Source of the DNA: Candidatus Latescibacterota bacterium
Lineage (GTDB): Bacteria > Latescibacterota > UBA2968 > UBA8231
DNA: 64,000 nt
Direction of reading: 5' to 3'
Assembly (NCBI GenBank): GCA_965206595.1
Contig: OZ242214.1
Location: 4,704,001-4,768,000, forward strand
Part shown: positions 1 through 64,000 of the stretch, one piece after another
How the letters are laid out: every line of letters begins with the position of its first letter
Numbering within the stretch: the first letter of the stretch is position 1
The notes under the pieces: generated by a model
Database searches by the model: none
What the model was told of the DNA's origin: nothing
Seen by the model: the letters and a program-made list of their open reading frames with translations, nothing else
Translations under genes and position numbers: made by a program

Positions 1-310
1 CGTGCGAGAAGACGCGGTCGCCGACGCTGAGGCGCGTCGTCCCGGGGCCTAGCTCGACCACCTCGCCGACGCACATGTTGCCGAGAGGACAGGGAAACGG
101 CTCTCTGCCGCCGGCGGGCAGAAAGAGCCGGAGGTCGCGGCCATACGAGCCGCGCCCGCGTCCGTAGTCCTTGAAAATCGACATCTCCGTGCCGTGCTTG
201 GCGGCGCCGTACAGGCTATTGACGCGAACCTGCCCCGGTCCCGGCGCCTGGCTCTCGTATTCCCTGAACGCCACCTGCTCCCTTGCGGGAGCGTACAACT
301 CCCTCGGCAT
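1..310 (-). CDS. MDR/zinc-binding alcohol dehydrogenase-like protein, N-terminal part (runs off window edge)
   Basis: Manual translation from ATG at 310: MPRELYAPAREQVAFREYESQAPGPGQVRV...HGTEM...FPCPLGNMCVGEVVELGPGTTRLSVGDRVFS, a GroES-like ADH_N pattern. Confidence 0.8.
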   Translation of the reverse strand, partial: MPRELYAPAREQVAFREYESQAPGPGQVRVNSLYGAAKHGTEMSIFKDYGRGRGSYGRDLRLFLPAGGREPFPCPLGNMCVGEVVELGPGTTRLSVGDRVFSH

Positions 311-417
311 TGCCGCGTCTCCCTGTTTTCCCGGTGTCAACTGCGAAGGGCGTGCAATATATTGGAGCCCATACCCTTTTTCAATCGATTCATTCCGACA
401 GCGGAAAGCCCTCTCAC

Positions 418-1383
418 ATGACCGATCGCGTCAAAATCCTGGTCCCCGGCGACGACCCGCGGCAGATCGCCGGATCGCCGCAGCTGGCCCGCCTCGATCC
501 CCACGGAGACGTCACCCTGTACGACAACCGCCCTGGATCGTCGGGGGAGAAAATCGCCCGCGCCGACGGCTTCGACATCATCATCAACACGCGGGGCGTC
601 GTCGACTGGCGCGAAACCGAGCTGCGCGCCCTGCCTTCCCTGAAAATGATCGCGACCTGCTCCATTGGGACCGACATGATCGATCTCGACACCGCGAGGC
701 AATTGAACATCGTCGTCTCGAATCAGCCGGGCCGTACCGCACCGGTTGTTGCCGAGCACATGTTCGGGCTGATGTTTACGGTGGCCAAGCGGGCGGCCTT
801 TCAAACGAGGGAGATCGCCGAAAATCGCTGGACGCGGCGGATGAACCTTTCGGTCCGGGGGAAGGTGCTCGGAATAGTCGGCACCGGGAACATCGGGGCG
901 GAGATGGCGGCCCTCGGCAACGCCGTCGGAATGGAGGTGATCGCCTGGACCTTCAACCCCTCCCAGGAACGCGCCGAGCGGCTCGGGGTCCGCTTCGTCG
1001 AGTTGCAGGAGCTGCTCGAGAGCGCCGACTACGTCAGCATCCACACCGCTCTGAGCGACGCTACGCGCGGGCTGATCGGCCGGATGGAGCTGCAGGCGAT
1101 GAAGCCTGGCGCCGTGATCCTCAACGGCGCGCGCGGCGCCGTGCTCGATCTCGACGCCCTGGCCGAGGATCTCGCCTCCGGTCACCTCGGCGGCGCCGGC
1201 CTCGATGTCTTCGAAGAAGAGCCATTTGTCGCCGACCACCCGATCAAAAAGTGCGAGCAGGTCGTCTTCACCCCCCACGCGGCCGATCAGACCCCGGAGG
1301 GGGCGGAGCTGCTCAACGAAGGGGCGGTCGACAACGTGCTCGCCTTCCTCGCAGGGGAGCCGCGGAACAACGCCGCGGCGTGA
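418..1383 (+). CDS. D-isomer-specific 2-hydroxyacid dehydrogenase (SerA/glyoxylate reductase-like)
   Basis: GIVGTGNIG Rossmann motif, LNGARG, AGLDVFEEEP, TPHAA; ATG at 418. Confidence 0.9.
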   Translation: MTDRVKILVPGDDPRQIAGSPQLARLDPHGDVTLYDNRPGSSGEKIARADGFDIIINTRGVVDWRETELRALPSLKMIATCSIGTDMIDLDTARQLNIVVSNQPGRTAPVVAEHMFGLMFTVAKRAAFQTREIAENRWTRRMNLSVRGKVLGIVGTGNIGAEMAALGNAVGMEVIAWTFNPSQERAERLGVRFVELQELLESADYVSIHTALSDATRGLIGRMELQAMKPGAVILNGARGAVLDLDALAEDLASGHLGGAGLDVFEEEPFVADHPIKKCEQVVFTPHAADQTPEGAELLNEGAVDNVLAFLAGEPRNNAAA

Positions 1384-1385
1384 CC

Positions 1386-2222
1386 ATGTTCACTTCGCTG
1401 AGCTCGGGAGCCATCGGCGTGAGCGCCACCCTCGAGGAGGGGCTGCGGCTGGCGGCTTCGCACGGGTTCGACGGTCTCCACTTCAACATCGCGGAAGCGG
1501 CCGCTCTCGGTCCCGGCAGGGTGCGCGAACTGTGCGCCGAGACGGGAGTGCGCCTCTCGGCTTTCGGCTTCCCCGTCGACTTCCGCGGCGGCGAGCGGGA
1601 TTTCGAAAGGGACCTGGAGCGCCTTCCGGAACTTGCCGCGGTGGCCGAGCAGCTTGGGGTGCAGCGGACCGCGACCTACCTCCTTCCCTGGTCGGACGAG
1701 CTGCCGTTCGGCGACAACTTCGCCCTTCACCGCGACCGCCTGAACCCCGTCGCGGCGATTCTCGCCGATCGCGGCATCCGCTTCGGTCTCGAGTACGTCG
1801 CCCCGGACACCATGAGGGCCGGCAGGAAACACTCCTTTGTGCACACGATGGTCCAGACCCTCGAGCTGTGCGCCGCCGTCGGCGGCAACGCCGGTCTGCT
1901 CGCCGACTCGTGGCATTGGTACACCGCCCGGGAAACCGCTGACGACCTGCGCTTCCTCCCCGCCGGGACGGTCGTCGACGTGCACGTCAACGACGCCCCG
2001 GATCTCCCGGTTGAAACCCAGGAAGACCACGTCCGCGCCATGCCGGGGGAAACAGGCGTCATCGACATCGCCGCTTTTCTCGGAGCCCTGGCCGAGATCG
2101 GATACGACGGCCCCATGATGGCGGAGCCGTTCAGCGAGCGGGTCAGGCGCCTCCCCTCGGGGGAAGCCTGCGCGCAGACGATAGCGTCGCTGCGCAAGGT
2201 CCGGCCCCTGGCCGGACTGTAG
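1386..2222 (+). CDS. sugar phosphate isomerase/epimerase (xylose-isomerase-like TIM barrel)
   Basis: C-terminal part of ORF 171..2222; GLEY, DSWHW, VHVND, R..PGETG.ID, EPF metal motifs; ATG 2 nt after the upstream stop. Confidence 0.85.
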   Translation: MFTSLSSGAIGVSATLEEGLRLAASHGFDGLHFNIAEAAALGPGRVRELCAETGVRLSAFGFPVDFRGGERDFERDLERLPELAAVAEQLGVQRTATYLLPWSDELPFGDNFALHRDRLNPVAAILADRGIRFGLEYVAPDTMRAGRKHSFVHTMVQTLELCAAVGGNAGLLADSWHWYTARETADDLRFLPAGTVVDVHVNDAPDLPVETQEDHVRAMPGETGVIDIAAFLGALAEIGYDGPMMAEPFSERVRRLPSGEACAQTIASLRKVRPLAGL

Positions 2223-2223
2223 A

Positions 2224-3405
2224 ATGGCCGTACGGGTCGCCCACATAACACCGACGGACCGCATCGCCTGCCTGATGATGCGCACCCGGCTCTCCCACCT
2301 GCGCGACGCAGGATACGAAGTCAGTGTCATTTGCGGCCGCTCTCCCGAAGGCGCCTGGGGGGAAGAGCTGAGCGCCCAGGGGCTGGAGGTGATCCACGTT
2401 CCGTTCGCCCGGGAAATTGCCCCGTTTACGGACGCGCGCTGCGCCCTGGCACTGTACCGTGCCATCCGCCGGGACGGCTTCGACATCGTGCACTCGCACA
2501 ATCCGAAGGGGGGACTGCTCGGTCCGGTGGCCGGAAAACTGGCTCGCGGGCCGGTCGTCCTTCATACCGTGCACGGTTTCCTGTTCAACGAGAACGCCAC
2601 GGGAATGCGCCGGGGCATGGCCCTGGGCGCCGAGCGCTGGACCGCGGCCTGGTGCGACCACCTGCTGTTCCAGAGCGAAGAGGATTTCGCCTACGCCCGC
2701 GACCACAGGTTCAAACCCGAGGACAGGTTGCATCTCGAGGGGAACGGCATAGACGAGACCCGCTTCGACCCGCGGCTCTACCCCGAAGCGCGGCGCGAGA
2801 AGCGGCGCGAGCTGGGGTTGGAGGAGGCCGACCTCGTCGTCGGAATGGTCGGGCGCCTGGTGGAGGAGAAGGGGTACCGGGAGTTCTTCGAGATGGCCGG
2901 CCGGCTCGCCAGGTCCAGGGAGGAGGTGCGTTTCCTCAACGTCGGGATCGCGGAACCGGAGCAGTCCGATGCCATCGATCCACATCTCCTGGCGCGACAG
3001 CACGGCCTCGACGGCAAATGCGTGCTCCTGGACCGGCGTCGCGACATGCCCGAGCTCTACCTGGCGATGGACGTAGCCGTCCTGCCCTCGCACAGGGAGG
3101 GGATTCCGCGGGCGCTGATGGAGGCCGCGGCCATGGGGGTCCCGGGGGTTGCAACCGACATACGGGGCACGCGGGAGGTGATCGAAGACGGGGTCACCGG
3201 GCTGCTGTTCCCGCTGCGGGACGGCGACCGCTTTCTCGACAGCGTCGACCGCCTGCTGCAGGACGGCGAGTTGAGACGGGGGATGGGCAGGGCGGCGAGG
3301 CGGCGGGTGCTCGGAAAATACACTGAGACCGCCACTTCCCGGCGGCTGCAGAGCTGTTACCGGGAGATACTCGACAGGAAACAGGGGCACGCCCTGCGCC
3401 CATAA
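2224..3405 (+). CDS. glycosyltransferase family 4 (GT-B)
   Basis: VHSHNPK, GRLVEEKG, PSHREGIPRALMEAAAMG motifs. Confidence 0.92.
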   Translation: MAVRVAHITPTDRIACLMMRTRLSHLRDAGYEVSVICGRSPEGAWGEELSAQGLEVIHVPFAREIAPFTDARCALALYRAIRRDGFDIVHSHNPKGGLLGPVAGKLARGPVVLHTVHGFLFNENATGMRRGMALGAERWTAAWCDHLLFQSEEDFAYARDHRFKPEDRLHLEGNGIDETRFDPRLYPEARREKRRELGLEEADLVVGMVGRLVEEKGYREFFEMAGRLARSREEVRFLNVGIAEPEQSDAIDPHLLARQHGLDGKCVLLDRRRDMPELYLAMDVAVLPSHREGIPRALMEAAAMGVPGVATDIRGTREVIEDGVTGLLFPLRDGDRFLDSVDRLLQDGELRRGMGRAARRRVLGKYTETATSRRLQSCYREILDRKQGHALRP

Positions 3406-3415
3406 GGAGGATGAG

Positions 3416-4648
3416 ATGTGTGATGTCACCAGCCGGACGGGACGCTGGCAACTCCTGCTGATCGCTTTCCTGTCGGGGGGACTGGCCGCCGGATGCTCGG
3501 GTAATGAGCGGCCCAATGCGGCGCAGATCGTCGCCGCGGTGCGGTCAGCGGTCGAAGAAGCGGCGTCCGGCGCGGATGAGGGAGGCCCTGGAGAGGACGC
3601 CCCCGGGGACCCGCGCCTGAAGCAGATCGAGCTGCCGCAAGGTTTCCGCATTCGCGTGTACGCCGAGGGAGTAACCGGCGCCCGCTCCCTGAGCCTGGGC
3701 AGCGGTGGCACACTGTTCGTCGGCACTCAGTTCGGCGGCAGGGGCCGCGTCTACGCCCTGCGCGACGAGGACGGGGACCACAGGGCGGAGCGGGTCGTCA
3801 CTCTTGCCAGCGACCTGACGACACCGAACGGAGTAGCCTTCAGGGACGGCGACCTGTACGTGGCGGAAATCAGCCGCATCCTGCGCTACCCCGGCATCGA
3901 GGCGCGCCTCGACGATCCGCCGCCGCCGGAGATCGTCAACGACGCTTTCCCCACCGATCGCGCCCACGGCTGGAAGTTCATCCGCTTCGGCCCGGACGGC
4001 ATGCTGTACGTGCCGGTTGGCGCGCCCTGCAACATTTGCCTCTCCGCGGATCCCTTCGCCTCGATCGGAAGACTCGATCCCTCCACCGGGGATTTCGAAG
4101 TCGTGGCGCGGGGCGTGCGCAATTCCGTCGGCTTCGACTGGCACCCGGAAACGGGGGAAATGTGGTTCACGGAAAACGGAAGGGACTGGATGGGGGACGA
4201 TGAGCCGCCTGACGAGCTGAACCGGGTGAGCGCCGCGGGACAGCACTTCGGCTATCCCTACTGCCACGGGGCGGCCATCGCCGATCCCGAGTTCGGCGCC
4301 CGGCGCAACTGCAGCGAGTTCGCTGCTCCGGTCCGGGAGCTCGGCGCGCACGTGGCGGCCCTGGGGATGCGCTTTTACACCGGCGACATGTTTCCGCAGG
4401 AATACCGCAACCAGGTCTTCATCGCCGAGCACGGCTCCTGGAACCGCAGCAGCAAGATCGGCTACCGCATCACCCTGGTGCGCCTCGACGCCGGCGGGGC
4501 CGCAGGGTACGAGCCGTTCGCGGAAGGCTGGCTGCAGGGGGAGTCGAACTGGGGCCGGCCCGTCGACCTCCTCGTCATGCCGGACGGCTCGCTGCTGGTC
4601 TCCGACGACGGGGCCGGCCTGATCTACCGGATCAGCTATTCCGGCTGA
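3416..4648 (+). CDS. glucose/sorbosone dehydrogenase family beta-propeller lipoprotein
   Basis: Lipobox LAAGC; FGPDGMLYVPVGAPCN, GVRNSVGFDWHP, AEHGSWNR, GRPVD. Confidence 0.88.
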   Translation: MCDVTSRTGRWQLLLIAFLSGGLAAGCSGNERPNAAQIVAAVRSAVEEAASGADEGGPGEDAPGDPRLKQIELPQGFRIRVYAEGVTGARSLSLGSGGTLFVGTQFGGRGRVYALRDEDGDHRAERVVTLASDLTTPNGVAFRDGDLYVAEISRILRYPGIEARLDDPPPPEIVNDAFPTDRAHGWKFIRFGPDGMLYVPVGAPCNICLSADPFASIGRLDPSTGDFEVVARGVRNSVGFDWHPETGEMWFTENGRDWMGDDEPPDELNRVSAAGQHFGYPYCHGAAIADPEFGARRNCSEFAAPVRELGAHVAALGMRFYTGDMFPQEYRNQVFIAEHGSWNRSSKIGYRITLVRLDAGGAAGYEPFAEGWLQGESNWGRPVDLLVMPDGSLLVSDDGAGLIYRISYSG

Positions 4649-4651
4649 CCG

Positions 4652-5740
4652 CTACTGTTGCACCCCTGCCTTCACCTCGCGCTCGAAAGCCTCGATCTCC
4701 TGCATGCCGTCGAGGACTCCGATCTCGATGTGAAAGTCGCGCACCACTCCCGGCTCGATGTACTCCAGGGTCTGGTGCTTCCTGTTCCAGGCGCGCCCGA
4801 GGACGCTGCAGTTCCCCGGCTCGACGCCGGTGACGAAGGTGCCGCGGTGGAAGTGCTGCCACTGGTTGACGATCGGTATTTCCCGCTGCGGAAACTTCCA
4901 GTACAACCCCAGCTCCAGACCCTCGTTGATCAGGCCGACGTGAACGTCGCCGTCGCGGTCCGCCAGCGTCCTGTGGATGTACACGTCGTCGTGCATCTCC
5001 GCCTTCGGCTCCGTGACCAGGCTGTATTCTTCCGGCCCGACCTCCTGGTCGTTCTCCCACTCGGTGCTCTGGCGCGAATGCAGCACCAGGCGGGTGCCGG
5101 CGTCGAGCAGCGGCCAGCCTGGATTGGTGTGGTAGACGACCATCAGCGGCGCCGGGTCCACCCCCATGTTCTCGACGCGGTCGTGTATGCGAATCGACTT
5201 TTCTCCGAGCACGGTCGACACCTCGCGGGACATTTCGAGGCAGTGCCCGAACATGATGGTCTCCCGCATCCTGCCGCTGGCGCGAATGACGTACTCTTCA
5301 TCCTCCCATGAACCGCCGGCGACGACCTGCTTGGCCGGGATGTACGACAGGCGGCCGTGCAGGCCGAGCTCCTCGTCCTCGGCCTCGGGGTCGGTCTCGG
5401 GGTGTCCTACGAAGGTCATCCCGCAGGTGGTCAACAGTCCGAGGTAGGAACCGCGCATCCAGTTGAAGCCATCCGGCTCGTAGAATGCCGGGCCGACATC
5501 CCCGGTCTTAGAGCGGAAACAAAGCGACATCCCCTTGTAGGATGCCGAGGCGATATCGAGGGCGCGTCCGGGAAGCAGGGTGAAGCTGAGACCGGAGGCG
5601 TTCGCTATCTCGATCAGGTCGGCGCCGCGCTCGTTCCCTTCGACGAGCTCCGCCCGCCTCACGCCGGCCACCTGGCTCATGTCGCCGACGAGGTCGAGAA
5701 TCTGCTGCTTCGTGTAGTTCCGTCCGTACAGTATTGGCAT
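4652..5740 (-). CDS. aldose 1-epimerase family protein (DUF4432-like)
   Basis: LPGRALDI, LLTTCG, LHGRLS, YHTNPGWPLL, GVEPGN; start at MPILYG. Confidence 0.82.
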   Translation of the reverse strand: MPILYGRNYTKQQILDLVGDMSQVAGVRRAELVEGNERGADLIEIANASGLSFTLLPGRALDIASASYKGMSLCFRSKTGDVGPAFYEPDGFNWMRGSYLGLLTTCGMTFVGHPETDPEAEDEELGLHGRLSYIPAKQVVAGGSWEDEEYVIRASGRMRETIMFGHCLEMSREVSTVLGEKSIRIHDRVENMGVDPAPLMVVYHTNPGWPLLDAGTRLVLHSRQSTEWENDQEVGPEEYSLVTEPKAEMHDDVYIHRTLADRDGDVHVGLINEGLELGLYWKFPQREIPIVNQWQHFHRGTFVTGVEPGNCSVLGRAWNRKHQTLEYIEPGVVRDFHIEIGVLDGMQEIEAFEREVKAGVQQ

Positions 5741-6060
5741 CCGCAACCGCTCCTGGTTTGTACCGCTTGTGGGAACAGGCGCGGAAGATAGGGCGGCGGC
5801 AACAGGAGACACAAGAATCCCGGACCAGGTTCGAGAGGCGTCCCCCGGAACCGGCGCCGGAACTCTCGGAAGCCTCTGAACCTGCTGCTTCGATCGGGAT
5901 TCCCAGGTCTTGACGAACCGCGACGGCTGCCGGCTTATTGCAGCCCCTCGCCGCGCCTTGCGCTTCACCTGGCAGACCTGCCCCGCGTGCCTTCGCACCC
6001 TGCGGAACGCTCCTTCGCACCCCGACCGATTCCATGAACGCATCCTGAAAAATGACGGTG

Positions 6061-6780
6061 ATGAACGCCATCCTGATGGTGGCGACCTCCGCGGAGCAGA
6101 GGCTGCTCGCCGGTGAGATCGACGGTGTCCGCCATCGAGTGGGGGGGCGCCCCTGGCACAGCGGCCGCCTGCGGGGCTGGTACGTCCACCTGGTCGAAGG
6201 GGGGCTGGGAGCGGTCAATACCGCCCAGGCGCTGACCTGCGGGCTGCAGGCCGACCTGCCCGATCTCGTCCTGCAGGTCGGGGTCGGCGGGGGATATCCG
6301 CACACTTCCCTGCGCGTCGGGGACGTCGTCCTCGCCAGCGAGGAGGTGTACGGGGACCTCGGGGTGCGCACCGGGGCCGGTTGGCAGTCCTGCGAGCTGA
6401 TCGGCATTCCGGCCTGGCGAGACGGCGAAGGCGAGATCTTCAACCGTTTCGAGCTCGATGCGGCGCTGGTCTCGCAGGCGCGAGACGTCGTCGCCGCTTC
6501 AGCGGAGGAGCCCGCGGTGGGCGCCTTTGTCACGGTTCAGGAATGCAGCGGCAGCGCCGAGCTCGGCAGGGAGCGGGGCCTGCGCTTCGAGGCCCTGTGC
6601 GAGAACATGGAAGGGGCCGCGGCCGCCCACGTCAGCAGGATCTACGGCGTCCCCTTCCTCGAGATTCGCGGGATCAGCAACCGGGTCGAGGACCGCGACA
6701 CCGACAGCTGGGACATTCCCCGGGCGGCCGGTGCCGCCCAGTCCGCGGCCCTGGTGGCCTTGGAGAAGCTCGAGCTGTGA
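6061..6780 (+). CDS. mqnB: futalosine hydrolase
   Basis: PNP/MTAN-type motifs GLGAVNTA, GVGGGY, ENMEGAAAA, EIRGISNRV; directly upstream of mqnD. Confidence 0.88.
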   Translation: MNAILMVATSAEQRLLAGEIDGVRHRVGGRPWHSGRLRGWYVHLVEGGLGAVNTAQALTCGLQADLPDLVLQVGVGGGYPHTSLRVGDVVLASEEVYGDLGVRTGAGWQSCELIGIPAWRDGEGEIFNRFELDAALVSQARDVVAASAEEPAVGAFVTVQECSGSAELGRERGLRFEALCENMEGAAAAHVSRIYGVPFLEIRGISNRVEDRDTDSWDIPRAAGAAQSAALVALEKLEL

Positions 6781-7610
6781 GCTCGCAGGAATATTCCCTG
6801 GGTTATTCCCCCTGCCCGAATGACACCTTCATCTTCTATGCCCTCGTGCGAGGCCGGCTGCCGGGGGCGCCCCGGTTCCGCGAAATCCTCGAGGATATCC
6901 AGACTCTGAACGAGATGGCGGGGAGCGCCGGGCTCGATGTCGTCAAGGTCTCCTTCCACGCCCTTGCCTACCTCCGGAACGAGTACTGTCTGTTGCATTC
7001 AGGCGGAGCCCTCGGCCGTGGCTGCGGCCCCATGGTCGTGGCAAGGGAAGCCCTCTCCCCGGAGGAGCTCGGCGGCCTGAGAGTGGCGATCCCGGGGGCG
7101 TTGACGACCGCGGCGCTGCTGCTGCGGCTGTTCGCGCCGGAAATGCCCGCGCCGGCAATCCTGCCGTTTCACGAGATCATGCCGGCGGTCAGCGACGGCC
7201 GCGTCGACGCCGGCGTAATCATCCACGAGAGCCGCTTCACCTACCCGGACTACGGGTTGAGGCAGGTCGTCGACCTCGGGGAGTGGTGGGAACAGGAGAC
7301 CGGCCGCCCCATCCCACTGGGGGGCATCGCCGCGCGGCGGAAACTGGGAGCCGGAACGATCGCCGCCATCGACCGCGCCCTGCGCCGGAGCGTCGATTAC
7401 GCCCATGCCCATCCGGAGGAGACGCGCGAATACGTCGCCGCGCACGCACAGGAGATGGAGCGCGAGGTCGTCGAATCCCACATTGCCCTTTACGTCAACG
7501 ACTTCACCCTCGAATACGGAAGCGAAGGGACCGCGGCGATCAAGGAGCTGATGCGCCGGGCGGCGCGAGCCGGCATCGTTGCGGCTGGGGACGAGCCGCT
7601 GTTCGCATGA
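6777..7610 (+). CDS. mqnD: 1,4-dihydroxy-6-naphthoate synthase
   Basis: LGYSPCPNDTFIF, GALGRGCGP, IHESRFTY, PIPLGGI, HIALYVN; GTG start overlaps the mqnB stop. Confidence 0.93.
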   Translation: MSSQEYSLGYSPCPNDTFIFYALVRGRLPGAPRFREILEDIQTLNEMAGSAGLDVVKVSFHALAYLRNEYCLLHSGGALGRGCGPMVVAREALSPEELGGLRVAIPGALTTAALLLRLFAPEMPAPAILPFHEIMPAVSDGRVDAGVIIHESRFTYPDYGLRQVVDLGEWWEQETGRPIPLGGIAARRKLGAGTIAAIDRALRRSVDYAHAHPEETREYVAAHAQEMEREVVESHIALYVNDFTLEYGSEGTAAIKELMRRAARAGIVAAGDEPLFA

Positions 7611-7848
7611 GCTGCGGAAGGCCTCCATCAGGGTCCGGCGGCGTGGAAGGAGCGTCGGGCTGCGGGGCCATTCCATCCTCGCAGCCTCCACCGAGAAGTA
7701 GCGGACTCGCGGAAGGACCTCCGTGGCGAAGGCCGCCCAGGAGGTCCTGGCGCCTTTGAACTCGGAAAGGCGCGACAGACTCGGCAGCCAGCGCTCGACG
7801 CAGAAATCCTGGCCATTTGTTTGATCGGGACAGCAAAGGAGACAGGAG

Positions 7849-8874
7849 ATGAGATTGATTCAGTACCGGGAGGCGGACGGCAGCGATCGCGTCGGGGCCG
7901 TCGACGGGGATCGGGTGATCGACCTGACCGGCGATGACGGACCGGCGACCGTCCATGGCATCTACTACGATTGCGGTGGCCAGGCCGAGGGGCTCGAGAC
8001 CGCTCTCTCCAGGCTCGTCGACAAGGCCCCGGGCCCTTCGATGCGGCTTTCCGACCTCCTCGCCCGACGCGAGGGCGACGGGGGACCGTACCTGCTCAAG
8101 CCGGCCAGCGGCCCTGAGGACGATCCCCACGCCTTGCGCATCTGGCTGGCAGGGGTGACGCACGAGGACAGCGCCAGGCTCCGCGAGATCGAGGCGAAGC
8201 AGGCCACCGGCGACCAGGTCAACGTGTACGAGCAGAAGTACCGAGAATGCGCCGTGGGGGGGCGCCCCGAGCTGTTCGCCAAGGGGGACCCCGACAGCGT
8301 CGTCGGTCACGGCCAGATCCTCACCCGCCCCCAGGACACGCAGCGGCTCGTTCCCGAGACCGAGCTGGTCAGCCTGTACGGCCTCAACGGGCGCGGCGAG
8401 CTCGAGCGTCTCGGATACACCGGCGGCAACGACGCCACCGACAACGGCATGGAGGCCGCCAACCCCCTGAACCTGCCCCAGGCCAAGAACTGGGCAGGCG
8501 GCTGCGCCAGCTTCGGTCCGGTTCTCGTGACTGTTTCGGAGTTCGACGACGACGAGGTGGCGGTCAGCTGCGAGATCATCCGCGACGGCCGGCGCGCCGG
8601 CTTCAAGGAAGGGGCGACCGGACAGGGGAATCTCAACATGCCGGAAGGGCTTTTTCACATGGAGCGGTCGCTGTTCAGCCGTCTGCCGCTGAATCCCCGG
8701 CAGCTCCAGGTCCTGTACTGGGGTACGCCGATCGTGTTCGCCGAAGCGGACCTCGCCGGGGGTCTGGTCGCGGGCGACGTCGTGCGCATGGCCTTCGCCG
8801 GGATCGGTACTCTGGAAAACCCGATCGCCGACCTGCCGGAAACCGATCAGCTCGAGGGGCTCATGCCGGACTGA
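7849..8874 (+). CDS. fumarylacetoacetate hydrolase-like protein (AraD1-like)
   Basis: AGVTH..SA, RPELFAKG, PETELV, GYTGGND, NPLNLPQAK, GIGTLENP. Confidence 0.75.
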   Translation: MRLIQYREADGSDRVGAVDGDRVIDLTGDDGPATVHGIYYDCGGQAEGLETALSRLVDKAPGPSMRLSDLLARREGDGGPYLLKPASGPEDDPHALRIWLAGVTHEDSARLREIEAKQATGDQVNVYEQKYRECAVGGRPELFAKGDPDSVVGHGQILTRPQDTQRLVPETELVSLYGLNGRGELERLGYTGGNDATDNGMEAANPLNLPQAKNWAGGCASFGPVLVTVSEFDDDEVAVSCEIIRDGRRAGFKEGATGQGNLNMPEGLFHMERSLFSRLPLNPRQLQVLYWGTPIVFAEADLAGGLVAGDVVRMAFAGIGTLENPIADLPETDQLEGLMPD

Positions 8875-8877
8875 ATC

Positions 8878-9890
8878 TCAGGACGCCGTCAGCGCCCCTG
8901 TTTCCTTGAGATGGATAACCGAGGCGGCGAACTGCTGCAGCTCGAAGTCCGAGCAGGCCGCCGCCGATTCCCCGCGTTCGTGGGGCGTGCGCCACTCTTC
9001 ATCCGCCGGCCGCGCCGCTCCATGCAACCTGCGAATGGCATCGAGGACGGAATCGAAGGGGCGCTCGGGAAACGGTTCCCCAGGCGGAAGGTCTCCCAGT
9101 ACTCCGGCTCGAGGATGCGGATGTGGCGGGCCGTCGAGGCCCCGAGCTCGATGCAGCCCTGCAGCTCGCCGGGCGCCTCGTCGAACAGCCGCAGCAGCCG
9201 CAGCCAGTCGACGACCCCGGTCCCCAGGGTGCAGCGGACGAAACGAAAACCGGACGCCGTCGGGTAGATGCGGTAGTCCTTCAGGTGGATGTGCTTGAGA
9301 TGGGGCAGCACGGTGCGGGCGAACTGCTCCGGCGTCTCGCCGACGGCGAGGGCGTTGGCGCAATCCATCGTGGCCCCAAGCATCGGGCTGCCCACCTGCT
9401 CGCAGAGCCACACCAACTCCTGTGGGCAGAGGTCCTGGTGGTTCTCGACCCCAACGAGAACCTCTGACTCCTCGGCGACCTCCATCACGCGACGCAGCGG
9501 TTCGATCAGGCCGGACAGGTGACGACGTCAGCCCGCGGCCCCGTAGCGCCGCCGATCCCCTTCCAGGACCGAGCTGATCGTCGTGCGCACGGCCCGGGCT
9601 CCGAGCTCGGCCGCGGTATCGACGGCGGCCAGCAGCGGTCCCTGATCATCGGCGAGATGCTCGCTGCCGGTGTCGAGGAACAGATCGAGCCCGTATTCAT
9701 CCAACAGGTTGCGAAACCTCGCGCGCTCGTCCGGGGGCCGCTGCGAGAGCAGGTCGGCAGCCGTTTCGATGCTCGCCAGCCCGCTCGCCGCGGCCAGCCC
9801 GGCGAACCTCTCCGGTTCGTGGGGATCGATCTCACAGCCGGCCTCGCGGTGAGCGCCTGTGAAGCTCCAGGCGCACAGGCCGATCTTCAC
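8878..9890 (-). pseudogene. sugar phosphate isomerase/epimerase TIM barrel, disrupted
   Basis: GTG at 9890 overlaps the hisS stop; in-frame TGA at 9528-9530 (GAAG*RRHL); ENHQD, MDCAN, IHLKD motifs; frameshift near 9080, C-terminus continues in ORF 8878..9411. Confidence 0.8.
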
Positions 9891-11173
9891 GGCCCGGACC
9901 CGGTATGCAGGGAGGCGACCTCGCCGGCAGGTACCTCCCGTTCCTCGCCGGTCGCCAGGTCGCGCACCTTGACGAGGCCGCGCTGCCATTCGTCCGGGGC
10001 GACGAGAACCAGCCGGGAGGCGCCGCTGCTGTCGGCGTGGCGGAAGGCCCACTTCATCCTGCGCTCTTCGAGGACGAGATCGACCGAGCGGCCTGCCCGG
10101 CGCAGCCGGGTGGCGATTTCCATGGCCGCCGGCCGCAGCTCGGCGCTGAAGGGGAAGACGACGTCGTCGAAGCGTCGCCGCAGTTCCGGCCGCAGGCCCT
10201 TTTCTGACAGCAGCTCGACGATCACGGCGTCCCCGAAGCCGAAGCCGCAGGCGGGAATGTCCCTGCCCCCGAAGGTCGACAGGAGGCGGTCGTAACGTCC
10301 CCCCCCGCAGATCGCCCTGAGCTCGGAGGCGCGGTCGAAAACCTCGAAGACTACTCCCGTGTAGTAGGCGAGGCCGCGCACGAGGCCGGCATCGAAGCGC
10401 ACCCATTCGGCGATCCCGTACTCGGCAGCGAGCGCGAGCAACCGGTGCAGGTCGCTGATGCCGCCGCTGTCTTCCCCGATCAGGGAGGCGGCGTCGTCGA
10501 GGGAGGCCAGCGAGGTCAGCTCGAGGAGGCTGTCGACGACGGAGGCAACCAGTCCCAGGCGTTCGAACTCTTCCCGCACCACCCCGGCAGGCAGCTTGTC
10601 GAGCTTGTCGACGAGCACGCAGACCTCGGAAAAGCGCTCCTCGGGAACGTTGGCGGCGTTCAGCACCGCCTCGATGATCTTGCGGCTCGAGAGCTTGATC
10701 TCGACGTCTTCCGCGGTCAGGCCGAGGCGCGAGAGCAACGTCGTCACGAGACAGAGGAGCTCGGCCTCGGCGGCGACGTCTGAGATGCCTAAAATGTCGA
10801 CGTTCCACTGGTAATGTTCGCGCCTGCGCCCGCGCTGGATGCGCTCGTAGCGCCAGCACTGAGGAATGCTGAACCACTTCAGCGGCAGGGCCAGCGATCC
10901 CGCCCTGCCCAGCACGAGGCGCGCCAGCGAGGGGGTCATCTCCGGTCTCAGGGCAAGGCGCCGCCCCCCCTTGTCCTCGAAGCTGTACAGCTCGTCGACG
11001 ATCTGCTCCCCCGCCTTGCGGACGTACAGCTCTTCCGATTCGACGACAGGGGCGTCGTACTCTTCGAAGGCGAAAGTCTGCGCGACCTCGCGGAAATGCG
11101 TGAACAGCCAGTTGCGCAGGCGGAAATTGTCTGGATAGAAGTCTCGCGTCCCCCGAGGCGGTGAGAGATTCAT
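9887..11173 (-). CDS. hisS: histidine--tRNA ligase
   Basis: PRGTRDF, LRPEMTPS, RYERIQRGRRREHYQW, RGLAYYTG, GGGRYD, anticodon-binding C-terminus. Confidence 0.97.
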   Translation of the reverse strand: MNLSPPRGTRDFYPDNFRLRNWLFTHFREVAQTFAFEEYDAPVVESEELYVRKAGEQIVDELYSFEDKGGRRLALRPEMTPSLARLVLGRAGSLALPLKWFSIPQCWRYERIQRGRRREHYQWNVDILGISDVAAEAELLCLVTTLLSRLGLTAEDVEIKLSSRKIIEAVLNAANVPEERFSEVCVLVDKLDKLPAGVVREEFERLGLVASVVDSLLELTSLASLDDAASLIGEDSGGISDLHRLLALAAEYGIAEWVRFDAGLVRGLAYYTGVVFEVFDRASELRAICGGGRYDRLLSTFGGRDIPACGFGFGDAVIVELLSEKGLRPELRRRFDDVVFPFSAELRPAAMEIATRLRRAGRSVDLVLEERRMKWAFRHADSSGASRLVLVAPDEWQRGLVKVRDLATGEEREVPAGEVASLHTGSGP

Positions 11174-11213
11174 GGTCCTTAAGGTATGCGAGGTTGGCGA
11201 CGGTGTCTCTCCG

Positions 11214-12032
11214 TCACCCGGGGTAGAGCTCGCCTGCCAGGATTGCCAGCAGACCGAGGGGCATCAGCGCCGTCAGGGCCCTGCTCGTGCTTCCGGAACC
11301 GCCGAGGAGGCGAGCCAGGACGATCAGGAGCAGCAGGTCCATCACCCCGACCACCGCGGCGTAGACCCAGCCGTACAGTCCGAGGTAGCGCGGCAGAAGG
11401 GTACCGGTAATCAGCAGCCCGTACACGGAAGCCGCGGCGTACCGGGCCCTCGTCGCACCGACCGCAAGGGCCAGGGTGCGCACCCCGCGGGCGCGGTCCC
11501 CCTCGGCGTCCTCGATGTCCTTGACGATCTCGCGCCCCAGGTGAAAGAGCAGGGCGAAGCCGGCCGGAATCCAGGACCTTCCCAGGGTCCCGCCGGCCAG
11601 GGCCCCAAAGGGAAAGGCCAGCGCCGCGAGAGCCGCCACCAGAAGGTTGCCCCAGAGCACGGTGCTCTTGATGCAGGTGCTGTACAGCCAGAGTCCCGCA
11701 AGCGTGACGGCGGCGATCAGTCCCGGGACCGGTCCGGCCCCTATCGCAAGGCCCAGCCCGGCCGCCGCGCTCCCCGCGGCGACCAGGGCCGCCCGCCTCG
11801 GCGTCAGCCTGCCTGCCGGAAGCGGCCTGCGAGGCCGGTTGATCCTGTCTATTTCGAGGTCCCGGAGGTCGTTGTAGGCGTTCCCGGCCCCCGTGACCAG
11901 GGCGGCGGCCAGAACTGCCAGCCAGACGGGAGGCGGAAAGGGAACGGCACCGCCGGCCACCGCCCCGATGAGGACGGATGCCGCCGTGATGCAACAGTTC
12001 AGCGGCCTTAGAAGCTGCAACTCCGCCATCAT
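11214..12032 (-). CDS. UbiA-family prenyltransferase, DGGGP-synthase-like
   Basis: LRPLN, NAYNDLRDLEIDRINRPRRPLPAG, REIVKDIEDAEGD; several TM helices. Confidence 0.85.
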   Translation of the reverse strand: MMAELQLLRPLNCCITAASVLIGAVAGGAVPFPPPVWLAVLAAALVTGAGNAYNDLRDLEIDRINRPRRPLPAGRLTPRRAALVAAGSAAAGLGLAIGAGPVPGLIAAVTLAGLWLYSTCIKSTVLWGNLLVAALAALAFPFGALAGGTLGRSWIPAGFALLFHLGREIVKDIEDAEGDRARGVRTLALAVGATRARYAAASVYGLLITGTLLPRYLGLYGWVYAAVVGVMDLLLLIVLARLLGGSGSTSRALTALMPLGLLAILAGELYPG

Positions 12033-12218
12033 TGGCATCACCGGGGCTGCCCGTGTAGCCCCGGAACAAGGGCGGCTGACAAGTAGTGAACAGCCGCGAC
12101 AAACGGGTCGGAAAAGCAGTTGTTTTCCGGCCGTTGCGGGGGGTGTTTACGAGGTGCCCAAAATAGGGGCTAATTTCTTGTAACTGTCAAAAAAATAAAT
12201 GGTTCGTGCGGATTTTTC

Positions 12219-12247
12219 TTGACAGTCAAAAAACAGGGAAGTACTTT
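12219..12247 (+). promoter_or_regulatory. sigma70-type promoter of the HU/IHF gene
   Basis: TTGACA (12219-12224), 17-nt spacer, TACTTT (12242-12247) within an AT-rich intergenic region. Confidence 0.65.
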
Positions 12248-12347
12248 GACGGAAAGTCGTTATTATCCAACAACTAATGTCAATTTTGATGTCAATTTTT
12301 CGGTCTGATCCGGCATGGAAATCCCGCCTCCCATAGGGGGTCGGCTT

Positions 12348-12701
12348 TTGCCGACGATAACGAAGAAGGATCTCGCCCTTCTCGTCAGCCAGAGCACCGG
12401 CTGCAAGAAGAATCTGGCGGCCAAAATGGTCGACAGTCTCTTCGTCGCCATGAGGGACAGCCTGATCCAGGGGAACCGCATCGAAATTAGGGGCTTCGGC
12501 GTTTTTCAGGTCAAGGACACCCGCCCCAAGCCCGCGGCCCGCAACCCCCGGACCGGTGAAATCATCTACGTGCCTGCCCGCCGCAAGACGCACTTCAAAC
12601 CGGGCCGGCTCCTCAAGGAGGCCCTCCACCAGACGCGGGAAGGCAATCTCGATCTCCCGCTCGATTTCGACGAAGAAGAAGAAGAAGAAGACGATATCTG
12701 A
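12348..12701 (+). CDS. HU/IHF family DNA-binding protein with acidic C-terminal tail
   Basis: ITKKDL, IEIRGFGVF, ARNPRTGE, FKPGRLLKE; TTG start after GGGGG. Confidence 0.92.
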   Translation: MPTITKKDLALLVSQSTGCKKNLAAKMVDSLFVAMRDSLIQGNRIEIRGFGVFQVKDTRPKPAARNPRTGEIIYVPARRKTHFKPGRLLKEALHQTREGNLDLPLDFDEEEEEEDDI

Positions 12702-12726
12702 AGCAGCGAAATCAGGAAGGAAGCAG

Positions 12727-12760
12727 ACCCCGGTACGGATGGACGTACGGGGGTTTTTTT
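12727..12760 (+). terminator. intrinsic terminator
   Basis: Hairpin ACCCCGGTACG-loop-CGTACGGGGGT followed by a T-run. Confidence 0.75.
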
Positions 12761-13427
12761 ATTGGTTTTCGCCGGCTTCGTCCCCGGGGGAGCCGTCCAT
12801 CAGGGCGGCGATCCGCTGCCGCCAGTCGGGGGGGACTTTGAGGTTGGCGTCGAGCCTGAAATCCGCGGCCAGCGAGCGGAGGATCTCCGACCTGCGCCGG
12901 CTGTCGGGGAGGGTCTCCCTGAGCCGGGCACGCAGGCGGCCGAGCCCGTCGAGATAGTCGACGAACTCGCTGTCGTCAAAGATCCGCTCGAGGTCCTGGC
13001 GCAACCGGCGTGCCAGCGAGGGGCTGGCGTTGCTCGTGCTGATGCTCATTCTCAGGTGACCTGCGGAGACGAGGGCGGCCATGGCGATGTTGGACTGCGA
13101 CGGCCGGTCCCAGGTGTTGATGAGGCAGCGCTGCCGGCAGGCCAGCTCGTAGACCTCGCGGGCAAGCTCCGGGTCGCCGGGGACGGTGTTGATGACGAGA
13201 AACACCCCGTCGAGGTCCGCGGTCTCGACGGGGCGATCGCGGTGCTCGAATCGCCCGGCCGCCTTCCATTCCCGAAGGTCTTCGTCGAGACGCGGGCTGA
13301 CCACGGCGAGCCGGGCCCCGGCGGCGAGCAGCCTCTCCGCCTTGTCGGCCGCCTCGGCGCCGCCGCCGATCACCAGGCAGCGGCGCCCCATGACGTCGAT
13401 GCCGGCCTGGAAACAGGGATTCAGCAT
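12759..13427 (-). CDS. precorrin-2 dehydrogenase/sirohydrochlorin ferrochelatase (CysG N-terminal/SirC-like)
   Basis: CLVIGGGAEAADK, INTWDRP, ISTSNASPSLARRLR. Confidence 0.88.
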   Translation of the reverse strand: MLNPCFQAGIDVMGRRCLVIGGGAEAADKAERLLAAGARLAVVSPRLDEDLREWKAAGRFEHRDRPVETADLDGVFLVINTVPGDPELAREVYELACRQRCLINTWDRPSQSNIAMAALVSAGHLRMSISTSNASPSLARRLRQDLERIFDDSEFVDYLDGLGRLRARLRETLPDSRRRSEILRSLAADFRLDANLKVPPDWRQRIAALMDGSPGDEAGENQ

Positions 13428-13519
13428 TCGGGTCGCTCGCCTGCTCTCGGGCAGTTAGTGCCCGCGCGCGGCGGTGAGCTTGCGAACGAGGGCACCGGAG
13501 GGATTCGCGCGCTCGGGCG

Positions 13520-13954
13520 TCATCCCTGCCCCCCTTGGAGGTCGGAGTAGTTGCGGCCTTCCTGCTTCCCCTGGTCGACGGGGAGGCCGCTTTCGAGCCA
13601 GCCCCTCTCGATCACCTCGCCGCTGTCGGTGTACGCTCCCCCGAAGCCGCCGCGGACGTTGGACACGTCGGCGAACCCCGCGACCGACAGGATTTCGGCG
13701 GCACGCGCCGAACGCGCTCCCGACTGGCAGCCGAGCAGCAGCCTGTCGCCGCGTTCGAAATTCGCTTCGACCACCCCGAGGAAGTCGGGGTTCGGCACCA
13801 TGCCGAACGGCTCCCGGTGCATGATCGGAATGTTGAGGGCTCCTGAGGGGTGCCCGTTGCGGAACTCCGGCTCGGAGCGCACATCGATGTACCGGTATCC
13901 CTGCTCTCGCATCAACTCCAGGGCTTCCGCGGAGTTGATCTCCTTGTAACTCAT
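13520..13954 (-). CDS. rhodanese-like domain protein
   Basis: IDVRSEPEFRNGHP.GALNIP, active-site loop GCQSGARS, VRGGF. Confidence 0.9.
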   Translation of the reverse strand: MSYKEINSAEALELMREQGYRYIDVRSEPEFRNGHPSGALNIPIMHREPFGMVPNPDFLGVVEANFERGDRLLLGCQSGARSARAAEILSVAGFADVSNVRGGFGGAYTDSGEVIERGWLESGLPVDQGKQEGRNYSDLQGGQG

Positions 13955-14146
13955 CGCTGGACCTCCTGCCGGCAATTCCGCCGGACGGGTGAAAAGCACC
14001 CTGCGCGCAATCCGCGCTCGCTGTCCGGGGTTTTCAGCTGCCCGACACCCGGGTGGAAGAGCGCGGAACAGGCCCTGCCAGGGCTGAAGGATGCGACTTG
14101 ACAGGGTGCACCACAGGCCATTCAATGACTTTCTATCTCTTCAGTA

Positions 14147-15326
14147 ATGTATTATTTCCAGCAACATAGACAATTTCCGAGGGGTCTTGCGCCGCTTGTG
14201 GCGTGGGCGTTGTCCGGCGGCCTTCTATGCAGGCGGCTGCAGCCATTTCGGCGGCGATTCGGAAGCGGAGGGTAGCGCTCGAAGCGACTCGACCGCGGCC
14301 GATTCGAGCGCCGCGGACACGAGCCGGGCCGACACCGCCAGGATCGACGCGGTGCCGGTGGAGACCGCCCTCTCCACCACCGGGGACATCTCCTCCTTCC
14401 TGCTGTTCAGCTCGACCGTGGAGACCGAGGCCTCGGTTGAGATACACCCGGAGATCAGCGGCTTGGTGGAGGTCGTCGCAGTCGAGGAAGGGGACCAGGT
14501 CGCTGCCGGCGACACCCTGGTGAGGCTCGACACCGACCAGGCCCGCACAGACGACCGCGAAAGCGCCATGGAGCTGCGCCACCTCGAGATGGGGTACAAA
14601 CGCACCGAGGAGATGTTCCGCCGCGGCCTCATCGCCCCCCAGGACCACGAGGACAGGCTCTTTCACCTCGAGGAAGCCCGGCTGAAAGTGGAGAAGGCGC
14701 GCCTCGCCCTCGAGAACACGATGATCCGCGCCCCGTTCGCCGGCGTCATCACGACGCGGCAGGTGCAGGTGGGGGCCCGGGTCGCCCCCGGGGCCAAGCT
14801 GTTCGATCTCGTCAAGATCGACGACATGATCGCCCGCGTGTCCGTGCCGGGCCGCTACCTGACCCGGGTGAGGGTCGGCCAGAAGGCAGAAGTGGTCTCC
14901 GACTTTCTCGAGGGCATGGAGTTCGAGGGCTACGTGAAGCGGATCAGCCCGGTAGTCGACCCGAAGAGCGGCACCTTCAAGGTCACCGTCGGACTGCGGG
15001 ACCGCTGGGAACACCTGCGGCCGGGGGTCTTCGTCAACGTCCGCGTCATCACCGACACCCACACCGGCGCCGTTCTGCTGCCGAAGCAGGCCGTCGTCTA
15101 CGACGGCGGCGAGCGCTACGTCTTCCTCGTCGAAGACAGCACGGCGTCGCGTGTCAGGCTCGACGCCGGGTACGAGGACAGCCGATTCATCGAGGCCCTG
15201 TCCGGCATCGTCATCGATACCCCCGTCATCGTCATCGGCCAGGCCGGCCTGAAGGACAAGGCCCGGGTCAAGGTCGTCAACGCATCCGGGGATGAACCTG
15301 CACCAGCAGGGAGCGGCCGGGGATAG
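14147..15326 (+). CDS. RND efflux periplasmic adaptor (MFP); signal peptide appears frameshifted
   Basis: VEEGDQVAAG, IRAPFAGVI, ISPVVDPKSGT, LRPGVF; ATG at 14147 gives a hydrophobic leader (GLAPLVAWALSGGLL) out of frame with the AGGC lipobox near 14230. Confidence 0.85.
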
Positions 15327-15331
15327 GGGTC

Positions 15332-18300
15332 ATGGCCGGCGCCGGACCCTCTCGCACCTTCAGCACCCGCTTCGCCGTCACGACGCAGCGACCCGTCGCG
15401 ATCCTGATGATCGTCACCGCGGTCTGCGTCTTCGGCTGGGTCTCCTATCAGCGCCTGTCCCTGGACCTGATGCCGGACATTGCCTACCCGGCGATCACGG
15501 TGCGCACCGAGTTCCCCGGCACCGCCCCGGAGGAGGTGGAATCGCTGGTGTCGCGGCCCCTGGAGCAGGAGCTCGGCATCGTCCGCCAGCTCGTCCGCAT
15601 CAGTTCGATCAGCAAGGCTGGACAGTCCGACGTCGTCCTCGAGTTCGAGTGGGACACCGACATGGACGCCGCCTCCCAGAGCATCCGCGAAAAGTCGGAC
15701 CGCCTGCGCCTGCCCGAAGGCGCGGAAAAGCCGTTGCTGCTGAGGTACGACCCCTCCCTCGACCCGATCATCCGCCTGGGACTGCACGGTCCGCAGACGA
15801 TGTTCGAGCTGCGCCGCCTCGCCGACCGCGAGATCAAGCGGGAGCTGGAGGCGATCCCGGGGATCGCAGCCGTCAAGGTGAAGGGCGGCCTCGAAGAGCA
15901 GATCCACGTCGACCTCAACGAGCAGCGGATCAGCCTGATGGGGCTGGACGTCTCGGCGATCAACCGGGCTCTCGATCAGGCCAACGTCAATCTGCCGGGC
16001 GGGCAGATGCGCGAGGGGCTGACCTGGTACCTCGTGCGCACGATCAACGAGTTCCAGACGATCGACGAAATCCGCCGTCTGATCGTGGCGGAAAAAGAGG
16101 GAGCCGAGATCCGCCTCGGCGACGTCGCCACCGTGGACCGGTCGTACAAGGACCGCGAGGTCGTCACCCGGGTCGACGGCCGCAAAAGCGTCGAGATCGA
16201 GATCTACAAGGAGGCGGACGCCAACATCGTAACGGTCGCGCAAAGGGTGGCCAACCGCATCCACGGGCTGCCGGAACAGCGGCAGTACGTCGCCCGACTG
16301 CAGCGGGAGGAGGAAGAAAGAGCGCGGGCGACCGCCGGAGACACGAGCGCTGTCGAAAACGGTGAAGCCGCGGCGGCGGAGGGAGAAGAAGAGAAGGAGG
16401 AGGAGGGACTCCAGGAGCAGAAGCGCGCCGAGGCGGTGAAGACGCTCGAGCACCTGCGCATGGCGGACTTCATCAGCCACCTGCTGCCCGAGGGGATGGG
16501 GATCGAGGTGCTGTCGGACCAGTCGGTGTTCATCGTCGACGCCATCGACGAGGTGCGGAAGAGCGCCGTCATCGGCGGCGCCCTGGCGATCTTCGTGCTG
16601 CTGGCCTTTCTGAGGAACGTCATGCACACGCTGATCGTCGGCGTCACCATCCCGGTCTCGATCGCGGCGACCTTCGCGCCGATGTGCCTGTTCGACGTGT
16701 CGATGAACATCATGTCGCTCGGGGGGCTGGCGCTCGGCATCGGCATGCTCGTCGACAATTCGATCGTCGTTCTCGAGAGCATCTTTCGCTGCCGCGAAGA
16801 GGGGGACGACCTGGTGCGGGCGACCGTCCGCGGCACCGGGGAGGTCGGGGCCGCGGTCTTCGCCTCCACTCTGACGACGATCGCCGTCTTCTTCCCCATC
16901 GTCTTCGTCGAGGGGGTCGCCGGGCAGGTGTTCGGCTCACCGTGGTCTTTTCCCTGCTGGCCTCGCTGCTGGCCGCCCTCTACTTCATAATACCGATGCT
17001 GGCGTCGCGGCGCCTGCAGCAGGGGGATGGAGACAGTCCCCTGCTCGCCGCCGGCGATTTCCTGCGGCTGCACGCGGTAGCCCGGGCCCGCGAGGCGATG
17101 GCGCCGGGCCCGTTGCGCGAGAGGGCAGTGCAGGCGGCCCTGATCCTGCCGCAGCTGCTGCTCGACCTGGTCCTGCGCATCCCGCTGGCCGCCGCTGCCC
17201 TGGTCGCCGCGGTCCTGAAAGGAGCGGCCATCCTGCTGTTCGAGGGGCTCTGGATCCTGCTGAAGCCGGGAGAGCTCTTCTGGATCAGGCCGGCGCGCAC
17301 CCTGCAGGCGTCGTTCGCCGACTGGGCCCGGGGGAGCCGCATAGGCCCCTGGCAGCCGTTCGAGCGCATCTGGCCCGACCCCCTGCTCGGGTATGGATCC
17401 CCGGACGCCCTGAAGGGGGACGCCGCCCGTCTCGGAGGCTGGATGTGGACGGCGGACGGCAGCGCCCGCAGCCCCCTTCTCCGGCGCCTTGCCCGCGCGC
17501 TTCCGGGGGTCGTCGCCTTCCTGTTTCTGCTGCTGCGGTTCCTGTTCCACACGCTGGTCCGCACAGTCGGGATCGCCCTGCAGGTGGCGCTGCTCCTCGC
17601 CGGGCTGACCGTGTTCGCCGCGACGACGGCTGCGGGCGTTCTGCTCGCGCCCGTCTTCGCGCCGATCCTGTTCCTGTGCCGGCGGGCAATCGGCCTGGCG
17701 CTGCAGGTGTATCCGGTGCTGCTGGAGTCGGCGCTGCGGCAACGGTACCTGGTGATGGCGGCGGCCGCGGCCTGCTTCTGGCTCTGCTGGTCCGGGCTCG
17801 TCCCGCGGCTGGGGACCGAGCTGATCCCGCAGGTCCACCAGGGGGAGTTCAACCTCGAGGTGGCGCTGCCGGTCGGCACCCCCCTGTGGCGGACCGCGGA
17901 GGTGGTGAGGGAGATCGAGGAGGCCGCCCTGAAACAGCCGGGGGTCGAGCGCGTCGCGACCGCGGTCGGCACCGAACAGGTCGGCGTCGTCGAGGGCGGA
18001 CGAGGGGGAGCACACCGCCAGACTGACCGTGAAGATGGTGCCGGGGGCAACTCCTCAAGAGGAGGAGGAGCTGATCGCCCGGCTGCGCCGCGAGCTGGCC
18101 GATCTCCCCGAGGTGGAGATCGAGGTCGCCTTCCCGACCCTGTTCAGCTTCAAGACCCCGGTCGAGGTGGAGATCCACGGCGACGACCTGCAGAAGCTGC
18201 GAAAGGTGAGCAGGGAGACGGAAGGACTGCTCTCCGGGCTCGAGGGGCTCGCCGACGTCAAGTCGTCCCTGCAGTCCGGCCACCCGGAGCTGCAGGTCAG

Positions 18301-19213
18301 GTACGACCGCGAGCGCCTCGCCGGGTACGGGCTCAATCTGCGCGAGGTCGCCGAGCTGGTGCGCAACAAGGTGAGAGGCCGGGTGGCGACCGATTTCCGC
18401 GAGCGGGAGCGCAACATCGACGTCCTGGTCCGCCTGCGTGAGGCGGACCGTTTCAGCGTCGAGGAGCTGGGACGGCTGGTCGTCAATCCCGGCGGCGAGG
18501 TGCCGATCGCGCTGGCCTCCGTGGCCTCTATGGAGATCGCCGAGGGGCCGAGCGAAATCCGTCGCATCGACCAGCAGCGGGCGGCGCTGGTCACCGCCAA
18601 CATCAAGGGGATCGACCTGGGCTCGGCCTCCCGGAACATCGCGCAGGCGCTGCGCAACCACCCCTTCCCGGAAGGGTTCGGCTTTCTGATCAGCGGTCAG
18701 AACGAGGAGATGGAGACCTCCCTCGACAGCCTGCTGTTCGCCCTCGCCCTCGCCCTCTTCCTGGTCTACGTCGTCATGGCCAGCCAGTTCGAGTCGCTGC
18801 TGCACCCGCTGGTGATCATGTTCACGGTGCCGCTGGCAATGATCGGGGTAGTCGCGGTCCTGGTCTGGCAGCAGATCCCCCTGAGCGTCGTCGTCTTCAT
18901 CGGCATGATCATGCTGGCCGGTATCGTCGTCAACAACGCCATCGTCCTGGTCGACTACATCAACATCCTGCGCCGCGGCGGCATGGAGAAGGGCGAGGCG
19001 ATCGTGCGCGCCGGGTCGGTGCGCCTGCGCCCGATCCTGATGACGACCCTGACGACGGTGCTCGGCCTGGCGCCGATGGCGCTGGGCTTCGGCGACGGCG
19101 CCGAGATCCGCGCCCCGATGGCGATCACGGTGATCGCCGGGCTGACCAGCTCGACGTTTTTGACCCTCGTGGTCATACCGACGGTCTACGCCGTCGTCGA
19201 CCGGGGCAGATGA
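15332..19213 (+). pseudogene. AcrB/AcrD/AcrF-family RND permease subunit 1, split by two frameshifts
   Basis: Three consecutive ORFs (15332..16990, 16684..18441, 18029..19213) join into one RND: GMLVDNSIVV in TM4, GIVVNNAIVLVD and RLRPILMTT in the C-terminal half; breaks near 16935 and 18000. Confidence 0.85.
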
Positions 19214-22200
19214 AAGAGACGCACCAACACCTCATCCCGCGGCTGAGCGTCACCCGGCCGGTGACGGTGGTGATGGTTCTCCTGGCGCTGCTGGTGGTCG
19301 GAACGATCGCCTACGTGCGGATTCCCCTGAGCCTGACTCCCCAGGGGTTGGAGGAGCGCTGGCTGGGGATGTGGATCAACTATCCGAACGCCGGGCCTAT
19401 CGAGGTGGAGCAGAAGATCGCGCGCAAGGTCGAGGAGGCGCTGGCGACGGTGCCGCGGATACGGAAGATCCGCACCTCGAGCGAGCGCAACGGGTGCTGG
19501 ACGAGCGTCAGCTTCCGCCAGGAAACCGACATGCGGGAGGCCTACAACCAGATGCGCGACCGCGCCGACCGCCTGCTGCTCGAGCTGCCGGACGAGGTCG
19601 ACCATATCTGGATGCGCAACTGGGATCCCGACGATTGGCCGATCCTGTGGATGGGGTTGTACCTCGACGGGGAGTACGCCGATCCGCAGCACCTGCTCGA
19701 GACCTATGTCCGCCCCGAACTGCAGCGCATCGACGGCGTCGGGCAGCTCGACATCTGGGGGGGGCCGGGCAAGGAGGTGTTCATCTACACCGACCAGGAG
19801 AAGGTGAGGAGCCACCGCGTCGATCTCTACCGGGTCGGCACTCAGCTGGCTTCCCACAACTTCACCATGCCGGCAGGGTACGTGCACGAAGGGGGCAGGA
19901 AGCTGCTGGTCCGCTCCCTGGCCCGCTTCGAGAGCGTCGAGCAGATCCGCCAGCACGTCGTCGATCCGCAGCACGGCCTGCGGCTGCAGGACATCGCCGC
20001 GGTCGGCCTGGTGCCCCGCCCCAGGACCTGGTTCAACCGCATCAACGGCATCGAGTCCCTCGGCTGCGAGATCCTGTCGACGGCGGAAGCCAACACCGTC
20101 GAGGTCGTCAGGGAGGTCCGCGCCAAGCTCGAGGAGCTCAAGACCCGTCCCCGGCTGAGCGGCTTCGACTACGAGATCTTCTGGGACATGGGCAAGCAGA
20201 TAACCGAGTCGGTCGAGAACCTGCGCAACACCGGGCTCTGGGGCGGACTGTTCGCCGCCGGCGTGCTGTTCCTGTTCCTGCGCGCGGTGCGCATGACCCT
20301 GATAATCACCCTGGCGATCCCGCTGGCCCTGATGATCTCGATAACCGCCATCTTTTTCCTTGGCTGGACCCTGAACCTGATCACGATGATGGGGCTGATG
20401 CTCAGCCTGGGGCTGGTCGTCGACAACGCCATCGTCATCGTCGAGAACATCCAGCGCAAGCGCGAGGAGGGGGTCGAGGCGCGGGAGGCTTCCATCACCG
20501 GCGCCGGAGAGGTGGGGCTGGCCGTGACAATGGCCACGCTGACGACGGTGGTGGTCTTTCTGCCCCTGATCCTGATGAGCGACGACCTGGAGTTCTCGTT
20601 CTTCATGGTGCGGCTGGGCATGCCGGTGATCGTCGGGCTGCTGGCCTCCCTGTTCATCGCCCTCGCCATCATTCCCCTGGCGGCGCTGCGCATCTCCACC
20701 GGCGGGAAACGCCGCGATTCGCGTCTGATCGCCCGCACCCGCGACGCCTACGTGCGCTGTCTCGAATGGGTGCTCGGCCACCGCATCGAGAGCATCATCC
20801 TCGTCCTGGCGGCGATGGCGACGATCCAGATTCCGATGCAGGGGATGACGAGGACGGACCGCTCGAGCGAGCACCGGACCGACCTGTGGCTGGGGTTCGA
20901 CATGCCCGAGGGGCAGACCCTGAAACAGGCCGACAGGTTCATCTCCGGCGTCGAGGACACCCTGATGAACCACAAGGAGGAATACAACTTCCGTGTCCTG
21001 GAGACCTGGTCGCGAAACTCGCGGGGCCGCATCCACATGATCCTCAACGAGAAGGAGAACAACGCCTGGTACGAGGTCGCCTGGGACAACCTGCTGAAGG
21101 CCCTCGGGTGGCGGCAGTCTCCGCATCTCGAATACGAGGAGATGGTGGAGGACATCAAGAAGCGGATCGTCCTGCCTGCCGGCGTGCAGATGCGGCTCAA
21201 CTGGCGCAGCGGCGGCAGCGGCGACGCGGCCGTGGCGATCAACCTCTACGGCCAGGACACCGAGGTCCTGCTCGGTCTATCCCGGGAGGTCGAGCGCCGG
21301 CTGCGGCGCATTCCCGGGCTGCTGTCGGTGCAGACCGACATCGACCGCGGCAGCACCGAGCTCGAGGTGCGGCTCGACCGCGGGCAGGTGCAGCGCTACG
21401 GAATCGAGCCGCGCCAGATCCCGGGGGTGATCTCCTACTCCCTGAGGGGCCAGGATCTGACGAGGTTCCGCACCGAGGACGGCAGCGAGGTCGACGTCCA
21501 CTTCCAGCTCGAGGAGGTCGACCGCCAGGGCATGCACCAGCTGCGCAACACCACCTTCTTCTCCGACGAGGGGGCGGAGATCCCGCTGGAGTCGCTCGCC
21601 TCCCTGTCCGTCCACAAGGTGCTCGGCAGCATCCGGCGCGAGAACAGGCAGACGGTGCTGACCGTGACCGCGACGGCGACCAGTAAGGAATCCGGCGAGC
21701 TGTTCGGGCAGATCGACGAGGCCATGCAGGGGTTCGAAATGCCGCGCGGGTACCGCTGGGACAAGGGGGCCCGCTACGAGCGCATCGAGGAGACCGACGC
21801 CTCGCGGCAGTTCGCCCTCCTGCTGTCGGTCACCTTCGTCTTCCTGCTGATGGGGGTGCTGTTCGAGTCGTTCATCCTGCCCCTGTCGGTGATCATCGCC
21901 ATACCGTTCTCCTTCCTCGGGGTCTACTGGACCCTCTACCTCACGGACACGGCGTTCGACATGCTGTGCGGCATCGGCGTCGTCATTCTCGTGGGGGTAG
22001 TGGTCAACAACGCCATCGTCCTGATCGATCTCGCCAACCGCCTGCGGGCCGAGGGCAGGGATCGCTTCGAGGCCCTGGTCGAGGCGGGCAGACACCGCTA
22101 CCGCCCGATCCTGATGACGACCTTCACGACGGTTTTCGGGCTGGTTCCGATGGCGGTCGGCAACGCCGAGATGATCGGCATGCCGTACGCGCCCCTGGGC

Positions 22201-22377
22201 AGGACGATGATGGGGGGGCTGCTGGCGTCGATGGTGCTGACCCTGCTGATCGTGCCGCTTTGCTACACCCTCTTCGACGATCTGCGTCAGTTGCTCCGGG
22301 CCGTCGCCTTTTCTGCGCGCACCCCCGCTCACCCGGAAGGGGGTGACCGCGTGCCGGACAGGGCCGGACCGAATTGA
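19210..22377 (+). CDS. AcrB/AcrD/AcrF-family RND permease subunit 2
   Basis: 1055 aa; GLVVDNAIVIVEN, VVVNNAIVLID, RYRPILMTT. Confidence 0.93.
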   Translation: MKETHQHLIPRLSVTRPVTVVMVLLALLVVGTIAYVRIPLSLTPQGLEERWLGMWINYPNAGPIEVEQKIARKVEEALATVPRIRKIRTSSERNGCWTSVSFRQETDMREAYNQMRDRADRLLLELPDEVDHIWMRNWDPDDWPILWMGLYLDGEYADPQHLLETYVRPELQRIDGVGQLDIWGGPGKEVFIYTDQEKVRSHRVDLYRVGTQLASHNFTMPAGYVHEGGRKLLVRSLARFESVEQIRQHVVDPQHGLRLQDIAAVGLVPRPRTWFNRINGIESLGCEILSTAEANTVEVVREVRAKLEELKTRPRLSGFDYEIFWDMGKQITESVENLRNTGLWGGLFAAGVLFLFLRAVRMTLIITLAIPLALMISITAIFFLGWTLNLITMMGLMLSLGLVVDNAIVIVENIQRKREEGVEAREASITGAGEVGLAVTMATLTTVVVFLPLILMSDDLEFSFFMVRLGMPVIVGLLASLFIALAIIPLAALRISTGGKRRDSRLIARTRDAYVRCLEWVLGHRIESIILVLAAMATIQIPMQGMTRTDRSSEHRTDLWLGFDMPEGQTLKQADRFISGVEDTLMNHKEEYNFRVLETWSRNSRGRIHMILNEKENNAWYEVAWDNLLKALGWRQSPHLEYEEMVEDIKKRIVLPAGVQMRLNWRSGGSGDAAVAINLYGQDTEVLLGLSREVERRLRRIPGLLSVQTDIDRGSTELEVRLDRGQVQRYGIEPRQIPGVISYSLRGQDLTRFRTEDGSEVDVHFQLEEVDRQGMHQLRNTTFFSDEGAEIPLESLASLSVHKVLGSIRRENRQTVLTVTATATSKESGELFGQIDEAMQGFEMPRGYRWDKGARYERIEETDASRQFALLLSVTFVFLLMGVLFESFILPLSVIIAIPFSFLGVYWTLYLTDTAFDMLCGIGVVILVGVVVNNAIVLIDLANRLRAEGRDRFEALVEAGRHRYRPILMTTFTTVFGLVPMAVGNAEMIGMPYAPLGRTMMGGLLASMVLTLLIVPLCYTLFDDLRQLLRAVAFSARTPAHPEGGDRVPDRAGPN

Positions 22378-22462
22378 CGATGGTACGGCCCCCGGCTAGA
22401 TTCGACGAATCGGGAGCAGGAACCATGAACAGACAGGAATCGCAACAAGGCAAGGAGAGGGG

Positions 22463-23065
22463 ATGGCCGAGCAGGAATCGGAGCTGATCAGGAACCTCGA
22501 GGAGAGGAGCATAGAGCACTCCCTGCTCAAGGCGCGGCGCATCTTCCTGTGGTCGAGCGTCGACGACGACTCCGCCAAGGGGGTAGTGACGCGCCTGCTG
22601 TCCCTCGACTCGGAGGACCCGCAAAAGGAGATCGTCCTCTACATCAACAGCCCCGGCGGGTCCGTCCACGACGGCATGGCGATCTACGACGCCATGCAGG
22701 CGATCACCGCACCGGTCTCGACGGTCTGCACCGGGCTGGCGGCCAGCATGGGCGCGGTGCTGCTCGCCAGCGGGCAGAAGGGCCGGCGCTTCACCTGGCC
22801 CCACGGGCGCATCATGATCCACCAGCCGAGCGTCATGGGCACCATAATCGCCCGCGCCACCGATCTCGACATCCACGCCAAGGAGATCATCCGCATGCGG
22901 GAGGAGCTCAACCGCCTGCTGGCGGACCACACCGGGCAGGATGTCGACAAGATCGCCGCCGACACCGACCGCGACTACTTCATGTCCGCCGAAGAGGCGG
23001 TCGCCTACGGTCTCGTCGACCAGGTCGTTTCCTCGACCTCGCTGCCGGCTCCGAACGGAAGCTGA
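22463..23065 (+). CDS. clpP: ATP-dependent Clp protease proteolytic subunit
   Basis: [16 protein letters not shown] (Ser), RIMIHQP (His), [11 protein letters not shown] (Asp). Confidence 0.95.
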
Positions 23066-23090
23066 CGGCTTTCCGCAAATCGAGTTTTCG

Positions 23091-23123
23091 CCGCCGGTCC
23101 TTTGAGGGGGCCGGCGGTTTTTT
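23091..23123. terminator. intrinsic terminator between convergent clpP and mutM
   Basis: CCGCCGGTCC-TTTGAG-GGGGCCGGCGG followed by a T-run. Confidence 0.7.
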
Positions 23124-23929
23124 CATTTCTGGCAGGAAGAGCAGTAGAAGCTGCTGCGCCCCGCCAGGATGACGCTGCGGACCTGCCCCTCGCAGACCAG
23201 GCAGTGGTCTCCGGCGCGGCCGTACACGGCGAGCCGCTGCTGGAACCTGCCGCCCGCCCCCGACCCGAGGTAGTCGCTGATCGTCGTTCCCCCCTGGGCA
23301 ACCGCTTCGCTCAGCACCTCGACGATTTTCTCCGCCAGCATGGCGCAGCGGCGGCGGCTCAGGCGGTGGCAGCGGGTCGCCGGCCGGATCCCCGCCCTGA
23401 AGAGGGCCTCGCTCGCGTAGATGTTGCCGACTCCGGCCACGACCCGGCTGTCGAGAAGCAGCGACTTGACCGGGCGGGTGCGGCCCCTGCAATGCCCGTA
23501 CAGGAAGTCCCCGTCGAGTCCCCCTTCCAGTGGCTCGAGGCCTAGCTCGTGGAGGTAGCGGCAGCGCTCCAGCTGGCGCGGCCCGAGGGCGAGCAGCATC
23601 CCGAAACGGCGGGGATCGGCGAAGACCAGCGGCGGACCGCGGTCGAGCTCGAAGGCGACGTGGTCGTGCGGCTGCCGGTCGCCGCGGAAGAGGAGGTTGC
23701 CGGTCATTCCGAGGTGGATGACGAGGGTCGCCTCGCGGTCGAGGGGGAGCAGCAGGTACTTGGCGCGGCGCACCGCGGCGGCGAAGCGGCGGCCGACCAG
23801 GCGCCCGAGGCGGCGGGGCAACGGCTCGCGCAGCCGCTTGCCGCTGCACCAGACGCTCTCGATGCGGCGGCCGACGAGGTGGACCTCCATGGCCCGGCGC
23901 ACGGTCTCTACTTCGGGGAGCTCAGGCAC
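23123..23929 (-). CDS. mutM: formamidopyrimidine-DNA glycosylase
   Basis: N-terminal MPELPEVE, RRAKYL, HLGMTG, GVGNIYASE, C-terminal Zn finger. Confidence 0.96.
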   Translation of the reverse strand: MPELPEVETVRRAMEVHLVGRRIESVWCSGKRLREPLPRRLGRLVGRRFAAAVRRAKYLLLPLDREATLVIHLGMTGNLLFRGDRQPHDHVAFELDRGPPLVFADPRRFGMLLALGPRQLERCRYLHELGLEPLEGGLDGDFLYGHCRGRTRPVKSLLLDSRVVAGVGNIYASEALFRAGIRPATRCHRLSRRRCAMLAEKIVEVLSEAVAQGGTTISDYLGSGAGGRFQQRLAVYGRAGDHCLVCEGQVRSVILAGRSSFYCSSCQK

Positions 23930-23960
23930 TATGGTTCGCGGCTATGGCGCGTGGGGCGGA

Positions 23961-24740
23961 TCAATCCGGGTTGAGCATGTGGATGACGTTGAAGAAGGCG
24001 CCCTGTGGATCGACGAGAAGGGCGAAGCGCCCGACCTCCGGTATGTCCGTCGGCTCGAGATGCACCTGCCCGCCCGCTTCCCTTGCCTTCGCAGCGACGG
24101 CGTCGACGTCGGCGACCGCCAGATAGACCGCCCAGTGCGGGGGAACGTTCTCCATCTCTTCAGTGATGGTGAAGATGCCCGCCGCGGCGCGCCCGCGGTT
24201 GCGCAGCATGGTGTAGGGGACGACGCCGGTGTGCGTCACTTCCGCGGTCCAGCCGAACAGGTCGCAGTAGAATTTCGCCGCGGCTTCCGGATCCCTCGTC
24301 AACAGTTCGTTCCAGCAGAGGGAGACCGGCTCGTTGGCGATTTCGGCCCCGGTCTGCCGTCCGGCCTGCCAGGGCTGGAAGACGCCCCCGGTCGGATCCT
24401 GGACGATCGCCATGCGCCCTGCTTCGCCGGCATCGAACGGCTCGACGAGCACGCTGCCCCCGAGGCCGGACGCCTTCTCGGCGCACTCGTCGGCGCTGGC
24501 GACCGCGACGTAGCTGTGCCAGAACGGAATCTCCGGCAGGTCTTCCCGGTGGAATATGCCGGCCACCAGGTGCTCGCCGCTGCGGGCGATGTGGTAGGAG
24601 TTGCCCTCCCCGGGCATCGGCATTTCCTCGAAGCTCCAGCCGAAAAGGTCGGCGTAGAACTTCGTGGCGCCGGTGGTGTCCGTCGTCGAAAGTTCGATCT
24701 AGTTGAAGGTCCCCGGGGGGTACTCGGTCCTCAGTCTCAT
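23961..24740 (-). pseudogene. VOC/glyoxalase two-domain protein with an early in-frame amber stop
   Basis: MRLRTEYPPGTFN*IELSTTD...FYADLFGW; TAG at 24699-24701 sits where the second domain has CWNEL. Confidence 0.8.
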
Positions 24741-25174
24741 CGGTCTCCTCTGATGCTCCATTTATGACAGATGCCTCTGGTGGTTGCCGCTTCCGCGGCG
24801 AAAGGTTCGAATGGTACGCCCTGCCCTCGCGGGTGGGCAACTTCCCGGTCCTTCGGGTCGCGGCTCAGCGGGGGCCACTTCGGCCCTGGGTTTCGGGAGA
24901 AACGACTCCCGGCACTTCGGTCCGGCTCTGTTTCCGCCACCCGTGGGATTTGGCAACTGTCGGCGCCCCGACTGGGAGTTCACGGCCCTCCCGGCAGGCC
25001 CCCGGCCTGGGCCATACGGAACCTCCAGCCCGGGGGCCTTCCGATCCCACCCGGAATCGGACGTCAACAGGCCTCGCGTGGACCCGCGCGTGGGGTGGCC
25101 GTTCCCTTGTCGTGGCGCGCGGCCCCTCGTTTCTTAGCCTCCCCCAACAGACAACACCACAGGAGAATCGAATA

Positions 25175-26476
25175 ATGGACCTCACCAAACAGCCGCCCCG
25201 GCGGCCCTCCAACCTCGGCGTGGCCGGCATCGTCGGGGCGGCGCGCATGACCGACAAGGCGCGCGCCGCCGAGGAGGAGCTGCTCGGAGAGTACAAGTAC
25301 GGCAGCGACTCCGGCCTCGACCGGGACGTCCTCGAGTTCATCTGCATGGAGGCGGTGGACTTCGTCGAGCGGGCCGTCGCCCTCGACGACGCCGCCCTCG
25401 GCGAGCTGGTTCTGCAGACCGCCGGCCGCAGCGCCGAGGAGATCGCCGAGTTCAACCGCTACCGCCTGGAGCAGACGCCGCAGGACGAGCTGCACGAGCG
25501 CCTGCTCGTCGAAAGGATCGCCAGGTACGCCCCGGGGAACTCCGACATCACCACCGTATTCAAGTCGATAGAGCTCGACGACTGGGGCGCCTTCCGCGAC
25601 AGGGACCTGACCGCGGGGCCGCCGCGTACCCCCTATCTGCGCAGCGTCGCCGGCATCGCCGGGGCCGCGCGCATGGCGGACAAGGCCCGGGCGGCAAAGT
25701 CGGGCAAGCCCGGCGAGTACCGCTACGGCCACGTCTCCCCCCTGGATCACCGCATCCTCGAGACCCTCGGCATCGCCGAGGAGGTCTTCATGGAAGGGGC
25801 GTACGAGAACCCGAACGACGACGAGCTGAGCGAATGGATCGCGGCGCGCAGCGAGGTCTCGAAGGGGACGATCTCCATGCTGAACGGCGAGCTCTGCGAC
25901 ATGGGGATTCGCACACCCGTGCTGGGGAAGCGGTTCGTCAGACGCCGCGGGGAGATCTGCCCGGACCGCCTCGACGTCGAGACCTTCTTCGACCTGATCG
26001 ACATCGACGACCAGCAGAGCTTCGGCATCGTCGACCTCACCCGGCGGCCGCCGCGCAGCCCCTACGACCGCAGCATCGGCGGCGTCATGGGCCTGACGCG
26101 CATGCTCGACAAGGCGCGGGCCTTCGCCAGCGGCCACCTCGGGGAGTACTACTTCGGCGACGACTCGGGGTTCGACCGCTGGGTGATGGAGCTGCTCGGC
26201 CTCACCCAGGAGGAGGTGGTCGGCGCCGCAAGGGAGCACGCCACCGACGAGGCGTTCGCCGCCTGGCTCGGCAGCCGCTTCGACAGGAGCGAGGCGGAGA
26301 TCGCCGTGCACAACGAGCGCCTGTCGGAGTACTCGCCGGGCAACGAGCGCCAGGAGAGGTTCTTCGCGAAAGCGATCGCGAACCTCGACCGCAGCCGCAC
26401 CGACATCCGCACCTTCGCCGCCCTGTCGCTTCTCGACGACGCCATCGTCTTCGCCCGCCTGCACGCCGGCACCTGA
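25175..26476 (+). CDS. protein with three tandem DUF5069-like repeats
   Basis: Three copies of DLT..PPR.P...G....RM.DKARA....GEY.(Y/F)G..S.(L/F)D; AGGAG SD upstream. Confidence 0.75.
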   Translation: MDLTKQPPRRPSNLGVAGIVGAARMTDKARAAEEELLGEYKYGSDSGLDRDVLEFICMEAVDFVERAVALDDAALGELVLQTAGRSAEEIAEFNRYRLEQTPQDELHERLLVERIARYAPGNSDITTVFKSIELDDWGAFRDRDLTAGPPRTPYLRSVAGIAGAARMADKARAAKSGKPGEYRYGHVSPLDHRILETLGIAEEVFMEGAYENPNDDELSEWIAARSEVSKGTISMLNGELCDMGIRTPVLGKRFVRRRGEICPDRLDVETFFDLIDIDDQQSFGIVDLTRRPPRSPYDRSIGGVMGLTRMLDKARAFASGHLGEYYFGDDSGFDRWVMELLGLTQEEVVGAAREHATDEAFAAWLGSRFDRSEAEIAVHNERLSEYSPGNERQERFFAKAIANLDRSRTDIRTFAALSLLDDAIVFARLHAGT

Positions 26477-26483
26477 ACTCCCA

Positions 26484-27179
26484 GTGGCCCGCCCCATCAT
26501 CGGCATCACCGCCTCCTTCGACCGGGAATCCGCGGCGCAGCAGGTCGACCGGAGCTACGTCGATGCCGTAGTCCGGGCAGGAGGGGCTCCGGTGCTGCTC
26601 CCGGCCGCCCCGGAGGAGGCGCTGCAATCAGCGGTCGCCGCCCTCGACGGGCTCGTCATCACCGGGGGCAACGGAGTGGTGGACGGACTCGCCGGGGAGC
26701 TCCCGGAAGACCTGCCGGTGGAATCCCCCGAGCGCACCCGGCGTGACCACCGGGCGCTGGAGGCTTTCCTGGGGACTGAGCGGCCGGTGCTCGGAATCTG
26801 TTTCGGCATGCAGCTGATCAACGCCCATCTCGGCGGCACCATCTGCGGCGACGCCGAAAGGGAACTGCAGGCCGTGCCGCATTCGCCGAAGCGGAACCAG
26901 GGCCAGCCGGTCGAGCACCCGATCGAGGTGCAGCCGGGAACCCACCTGCAGGAGCTGTGCGGGGGCGAAGAGCGCCCCGTGGTGAACAGCTTCCACATTC
27001 AGGCGCTCGCCGAGGTCGGAGCGGGACTGCGGGTTAGCTCGCGAAGCCCGGACGGGCTGATCGAGTCGATCGAGACCGCAGACGGCAAGGTGATCGGGGT
27101 CCAGTTCCACCCGGAGCGCATGGAGGGCCGCCTGGCGGACAACCTGCTGGCGAACCTGGTCAGCCGCTCCGGGGCCTGA
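26484..27179 (+). CDS. class I glutamine amidotransferase-like, gamma-glutamyl hydrolase (peptidase C26/PuuD-like)
   Basis: RPIIGI, LVITGG, LGICFGMQ (Cys), VNSFH, VQFHPE. Confidence 0.9.
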   Translation: MARPIIGITASFDRESAAQQVDRSYVDAVVRAGGAPVLLPAAPEEALQSAVAALDGLVITGGNGVVDGLAGELPEDLPVESPERTRRDHRALEAFLGTERPVLGICFGMQLINAHLGGTICGDAERELQAVPHSPKRNQGQPVEHPIEVQPGTHLQELCGGEERPVVNSFHIQALAEVGAGLRVSSRSPDGLIESIETADGKVIGVQFHPERMEGRLADNLLANLVSRSGA

Positions 27180-27210
27180 ACGTCCCTGCGAGAATCCCCC
27201 GCAGGTACCC

Positions 27211-27903
27211 TTACCTGCCGAACCAGACCCGCTCGCTGTCCACCTGCACGAGGCGGCGTTCCTCCAGCAGCCAGGCGCTGAGCCGGCCGCCGTACACGCA
27301 GCCGGTGTCGAGACCGAGCAGGCAGGGCGGGTCGCCTGCCGCTTCCGATTCCCCCTTGCGATAGACGCGCACCAGGCCGCCCGGGGCGTCGTGGCCGAAG
27401 ACGATGGTGCCGGCCGGCGGCTCGATCCGTTCGTGCCAGCGCAGTCCGTCGATCCCCGGGAGGGGTGGCCACAAACGGATGGAGAGGAACTGCTCCCTCG
27501 TGGTGCGGGCGAGCCCCCCTTCCGGGTCGATGCCGGCGTGGACGAGGAGGAACTGCTCCCCCTCGATCCAGAGGGGAACCTCCTGCAGCCAGGGGAGCAG
27601 TTCGTCCGCGACCGGCAGCAGCTGCTCCACCGTCCTCTGCTGATCCGGCTTGCGATACTCGACGTCCTGTCCCTGCGCCAGCCGCCCGAGCTGTCGCAGC
27701 AGCCGGTCGTCGTGGTTGCCGAGGACCATCCCGGCCCCGGTTTCGTCGATGGTCCGCCACACTCCGGCAGGGTCGGGGCCGCGGCTGAAGGCATCTCCGG
27801 TCAGCAGCAGGCGGTCGCTGGCCCCGTCGAAATCGATCTCGTGCAGCAGGCGGCGCAGCTCGCGGTTGCATCCGTGGACGTCGCCGACGAAGACGGTTCT
27901 CAT
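27211..27903 (-). CDS. metallophosphoesterase (ApaH-like)
   Basis: GDVHG, GDAFSRGP, GNHD, VHAG, FGH, LDTGCVYGG. Confidence 0.9.
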   Translation of the reverse strand: MRTVFVGDVHGCNRELRRLLHEIDFDGASDRLLLTGDAFSRGPDPAGVWRTIDETGAGMVLGNHDDRLLRQLGRLAQGQDVEYRKPDQQRTVEQLLPVADELLPWLQEVPLWIEGEQFLLVHAGIDPEGGLARTTREQFLSIRLWPPLPGIDGLRWHERIEPPAGTIVFGHDAPGGLVRVYRKGESEAAGDPPCLLGLDTGCVYGGRLSAWLLEERRLVQVDSERVWFGR

Positions 27904-28258
27904 GGGGGATCGGGATCAGGGTGAGGTGCCCGTGAGGCGGTCCCGGGGTCGAGAGAATCTGCACGCTGCACCCGAGACAAGGGCCAGGCTCGTTCAGGCG
28001 CCTTGCGAGCCTGGTGTCCTGGCGGTTCAGTTTTCCCATCCACCTCCGGGACAGGATCAGGGAAGGGTGCAGGCACTGCCAACAGGTGGGAATCGGGAGG
28101 ACGGGTGGTTGCCGTGCGGCAGGAGGCCTGCCCGAGTTCGCATTTGCAAGGACCGGCCGCACCCGGCAGCGGACTCTTCAGGCCGAATCTCGTTTGCTGC
28201 ACCGGTTTGGCTGCCGTATCGTACGCGCCGCCATTTCCCCCGAACGTCAGCCCATCGC

Positions 28259-29590
28259 ATGTCGCAAGCCACGACCGCAGTAGCGCCCGCCGCCAGCCAC
28301 GTGATGGCCAAGCCGTCCGGCTCGGTCTGCAACATCGACTGCACGTACTGCTTCTATCTCGAGAAGGAGAAGCTGTATCCGCAGGCGCGCAAGAACTGGC
28401 GCATGAGCGACGAGGTGCTCGAGCTCTACGTCAAGCAGTACATCGAGGCCCAGGACGTGCCCGCGGTGAACTTCGCCTGGCAGGGCGGGGAGCCGACCCT
28501 GCTGGGGGCGGACTTCTACCGCCGCGCCGTGGAGCTGCAGAAGCGCTACGCCGACGGCAAGACGATCACCAACGCCTTCCAGACCAACGGCATCCTGCTC
28601 GACGACGAGTGGGGGGAGTTCCTCGCGCAGGAAGACTTCCTGGTCGGGCTCTCCATCGACGGCCCGCGCGAGATGCACGACCGCTACCGGGTCGACAAGG
28701 GGCAGAAGCCGACCTTCGACCGGGTGATGGCGGGACTCGAGGTGCTCGAGAAGCACAGGGTCGAGTACAACACCCTGACGGTGCTGCAGAACCACAACGC
28801 CGACCATCCCCAGACCGTGTACCGCTTCCTCAAGGGTATCGGCAGCGGCTTCATGCAGTTCATCCCGATCGTCGAGCGCGCCGCAGAGGCCGCGGCCGAA
28901 GAGGAGCTGACCCTGATCGACCCGGCCTTCGAGGGCCGTGCGCAGGTGACGAAATGGTCGGTCGGCTCGGCGCAGTACGGCAGGTTCCTGTGCGCCGTGT
29001 TCGACGAATGGGTGCGCCGCGACGTCGGGCGTTTCTTCGTGCAGATCTTCGACGTGTCCCTCGGCTCCTGGCTCGGGCAGGACGCCAGCCTCTGCATCTT
29101 CGCCGAGACCTGCGGCAACGCCCTGATCATCGAGCACAACGGCGACCTCTACTCGTGCGACCACTTCGTCTACCCCGAGTACAACCTCGGCAACGTGCGC
29201 GACTACTCGATCCGCGAGATGGTCGCCGGCCCGCAGCAGCGCAAGTTCGGGACCGACAAGCGGGACACCCTGCCGCAGTACTGCCGCGAGTGCGAGTTCC
29301 GCTTCGCCTGCAACGGCGGCTGCCCCAAGCACCGCTTCACGCGAACCCCGGACGGCGAGCCGGGTCTCAACTACCTGTGCAAGGGGTACAAGATCTACTT
29401 CGCCCACGTGGCGCCGTACATGGAGTTCATGGCGCGGGAGCTGCAGCGCGGGCGCCCCGCGGCCAACGTCATGGAGTGGGCGCGCGAGCGCGACCGGCGC
29501 AAGGCCGCCGCCTCCGTGCGGCCCCCAGGCCGCAACGACCCCTGCCCGTGCGGAAGCGGCCGCAAGTACAAGCGCTGCTGCGGCGCCTGA
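28259..29590 (+). CDS. anaerobic sulfatase maturase (radical SAM/SPASM) with C-terminal SEC-C motif
   Basis: CNIDCTYCFY, AWQGGEPTL, SCDHFV, CRECEFRFACNGGCPK, GRNDPCPCGSGRKYKRCC. Confidence 0.93.
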   Translation: MSQATTAVAPAASHVMAKPSGSVCNIDCTYCFYLEKEKLYPQARKNWRMSDEVLELYVKQYIEAQDVPAVNFAWQGGEPTLLGADFYRRAVELQKRYADGKTITNAFQTNGILLDDEWGEFLAQEDFLVGLSIDGPREMHDRYRVDKGQKPTFDRVMAGLEVLEKHRVEYNTLTVLQNHNADHPQTVYRFLKGIGSGFMQFIPIVERAAEAAAEEELTLIDPAFEGRAQVTKWSVGSAQYGRFLCAVFDEWVRRDVGRFFVQIFDVSLGSWLGQDASLCIFAETCGNALIIEHNGDLYSCDHFVYPEYNLGNVRDYSIREMVAGPQQRKFGTDKRDTLPQYCRECEFRFACNGGCPKHRFTRTPDGEPGLNYLCKGYKIYFAHVAPYMEFMARELQRGRPAANVMEWARERDRRKAAASVRPPGRNDPCPCGSGRKYKRCCGA

Positions 29591-29648
29591 AACCGCTGCA
29601 GGCCGCGTTCTTCCTTTATCCAAAAAAGAACAACCGAAACGAGGTGCC

Positions 29649-30557
29649 ATGATCGAAATCCAGCTCCTGCCGGAGGAATGCAAGGCAGCCGTCACCATCG
29701 ACGGCTCGCTTTTCACCGAGTACCGCTACGGCCACTACCTCTGCCGGCCCTACCTCTACCCGGTCCTGACGCCGGTCGGGAAGCGGCTGACGCGCGGCTT
29801 CCCGACGGAGCCGGTCGAGGGGGAAAACGAGGACCATTACCACCACCGCAGCATCTACGTCGCTCACGGGCTGGTCAACGGCCACAACCTCTGGGACGAG
29901 GGCGTCGGCCACGGCGCCATGCTGCAGCGGGGGGAACCGGTGACCGGCGTCGTTGGAGACGTGGCGACCATCGACGGTATCGTCGACTGGTTCGGCCCGC
30001 AGGGGGAGAAGCTCCTCGAGGAGCGGCGGAGCCTCTGGCTCTGCGGGATAGGGGATCTGCGCGTCCTCGATCTGCGCAGCGAGTACCGCGCCGTGCACGG
30101 GGACGTCACCTTCGGCGACACCAAGGAGGGGGGCCTGTTCTCTATCCGCGTGCCGACCTCGATGGACGCCAAGGAGAAGGGCCGCATCGAGAATTCGGAA
30201 GGGGACGTCTTCGACAGCGGGGAGGGGGAGGAGACCACTTGGGGGAAGCGGGCGGCCTGGGTCGACTACTCGGGACCGCTGGCCAGCGGGGAGGAGTGGG
30301 GGCACACCGTCGTCGACCACCGGAACAACCCGCGCCACCCGACCTACTGGCACGTGCGCGGTTACGGGCTGTTCACGGCCAATCCCTTCGGCGCCCACGA
30401 CTTCAAACGGGACGAGAGCGTCGACGAGAGCCTGACGATCCCCGCGGCCGGCAGGGAGATCTTCTCCTATCGCCTGATCATCCATCCGGGCAGGGGGATG
30501 GCGGCCCATCCCCAGGTGGCCGGGCTGATCGACCGGTTCCAGGAAACCGAGGGTTAG
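29649..30557 (+). CDS. DUF6807-like ('PmoA family') beta-sandwich protein
   Basis: RPYLYPV, DHYHHRSI, FGDTKEGG, WVDYSG, WHVRGYGLF.ANPFG. Confidence 0.75.
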   Translation: MIEIQLLPEECKAAVTIDGSLFTEYRYGHYLCRPYLYPVLTPVGKRLTRGFPTEPVEGENEDHYHHRSIYVAHGLVNGHNLWDEGVGHGAMLQRGEPVTGVVGDVATIDGIVDWFGPQGEKLLEERRSLWLCGIGDLRVLDLRSEYRAVHGDVTFGDTKEGGLFSIRVPTSMDAKEKGRIENSEGDVFDSGEGEETTWGKRAAWVDYSGPLASGEEWGHTVVDHRNNPRHPTYWHVRGYGLFTANPFGAHDFKRDESVDESLTIPAAGREIFSYRLIIHPGRGMAAHPQVAGLIDRFQETEG

Positions 30558-30562
30558 GGTCC

Positions 30563-31189
30563 GTGACGGACGGGCGGTCGTGCCCGGAATCGGGGGCTCG
30601 AAAAACAGACCCCCTGGCCGCCCAGATCGACTTCATCGTCGAAGTCGACAAGCTCAAGCAGGTTCTGCGCCAGACCCTGCTGCCCGGGGACCGCCGGCAG
30701 GAGAACGACGCCGAGCATTCATGGCATCTGGCGCTGATGGCCTGCCTGCTCGCCGGGCACGCCGCCGCGGAGATCGACCTGCTGCGCGCCGTCAGGATGC
30801 TGCTCTTCCACGACGTGGTCGAAATCGACGCCGGCGACACCTTCGCCTACGACATCCGGGGAAACGAGGACCGGGTCGAGCGGGAGCGCGCCGCTGCCGC
30901 TCGCCTGTTCGGCATGCTGCCGCCGGGCCAGGCCGCGGAGTACCGCTCGCTCTGGGAGGAGTTCGAAGAGAGGAAGACGCCGGAGGCGAAGTTCGCCGCG
31001 GCCATGGATCGTTTTCAGCCGATCCTGCTGAACTACTGCGCCGGCGGGGAAACCTGGAGGCGCCACGGGGTGAAGCGGGACGAGGTGGTGGCGCGCAACC
31101 GCCACATCGCCGAGGGGGCTCCAGCGCTATGGGAAGCGGCCGAGCGGCTGATCGCCAGGGCGGTGGCGGAGGGCAAGCTGGATGACTGA
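30563..31189 (+). CDS. HD-domain hydrolase (YfbR/HDDC2-like)
   Basis: DKLKQVLR, ENDAEHSWH, FHDVVEIDAGD, LWEEFE, MDRFQP. Confidence 0.9.
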   Translation: MTDGRSCPESGARKTDPLAAQIDFIVEVDKLKQVLRQTLLPGDRRQENDAEHSWHLALMACLLAGHAAAEIDLLRAVRMLLFHDVVEIDAGDTFAYDIRGNEDRVERERAAAARLFGMLPPGQAAEYRSLWEEFEERKTPEAKFAAAMDRFQPILLNYCAGGETWRRHGVKRDEVVARNRHIAEGAPALWEAAERLIARAVAEGKLDD

Positions 31190-31296
31190 TTCCGCTTCTG
31201 CAGCACCGTGTGGAAAACCAAGCCGGTTGGGATTGTTGGAATTCGATCGGAATTAGGATTTGGTCGCCTGCACTCGGGCGAGGAAAGACAACCACT

Positions 31297-34200
31297 TTGA
31301 CTGATTCGCCTTCATGTCCCAAGTGCGGTGCTCGCATGGTGAAACGCACCGCGAAGAAGGGCCCAAACGTCGGAGGACAGTTCTGGGGTTGCCCTCGGTT
31401 TCCAAACTGTGACGGCATCCGAGATCTTGGTGATCCTGGTGACAATCGCGAACCGCCTCAGCCTTCACGCAGGCCCAGCCTGCTGCCAGTCGAATGGATC
31501 GAAGGGATATCGCGCCACGATTTCATTCCCGAATACGTGGCCGTGGGGGCGATACCCGGAATCCTTCACGATCGCTTGAACCATGACGCACGTGTGAAAC
31601 AAGCACTCAGCCAATGCGTGCTGCTGTCCCGCAGAAGCCGCGAACGTCAGGAGGCCGTGGAGCATCCCCGCTTCGCGAGCGCGTTGCTTCTCAAGTTGCT
31701 GCGTCGCGGCCGAACCCCCCTGCCGACCCTCAACGTGGAACGTGAAGCCCTGCGCACGCACGGCTTCCAGGACAAGGTGAGCGAGTTTGGCCCGGGTAAT
31801 GCGGAGGTAGGTTGGGAACCGCGATCGGGCGTGTTTCTGCACGTGAGCCCTGAAGCCGTCCTGTCGGCAGTTACAGAAAGAGTTCCCTTTGTCCTTGATC
31901 CTGTTTTCGGTTTCGAGCCCGAATCAGGCGAACCGCTGCTGCAGAGCGAGGCCGAGGCGTGGTTCCTCAATGAGTGGGTGCCGAGGGCGCTGGGGCCGAC
32001 GGCCGGCCACTGGTTCACACCCCAGGCGCCACTGGACAAGCTGCTTGAGTCCGGAGGGCGAGGAGACGGCAGCGGTGTCCGGCGCATTGACTTCCTCTTC
32101 AACCACCCAAGTGGTCAGCCGTTTGCGATAGAGATCGACGGCCCGGAACACGAGGCAGCGGTGGATGTCGACGAGGAGCGTGATGAATCGTTGCGCTCGA
32201 TCGGGATTGACGTTCTCCGAGTTACAAACGCGGAAGTGCTGCAAGGTCAGGGAGCCGTGCTCGAACGAATCCGCAGCCGGTGTGCGGGGGCGCTCACGGC
32301 ATTCGACCAGGCTGCCGGTGAGGAGATGGCTTCGGCTTCGTTCGCAGTTGATTGCTCCACCGCTGCGAAGGTGCAGTTCGCAGTCGCCCGGGCCCTCGAG
32401 TACGGATGGCTGACCGCAGGTGAGAATTGGGAAATCGACATCAGCGGTGCCGGAGCGCCGGTCGCCGCTGGTATTCTGGACGCCCTTCAATTACTTGCAG
32501 GAATCGATGGTTTATATGGGGGTTGCTCGGTCCCTGCCAGATGTACGGTTCGTGCGGAGGAGGGGTTTGTAGTCAGGTGGATGCACACCGGAGGCGGCCA
32601 GTGGGTGGAGACCACCAATTCCGAAGCGCCGAGTCAACAGCTGCGCATTGGCGTCGAGAACACGGTAGGTCCGTTCCACCGCGTCCCTGGTGAGAGGTGG
32701 GACTTCATCATTCGCTCAGCGTGCATCCCGGCACGGATCGCAACTGAGCAAACGTTCGATTCTCGCCGCCGGCCCGTGGCTGCCTCGACCTGGGAGGAAG
32801 TTCACCTACCGCTCCGGATGTTTCTCCAGAACATATTCCGCAAGCGCGGATTCCGCCCAAGGCAGGGCGAGGCTGTCTTCAACATGCTGCGACAGAACGA
32901 CTGTGTCGTGCTGCTTCAGACCGGAGCTGGGAAGAGCATCATCTATCAACTCGCGGGACTGCTGATGCCTGGGGTGACGCTGGTCGTCGATCCGATCAAC
33001 GCGCTCATCGAAGACCAGGTCGAAGGTCTGAATTCTTATGGAATCGATCGCGCAGTTCCGATCAAGCGCGACCTCGCGACGCGTGAAGAGCGTAACCGCT
33101 TGCTCCGCCTGGTCGCACGCGGCGAGTACCAGTTCGTACTCCATTCACCTGAGCGGCTTCAGTCTCCTCAGTTTCGGGAGGCGCTCGAGGAGCTGAGGTG
33201 GAATTCATTGGTCAACATGGCGGTCATCGATGAAGCGCACTGCGTCTCGGAGTGGGGGCACGATTTTCGGCCCGCATATCTGAACCTCGCGAACAACCTG
33301 CGCCGGCTCTGCGAGGATCCCGAGGGCGCTCCACCACCGCTGCTTGCTCTAACGGGAACCGCCTCGCGTGCGGTCCTCCGGGACATGCTTGCGGATCTCG
33401 GTGTCGACAGGAAACGCTCGGACGCGCTGATTCGCCCCGAGTCTTTTGATCGTTCCGAAATCAGCTTCGAAATCGTGCGCACTTCCCCGAGGGAGAACCC
33501 CCAAGCAGCACTCCGTGGCGTGCTGCATTCCTTGCCGGGGAAATTTGGATTGCCTCGAACAGAGTTCTATCGATCCTCCGGGCGGGACACCGCCTCCGGG
33601 ATTGTATTCGTACCCACGGTCAGATCCCGGATGTACGGCCTGCAGGATACTCGCAACATCGTACGACAGGCGACGGGTTCGGAAGTTACCCTCTACAGTG
33701 GAAGCTCTCCCTGGCGCGGCGACTCGGGGAAATGGGACGTGGAGAAGCGCGACAACGCAGCGGCTTTCAAAACGAACCGCGTGCCCGTCCTCGTCGCGAC
33801 CAAGGCGTTCGGCATGGGCATCGATAAACCGAACATCCGGTACACGGTGCATTTCGGCATGCCGATGTCGCTCGAGAGTTTCTACCAGGAAGCTGGGCGC
33901 GCTGGCCGGGATCAAAAACCTGCCCGGTCGACCGTTGTGTTTTCCGAGTACGACAGGACCCGCTCGGACAAGCTGATCGACCCGGATCTCGCTCTCGAAG
34001 AGCTCCGTGAGCTTTTCACCAAAACAAGCCAGGACCGCAAAACCGCGGACGACGTGACACGGGCCCTCTGGTTCCACCTAGAGGGGTTCAGCGGGGCGGA
34101 CCGAGAGATCGAGGATGCGCGAAAGCTGATCGACGCGATCGGAGATCTGTCCGTCAGTCAACGGATGGAACGACCTTACGGCGACGAGGATCACAAGCGA

Positions 34201-35154
34201 GAGCAGGACAGTCGCAAACGCCAGGAGAAGGCCATATACCGTCTACTTAAGCTTGGTGTGATTCGCGACTATGAAGTCGATTTTGGAGCCAATAGATTCG
34301 TTGTCCACGTCGAGACGTTCGACTTCGACCGCTGTAAAGAACGACTGCTTGATTACGTACGGGCCGCCAACCCCGGGAGGAGTCAGTCTTTCGGACGGCG
34401 AGTAAATGAGATCGACGCTGAGGGGCCGCGTGACGCCGCGCTGGGGCTGGTCAAGGTGTTGATCGAGTTTACGTACGACGAAATCGAACGTTCCCGCCGC
34501 CGGTCGATTCAGGAGGCCGTTCTGCTGGCTCGTCAAGCTGGGAATGACGCGGAAATCCGCAGACGTCTGCTCGACTATCTTCAGGAGGGTCTTGGTGCCG
34601 AGTGCATCGAGGAACTGCTGGAGCGAGAAACGGTCGAGTTGTTCGAATGGTGGGATCTCGTCACCAAAATGCAGACTGAGATGGATGCGGGAGAGCTGCG
34701 TGGGCTGTGCATCCGCGCGCTAGAATCCTATCCGGATCACCCGGGGCTTCTTCTGACGCGCTCTTTGGCCGAATCCATGTGCTCCGATCACGATGAGATG
34801 GTCAGTTCGAGGGGGATCGGAACGGCGATTCGCACTGGAGTTGAGAAGTACGAGATCTCGGGAACAGACATCGAGTCGACCATTGACGAGATGTTCGAAT
34901 TCGCGTCAACTCGTGCGCGTGACCTCGGACCGCCCCTTACCACTGCGCTGTTCGATCTTGCCGATGAGCAGGCGGACTTTGCATTCGTCGAGAGCAGGGT
35001 TTCCAAACGTGCGGTCGAACTCGATGACCCTCGCGTGCGCGCTGTGATTGCGACGCGAAGGGTTCGAAACGTCGTCGATCAGTTGAAAGAGGTGGCTGAC
35101 CGAGTGGTTGCCCAATATGATGCACCGGGCGTAGTGGAGGCCTTAAGAGCATAA
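31297..35154 (+). CDS. large RecQ-family SF2 helicase fused to a topoisomerase C4 Zn-ribbon and a DUF559/Vsr-like nuclease domain
   Basis: CPKCGARM...FWGCPRFPNC; RIDF...IEIDGPEH...RDESLRSIGIDVLRV; QTGAGKS, DEAHCVSEWGHDFRP, AFGMGIDK, QEAGRAGRD; TTG start after AGGAAAG. Confidence 0.9.
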   Translation: MTDSPSCPKCGARMVKRTAKKGPNVGGQFWGCPRFPNCDGIRDLGDPGDNREPPQPSRRPSLLPVEWIEGISRHDFIPEYVAVGAIPGILHDRLNHDARVKQALSQCVLLSRRSRERQEAVEHPRFASALLLKLLRRGRTPLPTLNVEREALRTHGFQDKVSEFGPGNAEVGWEPRSGVFLHVSPEAVLSAVTERVPFVLDPVFGFEPESGEPLLQSEAEAWFLNEWVPRALGPTAGHWFTPQAPLDKLLESGGRGDGSGVRRIDFLFNHPSGQPFAIEIDGPEHEAAVDVDEERDESLRSIGIDVLRVTNAEVLQGQGAVLERIRSRCAGALTAFDQAAGEEMASASFAVDCSTAAKVQFAVARALEYGWLTAGENWEIDISGAGAPVAAGILDALQLLAGIDGLYGGCSVPARCTVRAEEGFVVRWMHTGGGQWVETTNSEAPSQQLRIGVENTVGPFHRVPGERWDFIIRSACIPARIATEQTFDSRRRPVAASTWEEVHLPLRMFLQNIFRKRGFRPRQGEAVFNMLRQNDCVVLLQTGAGKSIIYQLAGLLMPGVTLVVDPINALIEDQVEGLNSYGIDRAVPIKRDLATREERNRLLRLVARGEYQFVLHSPERLQSPQFREALEELRWNSLVNMAVIDEAHCVSEWGHDFRPAYLNLANNLRRLCEDPEGAPPPLLALTGTASRAVLRDMLADLGVDRKRSDALIRPESFDRSEISFEIVRTSPRENPQAALRGVLHSLPGKFGLPRTEFYRSSGRDTASGIVFVPTVRSRMYGLQDTRNIVRQATGSEVTLYSGSSPWRGDSGKWDVEKRDNAAAFKTNRVPVLVATKAFGMGIDKPNIRYTVHFGMPMSLESFYQEAGRAGRDQKPARSTVVFSEYDRTRSDKLIDPDLALEELRELFTKTSQDRKTADDVTRALWFHLEGFSGADREIEDARKLIDAIGDLSVSQRMERPYGDEDHKREQDSRKRQEKAIYRLLKLGVIRDYEVDFGANRFVVHVETFDFDRCKERLLDYVRAANPGRSQSFGRRVNEIDAEGPRDAALGLVKVLIEFTYDEIERSRRRSIQEAVLLARQAGNDAEIRRRLLDYLQEGLGAECIEELLERETVELFEWWDLVTKMQTEMDAGELRGLCIRALESYPDHPGLLLTRSLAESMCSDHDEMVSSRGIGTAIRTGVEKYEISGTDIESTIDEMFEFASTRARDLGPPLTTALFDLADEQADFAFVESRVSKRAVELDDPRVRAVIATRRVRNVVDQLKEVADRVVAQYDAPGVVEALRA

Positions 35155-35577
35155 ATGGACATTATGGAAGATTTACAGGAACGGCTCAATGAAACCGAGC
35201 GCCGAGCCATCGAGGTTGTCCGGCGACTGGAAGAGCTCGATGCGCTCCAGCAGTCACTTGCCATCGCAGGACGAGGGCTTGGCGAAGCAAGCGACAACGT
35301 CTCCGCACTTGCGGCTGCCACCCGAACTGCGATTGAATCACTGAACAGCACCCTTATTACGTTTCGGGAAGCAGTTGAGGTTTTCCAGCGCTCCGACCCA
35401 GGGCTAGTCAGAGAAAAGCTGGCAGGGATTGAGGAAGAACTCGGCCGCATCACCGAGAAGCTCCTCATCCTTGACGAGCTTTCACCGGAAATCCGGAGCA
35501 CTCGAAACGCTGTAGAACGCCTTTCGCAAAGGTCGATTTTCAACCAAATCTTCGGCGGGACCCGGAAGGCTGAGTGA
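35155..35577 (+). CDS. small coiled-coil protein, translationally coupled to the RecQ fusion
   Basis: ATG immediately follows the upstream TAA; heptad-like helical sequence. Confidence 0.7.
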   Translation: MDIMEDLQERLNETERRAIEVVRRLEELDALQQSLAIAGRGLGEASDNVSALAAATRTAIESLNSTLITFREAVEVFQRSDPGLVREKLAGIEEELGRITEKLLILDELSPEIRSTRNAVERLSQRSIFNQIFGGTRKAE

Positions 35578-35639
35578 GACTATAGCCCGAGCCTTTCTTC
35601 CATCCACATAGTGGTCGGTCAATGTAGCATTGCGGAGTA

Positions 35640-35812
35640 AAGATCTGTACACCTGAGGCCGCCCTCCAACGCAAGGAGCAAAGGAACCGTAAGGCGAAGA
35701 CGGTCGACGGGGAAGCGGAGGCCCGTCTCGTAGCTCTGGGCAGTAGCCCGCCGCCGGAGGGGAGGAAGTGCTGGACCCTCAGATTGTTAGTAGAGCGCCT
35801 CCTCACATTGCA
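35640..35812 (+). mobile_element. IS630-family transposase HTH fragment
   Basis: Translates as ...KTVDGEAEARLVALGSSPPPEGRKCWTLRLLVERL. Confidence 0.6.
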
Positions 35813-35813
35813 G

Positions 35814-35987
35814 GATACCCTGCGCCAGCAACAGCGCAACGTCCTCGACTATCTCAGGATGGCCTGCACCGCCGCCGTGCGTCAACAACCAGCGCCCTCG
35901 CTGCTGCCTTCAACCCATTCCGCCATTCGCTAATATCAGCCCGCGACCATTCCGTCCCCGGCCCCATCAGCAGGGAACTGAACGGTT
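35814..35987 (+). mobile_element. IS66 right-end remnant
   Basis: Highly similar to the reverse complement of 41357-41530; ends GAACTGAACGGTT. Confidence 0.85.
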
Positions 35988-36670
35988 GGTGTACCTTCAG
36001 ACTCTATCTATTGACTCCCATCGATATTTCCAGGAGAAACCCACGATGACCGACGACTACAGTGAGGCGCGTGAGCACGAGTATGCTGTCATCCGCCGCC
36101 GCGATCTCCTGGACTGCCTCGAAAAGCACACAATGCCTCGGCGGGAGAGCGATGTTCTTGACGGATTTCTGCGACGCCTGCGTAGTACCGAGGACGATGT
36201 GCAGAGTTGGAAATCAACCGAACCAAAGGAATGGTTATGGAATGCCTGGAAGGGCTTCTACATGGAACTGCAGAGACAGCCATCGCTGAAAGGGTGGTGG
36301 GGATATGTACCAAATCAGAGGGGTGGATTTCTCTCTTTCCGGCCGGAGTTCGAGACAACTGTCGGCGGGGTGAAACTGTATATCCACATCGAGAACGCAA
36401 AAAAGCTGTGCTTCCGAATTGAAATCGTTTCAAACAACGTCAACCGGAAGACGTTGAGATCATTGGTATGACTCCATTATCGGTCGATGCAACCAGGTGG
36501 GAATTCCGGCAAGAAAACCCGCCCGCTTCGGGTCCGGCTTGAACATGACCATCGCAGAAGTTGAGCAGGATGACTGGCTCGTAGTCCGGGACGGCCGTGT
36601 GGATGTTGCCATGACAGTGGCACGACTCCAGGAGTGTCTTGGGGTCGTCAGGGCCTTCCCGGCTGGGTAG
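35988..36670 (+). pseudogene. C-terminal part of a probable PD-(D/E)XK nuclease-family protein, 5'-truncated and frameshifted
   Basis: W.AW.GFY..L...WGYVPNQRGGFL...LYIHIE..KLCFRI; continues after a frameshift near 36468 as ...KPARFGSGLNMTIA; family recalled from motif. Confidence 0.5.
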
Positions 36671-36930
36671 CTTCCTCCCACGAGGATTGGATTGCATCCA
36701 TTCCCTCCCCTGCGAGGGACCGAGGGCATCCGTCATCCGGAGGATGGTCCCTGGGGCCTGCTGCCCCAGGCCGTTGAAATGCAGGGCTGACCAGTGATAA
36801 CGGCGAAGAATCCAGCCCCCTAACCGGCCTCGGAAATAGAACCCCACCCGTAAAAAGTCCTGCCTGCGACGCGATCTGTCGCAGCTGTAGGCCATAATCC
36901 TGGGATACATCCAATGACCCAGGATTCCAA

Positions 36931-38271
36931 ATGGCCGGCAATCAGCACATTCCGCCCCAGGCGATAGAAATAGAGCAGGCCGTATTGGGGGCGATGATGC
37001 TAGACCCTGGCGCCATCGACCGCGCCAGCGCAACCCTCGATCCGGACTGTTTTTTCCACGTCCCGCACAAATGGATTTACGCCGCAATAATCGACCTCCA
37101 CGAGCGCGGGGTGGCGATCGATCAGCTCACCTTGTCCGAGGAGCTCAAGCTCCGCGATCAGTTCCATGAGGCTGGCGGATCCGTCTACCTGGCCAGGCTG
37201 GCCATCGAGTTCGCCTCCGCGGCAAACATTGACGACCACGCGCGGATCATCCTCGACAAGGCACTCAGGCGCAAGGTGATCGAAACTGCCGGCGACATCA
37301 TCGAGCAGGCCAACGAAGGCAGCAGGGAGTTGGATGTTCTGCTTGAAAGCGCCGCGCAAGGTCTTGACAGGATCCGCCAAAACCAAATCGTCGATGGGCT
37401 TGAGCCGCTTGCTTCGCAAATCGGCGACGCCGTAAAACAGATTGAGCAATCCTGCAGCAGGGTAGGCTCCCTCTCCGGGATCGGGACGGGGTTCATCGAC
37501 CTCGATGATATAACCTGCGGCTTACAAAAAGGAGACCTTATCCTGCTTGCGGCTGCCCCGGGCGCCGGCAAAACGTCTCTGGCCTTTGCCCTGGCGCGCA
37601 ACGCCGCGGTAGAAACGGGGGTCGGGGTTGCAATCTTCAGCCCGAGAACTTCCAGAATGGAGCTGGCCCGGCGACTGCTCAGCGCGGAGGCGCAGGTGGA
37701 TCTGCACAAGCTTTGCAGCGGCCGGCTCCGCGACGACCAATTGGTTCACCTGAGGAGCGCCGCAGAACGTCTGGCCGGAATACCTGTCTATATAGACGAT
37801 ACCCCCCGAATTTCAATAACCGAAATCCGGACCAAGGCGCGCCGGTTGCATCGGGAGCACGGGATCGGCCTGATTTTCGTTAACTCTCTGGAAATGATGG
37901 GTCGACAGACGAAGGCCTACACCTGCAAGCAGGAAATCTCCCGGGGCCTCAAGGGCCTTGCCCAGGAGCTGAACGTACCAGTACTCGCCCTGTCGGAACT
38001 GGAATGCACCCAGGAAAGGCCGAGGTTGGAAGACTTGTGGGAGTCGGGAAATCTCGATCAGGAAGCCGACATGGTGATGTTCATCTACCACCCGGATATG
38101 CACGGCATCGAAGACCACGAAGACACCAGCTTCGAAGGCACTGCCGAAATCATCATCGCCAAACAGCGCAACGGCCCGCTTGGCTCGGTGAAGCTGCAAT
38201 GGAACGCCGAGAGCGCGACTTTCAGGAATTTGGCGCCGGAGTGGCGGACTGAGACCGAGGAAGAATATTAA
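36931..38271 (+). CDS. dnaB: DnaB-like helicase paralogue with degenerate catalytic motifs
   Basis: PPQAIEIEQAVLGAMM N-domain, TGFIDLD, EQDAD-like DQEAD, IIAKQRNGP; motifs changed to AAAPGAGKT, FSPRTS, VNSLEM, LSEL, DLWESG. Confidence 0.85.
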   Translation: MAGNQHIPPQAIEIEQAVLGAMMLDPGAIDRASATLDPDCFFHVPHKWIYAAIIDLHERGVAIDQLTLSEELKLRDQFHEAGGSVYLARLAIEFASAANIDDHARIILDKALRRKVIETAGDIIEQANEGSRELDVLLESAAQGLDRIRQNQIVDGLEPLASQIGDAVKQIEQSCSRVGSLSGIGTGFIDLDDITCGLQKGDLILLAAAPGAGKTSLAFALARNAAVETGVGVAIFSPRTSRMELARRLLSAEAQVDLHKLCSGRLRDDQLVHLRSAAERLAGIPVYIDDTPRISITEIRTKARRLHREHGIGLIFVNSLEMMGRQTKAYTCKQEISRGLKGLAQELNVPVLALSELECTQERPRLEDLWESGNLDQEADMVMFIYHPDMHGIEDHEDTSFEGTAEIIIAKQRNGPLGSVKLQWNAESATFRNLAPEWRTETEEEY

Positions 38272-38509
38272 CTTCAGTCCGGCCGACACCGGCGAAGCCG
38301 CTGGCTTGGTGCTTTCAGGATACCTTTCCCACATAGCTCGCTTCCTCCCCTTGGCCTGACCCTCCCGTAGTCCGGGAACTTCGGGGCGAATGCCTCCCTG
38401 CATAACCCCCCCAAAAGTCGCCCACCCGCGACATGATCCGTCGCACCCCCTGGAAAACAGGTTCGCTTTTTGCTGTACGAGAGCGAACCCATTCTCCCGG
38501 AGGAACGAC

Positions 38510-39271
38510 ATGCCTACCCAAAGAACCCGCGACCCGCGCACCCTCGACGACCACGGTCTTATTGGGGGCGGGACAATGACGGCGGCCGAGCAACCCCTTC
38601 TCCGGGTTCAGGGCTACAAGTCCAACCCCGAGTTTCTGGACGCGATGTTGAAAGAGGCAATTCTGCAGCTGGAGTGCGGCGGGCTGCGGCGCCTCGTGCG
38701 CCAGCGGAGCCGGCGGCGCTGGTGCGCCGGCCTGTGGATCGACCCGGAGGGGGCCATCCCGACGGGAAAGCTGCGGCAGCGGCTCGATATCTCGGAGCGT
38801 GAGTCGCTGCGCCTCGGAGGGGTTTCCGAGGCTCGACTGGAGGCGAGCGATCCGCAGGTGGTCCCGTTCCTCGACCTCGTCAGGCGTTGCCGCCTGACCC
38901 CCTTCGACCGGCAGGTGCTCTTGCTGCTGTTCTTCAGGGCGGTGTCGCCTGAGTTCCTTGACCACTACAAAGAGCTGGAATACGAACAGTTTGAACCGGG
39001 AACCCGGGGCCAAGGGGGTGGGCAGGAGGTGCGCATCCGCAGCCTGCTGGAGATACTCTGTTCGAGCAGAACCGGTGTGACCATACAGGCAATTAGCCGG
39101 TTCAGGGCCGACGCCCCCCTGATGGACTGCCACCTGCTGCGCATGGGCAGCGTCAACGAGCAGCGACCCTCGGTTCTCGACGTCGAGGTGCATCTACGCC
39201 GGCGGGTCCTGCCCTGGATCGGCGGGGAAACCCTCAGCTTCCCGGGGGACGATCCTTGTCCAGAGGAATAA
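38510..39271 (+). CDS. hypothetical protein resembling the N-terminal winged-helix region of AAA ATPases
   Basis: LVRRCRLTPFDRQVLLL...LLEILC...RFRADAPLMDCHLL...LRRRVLPWIGG; AGGA SD. Confidence 0.55.
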   Translation: MPTQRTRDPRTLDDHGLIGGGTMTAAEQPLLRVQGYKSNPEFLDAMLKEAILQLECGGLRRLVRQRSRRRWCAGLWIDPEGAIPTGKLRQRLDISERESLRLGGVSEARLEASDPQVVPFLDLVRRCRLTPFDRQVLLLLFFRAVSPEFLDHYKELEYEQFEPGTRGQGGGQEVRIRSLLEILCSSRTGVTIQAISRFRADAPLMDCHLLRMGSVNEQRPSVLDVEVHLRRRVLPWIGGETLSFPGDDPCPEE

Positions 39272-39369
39272 CCGGCTCGAGGACTCAGGTTACGAGGCGG
39301 CTGACAAACGAATCGATTTCGTAAGCGGAGGGGATTCTGGGATAGGGGGACATCGCGGCCGCCGGTCCC

Positions 39370-41354
39370 GAGTACCTTCGGGTCCTGCAGATGGCCGAGA
39401 ATCTCCGCTTTTCGTCGAACCACTGCGAAATCCCCCGGGGTGAGGTTGGTCAGGGTTTCGACTTCAGCCGGAGCCTCGGACTCGAAGTAGTTACGAAACC
39501 CCGCCATGGACTGACTTGGGGTGAGATAGTCCAGGGCGATCTTGAAAGTGAATCGCCGCAGGGTTGCCGGGTCTAGGGTTTCCCCGAAGTTGGTTGTACA
39601 CGCAAACGGCAGGGGATGGCTCTCCATCCAGGTCAGCATTTCGTTGACCTGGCTGACCTCCCAGGAGCGCACGGCGCCGCGGCGGTCGGCGAGCAGGGAG
39701 TCGGCCTCGTCGAAGACGAGGATGGAGCCTTCGGCGCGCGCCTCTGCGAAGGCGTCGGCAATAAGCCGTTCGGTTTGGCCGACCCACATAGACATCAGGT
39801 CGGAGGCCCGCTTCTGGGTTACCTGAAGGCCGAGGCGCTCGGCCAGATAGCGGACGAAGGCGCTCTTTCCGGTGCCGGGCGGACCTTGCAGACAGAGGGA
39901 GAAATGCTTTCCCCCGGTCTTTTCCAAGCGTTCCGTGAATCCCACCGGGTCGACGTCTGCCCGGATCAGGGCGGGATCGAATCTCTCCGGTGCCCCCTGC
40001 TGCATCGGCTTCTCTCCTGAAATCACCCGGGACAGGTTTTGCACGCCAAGGCGTACTGCAGCGAGGTCTTCACCACAAAGGCTCGCCGCGGCGATGGCCC
40101 CGGAAGCAACCCCGGGGGCCACGTCGAACTCCTTTGCAAGGGATTGGCCATCTTCCTCCGTCGCTTCGATGCCGTGGCGCGCCAGCTCCCGGCTCCATAT
40201 TCGTGCCCGGGTCCGGCGCGTGGGCCGGCGCAGCTCCAAGGCGCACGTCATACGGCGCAGGACGGTGGGACAGGTCTCCCTGGCGGAGTTCGATGTCCAG
40301 AGCGTCGGCACCGGTGTGCGTTCGAGCAGCCGGTTGAGAAACACCTTGGAGCCGCCGGAGCGGAGCGGGGAAAAGCCGTGTGAAGAGAAGGGTATCCAGC
40401 CAGAACCCGGGTCCGAGAGCAGGTCCTCCATCTCGTCGAAGAGCAGCATCGACCCGCCGCCCGGAGCCAGCAAATTCTGGGCGACCTGAAGCTCCTGGAG
40501 CCGTTCCCCCCGACGGGGTTCGTCGCCGCTATCGTCCGCTTCGCCCACACTGTAGAGGTTCGCCTGCAGCCGGGCGGCCAGGGTCTTGCAGAACTCCGTC
40601 TTTCCGGTGCCCGGCGGTCCATACACCAGGATGTTAACCCCCTTGGCGCGGGAACTCAGGGCGCCCTTGAGCACCTTTTCGATATGGTCGCGCTGTTCCG
40701 CGACATGGTCGAAGTCTTCCCACTCCAGCTCCCCCGGGGGCGCCGTATCGAGCAGCGGGCGGCGCATGTCGAGTTCGCCCTCGTCCGTGACGGTGACCAG
40801 CCGGTTCAGCCGCTTGACGATTTCGATGTCCCCGTCGTCGTCTATGGACACCAACCCGGACCTAAGGAGAGGAGCATCGGTCGCCAATCGGGCGCGGAGA
40901 ACACCGCCCGACACGCCGAGGACCCGGGGAAGCAAGGGGTTCGTAACATTGAATAAACTGGGTCGGATATGGCGAGAGGTGGTGAATTCGAAAACAGACT
41001 CGATCAGCGATTCGAAAATCGGCTGGGTGCGACTCCACATCAGGATTTCAAGGATGGCGACATCATCCGAAGCGAAGTCCATCGCCTTTCCGAGCTGCCT
41101 CAGCCGCTTCGCCGTGAGGTCTTCCCAGGCACCCTCGCCGGAAGACAACGTCGAGGACCTGTCCTCAAGGGTCTTCAGGAGACCCTGCCAATCCTTCTTT
41201 GAAAGGTCTTTCCCGAGGTACTTCCCCGCCCGGCGCTCGTACTGTTCCAACTCTTCCGATTCATCATTTTCGCATTCCAGGCCCAGCACCTTCCGGTTTT
41301 CGGCGACCCACACGGCCAGGTCCCTTGCTTCCGGACTGGCGCGGTGAATTCGCG
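39370..41354 (-). pseudogene. tandem (double) AAA+ ATPase, N-terminus cut by IS66, natural C-terminus apparently lost
   Basis: Two P-loops (YGPPGTGKT, QGPPGTGKS), Walker B LLFDEMED and LVFDEADS, LDPATLRRF; ORF starts inside IS66 and runs on into the convergent gene. Confidence 0.8.
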
Positions 41355-42975
41355 GTAACCGTTCAGTTCCCCTGGCAGGTTGGGGGCGGGGGCGGAATGG
41401 TAGCAGAATATTAGCGAATGGCGGAGTGGGTTGAAGGCAGCAGCGAGGGCGCCGGCTGCTGAGACACGGCCGCGTCACAGGCCATCCTGAGATAGTCGAG
41501 GACGTTGCGCTGCTGCTGGCGCAGGGTATCGCGTACCGTGAGCAGGCGCTCTACGAAACGGCTGCCTTCGGCACTGTGGGTACCGAAGCTGGTGTGACGC
41601 CACAACACGCCATGGCGAAGGGCTCGTTCGGCTTCGTTGTTGGTCGGCTCGACGCCGGGCCGGCGTGCGCAGGTCCACAGGGCCGGCCCGAGGTCGAGGA
41701 GATTGGCGCAGGTGGCCGCCGTCTTGGCGTCGGCGAACTGCTGCCCATAGCACAAATGAAAACGAAAGCGCAGACACAAATCGTCGATATAGTCCTGGAA
41801 GCGGGCGCGGGACAGGGTACCGTCGCGGACTTGATGCCACCAGGTAAACAGCTGCTCGCTGCGGTCCAACAGGTGTTGACCGACGCGCCCGGCCTCTCCG
41901 CCCCGGGCCACGAACTCCTCGAAGGCGCGCCGCAGATGAGCCCAGCACACGTGCCGGCGTCGTAGCGGCAGATGCGCGTAGGCCGAATAGCGATCGGAGC
42001 CGACCACCGCCCGGTTGTCCGCACCCAGCACCTCATCGACCCCGTCCCGTCCCCGGCTTGGGCGAATGGCGAACACGGTGACGCCGGCCGTCACCGCGGT
42101 CCACAACCAGGCCTTGGCGCGGCGCTGGCGCCAGCCGGTCTCGTCGACGTTGACGAGGCCCTGTCGGCGAACGAAGGCGCGCGCCTCCTCGACCGCACCC
42201 GCCAGGGCCCGCGGCCACTTCCCGTTCCAGTCGGCTGACCGTACCCAGCGACACCTCGAGGCCGAAGGCGTCGGACAACAACGCCCGGATGTTGCGCTTG
42301 CTCAGCCGGTAGGCCCCGGCCAGCAGGCCGACCCAGGCTTGCACGCTGGGACCGAAGGTGTGGCGCGACACGCCCTCGGGCCAACCGGCTGCGGTCAGGC
42401 GGTCGCAGTGACCGCAGCGCAGGGTGTGCAACTGATACTCGATGACCTCGGCCCGCAGCGGCGGGATGACGACTTCCTGGTGACGCTGCGGATGAGGATC
42501 GTCTCCCGTCAACGGGTGCCCGCATCCGTGGCACGTACTCGGCTTGACCGGGATCCGTTCGTCCACCTGCTCCACCGATACCCACGAGCGGCCGTGTCCT
42601 TCGTGCCCGGGCTGTCCGCCCGGCGAGCGCCCCGAGGATCGGCGTCGGGAGGTGTCGGTGCGCGGCGAGGAGGAAGCGCCCGATTGCGACGAGGCGGCCC
42701 GGGCACCGCGGCGGGAGCGCCCCTTGCGGCGGGCCAATTCCCGCTCCAGCTCCCCGATGCGCGCCGTCTGTTGTTCCACGATCTGCTCAAGCTGGACAAT
42801 GCGCTGGCGCAGGTCGCCTTCGGAAATCGTACTCTCAGGAGGTCTCTTCATGGGGTCGCCGTATCCAGGGAAATCTGCAACACACAACCGATCCCGAAGA
42901 TACCGACGAACCCGAAAACCCGCTTAGGTATTTCTTTATATGCTCAAACTACTGCAGGGGGGACTGAACGGTTAC
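41355..42975 (-). mobile_element. IS66-family element (single TnpC type), transposase frameshifted
   Basis: Terminal IRs GTAACCGTTCAG at 41355 and CTGAACGGTTAC ending 42975; PGGQPGHEG, CHGCG, SDRYSAY, CWAHLRR, PTNNEAERALR; flanks do not match (no TSD). Confidence 0.92.
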
Positions 42976-43017
42976 CTTTTCGGAAAGCTCCAGCTCTAAT
43001 TTTTGCCGCTTGGTCAT
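42976..43017 (-). pseudogene. first 14 codons of a gene truncated by IS66, possibly the major capsid protein
   Basis: ATG overlaps the HNH stop (ATGA) after GGAG; MTKRQKLELELSEK, then the IS66 IR. Confidence 0.35.
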
Positions 43018-43331
43018 CGGTCTTCTCCGGTTGTGTTGGTGCATGTAGGTGAGGGGGTTTCGCTATGACTGGAGAGCCGCTCAACGAACCTTAACCACTC
43101 CAGCCGCGCGGGGGATAGCTTTGCCGTTTTCTCCGCTGCGAAATGACAGCGCCGGCAAAGCGTTCTCAGATTGCGCAAATCGTAGGGCGCGCCGCCAGTG
43201 CGCGGGGGGTCCGTATGGTGTACTTCCAGCCGCCAGCGGGCGCCGCATTCTGTACATTTTTCCCCGTCCCGCTGTAGGACTTTGGAGCGGGTTAGCTCCC
43301 ATTGCTTGCCCTTCAAACTGTGCTTACTCAT
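43014..43331 (-). CDS. phage-type HNH endonuclease
   Basis: W..TRSKVLQRDGEKCTECG...LEVHH...NLRTLCRRCH. Confidence 0.9.
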   Translation of the reverse strand: MSKHSLKGKQWELTRSKVLQRDGEKCTECGARWRLEVHHTDPPRTGGAPYDLRNLRTLCRRCHFAAEKTAKLSPARLEWLRFVERLSSHSETPSPTCTNTTGEDR

Positions 43332-43342
43332 ACCAGTGCACT

Positions 43343-44512
43343 AGTGTCATGTCGTGTAATTAACTGTACAAACAATTGAAAGTGCCGTAGGTTTCCCTTA
43401 TCCCCCTTCTGAAAGGAGAGACCTATGGTGACGGGGCGTCCATTAACGCCGTTAGAGCTGAGTCCGTCGGACCGGGAACGACTGGAATCGATGGCCAAAT
43501 CACGAAGTCTTCCCCACGGATTGGTGCGGCGAGCCGAGATGGTGCTGCTGGCCGCCGATGGCTGGCCCAATGAAGCGGTCGCTTCCGCGGTGGGTGTGAC
43601 GCGAGCTACGGTGGGCAAATGGCGCCGGCGTTTTCTCGACAACGGACTCAATGGCTTGTATGATGAACTACGTTCAGGGGCGCCGCGATCGATCACGGAC
43701 GAGCAGGTAGCCGAGGTGGTATACAAGACCCTGAAGACCAAGCCCAAAGACGAAACACAGTGGTCGGTGCGCTCCATGGGCGAAGAAACCGGCCTGACCA
43801 AGGACGCGGTTCATCGCATTTGGCGCACGTATGGTTTGCAGCCCCATCGACACAAGCGCTTCAAGCTTTCCACCGATCCTTTCTTTGTCGACAAAGTACG
43901 GGATATCGTCGGCTTGTACCTGAATCCCCCCGAGCACGCCCTGGTGCTGTGCGTGGACGAGAAGAGCCAGATCCAGGCGTTGGAACGAAGTCAGCCCATG
44001 CTGCCCCTGGGACTGGGATACGTGGAAGGGATTACGCACGACTACAAGCGGCACGGCACCACCACCCTGTTTGCCGCCCTGGACATCGCCACCGGGGAAG
44101 TGATGACCCAGTGCAAGCCCCGTCATCGTCACCAGGAGTTCCTCCAGTTCCTGCGCCACATCGAGGCCAACGTGCCCGCTGACCTCGATATTCATCTCGT
44201 CGTCGACAACTACGCCACGCATAAGCATGCCAAGGTCAAGCGATGGCTGGCACGGCGTCCCCGATTTCACCTTCACTACACTCCCACGTATGCTTCGTGG
44301 CTCAATCAGGTGGAGATCTGGTTCAATATCCTCACCCGCCAGGCGGTTCGGCGCGATTCGTTCCGCAAGGTGTCGGAGCTCATCGAGCGAATCGAACGCT
44401 ACACGGCCAAATGGAACGCCAACGCACACCCTTTCGTCTGGACGGCTACGGCGGATTCCATCCTCGCCAAAATCAAGAGACTTTGTGAACGAATCTCTGC
44501 GACAGGACACTA
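43343..44512 (+). mobile_element. IS630-family element with intact transposase (43425..44513)
   Basis: Ends CTAGTGTCATGTCG and CGACAGGACACTAG at a CTAG/TA target; [30 protein letters not shown]. Confidence 0.95.
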
Positions 44513-45851
44513 GCTCGACTTCGACGGGGAGCGGGAGCGGGTAGGGTCTCGCCTAGGCCAGCGGCAATAGTCGCGGCTGCAAGGGCGTCTATCCTGCCGC
44601 TGTTGTTTTGTTTGCATAATGCGGGGTTTCCGCCGGGGTCACGGCGGATCTTGCTATCCTTTACGGCGCTGGCCAGTAGCCGGGCGCCAGTAGCGAGGGA
44701 CAAGCCGCCCGCGATCGCCAGCCGTTCAAAACTTCGCACGTCGGCGCTACCGTCAGCCGTCTTACTGGCACCGGTCCCCCGCCATACCGGGCGCCAGCGG
44801 AGGCCCGCGTCTTTTATCGCCTGCTCCGCTTCTTTCTGCCGGTAGCGGTCGGCTCCAACCTCCGCCACGTCGACCCCGTGCAGCTCGCGGGAAACCCGCT
44901 TAAAAAACTGGGGTATGTCTGAAACGAGGTCGCCACATTGCCACAACTCGCCTTGTGCGTGAAGGACCGTATAGAGCGGTCCTACGCCGTCGCTTTTCCC
45001 CCGGTCCGCCAGCGGGGGAAAAGCCGGGACAGCCGCGTATACCTCAAGGCGCCCGGTAGCTGGCCATAGAGCCGCCGCCGCCGTCATCGCGCGGCTCCCG
45101 CCAAGGTCCAACCCCACCACGCAGCGGCCACGGCGCGGGGCAACCTCGCGCGCCATGCACCGTTGCATCTCGACAGCGGAGATTATAGGATCGGTCCCGG
45201 CTCCTATCGGTGCGTTAAGCTCCAAACGTCGAAAATCCGCTTCGTCGCCGGGGGTTTGTGCGGCTGAAGCTGCGAGCTTGCGGAGCTTTTTCAGGCTCTT
45301 AACCCCGTACGAAACTGCGGGGTTTGCGGCTAGCAACGCCGCCTCGTCATCGAGACTGCAATCGACGGGCGCCGCATGTACGGATACCTCCCCCCGCTCG
45401 ATCATCTCGGCGAACATTGGCCCGATATCTCTTATTGAAATGGCTAGCAATTTTCCATCTTTTGCCGTCGTACTTGTGCGGAAACTGTTATAGAGCGGGC
45501 GCTTTCTTTCAGGTAGTTGTCCCGCCTCATCGAGAATCGCTAGATCGGAACCAACGGCGTGACCGGAGGATTTTTCAGAGTTCCAGAATGTCGCCCTTGC
45601 GTCAAAATCCTTCGCCTCGATCCAACCGGGATAAGGCGCTTTCCGCTCGCTTATGGGCAACCCGCTAGCCTCCGCGATTGCTACAATTTGCTGTTTCAGT
45701 TCGACGGATAGCTGGCCAGTCAACGAAACCGCATTTGCCCGCCAGCCCGGGCGCCGTAGCGGTCCGCAAAGGTGCGCTAGTATCAAGGCCGCAACCGTCG
45801 CGGTTTTCCCGTTCTTTCTCCCGGTACTTAAGGCTGATTCGCTTGTTTCAG

Positions 45852-48572
45852 CCCTTGTTATTCATGGAATTTCAGTAAAAGGAGCTGTACTGGGGTGCCT
45901 CCCATGCTTAGGTTTCAGAGGGAAACACAAGGCAGTATCACCCTTTGACCCAACCACACAGGAGGACACCCAATGGGTGAATTACCGTCCCCCACCCCGT
46001 CCCCGCAAGCCGGGCCGATTCAGCCGTCTTTCAACCGCTCCATTCACATTGAAGCTCGCCCCACTCACCTCAGCGGCGACCCCGGTTCGCTGGTGTTGCG
46101 GCAACTGCTCGAACACAGCCAGGTCCTGGATTGGGTGGATGCCCACTTCGAGGATCGCCGTAGCCCGGACCAGATCACGCACCCGCTGTCGGAACTTTTG
46201 CGCACGCAGATCGTGCTGATGGCGCAGGGCTTGCCCCACGCCGACGACGCCGACGCCGACGCGCTGCGGCAGGATCCGATCCTGCGTCTGGCGGTCAGCG
46301 ATCGCAAAGGGCAGTCGCCGTTGCGCCCAGCCGACGAAGGCCGGCCGCAGGGACTGGCCAGTCAGCCGACGCTGTCGCTGATCGGGCAAGCCTCCAGCGC
46401 CTACAACCGCGCGCTGTTGGAGGAAGCGGTGCTGCGCAGCGCCTGGTCCCGGTGCCAGTTGCTGGAACGACGGCTGCGCTACGAGGAGTTGGCCGTCGAC
46501 ATGGATGCCTTGCCGATGCCGGTGCACGGACACCCGCAGGGGGTGGAGTACAACGGCTACTTCCACGCCTCGGGGTTCCATCCTCTGATCATCGGCTCGG
46601 CGCAGACGGGCGACTTCTTCGGCGCCGTGTTGCGGCCGGGCAACGTGCACGCGCATGAGGGCGCCGAAGCGGCTATCCTGGAGCGCCTGGACTGGATTCT
46701 AATCGCACTTGGCCGGCCGCGTCCTCCTGCGCTTCGACGCGGCCTCGGTGAGCGGGCCCTTCCTGAGCCGGCTGGAAGCGCGGGACAACACCTGAACCTA
46801 TCTCAAAATAGGCAAACTTAAACTTGTTTTCGAAATGACAGTGATGTACCATTGGTGTATGGTCAATCTGACCGACATGCAATGGCAACGAATCCGGCAT
46901 CACTTTCCTGAAGAACTTCGTCCCAAGAGCCATCCGGGGTCGCAAACCGGTTTGCACCCGCGATGTTTTTGAAGCCGTTCTTTGGATTCTAAACACCGGG
47001 GCTCAATGGCCTATGTTGCCGCAGTGCTATCCGAACTACAAAACCGTGCATCGCCGTTTTCAAAACGGGTGTCGTCAAGGGGTTTTACGCGAAGTTCTCA
47101 TGGACCTGGCCCAGACCCTTCACGAGCAAGGGGGCCTGGACGAATCGGAGGCTTTCATCGATGGCATGTTCTCGGCGGCCAAGGGGGGAGGTGCCGATAT
47201 CGGCCACACCAAGCGAGGTAAGGGGGTGCGGGTCATGGGGATCGTGGACGGCAATGGGCTTCCCTTGTCGGTGAGCACGCATGCAGCGAACCATCATGAA
47301 GTGACGCTGGTTCAGTTGACCTTTGACTTTTACCTGATCGAAGACCAACCTGACAACTTGATCGGCGATAAAGCGTACGACAGCGATTCGTTGGATGAAG
47401 AGCTTAAGAAAGACGGGATCGAGATGATCGCCCCGCATCGCCAGAATCGGACCAAGAAAAAAACTCAGGACGGACGGCGATTGCGGCGTTATGTGCGGCG
47501 TTGGATGGTTGAGAGATTCTTTGCTTGGCTTCAATGGCAGCGTCGAGTGATCACTCGCTGGGAATTGTATCCGGAGAATTTTCTTGGCTTCGTCCAACTT
47601 GCATCCATTTTGATTTTACTTAAACAATTTCAATTTTGAGATAGGTTCCTCGTACGGGTCGCGCATCAAGAAGAATGCGCGCCTGGAGGACGTGGCTCGT
47701 CCCTGGGTGGAAGCCTATCAGCAGGAGCTGGCGCAGCACCCGGAGCGGTTGCGCGAAGAGGGTTTTCGCTGTCGCGAGCTGCGCTATCAAGCCAAGTCCT
47801 GGGCGCAGCCCCGACGGGTGGTATTGGTATGGGTCCCCTCCGAGACGGAGGAGTTGCCCATCGCCCGCCACTTTTTCCTGATCACCGACCAAAGTCCCCA
47901 GACGATGGGCGCCCGCGACGTGGTCGCCTTCTACCGTCAGCGCGGCCTCTTCGAGCGCATGCTCGGAGAGCTGAGCTCCACCCTTCAGCCCCAGCTCTCC
48001 TCGACCACCCGTCGCAAACAGCACTACCGCGGTCGTCCACCGGGTCAGCGCACCCCGTCCCGGGATGCCTTCGCCGCCAACCAGGCGATCCTGACCCTGA
48101 ACCTGCTGGCCTACAACCTGCTGCACCTGGGCCGCCAGGCCGCCGAACGCGCCGAGGCCCGACGCGGGCGGCCCCGCACATACGGACGCTCGACGACGGC
48201 CCTGAGCCTGGACAGCTTTCGACGGCGCTACCTGCGCCTGCCGTCCCGCGTCACCTTGCACGGACGCAGGGTGGGCGTCATCCTGACCCAAGGGATGGCG
48301 GCTCCCTGGGACCGTCTGTGGAGATTTCTGGCCACGCTCAGACCCGTGGATATGGGGATGGCGTAACCCCGGGCCGGGTCGGTTGGGGTAATCGGCTCGC
48401 AAGCGAAGTGTCTCCACGGAGGCGCGTACAATTTCAACAAGGTCGGTAGAGATAGGGGGACGGCTCTACCCAAAAAGGCAACTATAGAAGGGAGGCAGGC
48501 CTTGGAGGCTATGCAGTGGGGTCTCGGAAGCGCCTATACCCGCTTAGGCGCTGGTTGTATGAATAACAAGGG
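45852..48572 (+). mobile_element. IS1380-family element interrupted by IS5
   Basis: IRs CCCTTGTTATTCAT / ATGAATAACAAGGG; 5-bp TSD TTCAG (45847-45851 and 48573-48577); LASQPTLS, YNGYF..GFHPL, LRPGN, YRQRG..E. Confidence 0.92.
46794..47648 (+). mobile_element. IS5-family element nested in IS1380
   Basis: IRs GAACCTATCTCAAAAT / ATTTTGAGATAGGTTC; 2-bp CT duplication; LTDMQW, FIDG, GDKAYDS, RWMVERFFAW; frameshift near 46940. Confidence 0.92.
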
Positions 48573-48751
48573 TTCAGGGTCCAAAGCCACGGACAACCAA
48601 TCCTGCACAAAAGGGAGAATCCGGAGCGGCTCGCCGGCCAACGGATGCCCCTGCGGTACGACAAGGGTCTTTTCCGCCCAATCCGTAAGCGTAGCCGCTC
48701 GCTCCGCTCCGCTGGCGGTTGCCGGCAAGGGGAATCCCCCGGGGTACCGCG

Positions 48752-48786
48752 GGCGCTGTACGGCGCTGTACGGCGCTGTACGGCGC
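48752..48786. repeat. 10-bp tandem repeat (GGCGCTGTAC)x3.5 in the terminase 5' region
   Basis: Read directly. Confidence 0.95.
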
Positions 48787-48972
48787 GCCTGCGCCGTTGA
48801 GACTCCCGGCAACACTTCCGCCGCTTCTCAGGGTCCTTGTACGGCACTTAGGAAAGCCTCTCAGAGAAACGTGACACCCTCCAGCCGGTGCCGCTGCAAG
48901 GGGTTCGGCCGGGGGGGACAGGGGTCCCCGGGCGGGGGGCAGGGGGCAGGGGGTAGGGTCTGGGGGCGATCA

Positions 48973-49377
48973 TCAAAAGCCAAATTCGCTGATGGGCTCG
49001 ATCAACCCGCGGGCGCGCAGCCTGTCGTACGCCGTTTGCTCTTCAATGTCCAAGCGAATCAGGAGGTTGGCGTAGTCGTCGAAAGCTGCGCGCAACCGCC
49101 CTTCCACGCGCGGAAGTTGCGCGGGGGGATAGCCGTGCACTCTCGCGGATTTTGTCGCGTATGCGCTTTGAATTCCCGGGGTAGTCATACGCAAGTAGAG
49201 CCGCCCTTGCTCGTCGCGTAGGAACTTCCTGCGCTTCCATAGGTTGCGATACAAGGCGCCGCTCCGTCGGTCCCGGCCGTGGTAGGCGCGACGCTGGCGC
49301 CTCGCCACGGTCGCGGCAAGGCTCAATAGGCGCCTTTCCGCGCGGCTGACATCGCGCCGCCGTACGCGTTCAGGCAC
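48973..49377 (-). CDS. basic hypothetical phage protein (possible neck/tail-completion protein)
   Basis: Overlaps the stop of the upstream tail-terminator-like gene; R..SGALYRN motif; same strand as terL. Confidence 0.5.
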   Translation of the reverse strand: MPERVRRRDVSRAERRLLSLAATVARRQRRAYHGRDRRSGALYRNLWKRRKFLRDEQGRLYLRMTTPGIQSAYATKSARVHGYPPAQLPRVEGRLRAAFDDYANLLIRLDIEEQTAYDRLRARGLIEPISEFGF

Positions 49378-49810
49378 TGGCGCCGCTCCGTCTGGAAAAC
49401 TGCACGGCTAGTCGCAACTCCCAGCGGGTGTATTGCACTGCGTCTGCATTTATGCCCGTGCGCCGCAACGCCGCCTCTCCCACCCTTACGGTTCCCCCGC
49501 CAGCAGTTTGTAGGTCCGTCGCCTCAAGGCTGTTGGTGAGGCTGTCAGCCGTCCTTAGCGCCTCGCTTTCGTCGCGGTCGCGGGGTAGGTAAATCCCGAT
49601 CAAGAGATCGGCGTCAACGTCTACCCGGGCGCGCTTGCCTATGCTGGCTTTGGTCGCGTCAACTGGGGAATAAATGGCGCGCAACCATGGCGCCCCCACT
49701 GGCGGGGTGAAGTTCCGATTGCCCCGGGCTACCGGGATAGCCGGGGATAGCTCGCCGGCCAGCCGTTCAACTTCGGCGATTAGGGCAGTATTGACGCTTT
49801 CGTGATTCAT
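49370..49810 (-). CDS. phage tail-terminator-like protein (DUF4128-like)
   Basis: PVARGNRNFTPPVGAPWLR...IGIYLPR...ADSL pattern. Confidence 0.65.
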   Translation of the reverse strand: MNHESVNTALIAEVERLAGELSPAIPVARGNRNFTPPVGAPWLRAIYSPVDATKASIGKRARVDVDADLLIGIYLPRDRDESEALRTADSLTNSLEATDLQTAGGGTVRVGEAALRRTGINADAVQYTRWELRLAVQFSRRSGASA

Positions 49811-49845
49811 TCGGCGGGGGTCCGGGAGTTCGGGGGGATCAAAGG

Positions 49846-49865
49846 TTATCCACAAGTTATCAACA
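49846..49865 (+). promoter_or_regulatory. two tandem DnaA boxes
   Basis: TTATCCACA (49846-49854, perfect) and TTATCAACA (49857-49865, one mismatch), followed by an AT-rich stretch. Confidence 0.65.
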
Positions 49866-50617
49866 GCCGGGGTCAGTGTCAACCCGTAACCCCTTTATTT
49901 ATATGCCTTTATGCTATGTTAGTATAGGAAATAGCAAGGGGTTTCCTTGCGTTGCCTTGCCCCGCCTCGCCACACCTAGCGCCGCCCTACCTAGCCAAGG
50001 GTTCCCCGGCTCGCCTAGCCGCGCCGCTCCCTACGGAGCCTTGCCACGCCCAAACCTTGCCTTGAATCCCCGAAGCTGTACCAGCCTCAAGGGGAAAGCA
50101 GAACATCCATCTAGGTACGAACGGCTGTACTATAGCCTGAACGGTACCCCTAGATCGCTAGGCCTTTTCTAAGTACCTGGTACTCAGTACCCGCGGTACT
50201 ACAACAACCCAACTACTAACAACTCTAGGCCTTGTCGTTTGTCTGATTTCTTAGGAAACGGGCGCAGTAGGCCCTAGAGGCTAGAGGCTATGAAAAAAAC
50301 AGCCTCCAGCCGTAGGGGCCTACTGCGTTGACCCTCGATTTCTTGAGGTATCCGGTATGCAGGACAGCCTTATATCTCAGGGTGACCACAACCCCTTGAG
50401 ACCCCAGCCCGTCAGCTGCCGTTAGGCTCCGGTGCGGATATGCTGGATCCTCTTGTACCGCTTTTCCCTGAATCGACGCCAACAGAGACGCAGACAGATA
50501 TCGTCGGCAGAAATAGAGAGGGGGAAAAACACGTAGGGCCTGGGGAGTCCGAAATCGAATGTACCTTCGGCGGAGGACTAGGGCAAGGACTAAATCGCTG
50601 TCTCACATAGGGTTACA

Positions 50618-51778
50618 CTATGATACTTCTAAGTTTGCCCCCATTGCTTTGGCAACCTCCGCCGCAACCTGTTCCCGAGCCTCTCGAACGGGATTCCCGA
50701 CAAAGCGGATGTAGCGGTCCGCCATCGCTGTTGTCTTATGACCTAGTAGGTCCCGCAGTACATGTACTCCGATTCCCGAAGCTGCGGCCATTGTCATAAT
50801 CGTCCGTCGCAAGTCGTGAATCTTCACCCCTTCGATGCCGGCAAGGGTGCATATATGCTGAAAGTGAAACCGGATGTTGCGATAGGTGGAAGGAACCCCG
50901 CGACGAGCGGAGAATACCCAATCACAACAGCGGGGGAGTTGGCGCAGTACGTCGAGTGCGGGAGCCGGTAAATCGTGTTGGCGCCTTCCGGTTTTCGTCG
51001 CCGGTAACACTAACCTTCCCGACTCGAAGTCGATATGTTCCCACTTCATCGCCAAAATCTCGCCAATCCGCAGCCCGGTAAGTGCGGTTACCCGGATTGC
51101 CGCGACGGCAACCGGGTTTCCCTCGTACTGATTCAGCGCCAAAGCCAGCGCCGCCAGTTCGGACGGCGATAACACGCGGTCGCGCGGTTCCTCCCGCCCT
51201 CGCTCGACACCTCGGGCGGGGTTGGTATGCTGCTCCCGCCATTCCCAATGCTCGAACAAGGAGAAAAGCCGCGAGACCAAGGCGATCAACCTGTTTCTCG
51301 TAACGGTCGGGGTACCGTCAATCGCTCTTTCGACGTGTCGGCGCTGGACCTCGGCAATCTTGCGCTTGCCCAGCTTCGGAGCCAGATAGCACCGCCATTG
51401 CTTGCGATACTCGGATGCGGTTTTCGGGGACATCCGCCCGAGTTTGATACGCTCGGGTACGAACTCATCGAAGAACCGGGACACTCCATCATTGACCGTC
51501 GGCGCTTCCCGTCGCTGCTGCCTTTCGTCCAACGGATCGGCTCCCTCGCGAACACGAACCAGTTGCTCGCCGGCCATCTGGCGGGCGGTCTTCAAGGAGA
51601 CTTCCCCGACTCGGGCCAAAGTCGCCCGGCGTTCGCGACCGCCAGAGCGATAATTGAGGATGAACGCCTTCGTACCACCGGGGGCGATTCTGAGCCCCAA
51701 ACCCTTCAGCTTCTCATCCCACAAAATGCGGGTTTTCGCCTCGGGTTGTGCGTCCCTGATTGCGGCTGCTGTCAGCAT
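50618..51778 (-). CDS. tyrosine integrase with Arm-DNA-binding N-terminal domain
   Basis: LWDEKLKGLGLRIAPGGTKAF; catalytic R (TGLRIGE), HDLRR, LLGH and Y all present. Confidence 0.95.
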   Translation of the reverse strand: MLTAAAIRDAQPEAKTRILWDEKLKGLGLRIAPGGTKAFILNYRSGGRERRATLARVGEVSLKTARQMAGEQLVRVREGADPLDERQQRREAPTVNDGVSRFFDEFVPERIKLGRMSPKTASEYRKQWRCYLAPKLGKRKIAEVQRRHVERAIDGTPTVTRNRLIALVSRLFSLFEHWEWREQHTNPARGVERGREEPRDRVLSPSELAALALALNQYEGNPVAVAAIRVTALTGLRIGEILAMKWEHIDFESGRLVLPATKTGRRQHDLPAPALDVLRQLPRCCDWVFSARRGVPSTYRNIRFHFQHICTLAGIEGVKIHDLRRTIMTMAAASGIGVHVLRDLLGHKTTAMADRYIRFVGNPVREAREQVAAEVAKAMGANLEVS

Positions 51779-51944
51779 GGCTTTTCCCTCCGTGTCAGCA
51801 ATTTGTCAGCAAAATGAACGGTACGGATGGGCGCGGGTCAATGCCAAAGCAATGAGATTTATTCCCCTAACCTGCTATTTATCATAGGCTTATACTATAA
51901 AAGCATGATAAAACGGGGGGTTTTGTGAATGCGGAAAAAAGTGC

Positions 51945-51989
51945 CTCTTAATCAGCGGGTCCGGGGTTCGAGTCCCTGTGGGCGCACCA
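51945..51989 (+). tRNA. 3' half of tRNA-Lys(CTT), an att-site remnant rather than a complete tRNA
   Basis: CTCTTAA anticodon loop, TCAGC, GGGTC, CGGGG-TTCGAGT-CCCTG, TGGGCGC-ACCA; D-arm and 5' acceptor strand absent. Confidence 0.88.
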
Positions 51990-51993
51990 AAAT

Positions 51994-52078
51994 CCAGCCG
52001 CTAACTTTGGCGGTTGGCGTTAACTTTGGCGGTTGGTTGGTTTAACGCGAGTCCCCGAGGAGCGGCTTCTCGGGGGCT
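51994..52078 (+). terminator. hairpins downstream of the tRNA 3' end, including a duplicated TAACTTTGGCGGTTGG
   Basis: CCAGCCGCTAA/TTGGCGGTTGG stem; CCCCGAGGAG/CTTCTCGGGG stem. Confidence 0.5.
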
Positions 52079-52639
52079 TGTTGTATTTGACGCTTTTTCA
52101 ATCACTTGCACCTCCCCCACACATCCTCCCCGATACTCCGTTTTGAAGCGAGCTTTCCGTCCCGGCGGCATCCATGACAAGTCCTCCCCAGCCTGTCTGC
52201 CTAAGTCGCGGCAGACCGCCGCCAAGGAGGAATGGATCCCCACAGAGCCAACGCCGACGAACGAGGCGAGCCTATGAGAACGGCCTCCAGCGGTAAACGA
52301 ATGACCGGGAGAAGCCTGGACAAGGTCGTCAGATGTGATCCCGAAACTTCTGCACTCGCTGCGTGCCGCGCTGATTGAGAAGCTCTACCCGCGATTGGAA
52401 CTACCTGGGGCAAGGTGGCAGCACCCCCCTCACCTCGGTGAACGGCTTCACTGATCTGGAGTATGTCGCCGCGTTTGGGCCGGGCCAATCGCAGGTGGCG
52501 GATTCGACCTTGGTGAACCTGGCCTTGATCCAGCTGCTTCGGCAGGTGGCCGAAGCGCCCGAGCGGAAGACGGGTTTACCGCTGTTTGATGACTGGAGTC
52601 CTCAAACAGAAGACGCCTGTGTGGCCACCTCGGGCGGAC

Positions 52640-53409
52640 GTGGCCACACAGGCGCGCCTGGCCGAGCGGGTGGGTGCAATCCGGATGGCGCCGATGAAGG
52701 TCTCGCTCAGATCGCAGCAGACCCAGCGGATACGAGCCTTCTGGAAGGCGCTCAGCCGGTCCCGGAAGAACGCGTCGATGGTCTCCCGTGCCTTGTCCTT
52801 GCCGACCCGGACGACACAGGAACGTTCCAGGTCATAGACCAGGGTGGCGTATTTGTGGCACCTGGCGTAGGAGGCCTCGTCGATGCCGAGGGGTCTTCAG
52901 CCCGCGGATGCGGTGCCCAGTACGCCGATGCGCGATGAGCCGATGCAACTGGCAGTACTTCAGCAGCAGATATTCGAAGCGGTAGCTGACCCGGGCCGAG
53001 GGAGCCGCCCAGGGCACCTTCTCGACGTGCCGGCCGTGGGTCGGACAGCGGATCTCTCGAGGGGTGTGGTGCAACCAGAGGGTACGGCCGCAAACGCGGA
53101 CATCGCGCCAGCGGCGGGGCTCCATGACCCGTACGATCTTGCTCCGGCGCCCACACTGAGGACACCGGCACCCGTTCTTGTGGGGCTTCACCGAGACCAC
53201 GACGGCCGCTTCCTGCCCGCATCCTTCGAACCACACGTCGACAGCGCGAAATCCCTTGAATTGGAACAGCTTGGAGAGGAACTTCATAGCGGTCATAGGT
53301 CGCCTTCCCTTTCCTGGGGAGTGCTTGATGGGGATACACCAAGCACAGGGAACGACCTATGGCCTTGTCATGTACTCAGGTTTCGCCGTTGAAAAACCCG
53401 GATAGAACC
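52640..53409 (-). mobile_element. degenerate ISL3-family element
   Basis: End GGTTCTATCC at 53409; CRCPQCG, RRWRD, IRCPTHG, GIDEASY...KYATLVYDL; frameshifted and truncated. Confidence 0.85.
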
Positions 53410-53548
53410 AGAAAAAACACCGTGCCGTAAAGTCGCTGACCGGCGACAGGAATTGTTTTTCAACGGACGAGGAGCATCGAGAGCAGTAGACCCCGACAGG
53501 TCCGGTCCGGGCATCTGCTCCTTGCCTTGAAGGAGATCTGAAAACAGG

Positions 53549-54737
53549 ATGTACGGAATTCCATCGATACTGGTTCCGCTACTTGCCCTGACCCTCGCAC
53601 GTTGTAGCGGAGAGGATCCGGCTGCGCCCAGCCAGTCGGAAACCGTCAGGATCGGTTTTCTCGCCGCGGGGGACCGCGTGACCTATGCGGACGCCGCAGG
53701 GATAGCCGTGGCCGAGGCAAACGAGCGCGCGGGCGTGCTCGGCATGCCGGTCGAGCTGCTTTCCCGCATCGAAATAGAGGAAGCCTCCGTCTCGGTCGAG
53801 ACCGCCGAAAGGATGATTCTCGAGGACGACGTCGTCGCTCTCGTCGGGCCCAACCGCTCTTCCCATGCCATTGCATGCAGTCGGAGAACTCGCGCAACGG
53901 CACCGCCTGCCGATGGTGACCACATCGGCGACCAACCCGGAGGTGACAAAGGCGGGGGATTTGGTCTTCATGGCGGCTTTCACCGACATGTTCCAGGGGC
54001 AAGTGATGGCGCAGTTCGCCAGGGAAGAGCTCGGCCTGGCCAGGGTTGCGATCCTGACGCAAAGCGGCGAGGTCTATACCGAGGGGATTTCCGAATTCTT
54101 CCGGTCTGTTTTCATGGCCTCAGGCGGCGAGGTAGTCGCCGACGAGTTCTACGACAGCGGAGAGACGGATTTTTCCGGGCAGCTGGGACGCATTGCCGAG
54201 GCGCAGCCAGAGGCGCTCTTCATATCCGGGCTTGCGCAGGAAATCGCCCTGGCGACGCAGCAGGCGAGAGCTAGGTCTTTACAAGACGCAGCAGGCGAAC
54301 CGGCGCTTTTCCTCGGAGCCGATTCGTGGGACAACCCGAATCTGCTGGGCAACGAGGCCGCCGAGCTCGAAGGCAGCTTCTACACTACCCACTTTTCGCC
54401 CGATACCGATGAACCGGGTGCGCGCCGGTTCGTCGACACATATCAATCGCTGTACGGGAGCACTCCCAGCGGCGACGCGGTGAGCTACGATGCGGTCCGG
54501 CTGCTTCTCGAAGCCATCGAGCGGGCAGGGAGCCTGGAGCCGGAGGCAGTCCGGGGTCAACTTGCGGCGACCGAGAACTATGTCGGCGCCACCCGTATCG
54601 CCCGTTACGACGAAAACAGGCACCCGGTCAAAAGCGCGGTCATCATGATCATCAAGGACGGGATCGGAAGATTCCACACGCAGATCGACCCTGGCCAGCG
54701 AGCACAGGCCGGAGTGCCGGCGGTTCTGCCGCACTGA
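53549..54737 (+). pseudogene. branched-chain amino acid ABC substrate-binding (LivJ-like) lipoprotein, frameshifted
   Basis: ALVGPNRSSHA continues in another frame as VGELAQ..PMVTTSATNP; frameshift near 53875; no permease genes adjacent. Confidence 0.8.
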
Positions 54738-54779
54738 AAAGCCCAGTCGATCGATTGAGAATCTGTTTTCAGCAGATTC

Positions 54780-55020
54780 AGAAAGCGTAGTCACTCCGGG
54801 TGCGCCCGGCACCGGATGGCGCTCAGGGCGAGGGCCGACCGAGAGGCGGCGGTTCATGTCGCGGTAATCCTCCCAGGTCATCTCCTCCGGTATCGGCACC
54901 AGCGGCGGCTCGGTCAGAACGTCCTGCGCGTTGGCGGGCTGGACAGGTGAAAAGACAAAGGCAAGCACTGCCATACAGCAGGACAACTTTCTCACGGTTT
55001 CAAGCCTTCCTGTTGATACA
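54780..55020 (-). pseudogene. N-terminal fragment of a secreted or membrane protein
   Basis: Signal-like AVLAFVFSPVQPANAQ, then EEMTWEDYRDMNRRLSVG; frame degenerates afterwards. Confidence 0.35.
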
Positions 55021-55237
55021 TGATCTTTCCATCCCGCCGAAAGGGACGGCGGAATATCCGGCATGTCCTGTTCTGTGATTGTGGGCTTCAGGCCTGGCCG
55101 TCGCCTTCGACCGATTTTCCGGCAGGCGTGTTTCGATGCAATCGCACCTCTGCATTGCGAGCCGCGGAACCTTGTTGACGCCCTGTCGGGTGCGGTTTAC
55201 CCTGAACGGCTTCCCGTCACCGAAGGAAAAAGCATCC

Positions 55238-56497
55238 ATGCAGGAGAATCTCTCGCGGCACTCCCGTCCCTCGGCTCTGGCCATAACCGACCTGCGGGTC
55301 GCCAATCTGCGCGGCGCTCCGTTCCACAGCTGCCTGATTCGCATCGACACCAACCAGGGGCTGAGCGGCTACGGCGAGGTGCGCGACGGCGCCAGCGCGA
55401 CCTACGCCCTGATGCTCAAGACACGCCTGCTGGGTCAGAATCCCTGCGACGTCGACCGGCTGTTCCGGCGCATCAGGCAATTCGGCCATCACGGCAGGCA
55501 GGGGGGCGGGATCAGCGCCGTCGAGATGGCGCTGATCGATCTCGCCGGCAAGGCCTACGGAGTGCCTGCGTACGCACTGGCGGGGGGCAGGTTCCGCGAC
55601 CGCGTGCTCTGCTACTGCGACACCGCGACCACTGCCTGCGGCCGCGAGATGGGGCAGCGGCTGAAGGAGCGTATGGATATGGGGTTCGGATTCCTGAAGA
55701 TGGATGTCGGGATCGGTCTGCTCCGGGACCGCTCTGGCTGCGTCATCTCACCCCCGGGAATGCTCGACAGCCCCACGGTGATGCACCCTTTCACCGGCAT
55801 CCAGCTCAGCGACAAGGGAATCGGCCTGCTCTGCGAGTACGTCGCCGCGGTGCGCGAGGAGATCGGCTACGAGGTTCCCCTCGCCGCCGACCACTTCGGC
55901 CACCTCGGGCTGGAGTCCTGCATCCGGCTCGGGAAGGCCCTCGACCCGTTCTCCCTGGCCTGGTACGAGGACATGATCCCCTGGCAGTTCACCGACCAGT
56001 ACGTGCGTCTGTCCGAGGCGGTCGAGACGCCGGTCTGCACCGGCGAGGACATCTACCTGAAGGAGGGGTTCGCCGACCTGTTCCGGGAGCGGGCGATCGC
56101 CGTTGCCCATCCCGACCCGGCTACCTCCGGGGGCATCCTGGAGACCAAGAAGATCGGCGACGCCGCCCAGGACCGCGGCATCGCCATGGCCCTGCACATG
56201 GCGATGTCTCCGGTCGCCGCCCTGGCCGCGGTCCATTGCGCCGCGGCCACGGAGAACTTCCTCGCCCTCGAGAACCACTCGGTCGACGACCTCGAGCGCT
56301 GGAGCAGCCTCGTCGAGGGGCTGCCGAACCCCCTGATCCAGGACGGGCACATCGCCGTGCCGGAAGGGCCGGGTCTGGGGTTCGCCGACCTGAACCGGGA
56401 GGTGCTGCGGGAATTCGCCGACCCCGGGGCCCCCGGGATCTTCGAGCCCACGGAGGAGTGGGACCACGAACGGGCGAACGACCGCCTGTGGAGCTGA
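55238..56497 (+). CDS. mandelate racemase/muconate lactonizing (enolase superfamily) protein, probable acid-sugar dehydratase
   Basis: IRIDTNQG..GYGE, SAVEMAL.DL.GK, KMD, ADH, WYED, TGED, PEGPGLG. Confidence 0.9.
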   Translation: MQENLSRHSRPSALAITDLRVANLRGAPFHSCLIRIDTNQGLSGYGEVRDGASATYALMLKTRLLGQNPCDVDRLFRRIRQFGHHGRQGGGISAVEMALIDLAGKAYGVPAYALAGGRFRDRVLCYCDTATTACGREMGQRLKERMDMGFGFLKMDVGIGLLRDRSGCVISPPGMLDSPTVMHPFTGIQLSDKGIGLLCEYVAAVREEIGYEVPLAADHFGHLGLESCIRLGKALDPFSLAWYEDMIPWQFTDQYVRLSEAVETPVCTGEDIYLKEGFADLFRERAIAVAHPDPATSGGILETKKIGDAAQDRGIAMALHMAMSPVAALAAVHCAAATENFLALENHSVDDLERWSSLVEGLPNPLIQDGHIAVPEGPGLGFADLNREVLREFADPGAPGIFEPTEEWDHERANDRLWS

Positions 56498-57594
56498 TGG
56501 GCAGCTCCTACGAAATCGCCGTTCTCCCAAGGGACGGCGTCGGCCCCGAGGTGGTCGGCGCCACACTGGGACTGCTTGAGGGGCTTGGCCTCGATCTCGA
56601 GCTGCGCGACTACCCCTGCGGTGCGGGCTGCTACCTCGAACGCGGGACCCCGCTTCCCGACGAGACCCTGGAGGCCTGCCGCAGCGCCGACGCCACCCTG
56701 CTCGGCGCCATGGGCGACCCCCGGGTGCGCTGGCCGGACGGGACCGAGCTGCGGCCTCAGGTCGACCTGCGCTTCAAGCTCGACCTCTACGCCGGGGTGC
56801 GGCCGATCTATCTGTACGCCGGGCATCACACGCCGCTGCGCGGCATCGCTGCCGGGGAGGTCGATTTTGTCCTCCTGCGGGAGAACGTCGAGGGACTGTT
56901 CGCCTCGATGGACGCCGGGATCGACCTGCGCGGCGAGACCGCCATCGACACCATGGTGATCACCCGCACCGGCACGGAACGGGTGGCGCGCTTCGCCTTC
57001 GAGTTGGCCCGGGAACGCCTGCGCCAGCGAGGCGACGGCGGTTCGCTTCCGCCGCGGGAGGCCTGCGTGACCTGCGTCGACAAGGCGAACATCCTGAGAT
57101 CGATGGCCTTTTTCCGCCGCGTCTTCGACGAGGTGGCCGCCGGCTACCCCGACGTCGGCAGCGGCCACGCCTACGTCGACGCCATGGCGCTGTACCTGGT
57201 GCAACGGCCCCGGGATTTCGACGTGCTGGTGATGGAGAACATGTACGGAGACATTCTCTCCGATCTGGCCGCAGGGCTCGTCGGAGGCATGGGCATGGCC
57301 CCGTCGGGCGACATCGGCGAGGAAGCTGCGGTTTTCCAGCCCTCCCACGGGACCGCGCCCGACATAGCCGGACAGGGGGTGGCCAACCCGGTGGCGACGA
57401 TCCTGTCGGCGGCCATGATGCTGCGCTGGCTCGGGCACCGGCACGAGGACGAGCAGGCGCTTGCCGCTGCGGAGCGCGTCGGCCGCGCCGTGGAGGAGGT
57501 GCTGGCCGACCCGAAGGCGGGAACACCCGACCTCGGGGACGGGATGACGACAGGCGAGCTGGCACGCGAGATCGGCGCCGCGACAGCTCGCTGA
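56497..57594 (+). CDS. isocitrate/isopropylmalate/tartrate dehydrogenase family protein
   Basis: [41 protein letters not shown]. Confidence 0.92.
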
Positions 57595-57608
57595 CAACCA
57601 GACCAGGA

Positions 57609-58475
57609 ATGGGCGAACGCATGGTTGCGGAGATACGGGACAGCGACGTCGAGTTCTACCGGGAGAACGGGTACCTGGTCGTTCCCGGTCTCGCCGCCGG
57701 CGAGGTCGAGGCGCTCAGGGCGGACGCCCTCCGCCTCTGCCGGGGGGAGTACGTGCACGAGAACCTGCCGCCGGTCGGCAACGGCTGCAGCGATAACGAG
57801 GCCCTGGGGCGCTACCTGTGCATCCACCACCCTCACAAGATCAGCCCGGTTGCGCTCGAGGCCGGCGTCAAGCATCCCGGCATGGCGAAGGTGCTGGCGC
57901 GTCTGATCGGACCGGACGTCAAGTGCATGCAGTCGATGCTGTTCATCAAACCTCCCGGATTCCAGGGGCAGGCCTGGCACCAGGACGAGATCTTCATTCC
58001 GACGCGCGACCACAGCCTGACCGGGGGCTGGATCGCCCTCGACGAGGCCACCGTCGACAACGGCTGCATCTGGGTGCTGCCAGGCTCTCACAGGGGCGTG
58101 CTCTACGAGCAGCGGGCCCACGACGACGACGAGGAGTTCGACCGCTCCGGTGAATCGCACGGCTTCGACGAAAGCGGCGAAACTCCTGTCGAGGCGAAAG
58201 CCGGGGACGTCGTCTTCTTCGACGGCTACCTCCTGCATCGGTCGCGGCGCAACCGCAGCAGCTTCTACCGCCGGGTGCTCGTCAACCACTACATGAGCGC
58301 CAATTCCCTGCTTCCCTGGCAGCCGCGCGAGGGGGAACGCCCGGCGAACGCTGACTACCGCGACATCGTCATGGTGCACGGCCGCGACCCCTATGCCTGG
58401 AAGGGGACGGAGGATCGCGCCCGCGTAAGCATCCGCACCTGCAAGGCAGCCGAAGAGCTGCGCGCCCGGGGCTAG
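57609..58475 (+). CDS. phytanoyl-CoA dioxygenase (PhyH) family 2OG-Fe(II) oxygenase
   Basis: [31 protein letters not shown]. Confidence 0.92.
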
Positions 58476-58484
58476 CGTCCTGCG

Positions 58485-59660
58485 ATGGATCGGCGCAGGT
58501 TTCTGGCCCGGGCCGGGGCGGCGTTGGCGACCCTGCCGCTGGCCGCCGCGGCCTCGGCTCCGGTCGGGAAAACTCCACTGCCCCCGGGGCGTGCCCGCCT
58601 GCGCGACCTCGGCATCGCCATCGGCTGTCTGTCGCCCGGGCCCCACAACGCCATAACCGACGTCGCCGGCGTCGCCGTCGGCCACACGACCCTGATCTCG
58701 GGGGAGGGCCCCCTGGTGGTTGGCCGCGGTCCGGTGCGCACCGGGGTCACCGCGGTGCTCGCCCGCGAAGGGGACTTGGGGCGCACCCCCGTGCCCGCGG
58801 CCGATCTGACCCTCAACGGCAACGGCGAGCTGACCGGTGTCGGCGCCGTGCGCCGCAGCGGCCGCCTGGGGGCGCCGATTCTGTTCACCGACACCGGCAG
58901 CATCGGTCCGGTGTACGAAGGCTGTCTCGACTACATGCTGCAACGCGACCCCGGGCTGTTCGGTTATCCGGGGCGGCCGGAGCCGGTTGTAGGCGAGACC
59001 TGGGCGGACTTCCTGCACGACACTGCCGGCAGGCACGTTGTTCCCGGGCACGCAATCGCCGCCATACAGTCGGCGCGCCCCGGCCCAGTTGCGGAAGGGT
59101 GCGTGGGCGGCGGCACCGGCATGAGGGCGTACTCGTTCAAGGCAGGGATCGGCACCGCCTCGCGGCTGGTGCCGGTCGCAGAGTCCGGCTACATCGTCGG
59201 GGTGCTCCTGCAGGCGAACCACGGCCGCCGGCCGCAGCTGCGGGTCGACGGGGTTCCGGTCGGCCGCGAGATCCCCGACCTGTTGCCGGAGCGCGGCCGC
59301 CCCGTGGCCCCCGGGAATTCGCTGCTGATCGCCGTCGCCACCGACGCCCCGCTTCTGCCCCTGCAGCTGCGGAGGCTGTGCAAGCGGGCGGCCCTCGGCA
59401 TGGCGCGAACCGGCGGTATCTCCACCCACGGAAGCGGCGATCTCATCATCGCTTTCTCCACCGCGGCGGAGAGCGGCCGGGTGCTGCATTTCTCCCGCCT
59501 GTCGGCGCTCTACCAGGGGGTCGTCGAGGCGACGGAGGAAGCGATCCTCAACTCGCTGACCGCGGCGACGACCACGGTGGGCGGCGACGGCAACACGATC
59601 CACGCCCTGCCGCTCGACCGGTTCGCCGCGGTCATGCGCGAGCACGGCCGCCTCAAATGA
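58485..59660 (+). CDS. DmpA/P1-family (S58) aminopeptidase with Tat signal
   Basis: MDRRRFL twin-arginine signal; [35 protein letters not shown] cleavage site. Confidence 0.9.
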
Positions 59661-60805
59661 GACTGCGCGATCTCGGGCTGACCATTGGTGCCGCGTCGCC
59701 CGGCCCCCGCAACAGCATAGCCGACGTCTCAGGGGTGCGGATCGGCCACGCGACGATAACCGCCCCGTCCGCGGCGACAGGGGTGACCGTCGTGGTCGCC
59801 GGCAGCGCCGCAGGACGGCTCTTCGTCGGCCGCTACAGCGTCGACGGCGGGGACGGTCTGACCGGGCTCGGGGTCGCCGAGGACTTCGGGGCCATTTCGG
59901 CCCCGGTCGCCCTCGTTCCGGCGGCTGCGGTAGGCAGGATCTACGACGCCCTGATCCAGCGCGGGCTCGGCGCCGACCCCGGCCTGTCGGAAGACACCGG
60001 TTGGCCGCCGGTTGTGATCGGAGTGAACGACAGCGAGGTGAACCTGCCTGCCGGCATCCGCGCCGCGGTGCGCGAGGAGCACCTGGCCGAGGCGCTGGGA
60101 AACGCCCCTCCACCGTTTCAGGGGAACGGCGAGGATGTTCCCGACGCGGGTCCATCGGGGACGCCCTCTGTCGGCGCTGTCTCGCAGGTGCGCGAAGGTT
60201 CGGCCGGAATCGGCGCCGGGCTGGCGGCGTTCGGGTTTCGCGGCGGCCTGGGAACCTCTTCCCGCCTCCAGGGGGTTCATGTGGTTGGCGCACTCGTTGT
60301 TGCCAATGGCGGCACCCGGTCCCGATTGGCAGTGGACGGCTGGCCTGTGATTCTTCCCGGAGCCGCGGCGGAATCGCCCCCCCGGGGCAGCGGTAGTTTT
60401 GCCGCCGTGCTGGCGACCGACGCGCCGCTGACACCGCGCCAGCTCGACCATCTCGCCGGGCGCGCCGCCTTCGGCCTGGTGCGTGTGGGGCTGCTCGATG
60501 AACGGACCCGCGAAGGCCTGGTGCTGGCCCTGTCGACGACCGGGCTCGTCGATGGCGAGCCACGCTCCGACGACGGCACCGTCGGGATGCGCTCCCTTGC
60601 AGACACCGAGCTGCCTCCCCTTTTCGCCGCGGCCGCCGATGCCTGCGAGGAGGCGGTTCTCAACGGGCTGCTGCAGGCCGACCCCCTTGCGCCGGAACAT
60701 GCCCCCGGCCTGGCGCCGTTGCGGCAGCAGGGGCTGGAGGCACTGCCTTCGGAGGGCTGGCCGGACGAGATTCGCCGGCAACAGCAACTGCATGGCCGCT
60801 TCTGA
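59657..60805 (+). CDS. divergent DmpA/P1-family paralogue lacking the catalytic G/SGD site and a signal peptide
   Basis: [36 protein letters not shown]; HGSGD replaced by RTREG. Confidence 0.8.
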
Positions 60806-61943
60806 GCTGCTGGCCGACGCCGCGCGGATTCGGCGGCTGCGGGCGCGGCTGCTCGCGTGGTACGGCCTCCACAAGCGCCAGCTGCCGTGGCGCGACGTCG
60901 GCGACCCCTACCAGGTCTGGATCTCCGAGATCATGCTGCAGCAGACCCGCGTCGAGCAGATGCGGGGCTACTTCGAGCGCTTCGTGGCGGCCTTTCCGAC
61001 GCTCGAGTCCCTGGCCGAGGCTCCCGAAGGGGCGGTGCTCAAAGCATGGGAAGGTCTCGGTTACTACGCCCGCGCCCGCAACCTGCAGGCCGCCGCAAGG
61101 AAAGTGTTGGCCGAGTTCGACGGGCAGCTGCCGCAGAACCTCGAGCAGCTGCTCGAGTTGCCGGGGATCGGTCCCTACACCGCGGCCGCGGTCAGCAGCA
61201 TCGCCTTCGACTGCGACCACCCCGTGCTCGACGGCAACGTCACCCGCGTCCTCTGCCGGCTGCTGCTCGTCGAGGAGGATCCCCGCAGGGCCGCAGTCAG
61301 GACGCGGCTGATCGCCGCGGGGGAACGCCTGTTGGCGCCCGGCAGGGCCGGCGATTTCAACCAGGCGCTGATGGAGCTCGGGGCCCGCGTCTGTACGCCG
61401 TCGCGGCCCCGTTGCGGCGACTGTCCGCTTGCGGAGTTCTGCTCCGGCCGCAGGGAGCTCGACGACCCGGCCTGTCTGCCGGTGAAGGCCGGCAGGAAAA
61501 AGCGTCCGCATTACGAGGTGGCTGCGGGCCTGATATGGAAGGGGGGCCGCCTGTTGATCGCGCGGCGGCCGGCGGGCGGCATGCTCGGCGGCCTGTGGGA
61601 ATTCCCCGGCGGCAAGAAAGAGGAGGGCGAATCCTGCGCCGACTGTCTGCGGCGCGAGATAAGGGAGGAGCTCGATTTCGACATCGAGGTGGGGGATCAT
61701 CTGCTCAGCGTCGACCACGGGTACAGCCATTTCACCATCACCCTGCACGCCTTCGAAGCGCGCTACGCCGGAGGTCGGCCGCGCGCCGTCGGCTGCGACG
61801 AGTGGAAGTGGGTCAGTCCCGGGCAGCTGGGTGACTACGCCATGCCGCGGGCCGACCGCCGCGTGCTCGAACGGCTGGCAGGCTGCCCGGAGCAGGGGCG
61901 CCTGTACTCGTCACTCACCGAGGAGAGGATTCGTGGCGGCTGA
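60792..61943 (+). CDS. mutY: A/G-specific adenine glycosylase with C-terminal Nudix domain
   Basis: WISEIMLQQT, WEGLGYYARARN, LPGIGPYTA, DGNV, Fe-S motif C..C..C..C, Nudix box. Confidence 0.95.
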   Translation: MAASELLADAARIRRLRARLLAWYGLHKRQLPWRDVGDPYQVWISEIMLQQTRVEQMRGYFERFVAAFPTLESLAEAPEGAVLKAWEGLGYYARARNLQAAARKVLAEFDGQLPQNLEQLLELPGIGPYTAAAVSSIAFDCDHPVLDGNVTRVLCRLLLVEEDPRRAAVRTRLIAAGERLLAPGRAGDFNQALMELGARVCTPSRPRCGDCPLAEFCSGRRELDDPACLPVKAGRKKRPHYEVAAGLIWKGGRLLIARRPAGGMLGGLWEFPGGKKEEGESCADCLRREIREELDFDIEVGDHLLSVDHGYSHFTITLHAFEARYAGGRPRAVGCDEWKWVSPGQLGDYAMPRADRRVLERLAGCPEQGRLYSSLTEERIRGG

Positions 61944-62847
61944 GCAATCGCAGGGAAAGAGAAGGCATCGTGCGCCGGGCCTCGTGCTGCGGGGGGTCTG
62001 CATGGGGATCGCCGACGTCATTCCCGGTGTGTCGGGAGGGACCGTCGCCCTGATCACGGGGATTTACGACGATCTCGTCGGCTCCCTGGCCGCAGTCGAC
62101 GCGCGCCTCCTGAGCAGCCTGTTCCGCGGCCGCTTGGAGGAGGTCTGGAGGCTGATCAACGGCAGCTTCCTGCTGCCCCTTGGCGCCGGCATCGGCATGG
62201 CCATCCTCAGTCTGGCGCGGCTTATCACCTACCTGCTCTCCAATCATCCGGTCCCTGTCTGGGGGTTTCTCACCGGGCTGATCGCCGCTAGCGCCGTTGC
62301 CGTCGGCCGGCGCGCCGGCAGGTGGCACTTCGGCCTGCTGATCGCCGCCTGCTGCGGGGTGGCGGCAGGATACGGCATCAGTACCGCCATCCCGCAGCAG
62401 ACGGGAGAAGGCTCGGTCGAGTTTCTGCTGTCCGGTGCGGTGGCGAGCGTGGCGATGATCCTGCCCGGCATCAGCGGCAGCTTCATCCTTCTTCTTCTAG
62501 GCAAGTACCGGCAGGTCTTTCAGGCGGTCGCCAATCTCGACCTCGAGATTCTCGTCGTCTTCGGGGTGGGTTTCGCTTTCGGGATTCTGCTGTTCGCCAA
62601 GATTCTAAAACGCCTGCTCGCCCGCCTGCACGGGCCGACCATGGCGTTCCTGGTGGGACTGATGGCTGGGTCGCTGCGCCGCGTCTGGCCGTTCCGCGCA
62701 CCCGCGGCCGGTGCCGACGAAGATCCCTACACCTGCGTGCTTCCGGCGGAGCTGGACACGGGAACAGTAGCGGTGCTGGGGCTGATGGTTGCCGGGGTCC
62801 TTCTCGTGGTGGCTATCGAAGCGGTCGCGCGCGGTCCGCGACGGTAA
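61933..62847 (+). CDS. DUF368 membrane protein
   Basis: MGIADVIPGVSGGTVA and repeat AMILPGISGS. Confidence 0.88.
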   Translation: MAAEQSQGKRRHRAPGLVLRGVCMGIADVIPGVSGGTVALITGIYDDLVGSLAAVDARLLSSLFRGRLEEVWRLINGSFLLPLGAGIGMAILSLARLITYLLSNHPVPVWGFLTGLIAASAVAVGRRAGRWHFGLLIAACCGVAAGYGISTAIPQQTGEGSVEFLLSGAVASVAMILPGISGSFILLLLGKYRQVFQAVANLDLEILVVFGVGFAFGILLFAKILKRLLARLHGPTMAFLVGLMAGSLRRVWPFRAPAAGADEDPYTCVLPAELDTGTVAVLGLMVAGVLLVVAIEAVARGPRR

Positions 62848-62850
62848 CCG

Positions 62851-63102
62851 CTATTGAGGTGGGTCTGTATCGTTCAACTCCCGCTCGGCGGCGCGAAAGC
62901 GATTGATCCGGCGCACGAAAATGAAAACCAGGCCGGCGAGAGCCGCGTACAAGACGTACCGGTAAATCGCTTCCTCCCACCCCAGAACGACCGGCCACAA
63001 GGTGAGGATGCACAGGAGGATGAACAGATCCTCGAGCAGGCGGGCCCTTTTGGAGCGGTGCGCGCGCTCTGCTTCCGATTGGGGCGAAGCCATGCCGGTC
63101 AT
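62851..63102 (-). CDS. small two-TM membrane protein
   Basis: Start overlaps the slt stop; two hydrophobic segments. Confidence 0.6.
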   Translation of the reverse strand: MTGMASPQSEAERAHRSKRARLLEDLFILLCILTLWPVVLGWEEAIYRYVLYAALAGLVFIFVRRINRFRAAERELNDTDPPQ

Positions 63103-64000
63103 GCGCTCGAGAGGGCTTTGTAGATATTGTAGCTCTTCAACACCTTTTTTACGTACAACCGCGTCTCCTTGTAGGGAATGCGCTCGACGAAGGCGTCGGG
63201 ATCGTCCAGCGGAAAGCGCCGGACCCACCTGTGCGCGGCGCTGGGACCGGCGTTGTAGGCGGCGAGGCCAAGCTCGAAACCTACTTCACGGGTCCGGCCG
63301 GATGCAAATGTGCGTATCTGTTCCCCGAGGTACTGGGAGCCCATTCGGATCGAAATCGCCGGATCGAGCAGCATGCGCTTCTCGAACCGTCCCATTCCGG
63401 CGGAGCGAGCCAGGGTGCGCCCGGTTTTCGGCATGATCTGCATCAGGCCGACGGCTCCCGCGCGCGACACAGCGTCGTCGTCGAAGTAGCTCTCCTGCCT
63501 GATGACCGCCAGCACCAGGAAAGAATCCAGCCCGGCTTCGCGGGCGGCCGTTTTTACCTGTTCCCAGTAGTAGTCCGGGTAGAGGTAGGGAATCTCTTCC
63601 TCTCCGGACCCGGCGAAGATTTTCGTGGACACAAGCAGGGCGCGGTCGAGGCTGCCGAGATCCTCGAAACAGTCACGGATCAGCTTGAGAGCCTCGGGGT
63701 CGTCAAGGTTTTCGCCCTCCGCCTCGGAGAGCTCCTGCTCGGCGAGCGCCACCAGTCCGATCCGGTCGAGCAGCTGGGCCCGCTGCAGGGTCTCCAACTC
63801 TTCGACTGCCACCCCGTACGCTTCCTCGACCGCCTTCGCTGCCACCGCGTTCAAAGCGGATCGCTGATCGCGCTGCTTGCGCTTTGGCAGTTGCTTCTTC
63901 TTGTCTCCTTCGTATCCCATGCTGACCGCCCGCGCCGAGTAATAGGAGCGAGGGAAGTTGGCCGCCGCCCGCTGAAACATCGCCCCTGCCTCGCGCTTGA
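63099..64000 (-). CDS. soluble lytic murein transglycosylase (Slt-like), C-terminal part
   Basis: IRQES, SRAGAVGLMQIMP, AAYNAGP, IPYKETRLYV. Confidence 0.92.
   Translation of the reverse strand, partial: KREAGAMFQRAAANFPRSYYSARAVSMGYEGDKKKQLPKRKQRDQRSALNAVAAKAVEEAYGVAVEELETLQRAQLLDRIGLVALAEQELSEAEGENLDDPEALKLIRDCFEDLGSLDRALLVSTKIFAGSGEEEIPYLYPDYYWEQVKTAAREAGLDSFLVLAVIRQESYFDDDAVSRAGAVGLMQIMPKTGRTLARSAGMGRFEKRMLLDPAISIRMGSQYLGEQIRTFASGRTREVGFELGLAAYNAGPSAAHRWVRRFPLDDPDAFVERIPYKETRLYVKKVLKSYNIYKALSSA

Follow-up and report, generated by a model that had tools for sequence, protein, structure and literature searches.

The locus and its surroundings

The window analysed here is a 64,000-nucleotide stretch of a Candidatus Latescibacterota genome (contig OZ242214.1). 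Part of it is a variable region carrying an extra dnaB-like gene, hereafter pseudo-DnaB, next to the remains of two ATPase genes. The main features are as follows.

31195..53420, no strand, low-GC, IS-rich variable stretch, the flanks of which are non-adjacent in the sister genomes G011 and G012
36834..39370, no strand, 2.5-kb block holding pseudo-DnaB and a WHD remnant, 92.8% identical with G011, where the flanks are different
36931..38271, + strand, pseudo-DnaB ORF (P0001), 446 aa, from ATG to TAA with zero in-frame stops
36952..37254, + strand, DnaB N-terminal domain, residues 8-108 (PF00772, 1.4e-28, profile positions 2-102 of 103)
37477..38229, + strand, RecA-like DnaB_C domain, residues 183-433 (PF03796, 1.8e-73, profile positions 1-255 of 255)
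38576..39271, + strand, remnant of a WHD (PF22977) plus AAA ATPase, 231 aa from Met63, the full-length gene being of about 720 aa
38965..41478, - strand, WHD-AAA-AAA ATPase (f2 type), 3'-truncated, with homology stopping at 39369

Between 32 and 56 kb of the window, GC falls from about 0.65-0.70 to 0.57-0.64. A first-pass annotation had spoken of an island full of broken genes and this description holds, since the stretch contains IS66 fragments, a split DDE transposase, a nuclease-only TerL ORF, the truncated WHD-AAA gene and the 3'-truncated AAA gene. The WHD-AAA remnant is cut at the identical residue in G011, and the f2 frame continues beyond 39369 antisense to it. An integrase is also present in the IS-bearing island around pseudo-DnaB. 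No tRNA was found in the window, and a promoter and terminator scan of the window returned no more sites than shuffled sequence. The sequencing runs listed as carrying the block are DNA runs, with no RNA run among them. A complex prediction for pseudo-DnaB with the WHD remnant (residues 63-293) scored 0.00, which gives a verdict neither way.

A complete DnaB-like protein with altered catalytic motifs

The pseudo-DnaB ORF is preceded by an AGGA Shine-Dalgarno-like motif, and the opposite strand is closed across its whole length. The uninterrupted two-domain reading frame initially described is borne out, both Pfam domains being full length. The protein matches the solved DnaB 2vye_A with an E value of 3.9e-91. 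Its AlphaFold2 model (mean pLDDT 70.9) has the DnaB chain 2r6a_A as best Foldseek match (E 3.4e-37), and the top matches are DnaB without exception. Among family models, TIGR00665 is passed narrowly (402.1 bits for a cut-off of 385.25), whereas P0001 stays below the cut-offs of every PRK equivalog model, of the phage DnaB model TIGR03600 (315.6 bits versus 498.65) and of NF040583, the SPI-7-type DnaB (307.2 versus 655).

The window's genome (G000) has two DnaB_C matches, a canonical core DnaB (356.5 bits) encoded at a separate site (G000:C1:1596584-1597936) and P0001 (249.5 bits), which is 53% identical to it. GC3 is 0.73 in pseudo-DnaB versus 0.88 in the core dnaB, suggesting that the window copy was gained by horizontal transfer.

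The motifs of P0001 were compared with those of the solved Geobacillus DnaB, of the core DnaB of its own genome and of 26 other core DnaBs of the family. Every substitution listed in the first-pass annotation is present, and the KQRNGP finger is retained as it had stated.

37549..37575, + strand, Walker A, residues 207-215, AARPSVGKT to AAAPGAGKT, GKT kept, Arg of ARPS lost
37636..37653, + strand, H1a, residues 236-241, FSLEMS to FSPRTS, catalytic Glu replaced by Arg239
37882..37899, + strand, Walker B, residues 318-323, DYLQLM to NSLEMM, Asp replaced by Asn318
37990..38007, + strand, H3, residues 354-359, LSQLSR to LSELEC, Gln replaced by Glu356, then a 5-residue deletion
38032..38052, + strand, H4, residues 368-374, DLRESGS to DLWESGN, Arg replaced by Trp370
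38161..38178, + strand, KQRNGP beta-hairpin with the Arg finger R413, residues 411-416, kept

In DnaB, the H3 Gln is the gamma-phosphate sensor and the H4 Arg/Gly loop contacts single-stranded DNA. The deletion that follows H3 in P0001 corresponds to a shortening of the former DNA-binding loop. For Vibrio DnaB, the accessible portion of the published work describes an E259A mutant in which ATPase activity is gone and unwinding is reduced. Judging from its distance to the Lys of the P-loop, E259 would be the equivalent of the Glu lost here. The altered motifs, taken with the E259A result, suggest that catalytic activity has been lost in pseudo-DnaB.

The changes are not confined to the motifs. 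Altogether, P0001 differs at 64 of the 201 core-invariant positions, and motif columns show no enrichment for change (15/40, versus 49/161 of the other core-invariant columns; p=0.45), which indicates a broad change in constraint instead of a targeted loss of the active site.

The paralogue clade

Loss of the catalytic Glu is not private to the window copy. In an alignment of 22 sampled paralogue sequences and 27 core DnaBs of the family, Glu is absent, with R, K or Q in its place, in 20 of the 22 paralogue rows, counts that are not independent because the clade members are related. All 27 core rows are canonical, Glu included. One paralogue that retains the Glu is found in G010. Column 239 is the sole radical change common to the 20 Glu-less paralogues. 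In the Glu-less clade, replacement usually extends to the Arg of Walker A and to the H3 and H4 residues; Asn318 is also found in the closest relatives, and P0008, P0010 and the g12 subclade retain the Walker B Asp. By contrast with the Glu, the QRNGP hairpin is present in 22/22 paralogue rows, and both GKT and QRNGP are invariant in a 14-row paralogue alignment. Intact Glu-less copies number 12, in 11 of the 76 family genomes, with 436-455 aligned residues.

In a tree with phage-type DnaB as outgroup, a 97/95 branch has all core rows on a single side, which makes the paralogues a single clade inside the core DnaBs of the family. On this phylogeny, pseudo-DnaB derives from the core DnaB of its host family and not from a phage-type DnaB. 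The stem branch of the window copy's subclade is long (0.41-0.43). Truncated or frameshifted paralogues occur in G049 and G033 and as one of the copies of G010, from which it appears that the gene is being lost in some lineages.

The clade was met in one bacterial family only. Contigs from other studies hold the block, with the ORF free of indels. A related-locus search with P0001 in genome contigs returned the G011 record alone, no relative of P0001 was found in viral contigs, and P0010 gave nothing in metagenome contigs beyond a 40% identical DnaB (L061). A profile search was also run over 1.84 billion representatives clustered at 50% identity; its matches are mostly core DnaBs, because clustering at this level merges paralogues with core sequences. 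Among the 150 matches listed, Glu is kept in 131, four are non-canonical (P0010, the fragment P0139, P0123 and P0124), and 15 are long, probably intein-bearing sequences that the motif pattern did not parse. As a control, four second DnaB copies from another family (L048-L051) have all motifs intact.

Selection on the paralogues

Comparison of the window copy with its G011 orthologue gives a dN/dS of 0.29 (Sd 32.5, Nd 31.5; p=5e-6), with 0.18 for the N-terminal and 0.37 for the C-terminal domain. The two proteins show 28 differences, 9 of them within residues 359-378. Five other paralogue pairs have values of 0.20-0.34 (p<=8e-12). Overall, paralogue dN/dS is 0.20-0.39, versus 0.11-0.19 for core pairs, that is about twice the core value, with p-values spanning 5e-6 to 3e-14 on divergence later than the Glu loss. 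The N-terminal domain is more conserved than the C-terminal domain in 6 of 7 within-clade pairs, and core-to-core pairs show the reverse; at the sequence level, constraint in the pseudo-helicase clade has thus moved towards the N-terminal domain. By the same codon comparison, the window copy is under purifying selection although its intact WHD-AAA neighbour has been lost.

These values bear on the possibility that the gene is a functionless duplicate in neutral decay, which the first-pass annotation had kept as its alternative. Several observations are compatible with it: the broken genes nearby, the number of changed core-invariant positions, the disrupted relatives in three genomes and the long stem. 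However, dN/dS values of 0.2-0.4 with an open frame lead to its rejection for the lineage, and the 12 intact copies and the indel-free ORF in other studies' contigs also stand against it. We consider neutral decay, already disfavoured, to be very improbable. Correspondingly, the outcome that had been named as fatal to the idea of a non-catalytic subunit, substitutions restricted to one copy evolving with a dN/dS near 1, is not what is observed.

Surroundings at other paralogue loci

For all three subclades, the surroundings are variable islands with many defence, toxin-antitoxin and IS genes. The neighbours include a WYL regulator, PDDEXK_4/PDC-S26, AAA_14-DUF4143/PDC-S01, AbiEi/Eii and TIR genes, as well as ParE/Phd, HigBA, REase-ARP, a DpdF/PsyrT-like helicase, a methylase with ResIII, and AAA_15. 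Of these island genes, DpdF/PsyrT, an IetA-like AAA, PDC-S26, PDC-S01 and WYL have matches in PADLOC-DB 2.0. Pseudo-DnaB itself has none there save a weak one to mad8 (1.1e-7 over 64 P-loop residues). By association with such genes, pseudo-DnaB may be linked to defence.

A WHD-AAA gene lies directly downstream of the paralogue in subclades a and b, the full gene being found in G010. An f2 AAA gene is located within 10 kb of the paralogue at 10 of 13 loci; among the 76 genomes it is present in 24, many of which lack a DnaB paralogue, so that co-location may merely reflect a shared hotspot. The islands also encode secreted proteins, one lipoprotein-like (f20) and one OMP-like (f22), the latter directly upstream of the paralogue at 7 loci. 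Both were rejected as cytosolic partners, f22 for its signal peptide and weak OMP-barrel match and f20 for its resemblance to a lipoprotein.

Possible roles of pseudo-DnaB

The available data make it likely that the gene is a selectively maintained non-catalytic DnaB paralogue, a pseudo-helicase. The corresponding part of the first-pass annotation, which proposed a non-catalytic subunit, gains from recurrent Glu loss under purifying selection; a targeted loss of catalytic residues receives no such support, the motif columns not being preferentially changed. P0001 would still bind nucleotide and assemble in a DnaB-like manner, and would be incapable of ATP hydrolysis or of translocation on single-stranded DNA. 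A protein without these activities would be expected to act by binding.

An active mobile-element helicase using substitute catalytic residues has in its favour the passed TIGR00665 cut-off, an island with integrase and IS genes, and the frequency with which mobile elements carry a second DnaB (models NF040583 and TIGR03600). Against it, none of the Glu, Walker B Asp, H3 Gln and H4 Arg residues survives in P0001 and its DNA-binding loop is shorter, whereas the mobile-element or second-copy DnaBs sampled (L047, L048-L051) retain every catalytic motif; moreover, the phage and SPI-7 models are missed and no viral-contig relative is found. Such an enzyme is hardly credible here.

Among binding functions, the most likely role would be that of a DnaB mimic in phage-host conflict, soaking up or sensing phage proteins, such as loaders or inhibitors, that are aimed at the host helicase. 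The island context is the basis on which both hexamer poisoning and baiting of loaders or inhibitors may be suggested. It can be imagined that the signal is handed over from pseudo-DnaB to neighbouring effectors, for instance the WHD-AAA ATPase. In its explicit form, this proposal is that of an immune decoy: an ATPase-dead DnaB would keep the surfaces recognised by loaders and inhibitors and either capture these proteins, thereby shielding the replisome, or alert the WHD-AAA ATPase or nucleases. Such a logic would resemble, by analogy, the integrated decoys of plant immune receptors. We advance the immune decoy tentatively. The reading as a whole, a maintained non-catalytic paralogue with a decoy or sensor role in phage-host conflict, is plausible while falling short of probable. 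A relevant case is the phage protein Ped1, which binds and inhibits host DnaB; the accessible part of its description presents the pair as mutual antagonists.

The main rival to the decoy is a poison or regulatory subunit that would stall the replisome by co-assembling with core DnaB or by competing for the loader or the primase; it could be a brake on replication, or an effector of growth arrest or abortive infection. The 53% identity to core DnaB and the kept Arg finger and P-loop are what ring membership needs, and the N-terminal domain is the most constrained part of the protein. This domain carries the primase contact in DnaB-DnaG complexes, of which 7t22 is a solved example. Toxin-antitoxin and abortive-infection genes adjoin. 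However, no cognate antitoxin or regulator adjoining the paralogue and conserved across subclades was found, and a constitutive dominant-negative DnaB is expected to be costly. A poison subunit appears rather unlikely. Alternatively, the DnaB fold may have been reused as a ring scaffold, with pseudo-DnaB serving a WHD-AAA ATPase system as structural or adaptor subunit, without mimicry of the host helicase. This would fit the WHD-AAA gene directly downstream in G010, its remnants in the window and G011, the frequent proximity of f2, and the occurrence of DnaB_C proteins encoded by their own accessory ORFs next to type XI-like retron reverse transcriptases, as given in the accessible part of a recent paper (mSystems 2026, PMC13712802). 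Nevertheless, f2 and its WYL regulator often occur without a DnaB paralogue, the paralogues of G052 and G031 have no f2, and the window copy remains under selection next to a truncated WHD-AAA gene. We regard an adaptor role as unlikely.

Relation to known systems

Pseudo-DnaB shares with replicative DnaB (TIGR00665; Geobacillus, E. coli, Vibrio) the two-domain architecture, GKT, the Arg-finger hairpin and the fold. What sets it apart is the absence of four residues (catalytic Glu, Walker B Asp, H3 Gln, H4 Arg) and the 5-residue loop deletion; it also departs from the core DnaB by being a second copy in a low-GC island, with a roughly doubled dN/dS and constraint on the N-terminal domain. Like the phage and genomic-island DnaBs (TIGR03600, NF040583), it is an additional dnaB located in an island gained by horizontal transfer; unlike them, its clade branches from the host family core, and it scores below the cut-offs of both models. 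Inactive paralogues are known in ring and clamp-loader ATPase assemblies, examples being Pol III delta-prime and the Rad51 paralogues. By analogy with these, pseudo-DnaB may be a P-loop ATPase paralogue that keeps fold and interfaces minus hydrolysis and works by binding; the sequence relationship is only at the superfamily level, however, and the parallel is one of analogy only.

In the literature searched, no described catalytically dead DnaB paralogue clade or DnaB decoy was found. The nearest cases are, as far as the accessible texts go, the phage DnaB inhibitor Ped1 and the retron-associated DnaB_C proteins (PMC13712802). The latter resemble pseudo-DnaB in that a DnaB fold appears to have been recruited into defence-island contexts; they differ in being described, in the accessible part of that paper, from Bacteroidota next to a reverse transcriptase, a gene found at none of the pseudo-DnaB loci scanned.

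DnaB is regarded as one essential enzyme. A conserved clade in which fold, P-loop and Arg finger persist while the chemistry is lost would constitute a natural hydrolysis-dead hexameric helicase, useful for probing surface functions of DnaB other than unwinding. If the defence reading is true, mimicry of a core replication protein would be added to the bacterial answers to phage takeover, and DnaB-targeting phage proteins would be expected in this uncultured phylum. On the practical side, since P0001 passes the TIGR00665 cut-off, pipelines using it are likely to label the protein "replicative DNA helicase", and such copies can distort counts of replication genes as well as analyses based on markers.

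DnaB-family assignment and altered motifs

The gene studied here encodes P0001, a 446-residue protein with two DnaB domains.

Open reading frame (ORF) and domains of P0001
36931–38271, + strand: pseudo-DnaB ORF, 446 codons from ATG to TAA, no interruption
Residues 8–108: DnaB N-terminal domain (Pfam), complete
Residues 183–433: DnaB_C RecA-like domain (Pfam), complete

The strand opposite 36931–38271 is closed. P0001 narrowly passes the NCBIfam equivalog TIGR00665 (402.1 bits for a cut-off of 385.25) and stays far under the cut-offs of the phage DnaB and SPI-7-island DnaB models. Among solved structures it is closest to Geobacillus DnaB (2vye_A, E 3.9e-91), and DnaB chains rank first in a PDB search with its AlphaFold2 model (mean pLDDT 70.9; above 70 over most of both domain cores, low in the linker). 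Architecture, fold and model score all place P0001 in the DnaB family. Alignment to Geobacillus DnaB bore out all the motif substitutions listed in the first-pass annotation and revealed, beyond these, a five-residue gap after the H3 motif. P0001 lacks four of the catalytic and DNA-binding features by which an active DnaB is recognised and should not be classed among the replicative helicases.

Recurrence of the motif losses

Twenty-two paralogues (13 genes extracted from related genomes and 9 database proteins) were compared with 27 core DnaBs of the family, the canonical replicative copies. All 27 core sequences read AARPSVGKT (Walker A), FSLEMS (H1a, with the catalytic Glu), [IV][IV]DYLQLM (Walker B), LSQLSR (H3), DLRESGS (H4) and GKQRNGP (Arg-finger hairpin). 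The catalytic Glu is absent from 20 of the 22 paralogues (FSPRTS, FSPRNS, FSTRTS, FSPKMS, FSPQMS, FSLQMS), most of which have also lost the Walker-A Arg and carry altered H3 (LVQLSC/F, LSEL) and H4 (DLPE--G, DLSAL-G, DLWESG) motifs; GKT and QRNGP are retained in all 22. The first-pass annotation had asked whether the substitutions recur in independent genomes; the Glu loss does recur, in genomes that are related. Among the 201 columns invariant in the core rows, four are altered in every Glu-less paralogue: three by conservative hydrophobic swaps, the fourth being the catalytic Glu. Motif columns are not enriched for change (15/40, versus 49/161 other core-invariant columns, p = 0.45), which argues against a simple picture of an active site removed.

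The two Glu-keeping paralogues, a copy in genome G010 and the database protein P0009, both read FSLETS. Their subclade is sister to that of P0001 (90/77, unstarred in the careful tree), which implies two losses of the Glu or a single regain. A profile search over 1.84 billion representatives yielded two more degenerate DnaB forms with different losses: in P0124 the Glu is deleted and the Arg finger is replaced by Pro, and P0123 keeps the Glu with P-loop Lys>Thr and Walker B Asp>Gly changes. As a control, four second DnaB copies from another family of the same class have every motif intact, so second-copy status by itself does not bring decay.

Selection on the paralogues

Early neutral decay had been proposed as the alternative to a maintained protein. 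All divergence within the Glu-less subclades is later than the Glu loss. P0001 and its orthologue in the sister genome G011 share 93.7% amino-acid identity, with 32.5 synonymous and 31.5 non-synonymous differences, and their dN/dS is 0.29 (binomial p = 5e-6; N-terminal domain 0.18, C-terminal domain 0.37). Five other pairs give 0.20–0.34 (p ≤ 8e-12) and twelve pairs, by two methods, 0.20–0.39, all below 1 as the first-pass annotation had asked; core pairs from the same genomes give 0.11–0.19. In contigs from other studies, the 2.5-kb block holding the gene shows substitutions and no indels within the ORF, the indels lying outside it. Intact Glu-less copies number 12, in 11 of the 76 family genomes. 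The dN/dS well below 1, the indel-free ORF and these 12 copies together reject neutral decay for the lineage. The gene is on its way out in some lineages (remnants in G049 and G033, one frameshifted copy in G010), and decay as the general explanation is very unlikely. In six of the seven pairs compared within the paralogue clade, conservation is higher in the N-terminal than in the C-terminal domain, opposite to the trend in core-to-core pairs. Residues 359–378, the former H3–H4 loop, hold 9 of the 28 amino-acid differences between P0001 and the G011 protein. The interest of P0001 rests on the positive outcome of the recurrence and dN/dS analyses.

Origin of the second copy

The genome, one 7.05-Mb contig, has two DnaB_C matches: the canonical core dnaB at C1:1.597 Mb (356.5 bits) and P0001 (249.5 bits), 53% identical to it. 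A careful maximum-likelihood tree was built from 36 rows, after removal of 14 near-duplicates from the 50 rows of the first tree. The family's core DnaBs all lie on one side of a 97/95 branch and the paralogues form one clade, nested among these core DnaBs when a phage-type DnaB from a relative is the outgroup. This indicates that the gene arose by duplication of the host lineage's helicase and is no phage helicase. Its GC3 (0.73) differs widely from the 0.88 of the genome's core dnaB and is like that of copies from genus g12 (0.69–0.75), and it lies in a lower-GC stretch, so that the copy was probably acquired horizontally from a relative.

Genomic context

Features around the gene
31210–35154, + strand: DpdF/PsyrT-like helicase, intact, 1314 aa, upstream of the pseudo-DnaB
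38576–39271, + strand: WHD-AAA remnant, first 231 residues of a ~720-aa WHD (PF22977) + AAA ATPase family, downstream of the pseudo-DnaB
38965–41478, − strand: f2 WHD-AAA-AAA ATPase (IetA-like AAA domain), after the remnant
~41355–42984: IS66-family element
44473–45786, − strand: prophage scrap, terminase large-subunit ORF, nuclease domain only
49370–49882, − strand: prophage scrap, tail terminator
50618–51778, − strand: prophage scrap, tyrosine integrase with arm-binding domain
~52681–53417: ~740-bp repeat

The 1314-aa helicase combines an N-terminal Zn-ribbon (Top1/GRF type), a DUF559/MTES_1575 endonuclease-like domain and a DEAD/Helicase_C core, matches DpdF (1.3e-82) and PsyrT (4.6e-62) in PADLOC, and has no DNA-level counterpart in the sister genomes G011 and G012. 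The remnant belongs to a widely distributed family (deltaproteobacterial, Aminicenantales, archaeal and Kitasatospora records); the cut falls at the identical residue in G011, so the truncation predates the split of the two genomes. The f2 gene breaks off at 39369, ~20 codons short of its end, its frame continuing antisense to the remnant. A second, intact f2 copy (C1:2236863–2238953) is part of a cluster led by WYL that also holds Schlafen/AlbA_2, metallo-beta-lactamase-fold and PDDEXK_4 genes.

Only the block 36834–39370 (2.5 kb) is common to this locus and G011, where its flanks differ. The 31.2–53.4 kb stretch holds many multi-copy IS elements, and its flanks are 110–160 kb apart in G011 and G012. 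The IS66-family element has at least 10 copies in G011 and the ~740-bp repeat, whose ORFs have no Pfam match, more than 25. No tRNA was found within the 64 kb.

In g12, conserved core genes bound the variable stretch that holds the paralogues: ClpP-Fpg-DUF5069-Peptidase_C26 at one end and metallophosphoesterase, radical-SAM and DUF6807 at the other, these last three being also present at 27.2–30.6 kb of the window.

Content of the g12 stretch
WYL/WCX regulator
PDDEXK_4 nucleases (PADLOC PDC-S26)
AAA_14-DUF4143 (PDC-S01)
AbiEi/AbiEii
CAP12-type TIR protein
ParE/Phd and HigB/HigA
ADP-ribosylglycohydrolase
REase-ARP
f2, ~690-aa WHD-AAA-AAA ATPase

Loci L037–L046 and L054–L056 of g12 form a recurrent hotspot lying between Peptidase_C26 and the metallophosphoesterase, with the WYL/WCX regulator first. 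Two neighbours were considered as partners: f22, a signal-peptide, OMP-like protein directly upstream of the paralogue in seven g12-type loci, and f20, a lipoprotein that carries collagen-like GPxG repeats and whose gene immediately precedes that of the AAA ATPase. Given these features, neither is an obvious partner. The Glu-keeping G010 copy follows a DNA methylase, an AAA_15 ATPase, a TIR protein and a ResIII helicase and precedes a 742-aa WHD-AAA ATPase. The link of the paralogue with defence is purely contextual, the loci coming from related genomes that are not independent.

Proposed role

In Vibrio DnaB, the composite site is reported to combine three residues of one subunit (the P-loop Lys, Glu259 and Asp340) with Arg439 from its neighbour, and the E259A protein to have zero ATPase activity and strongly impaired unwinding (bioRxiv 10.1101/2024.11.09.622779). 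From their spacing to the P-loop Lys, we infer that Arg239, Asn318 and Arg413 of P0001 are the equivalents of Glu259, Asp340 and Arg439. P0001 is thereby predicted to bind nucleotide without hydrolysing it and to offer an Arg finger to the neighbouring subunit. Loss of the H4 Arg and shortening of the loop should also leave it unable to track single-stranded DNA, given the roles that we take the H3 and H4 motifs to have. The gene sits among IS elements and prophage scraps, and an element helicase that is still active is, with such a site, highly improbable.

The best-supported reading, which we consider probable, is a maintained, non-hydrolysing DnaB paralogue acting by binding. Its likeliest use may be as a mimic of the host helicase in phage–host conflict, one that would have shed the motor and kept the assembly and nucleotide-binding elements; the host-DnaB origin, the elements kept without the motor and the location, in every case, in defence-type islands all point this way. 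Taken whole, with the mimic step, the statement is tentative, a little short of an even chance. Phage proteins that bind and inhibit host DnaB are known, such as Ped1 of phage PaoP5, which is described as being in mutual antagonism with DnaB (EMBO J 2026, PMC13728149). The same retained elements could serve a poison or regulatory subunit of the replisome, which we hold to be unlikely. An adaptor of the WHD-AAA system, without mimicry, would fit the ATPase genes next to several copies; f2, however, occurs in 24 of the 76 genomes, many of which lack the paralogue, and G052 and G031 have a paralogue unaccompanied by f2. The association is loose, and such an adaptor appears rather improbable.

Full-text literature searches turned up neither a catalytically dead DnaB paralogue nor a DnaB decoy. 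The closest match is in a 2026 survey, where DnaB_C proteins of unknown role adjoin type XI-like retron RTs in Bacteroidota (PMC13712802); unlike these, the loci scanned here show no RT. The paralogue clade has a narrow range, one family of uncultured bacteria, which limits its interest. At one of its loci (L041:9410–11593, genome G036), the frame of the Glu-less paralogue continues into a complete PhzF-like domain (727 aa), probably through a stop-loss fusion with the neighbouring gene.

Follow-up and report, generated by a model that had tools for sequence, protein, structure and literature searches.

A probable satellite-like integrative element with its own head and packaging genes, split and decayed, at a tRNA-Lys gene of Candidatus Latescibacterota

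Introduction

What kind of element borders the tRNA-Lys fragment in the 64,000-nt window that we analyzed from a Candidatus Latescibacterota bacterium (contig OZ242214.1), where an integrase, a tail-terminator-like gene, and a large terminase gene (terL) are interspersed with insertion sequences (IS)? A preliminary description took positions 42976 to 51989 as a compact element of about 5 kb, perhaps an undescribed class of minimal capsid-forming satellite or a gene transfer agent (GTA)-like element. The window contains only half of this element, here termed element A. It is probably one half, the one that includes the integrase, of a small satellite-like integrative element that forms capsids and lacks a tail; this copy is dead, and an intact one would measure about 10 to 11 kb.

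Results

Removal of the IS copies at their TTCAG and CTAG targets left 5,120 bp of 42976-51989, matching the previously proposed length, and confirmed the proposed order of att, integrase, noncoding stretch, tail-terminator-like gene, basic ORF, terL, HNH, and a further gene start, with all genes on the minus strand. At the integrase end, the att repeat (51945-51989, plus strand) is the 45-nt 3' part of tRNA-Lys(CTT). It occurs once in the window, matches the 3' end of the sole intact tRNA-Lys(CTT) gene (genome c[4326196-4326271]) at 42 of 45 nucleotides, and is followed beyond 51989 by host DNA. Integration at tRNA-Lys, as first described, is upheld, with insertion at the 3' end of the gene; ARAGORN reported 0 tRNA genes, and no complete tRNA, in the window.

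The tyrosine integrase (386 aa; 50618-51778, minus strand) is apparently intact (PF00589, 1.2e-21; Arm-DNA-bind_3, 4.8e-16; phrog_1, 1.6e-53) and shares 30% identity with that of an IMG/VR relative (L054). A 735-bp spacer with no convincing ORF (49883-50617, minus strand) separates it from the tail-terminator gene and carries a hairpin with 27-nt arms directly past the integrase gene (50263-50327), for which Rfam returned nothing beyond miRNA noise below threshold, as well as four degenerate repeats of 23 nt (49944-50050); the spacer is a candidate terminator, regulatory site, or cos/ori. The tail-terminator-like neck gene (170 aa; 49370-49882, minus strand; PF13554, 2.4e-10; phrog_179 'tail terminator', 2.7e-14) has a single paralogue in the genome (6838559-6838777; 39% over 76 aa), isolated and outside any prophage. 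The adjacent basic ORF (134 aa, all-helical; 48973-49377, minus strand) occupies the position expected for terS. This orphan had no Pfam or PHROG family, no match in the Atlas search, and no homologue but itself among 5.8 billion proteins; its AF2 single-sequence model (pLDDT 69, four helices) had no Foldseek match in the PDB at E ≤ 0.001.

The terL body, with the ATPase Walker A region and nuclease domain (44514-45851, minus strand; phrog_9, 1.5e-38; PF20441, 1.4e-6), is separated by an IS1380-family element from an N-terminal segment recognized by three-frame translation (48573-48847, minus strand). When the sequence was read directly, the frame was unbroken across the IS1380 site. The GTG start at 48847 (MPYKDPEKRRK..., compared with MPYKDKTAERL in genome G104) is out of frame with the stretch running into the Walker A region, and the frame lesion lies at or near a 10-nt tandem repeat present in three copies (48750-48782). 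Contigs from other runs were 10 to 12 nt shorter over stretches that include the N-terminal segment, a difference located to those stretches as a whole (48555-48870 in X8; about 48500-50284 in X4 and X5). Identity of this terL to those of a second copy in the same genome (copy B), G104, G145, and G167 was 39 to 47%.

The HNH endonuclease (105 aa; 43014-43331, minus strand; PF01844, 3.2e-9; phrog_589, 7.2e-15) has homologues downstream of terL in every relative. Once IS630 was removed, the ATGA overlaps described earlier appeared at both the terL/HNH and the HNH/next-gene junctions. The last gene comprises 14 codons (MTKRQKLELELSEK; 42976-43017, minus strand) cut by IS66. Its residues are identical to the capsid N-terminus at 10 of 14 positions in G104 and 7 of 14 in copy B, agree with the consensus start of 12 representative capsid proteins (MTxLQKLxLRxSE), and hold the same post-HNH place as the capsid gene of the relatives. 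This agreement identifies the 14 codons as the predicted N-terminus of the major capsid protein, and the early capsid call from so short a stretch was sound.

Element A was hit by IS66-, IS1380-, and IS630-family insertions, and an IS5-family element later entered the IS1380 copy. The latter (45852-48572, plus strand; PF13701 in both halves) has TTCAG duplicated on both sides and contains IS5 at 46794-47648 (PF01609 on its ORF). The IS630-family copy (43341-44513, plus strand; CTAG/TA target) lies four codons ahead of the terL stop and is the youngest insertion. Borders of these three were taken from other genomic copies and flanks, including more than 12 near-identical copies of IS630. Contigs of three public runs (X1, X4, and X5) join 43338 to 44508, representing the allele that lacks IS630; in X4 and X5, which come from two other studies, this joint is firm, and in X1 one side of it spans just 24 letters.

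The IS66-family copy (41355-42975, plus strand), which is not part of element A, is flanked by AATTCGCG and CTTTTCGG with no target duplication. Among 13 full-length IS66 copies, seven had a perfect 8-bp duplication, three a one-base-offset 7-bp duplication, and three none, the last including this copy and that at genome 4320480-4322100, which adjoins the other half of element A. Position 42976, formerly taken as the element limit, is thus an IS66 junction and a rearrangement break, with no true end of the element there.

The missing half lies between the intact tRNA-Lys and this second IS66 copy, inverted and 425 kb off, a distance and orientation given by the assembly alone, as short-read contigs are too short to bridge the 1.6-kb IS66; the 5 kb in the window is therefore not the whole element. 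On this half lie two ORFs, one connector-like and one head-completion-like, and a frameshifted portal gene whose product shares 43 to 53% identity with that of copy B. The original layout began with the intact tRNA-Lys(CTT) and about 1.3 kb of small ORFs, followed in reverse direction by portal, head-completion-like gene, connector, protease, capsid, HNH, terL, basic ORF, tail-terminator, integrase, and the duplicated tRNA 3' half. IS66 recombination took the protease gene and all of the capsid gene except the 14 codons. No further capsid or protease gene of this type was found elsewhere in the genome in the search for the missing half, the sole PF05065 match being the capsid gene of copy B.

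In two genomes of the same genus (G103 and G104), the tRNA-Lys site is empty, and the DNA upstream of the tRNA and that to the right of 51989 adjoin around one tRNA-Lys. Inverting once the stretch bounded by the two IS66 copies, which lie in opposite orientations, would restore the gene order of the intact relatives. However, the flanks of these copies do not match up in the way expected from one inversion alone, and therefore one or more additional events must be assumed. Having lost its protease and most of its capsid, with terL and portal frameshifted, the copy is dead. Read depth over its unique parts equals flank depth (about 23 versus 25 in X1), as expected for a dead copy, with no sign of activity.

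Intact relatives are units of about 10 to 11 kb. They share the order terL-(HNH)-capsid-protease-(connector-head completion)-portal, found in copy B, four other Latescibacterota genomes (G104, G138, G145, and G167), an Acidobacteriota contig, and IMG/VR contigs; within the phylum, the element was present in 6 of 168 genomes. Copy B (genome about 1036000-1046000) is intact with all genes open, and has 47 to 60% GC against 66 to 71% in its surroundings. The G104 element is about 10.8 kb, with low GC3 and an integrase. In the 22 IMG/VR loci, HNH, capsid, and protease were always consecutive on the same strand, terL preceded HNH in 21 (terL and HNH are inverted, on the opposite strand, in L035), and the portal came next in 16, with no portal match in the fetched part of the remaining six. 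A search of the copy B capsid protein and the G145 portal against 50,697 GenBank phage records gave 0 matches at E ≤ 1e-5.

Searches of every element and of 5 to 10 kb of flank gave no match to a tail tube, sheath, tape-measure, baseplate, or fibre family, and the 138 ORFs of 10 IMG/VR loci likewise gave none at E ≤ 1e-5. The description of a compact tRNA-Lys integrative element whose genes cover head, neck, and packaging but no tail therefore holds, as does the reported lack of a repressor, AlpA, primase, or terS between int and terL, none being recognizable by Pfam or PHROG families; family searches likewise recognized no regulator, replication gene, or terS in the Latescibacterota copies. 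Next to the same head module, more distant IMG/VR relatives carry an integrase with AlpA/excisionase (L035 and L044), Prim-Pol/PriCT_2 with AAA_25 (L054 and L055), or primase/helicase or replication-initiator matches (L034, L041, L042, L043, L046, and L047). The minimal capsid-forming satellite suggested initially is retained, and 'undescribed class' is too strong given these relatives.

Discussion

Could such units instead be very small autonomous viruses or phage-plasmid-like replicons, in which unannotated ORFs form a minimal, helper-free tail or delivery device? The G145 member may be something more autonomous. Its contigs, part of a metagenome bin with host and circularity putative, hold about 2.1 tandem copies of a 10.4- to 10.5-kb unit in two variants (94 to 97% alike) on separate contigs. 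Besides an endolysin (GH108 with PG_binding_3), the unit encodes an 870-aa ORF whose N-terminus is connector-like; it has no integrase. Atlas linked that ORF weakly to LamG/ConA-like domains of viral proteins, with scores of 0.89 and below, under the trust threshold of the tool, and in the IMG/VR relative L020 Cadherin-like domains occur in an ORF of 855 aa. However, copy B, G104, G138, G167, and element A lack such large ORFs, their sets of 9 to 12 genes are too small to include a tail, and several members have genes for Neck1, head closure, or tail terminators, proteins that join long tails in known phages. We consider autonomy improbable.

A second reading, that element A is the remnant of an ordinary 30- to 50-kb HK97-like temperate prophage stripped of tail, lysis, replication, and immunity genes by IS activity and compact by accident, draws on its heavy decay (four IS insertions besides the lost and frameshifted genes), the IS66 junctions without duplications, the tail-terminator gene, and G138 copies with internal stops. 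Yet the surviving att ends enclose about 8.5 kb net, to which the lost part of the head operon adds roughly 2.1 kb, and a further 20 to 40 kb would fit only exactly at the capsid/protease position. Independent relatives span 7 to 11 kb between host genes or form 10.5-kb repeat units, and all 22 IMG/VR contigs are short (4.5 to 23.7 kb) with a tail gene in none. The search for intact homologues, proposed as a check, turned up small units, and their size and content have largely refuted the remnant reading, which we hold to be very unlikely.

GTAs carry tail genes and are inherited vertically, with neither an integrase nor att sites. A domesticated, host-maintained GTA-like head module, as the preliminary description had allowed, shares with RcGTA-type agents a chromosomal HK97-type head and packaging cluster and would suit a head-only gene set in a genome with no recognizable tail genes or tape-measure family (PF10145), but none of those GTA traits fits element A, and the integrase and att repeats, GC and GC3 far under host values, varying insertion sites, sparse occurrence in the phylum, free IS and frameshift decay, AlpA and primase in relatives, and the fact that across no clade were host-like copies seen in synteny, inherited vertically and under purifying selection, make it a negligible prospect.

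HK97-like phages usually run HNH-terS-terL-portal-protease-capsid in genomes of 30 to 50 kb with tail, lysis, and replication modules. The element A family shares with their cos-type members HNH beside terL, an HK97-fold capsid (PF05065) that has a coiled-coil region at its N-terminus, a prohead protease (S78), and a portal (PF04860), and differs in its terL-HNH-capsid-protease-connector-portal order, its size of about 10 kb, and the absence of those modules. Packaging in such phages needs HNH and terminase (Kala et al. 2014, cited by 10.1101/2022.09.08.507074).

[quoted passage not shown] In the accessible parts of the cf-PICI reports, the prototype EcCIEDL933 measures 15.4 kb (bioRxiv 10.1101/2022.09.08.507074; PMC10085698) and proteobacterial members run capsid-protease-portal-connectors, then hnh-terS-terL (bioRxiv 10.1101/2022.09.08.507074). 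Against these accounts, both groups are integrative islands with an integrase, expected to form small element-sized capsids, with capsid, protease, and portal in this order, and AlpA with primase/helicase occurs in more distant relatives of element A. Unlike them, the element A family has terL-HNH first, connectors ahead of the portal, and no terS family found, and the Latescibacterota copies are about 10 to 11 kb and lack a recognizable AlpA, other regulator, or primase-replicase. Asked whether the element is a known cf-PICI, we answer that its function is PICI-like and its order and lack of a recognizable terS are not. The SatelliteFinder model forbids or does not expect the tail-terminator-like gene of element A and the endolysin of G145, and Latescibacterota and Acidobacteriota are not among the cf-PICI host phyla named in the available text of 10.1101/2022.09.08.507074 and PMC10085698.

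Other small systems, also as portrayed in the accessible text of their sources, offer partial parallels. The Streptomyces Mulch/Flayer satellite phages carry their own encapsidation machinery, lack key replication genes, and were isolated as virions with helpers, one of them non-integrating with a tail adaptation for helper attachment (PMC10690885); the element A family, compared by description, is known from genes alone. P4 (11.6 kb, T=4 capsids) and the mini HK97 genomes of the 'twilight zone' (491 capsid proteins; metagenomic genomes of 5 to 11.6 kb, with a satellite hypothesis raised) are of the same size class (PMC13669383). However, P4 makes its capsid from helper proteins, and the mini HK97 genomes stressed in that source lack the portal, terminase, and connector that the element A family has.

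Judging from gene content, in an intact member the capsid protein with its N-terminal coiled-coil (scaffold-like) domain, the S78 protease, and the portal would build a small head matched in size to about 10.5 kb of DNA. As in HK97-type cos packaging, TerL and the HNH nuclease would cut the DNA of the element itself and load it into that head, with the basic N-terminal extension of TerL possibly replacing TerS. Its own connector, head-completion, and Neck1 or tail-terminator proteins would complete the neck and let tails of a co-infecting helper phage dock, and the integrase would return the DNA to the chromosome of the next host. Since there are head and packaging genes and no tail genes, the tails are most likely borrowed, and the element most likely spread by use of those of another phage. 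The clade is distinctive in its gene order and lack of a recognizable terS, and the Latescibacterota copies also in having no recognizable regulator or replication gene. The AlpA and primase/helicase genes of some distant relatives indicate that the clade works like capsid-forming PICIs, and we regard it, as known here from its genes, as functionally a capsid-forming, PICI-like satellite.

Structure of element A in the window

The part of element A that lies in the window (42976-51989, minus strand) begins at a 45-nt 3' half of tRNA-Lys(CTT) (51945-51989), which occurs there once; ARAGORN found no whole tRNA within the 64 kb. The tyrosine integrase gene (50618-51778, minus strand; PF00589, 1.2e-21; phrog_1, 1.6e-53) is followed by a 735-bp spacer, and an Rfam search of 48500-52300 returned two sub-threshold miRNA-family matches on a spacer hairpin and nothing else. 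Then come a tail-terminator-like gene (49370-49882, minus strand; PF13554, 2.4e-10; phrog_179, 2.7e-14), a basic ORF of 134 aa (48973-49377, minus strand) and, downstream of it, terL (minus strand; phrog_9, 1.5e-38), which is interrupted twice by insertion sequences (IS). An HNH endonuclease gene (43014-43331, minus strand; PF01844, 3.2e-9) and the opening 14 codons of a capsid gene, truncated by an IS66-family copy, complete the series on the same strand. The preliminary description had this layout right, and we add to it a frameshift in terL that was missed earlier.

The basic ORF could be assigned to no family: it had no Pfam or PHROG match, a protein homologue search returned only the ORF itself, and Atlas gave no usable match. 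An AF2 single-sequence model (pLDDT 69.4) had an uninformative fold, with no PDB match at E ≤ 0.001 in Foldseek. To call it a terS would be a guess from its position.

Within terL, an IS1380-family element (45852-48572) has TTCAG on either side and contains an IS5 (46794-47648); the terL frame is continuous across its site. An IS630 (43341-44513) lies within CTAG, four codons upstream of the terL stop, and its removal leaves ATGA overlaps coupling terL to HNH and HNH to the next gene. Borders of the IS1380 and IS630 elements were taken from their many other genomic copies, and without IS the element measures 5,120 bp in the window. Contigs of two public sequencing runs (X4 and X5), which come from two other studies, join 43338 straight to 44508, which shows that an allele without IS630 exists and that IS630 was the last of the IS to insert. 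The same joint appeared in a contig of a third run (X1), one side of it merely 24 letters long, and other short-read joints with sides of 20-29 letters inside repeats were disregarded.

The GTG start of terL (48847, MPYKDPEKRRK...) is out of frame with the terL body, with the break at or near a tandem repeat; by comparison, terL of G104, a genome of the same genus, opens MPYKDKTAERL in one frame. The repeat consists of a 10-nt unit present three times at 48750-48782. Contigs 10-12 nt shorter were observed over stretches spanning it (run X8, 48555-48870; X4 and X5, about 48500-50284), and the repeat number may be polymorphic, which would shift the terL frame. Read depth over element A equals that of its flanks. 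The window copy is a pseudo-element.

The second half of element A and the IS66 break

The reading of these 5 kb as a minimal element is not supported: they make up half an element, and the rest lies beside the sole intact tRNA-Lys(CTT) of the genome, c[4326196-4326271], on the opposite strand and 430 kb from the window. This tRNA matches the 3' half in the window at 42 of 45 nt. The IS66-family copy that cuts the 14-codon gene (41355-42975) has unlike 8-bp flanks. Among 13 full-length IS66 copies in the genome, seven have a perfect 8-bp duplication, three have a 7-bp duplication offset by a base, and three have none, including the window copy and one at genome 4320480-4322100. From the latter copy to the intact tRNA (stretch L003), all genes are directed at the tRNA: a connector-like ORF, which an IS630-family fragment truncates at its end, a head-completion-like ORF, a once-frameshifted portal gene with 43-53% identity to the portal of copy B (a second element in the same genome), and about 1.3 kb of small ORFs. 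The connector-like and head-completion-like ORFs were called from position and weak similarity only.

These two duplication-less IS66 copies are mutually inverted, and a single inversion between them makes the element colinear again, flanked by direct repeats of the tRNA. G103 and G104, genomes of the same genus, show the empty site directly: in both, a single tRNA-Lys stands between its upstream DNA and the DNA right of window position 51989, which is a periplasmic-binding-protein gene. In the window this gene is in two frames (53549-54274 and 53865-54737), and its homologue adjoins tRNA-Lys in both genomes; the side region 52700-54740 also holds an ISL3-family transposase fragment (52832-53296).

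What element A lacks is the capsid gene past codon 14 and the protease, about 2.1 kb in relatives. Searches by tblastn with copy B proteins found no further copy of the missing part in the genome, and PF05065 matched only the copy B capsid gene. Some 8.5 kb net lie between the att ends, and about 2.1 kb have been lost. A single inversion predicts a pairing between the flanks of the two IS66 copies that is not seen. At least one further event, a deletion, is required, which brings the rearrangement history to two events or more. None of the 64 genomic matches to the IS66 end motif ends in the sequence needed for a simple insertion or a one-step inversion. The inversion rests on the assembly, since short-read contigs cannot span IS66; they extend about 25-30 nt into IS copies.

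The IS load of this genome is extreme, with BLAST HSPs of ≥100 nt (self-matches included) numbering 55 for IS630, 86 for IS1380/IS5 and 27 for IS66, and many copies are 94-100% identical. Abutting the IS66 copy, and outside the satellite, is a separate low-GC island (31210-41354, 56-64% GC) encoding a 1,314-aa protein with Zn-ribbon, DUF559/REase-like and DEAD-helicase domains, a DnaB-like helicase (36931-38271), a winged-helix protein, and a double AAA+ ATPase (38965-41352; phrog_10401, 4.9e-66) that has an 84% paralogue at genome 2236920-2238902.

Relatives within the phylum

Copy B lies at about 1036000-1046000 of the genome (L001 16000-20000 and L002 1-6000), with a GC content of 47-60% against 66-71% around it. 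Its genes run Neck1 (phrog_26), terL, HNH, capsid (PF05065), S78 protease, a 102-aa connector-like ORF, head-completion protein (PF05521) and portal (PF04860), followed by a convergent integrase. Its terL is 39% identical to that of element A. Copy B is apparently intact, with all genes open; direct repeats of ≥12 nt flanking it were not found.

The common gene order recurred in three further genomes of the phylum: in G104, over about 10.8 kb of low GC3 and with an integrase; in G138, over about 7 kb with housekeeping genes on either side; and in G167, where an IS630 lies inside terL. Of 168 genomes, 5 had a terL match and 6 a capsid-profile match; all of these, the source genome among them, belong to one family, and insertion sites vary between genomes. 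A pattern scan of genome contigs with a terL piece gave 162 pattern matches, of which none was confirmed.

Genome G145 has two 22-kb contigs, each holding about 2.1 tandem copies of a 10.4-10.5-kb unit, in two variants that are 94-97% alike; an additional 8.3-kb contig is part of the set (C12, C9 and C6; loci L015, L016 and L030). The unit lacks an integrase and carries a GH108 endolysin, a gp10-like ORF and an ORF of 870 aa whose start is connector-like. One repeat is set apart from its neighbour by an indel of 81 bp at the N-terminus of terL. These contigs may be an extrachromosomal or concatemeric form. The best Atlas score of the 870-aa ORF was 0.89 (LamG-like), under the trust level of the tool. 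Large variable ORFs occur within the head module both here (L015 5773-8385) and in L020 (1829-4396), an 855-aa protein of which has three Cadherin-like domains; the two proteins may be head fibres, decoration or adhesins.

Several more module copies or fragments were observed in G138 (L011, L013, L060 and L063), including a terL with two TGA stops and a capsid gene with three internal stops. Decay is common in elements of this kind.

Relatives beyond the phylum and the capsid family

On a contig from Vicinamibacteraceae (Acidobacteriota), the order was integrase, two ORFs, terL, HNH, one ORF, capsid, protease, connector and portal; a small portal alignment was used for the profile search of genome contigs. 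Scanning IMG/VR with 12 capsid representatives gave 37 pattern matches and 22 confirmed loci, on contigs 4.5-23.7 kb long. HNH, capsid and protease were colinear at all 22. The N-terminal coiled-coil segment of the capsid protein is conserved from the first residues on. terL came first at 21 of the 22, with terL and HNH inverted in L035; the portal followed at 16, the other six having no portal match in the fetched part. In all examined relatives terL and HNH are adjacent, except in G167, where HNH was not found.

A five-protein capsid profile searched against 1.84 billion entries matched 4,360 metagenomic cluster representatives (50% identity) at E ≤ 0.001, 2,671 at ≤ 1e-10 and 1,359 at ≤ 1e-30. 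The copy B capsid protein and the G145 portal had no tblastn match at E ≤ 1e-5 among 50,697 GenBank phage records, and PDB profile searches gave nothing closer than E 0.069 for the capsid and 6.6e-5 across 80 residues for the portal.

Gene content

Capsid, protease and portal (PF05065, PF04586 and PF04860) were present in copy B, G104, G145, G138 and G167. Neck proteins comprised head closure Hc1 in L041, L047 and L053, Neck1 in copy B, L034 and L035, head completion in copy B and L053, and the tail terminator in element A. Pfam and PHROGs searches of the elements and 5-10 kb of flanks found no tail tube, sheath, tape measure, baseplate or fibre, and a PHROGs search (E ≤ 1e-5) of 138 filtered ORFs, taken from 10 of the 22 loci in IMG/VR, gave no match to such a component either.

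Besides element A, integrases were found in copy B, G104, L033, L034, L035, L044 and L054, and none lay within the element in G145, G138 or G167. No regulator of AlpA, MerR or Stl type was matched by Pfam or PHROGs in element A, copy B, G104, G145, G138 or G167; distant relatives encode AlpA (L044), an excisionase/regulator (phrog_66; L035 and L044) or HTH_17 (L046). Likewise, no primase-replicase was recognisable in the Latescibacterota copies, and Prim-Pol/PriCT_2 with AAA_25 (L054 and L055), AAA_25 proteins (L043 and L046), primase/helicase PHROGs (L041, L042 and L047) and a replication-initiator-like protein (L034) were identified in other loci. No member has a terS family match, the "terS" PHROG rows being only secondary matches of HNH proteins. 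Outside the head module, the Latescibacterota copies carry just unannotatable small ORFs, and when accessory ORFs were compared all against all by BLASTP, integrases and IS fragments were the only ones shared between elements.

Comparison with known systems

The closest comparison is with capsid-forming PICIs (cf-PICIs), which, in the available text of the cf-PICI preprint (bioRxiv 10.1101/2022.09.08.507074) and the SatelliteFinder paper (PMC10085698), are described mainly in Proteobacteria and Firmicutes and are credited with three or more origins. The SatelliteFinder cfPICI model, as that text presents it, comprises 11 core components, with tails and holins forbidden (PMC10085698). Element A has an integrase, and terL with HNH is present. 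The family has its own capsid, protease and portal, of which element A retains 14 capsid codons, no protease and a frameshifted portal. Connectors or adaptors are represented by PF05521 and phrog_26 in copy B and PF13554 in element A. On the other side, the Latescibacterota copies have no recognisable regulator or primase-replicase, genes that are present in distant relatives, and no member has a recognisable terS. Set against the ban on tails and holins, the tail-terminator-like gene of element A and the lysis gene of G145, its endolysin, stand out.

Compared by description only, the two groups share the function set and the capsid-protease-portal sub-order. In Proteobacterial cf-PICIs the order given by the preprint text is capsid-protease-portal-connectors, then hnh-terS-terL (bioRxiv 10.1101/2022.09.08.507074), whereas here it is terL-HNH-capsid-protease-connector-portal, with terL-HNH first at 21 of 22 IMG/VR loci and in all Latescibacterota copies, and with connectors ahead of the portal. 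The Latescibacterota copies are also smaller than EcCIEDL933, which is 15.4 kb. The earlier proposal of an undescribed class goes too far; what stands is a variant of capsid-forming satellites, distinct in gene order and in lacking a recognisable terS, in new phyla. Judged by titles and abstract openings, the papers retrieved on Latescibacterota and prophages do not concern satellites.

Two other groups are similar as far as their published descriptions extend: the Streptomyces satellites Mulch and Flayer are conceptual neighbours, with their own encapsidation genes and without replication genes, and "twilight-zone" mini HK97 genomes (PMC13669383) have a common size range, those stressed there being without portal and terminase.

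An ordinary 30-50-kb tailed prophage, of which element A would be a deletion remnant, was the case that the preliminary description set against its own reading. The att ends enclosing about 8.5 + 2.1 kb and the 7-11 kb of the relatives speak against it, and no such prophage was seen among the relatives. The reading as a gene transfer agent, also suggested earlier, is not supported, in view of the integrase and att sites, the GC content of 47-62% against 66-71%, the differing insertion sites and the presence in only 6 of 168 genomes.

The reading of element A and its relatives as compact satellites, proposed from the window, is supported by relatives of 7-11 kb without tail genes.

Proposed mechanism and a candidate helper

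From the gene content, the att sites, the steady size of 10-11 kb and the lack of tail genes, we infer a course of events that matches the one described for cf-PICIs in the available text of two sources (bioRxiv 10.1101/2022.09.08.507074; PMC10085698). Capsid protein, S78 protease and portal would build a small head, into which terL and HNH would package the element's own DNA, in the manner of HK97-type cos phages. In element A, G104, G145, L020 and L034 the N-terminus of terL has a basic extension, rich in MPYKD/KRR, that may replace terS. Element-encoded neck proteins would ready the head for the tails of a helper phage, and the integrase would then insert the DNA, at tRNA-Lys(CTT) in the case of element A.

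No further HK97-type capsid gene was found in the source genome, and the PF10145 tape measure had no match there. A resident helper at genome 6.838 Mb was considered and rejected, the tail-terminator paralogue there being an isolated gene (6838416-6838853; 39% over 76 aa) in a patch of low GC3, outside any prophage. In L043, lambda-type head genes (Phage_portal_2, a protease/capsid_4 fusion and a cement protein; 158-3845) and an integrase lie directly upstream of the satellite-like element, and may represent a neighbouring prophage or a candidate helper.

Taking the lineages together, we regard it as possible, though rather unlikely, that the Latescibacterota and Acidobacteriota elements are independently evolved minimal capsid-forming satellites of ~10-11 kb that have dispensed with terS, using the terL extension instead, and with recognisable replication and regulatory genes, and that at least one member, the 10.5-kb unit of G145 with its endolysin and large adhesin-like protein fused to a connector, persists outside the chromosome as a concatemer. 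If true, this would mark a move toward a mini-virus without a tail, smaller than any isolated tailed phage.

Implications

A head module with a different order and without a recognisable terS is present in the candidate phylum Latescibacterota and on an Acidobacteriota contig, and its capsid family, so numerous in metagenomes even at the strictest threshold, yet had no match among the 50,697 GenBank phage records. The window copy illustrates how quickly such elements break down in an IS-rich genome. With about nine genes, the family also provides a naturally occurring minimal set for an HK97 head that packages DNA. If its members are satellites, many "viral" contigs of 5-12 kb in IMG/VR would be satellites rather than phage fragments, and tail-stealing with self-made heads would be far commoner than current detectors reveal.
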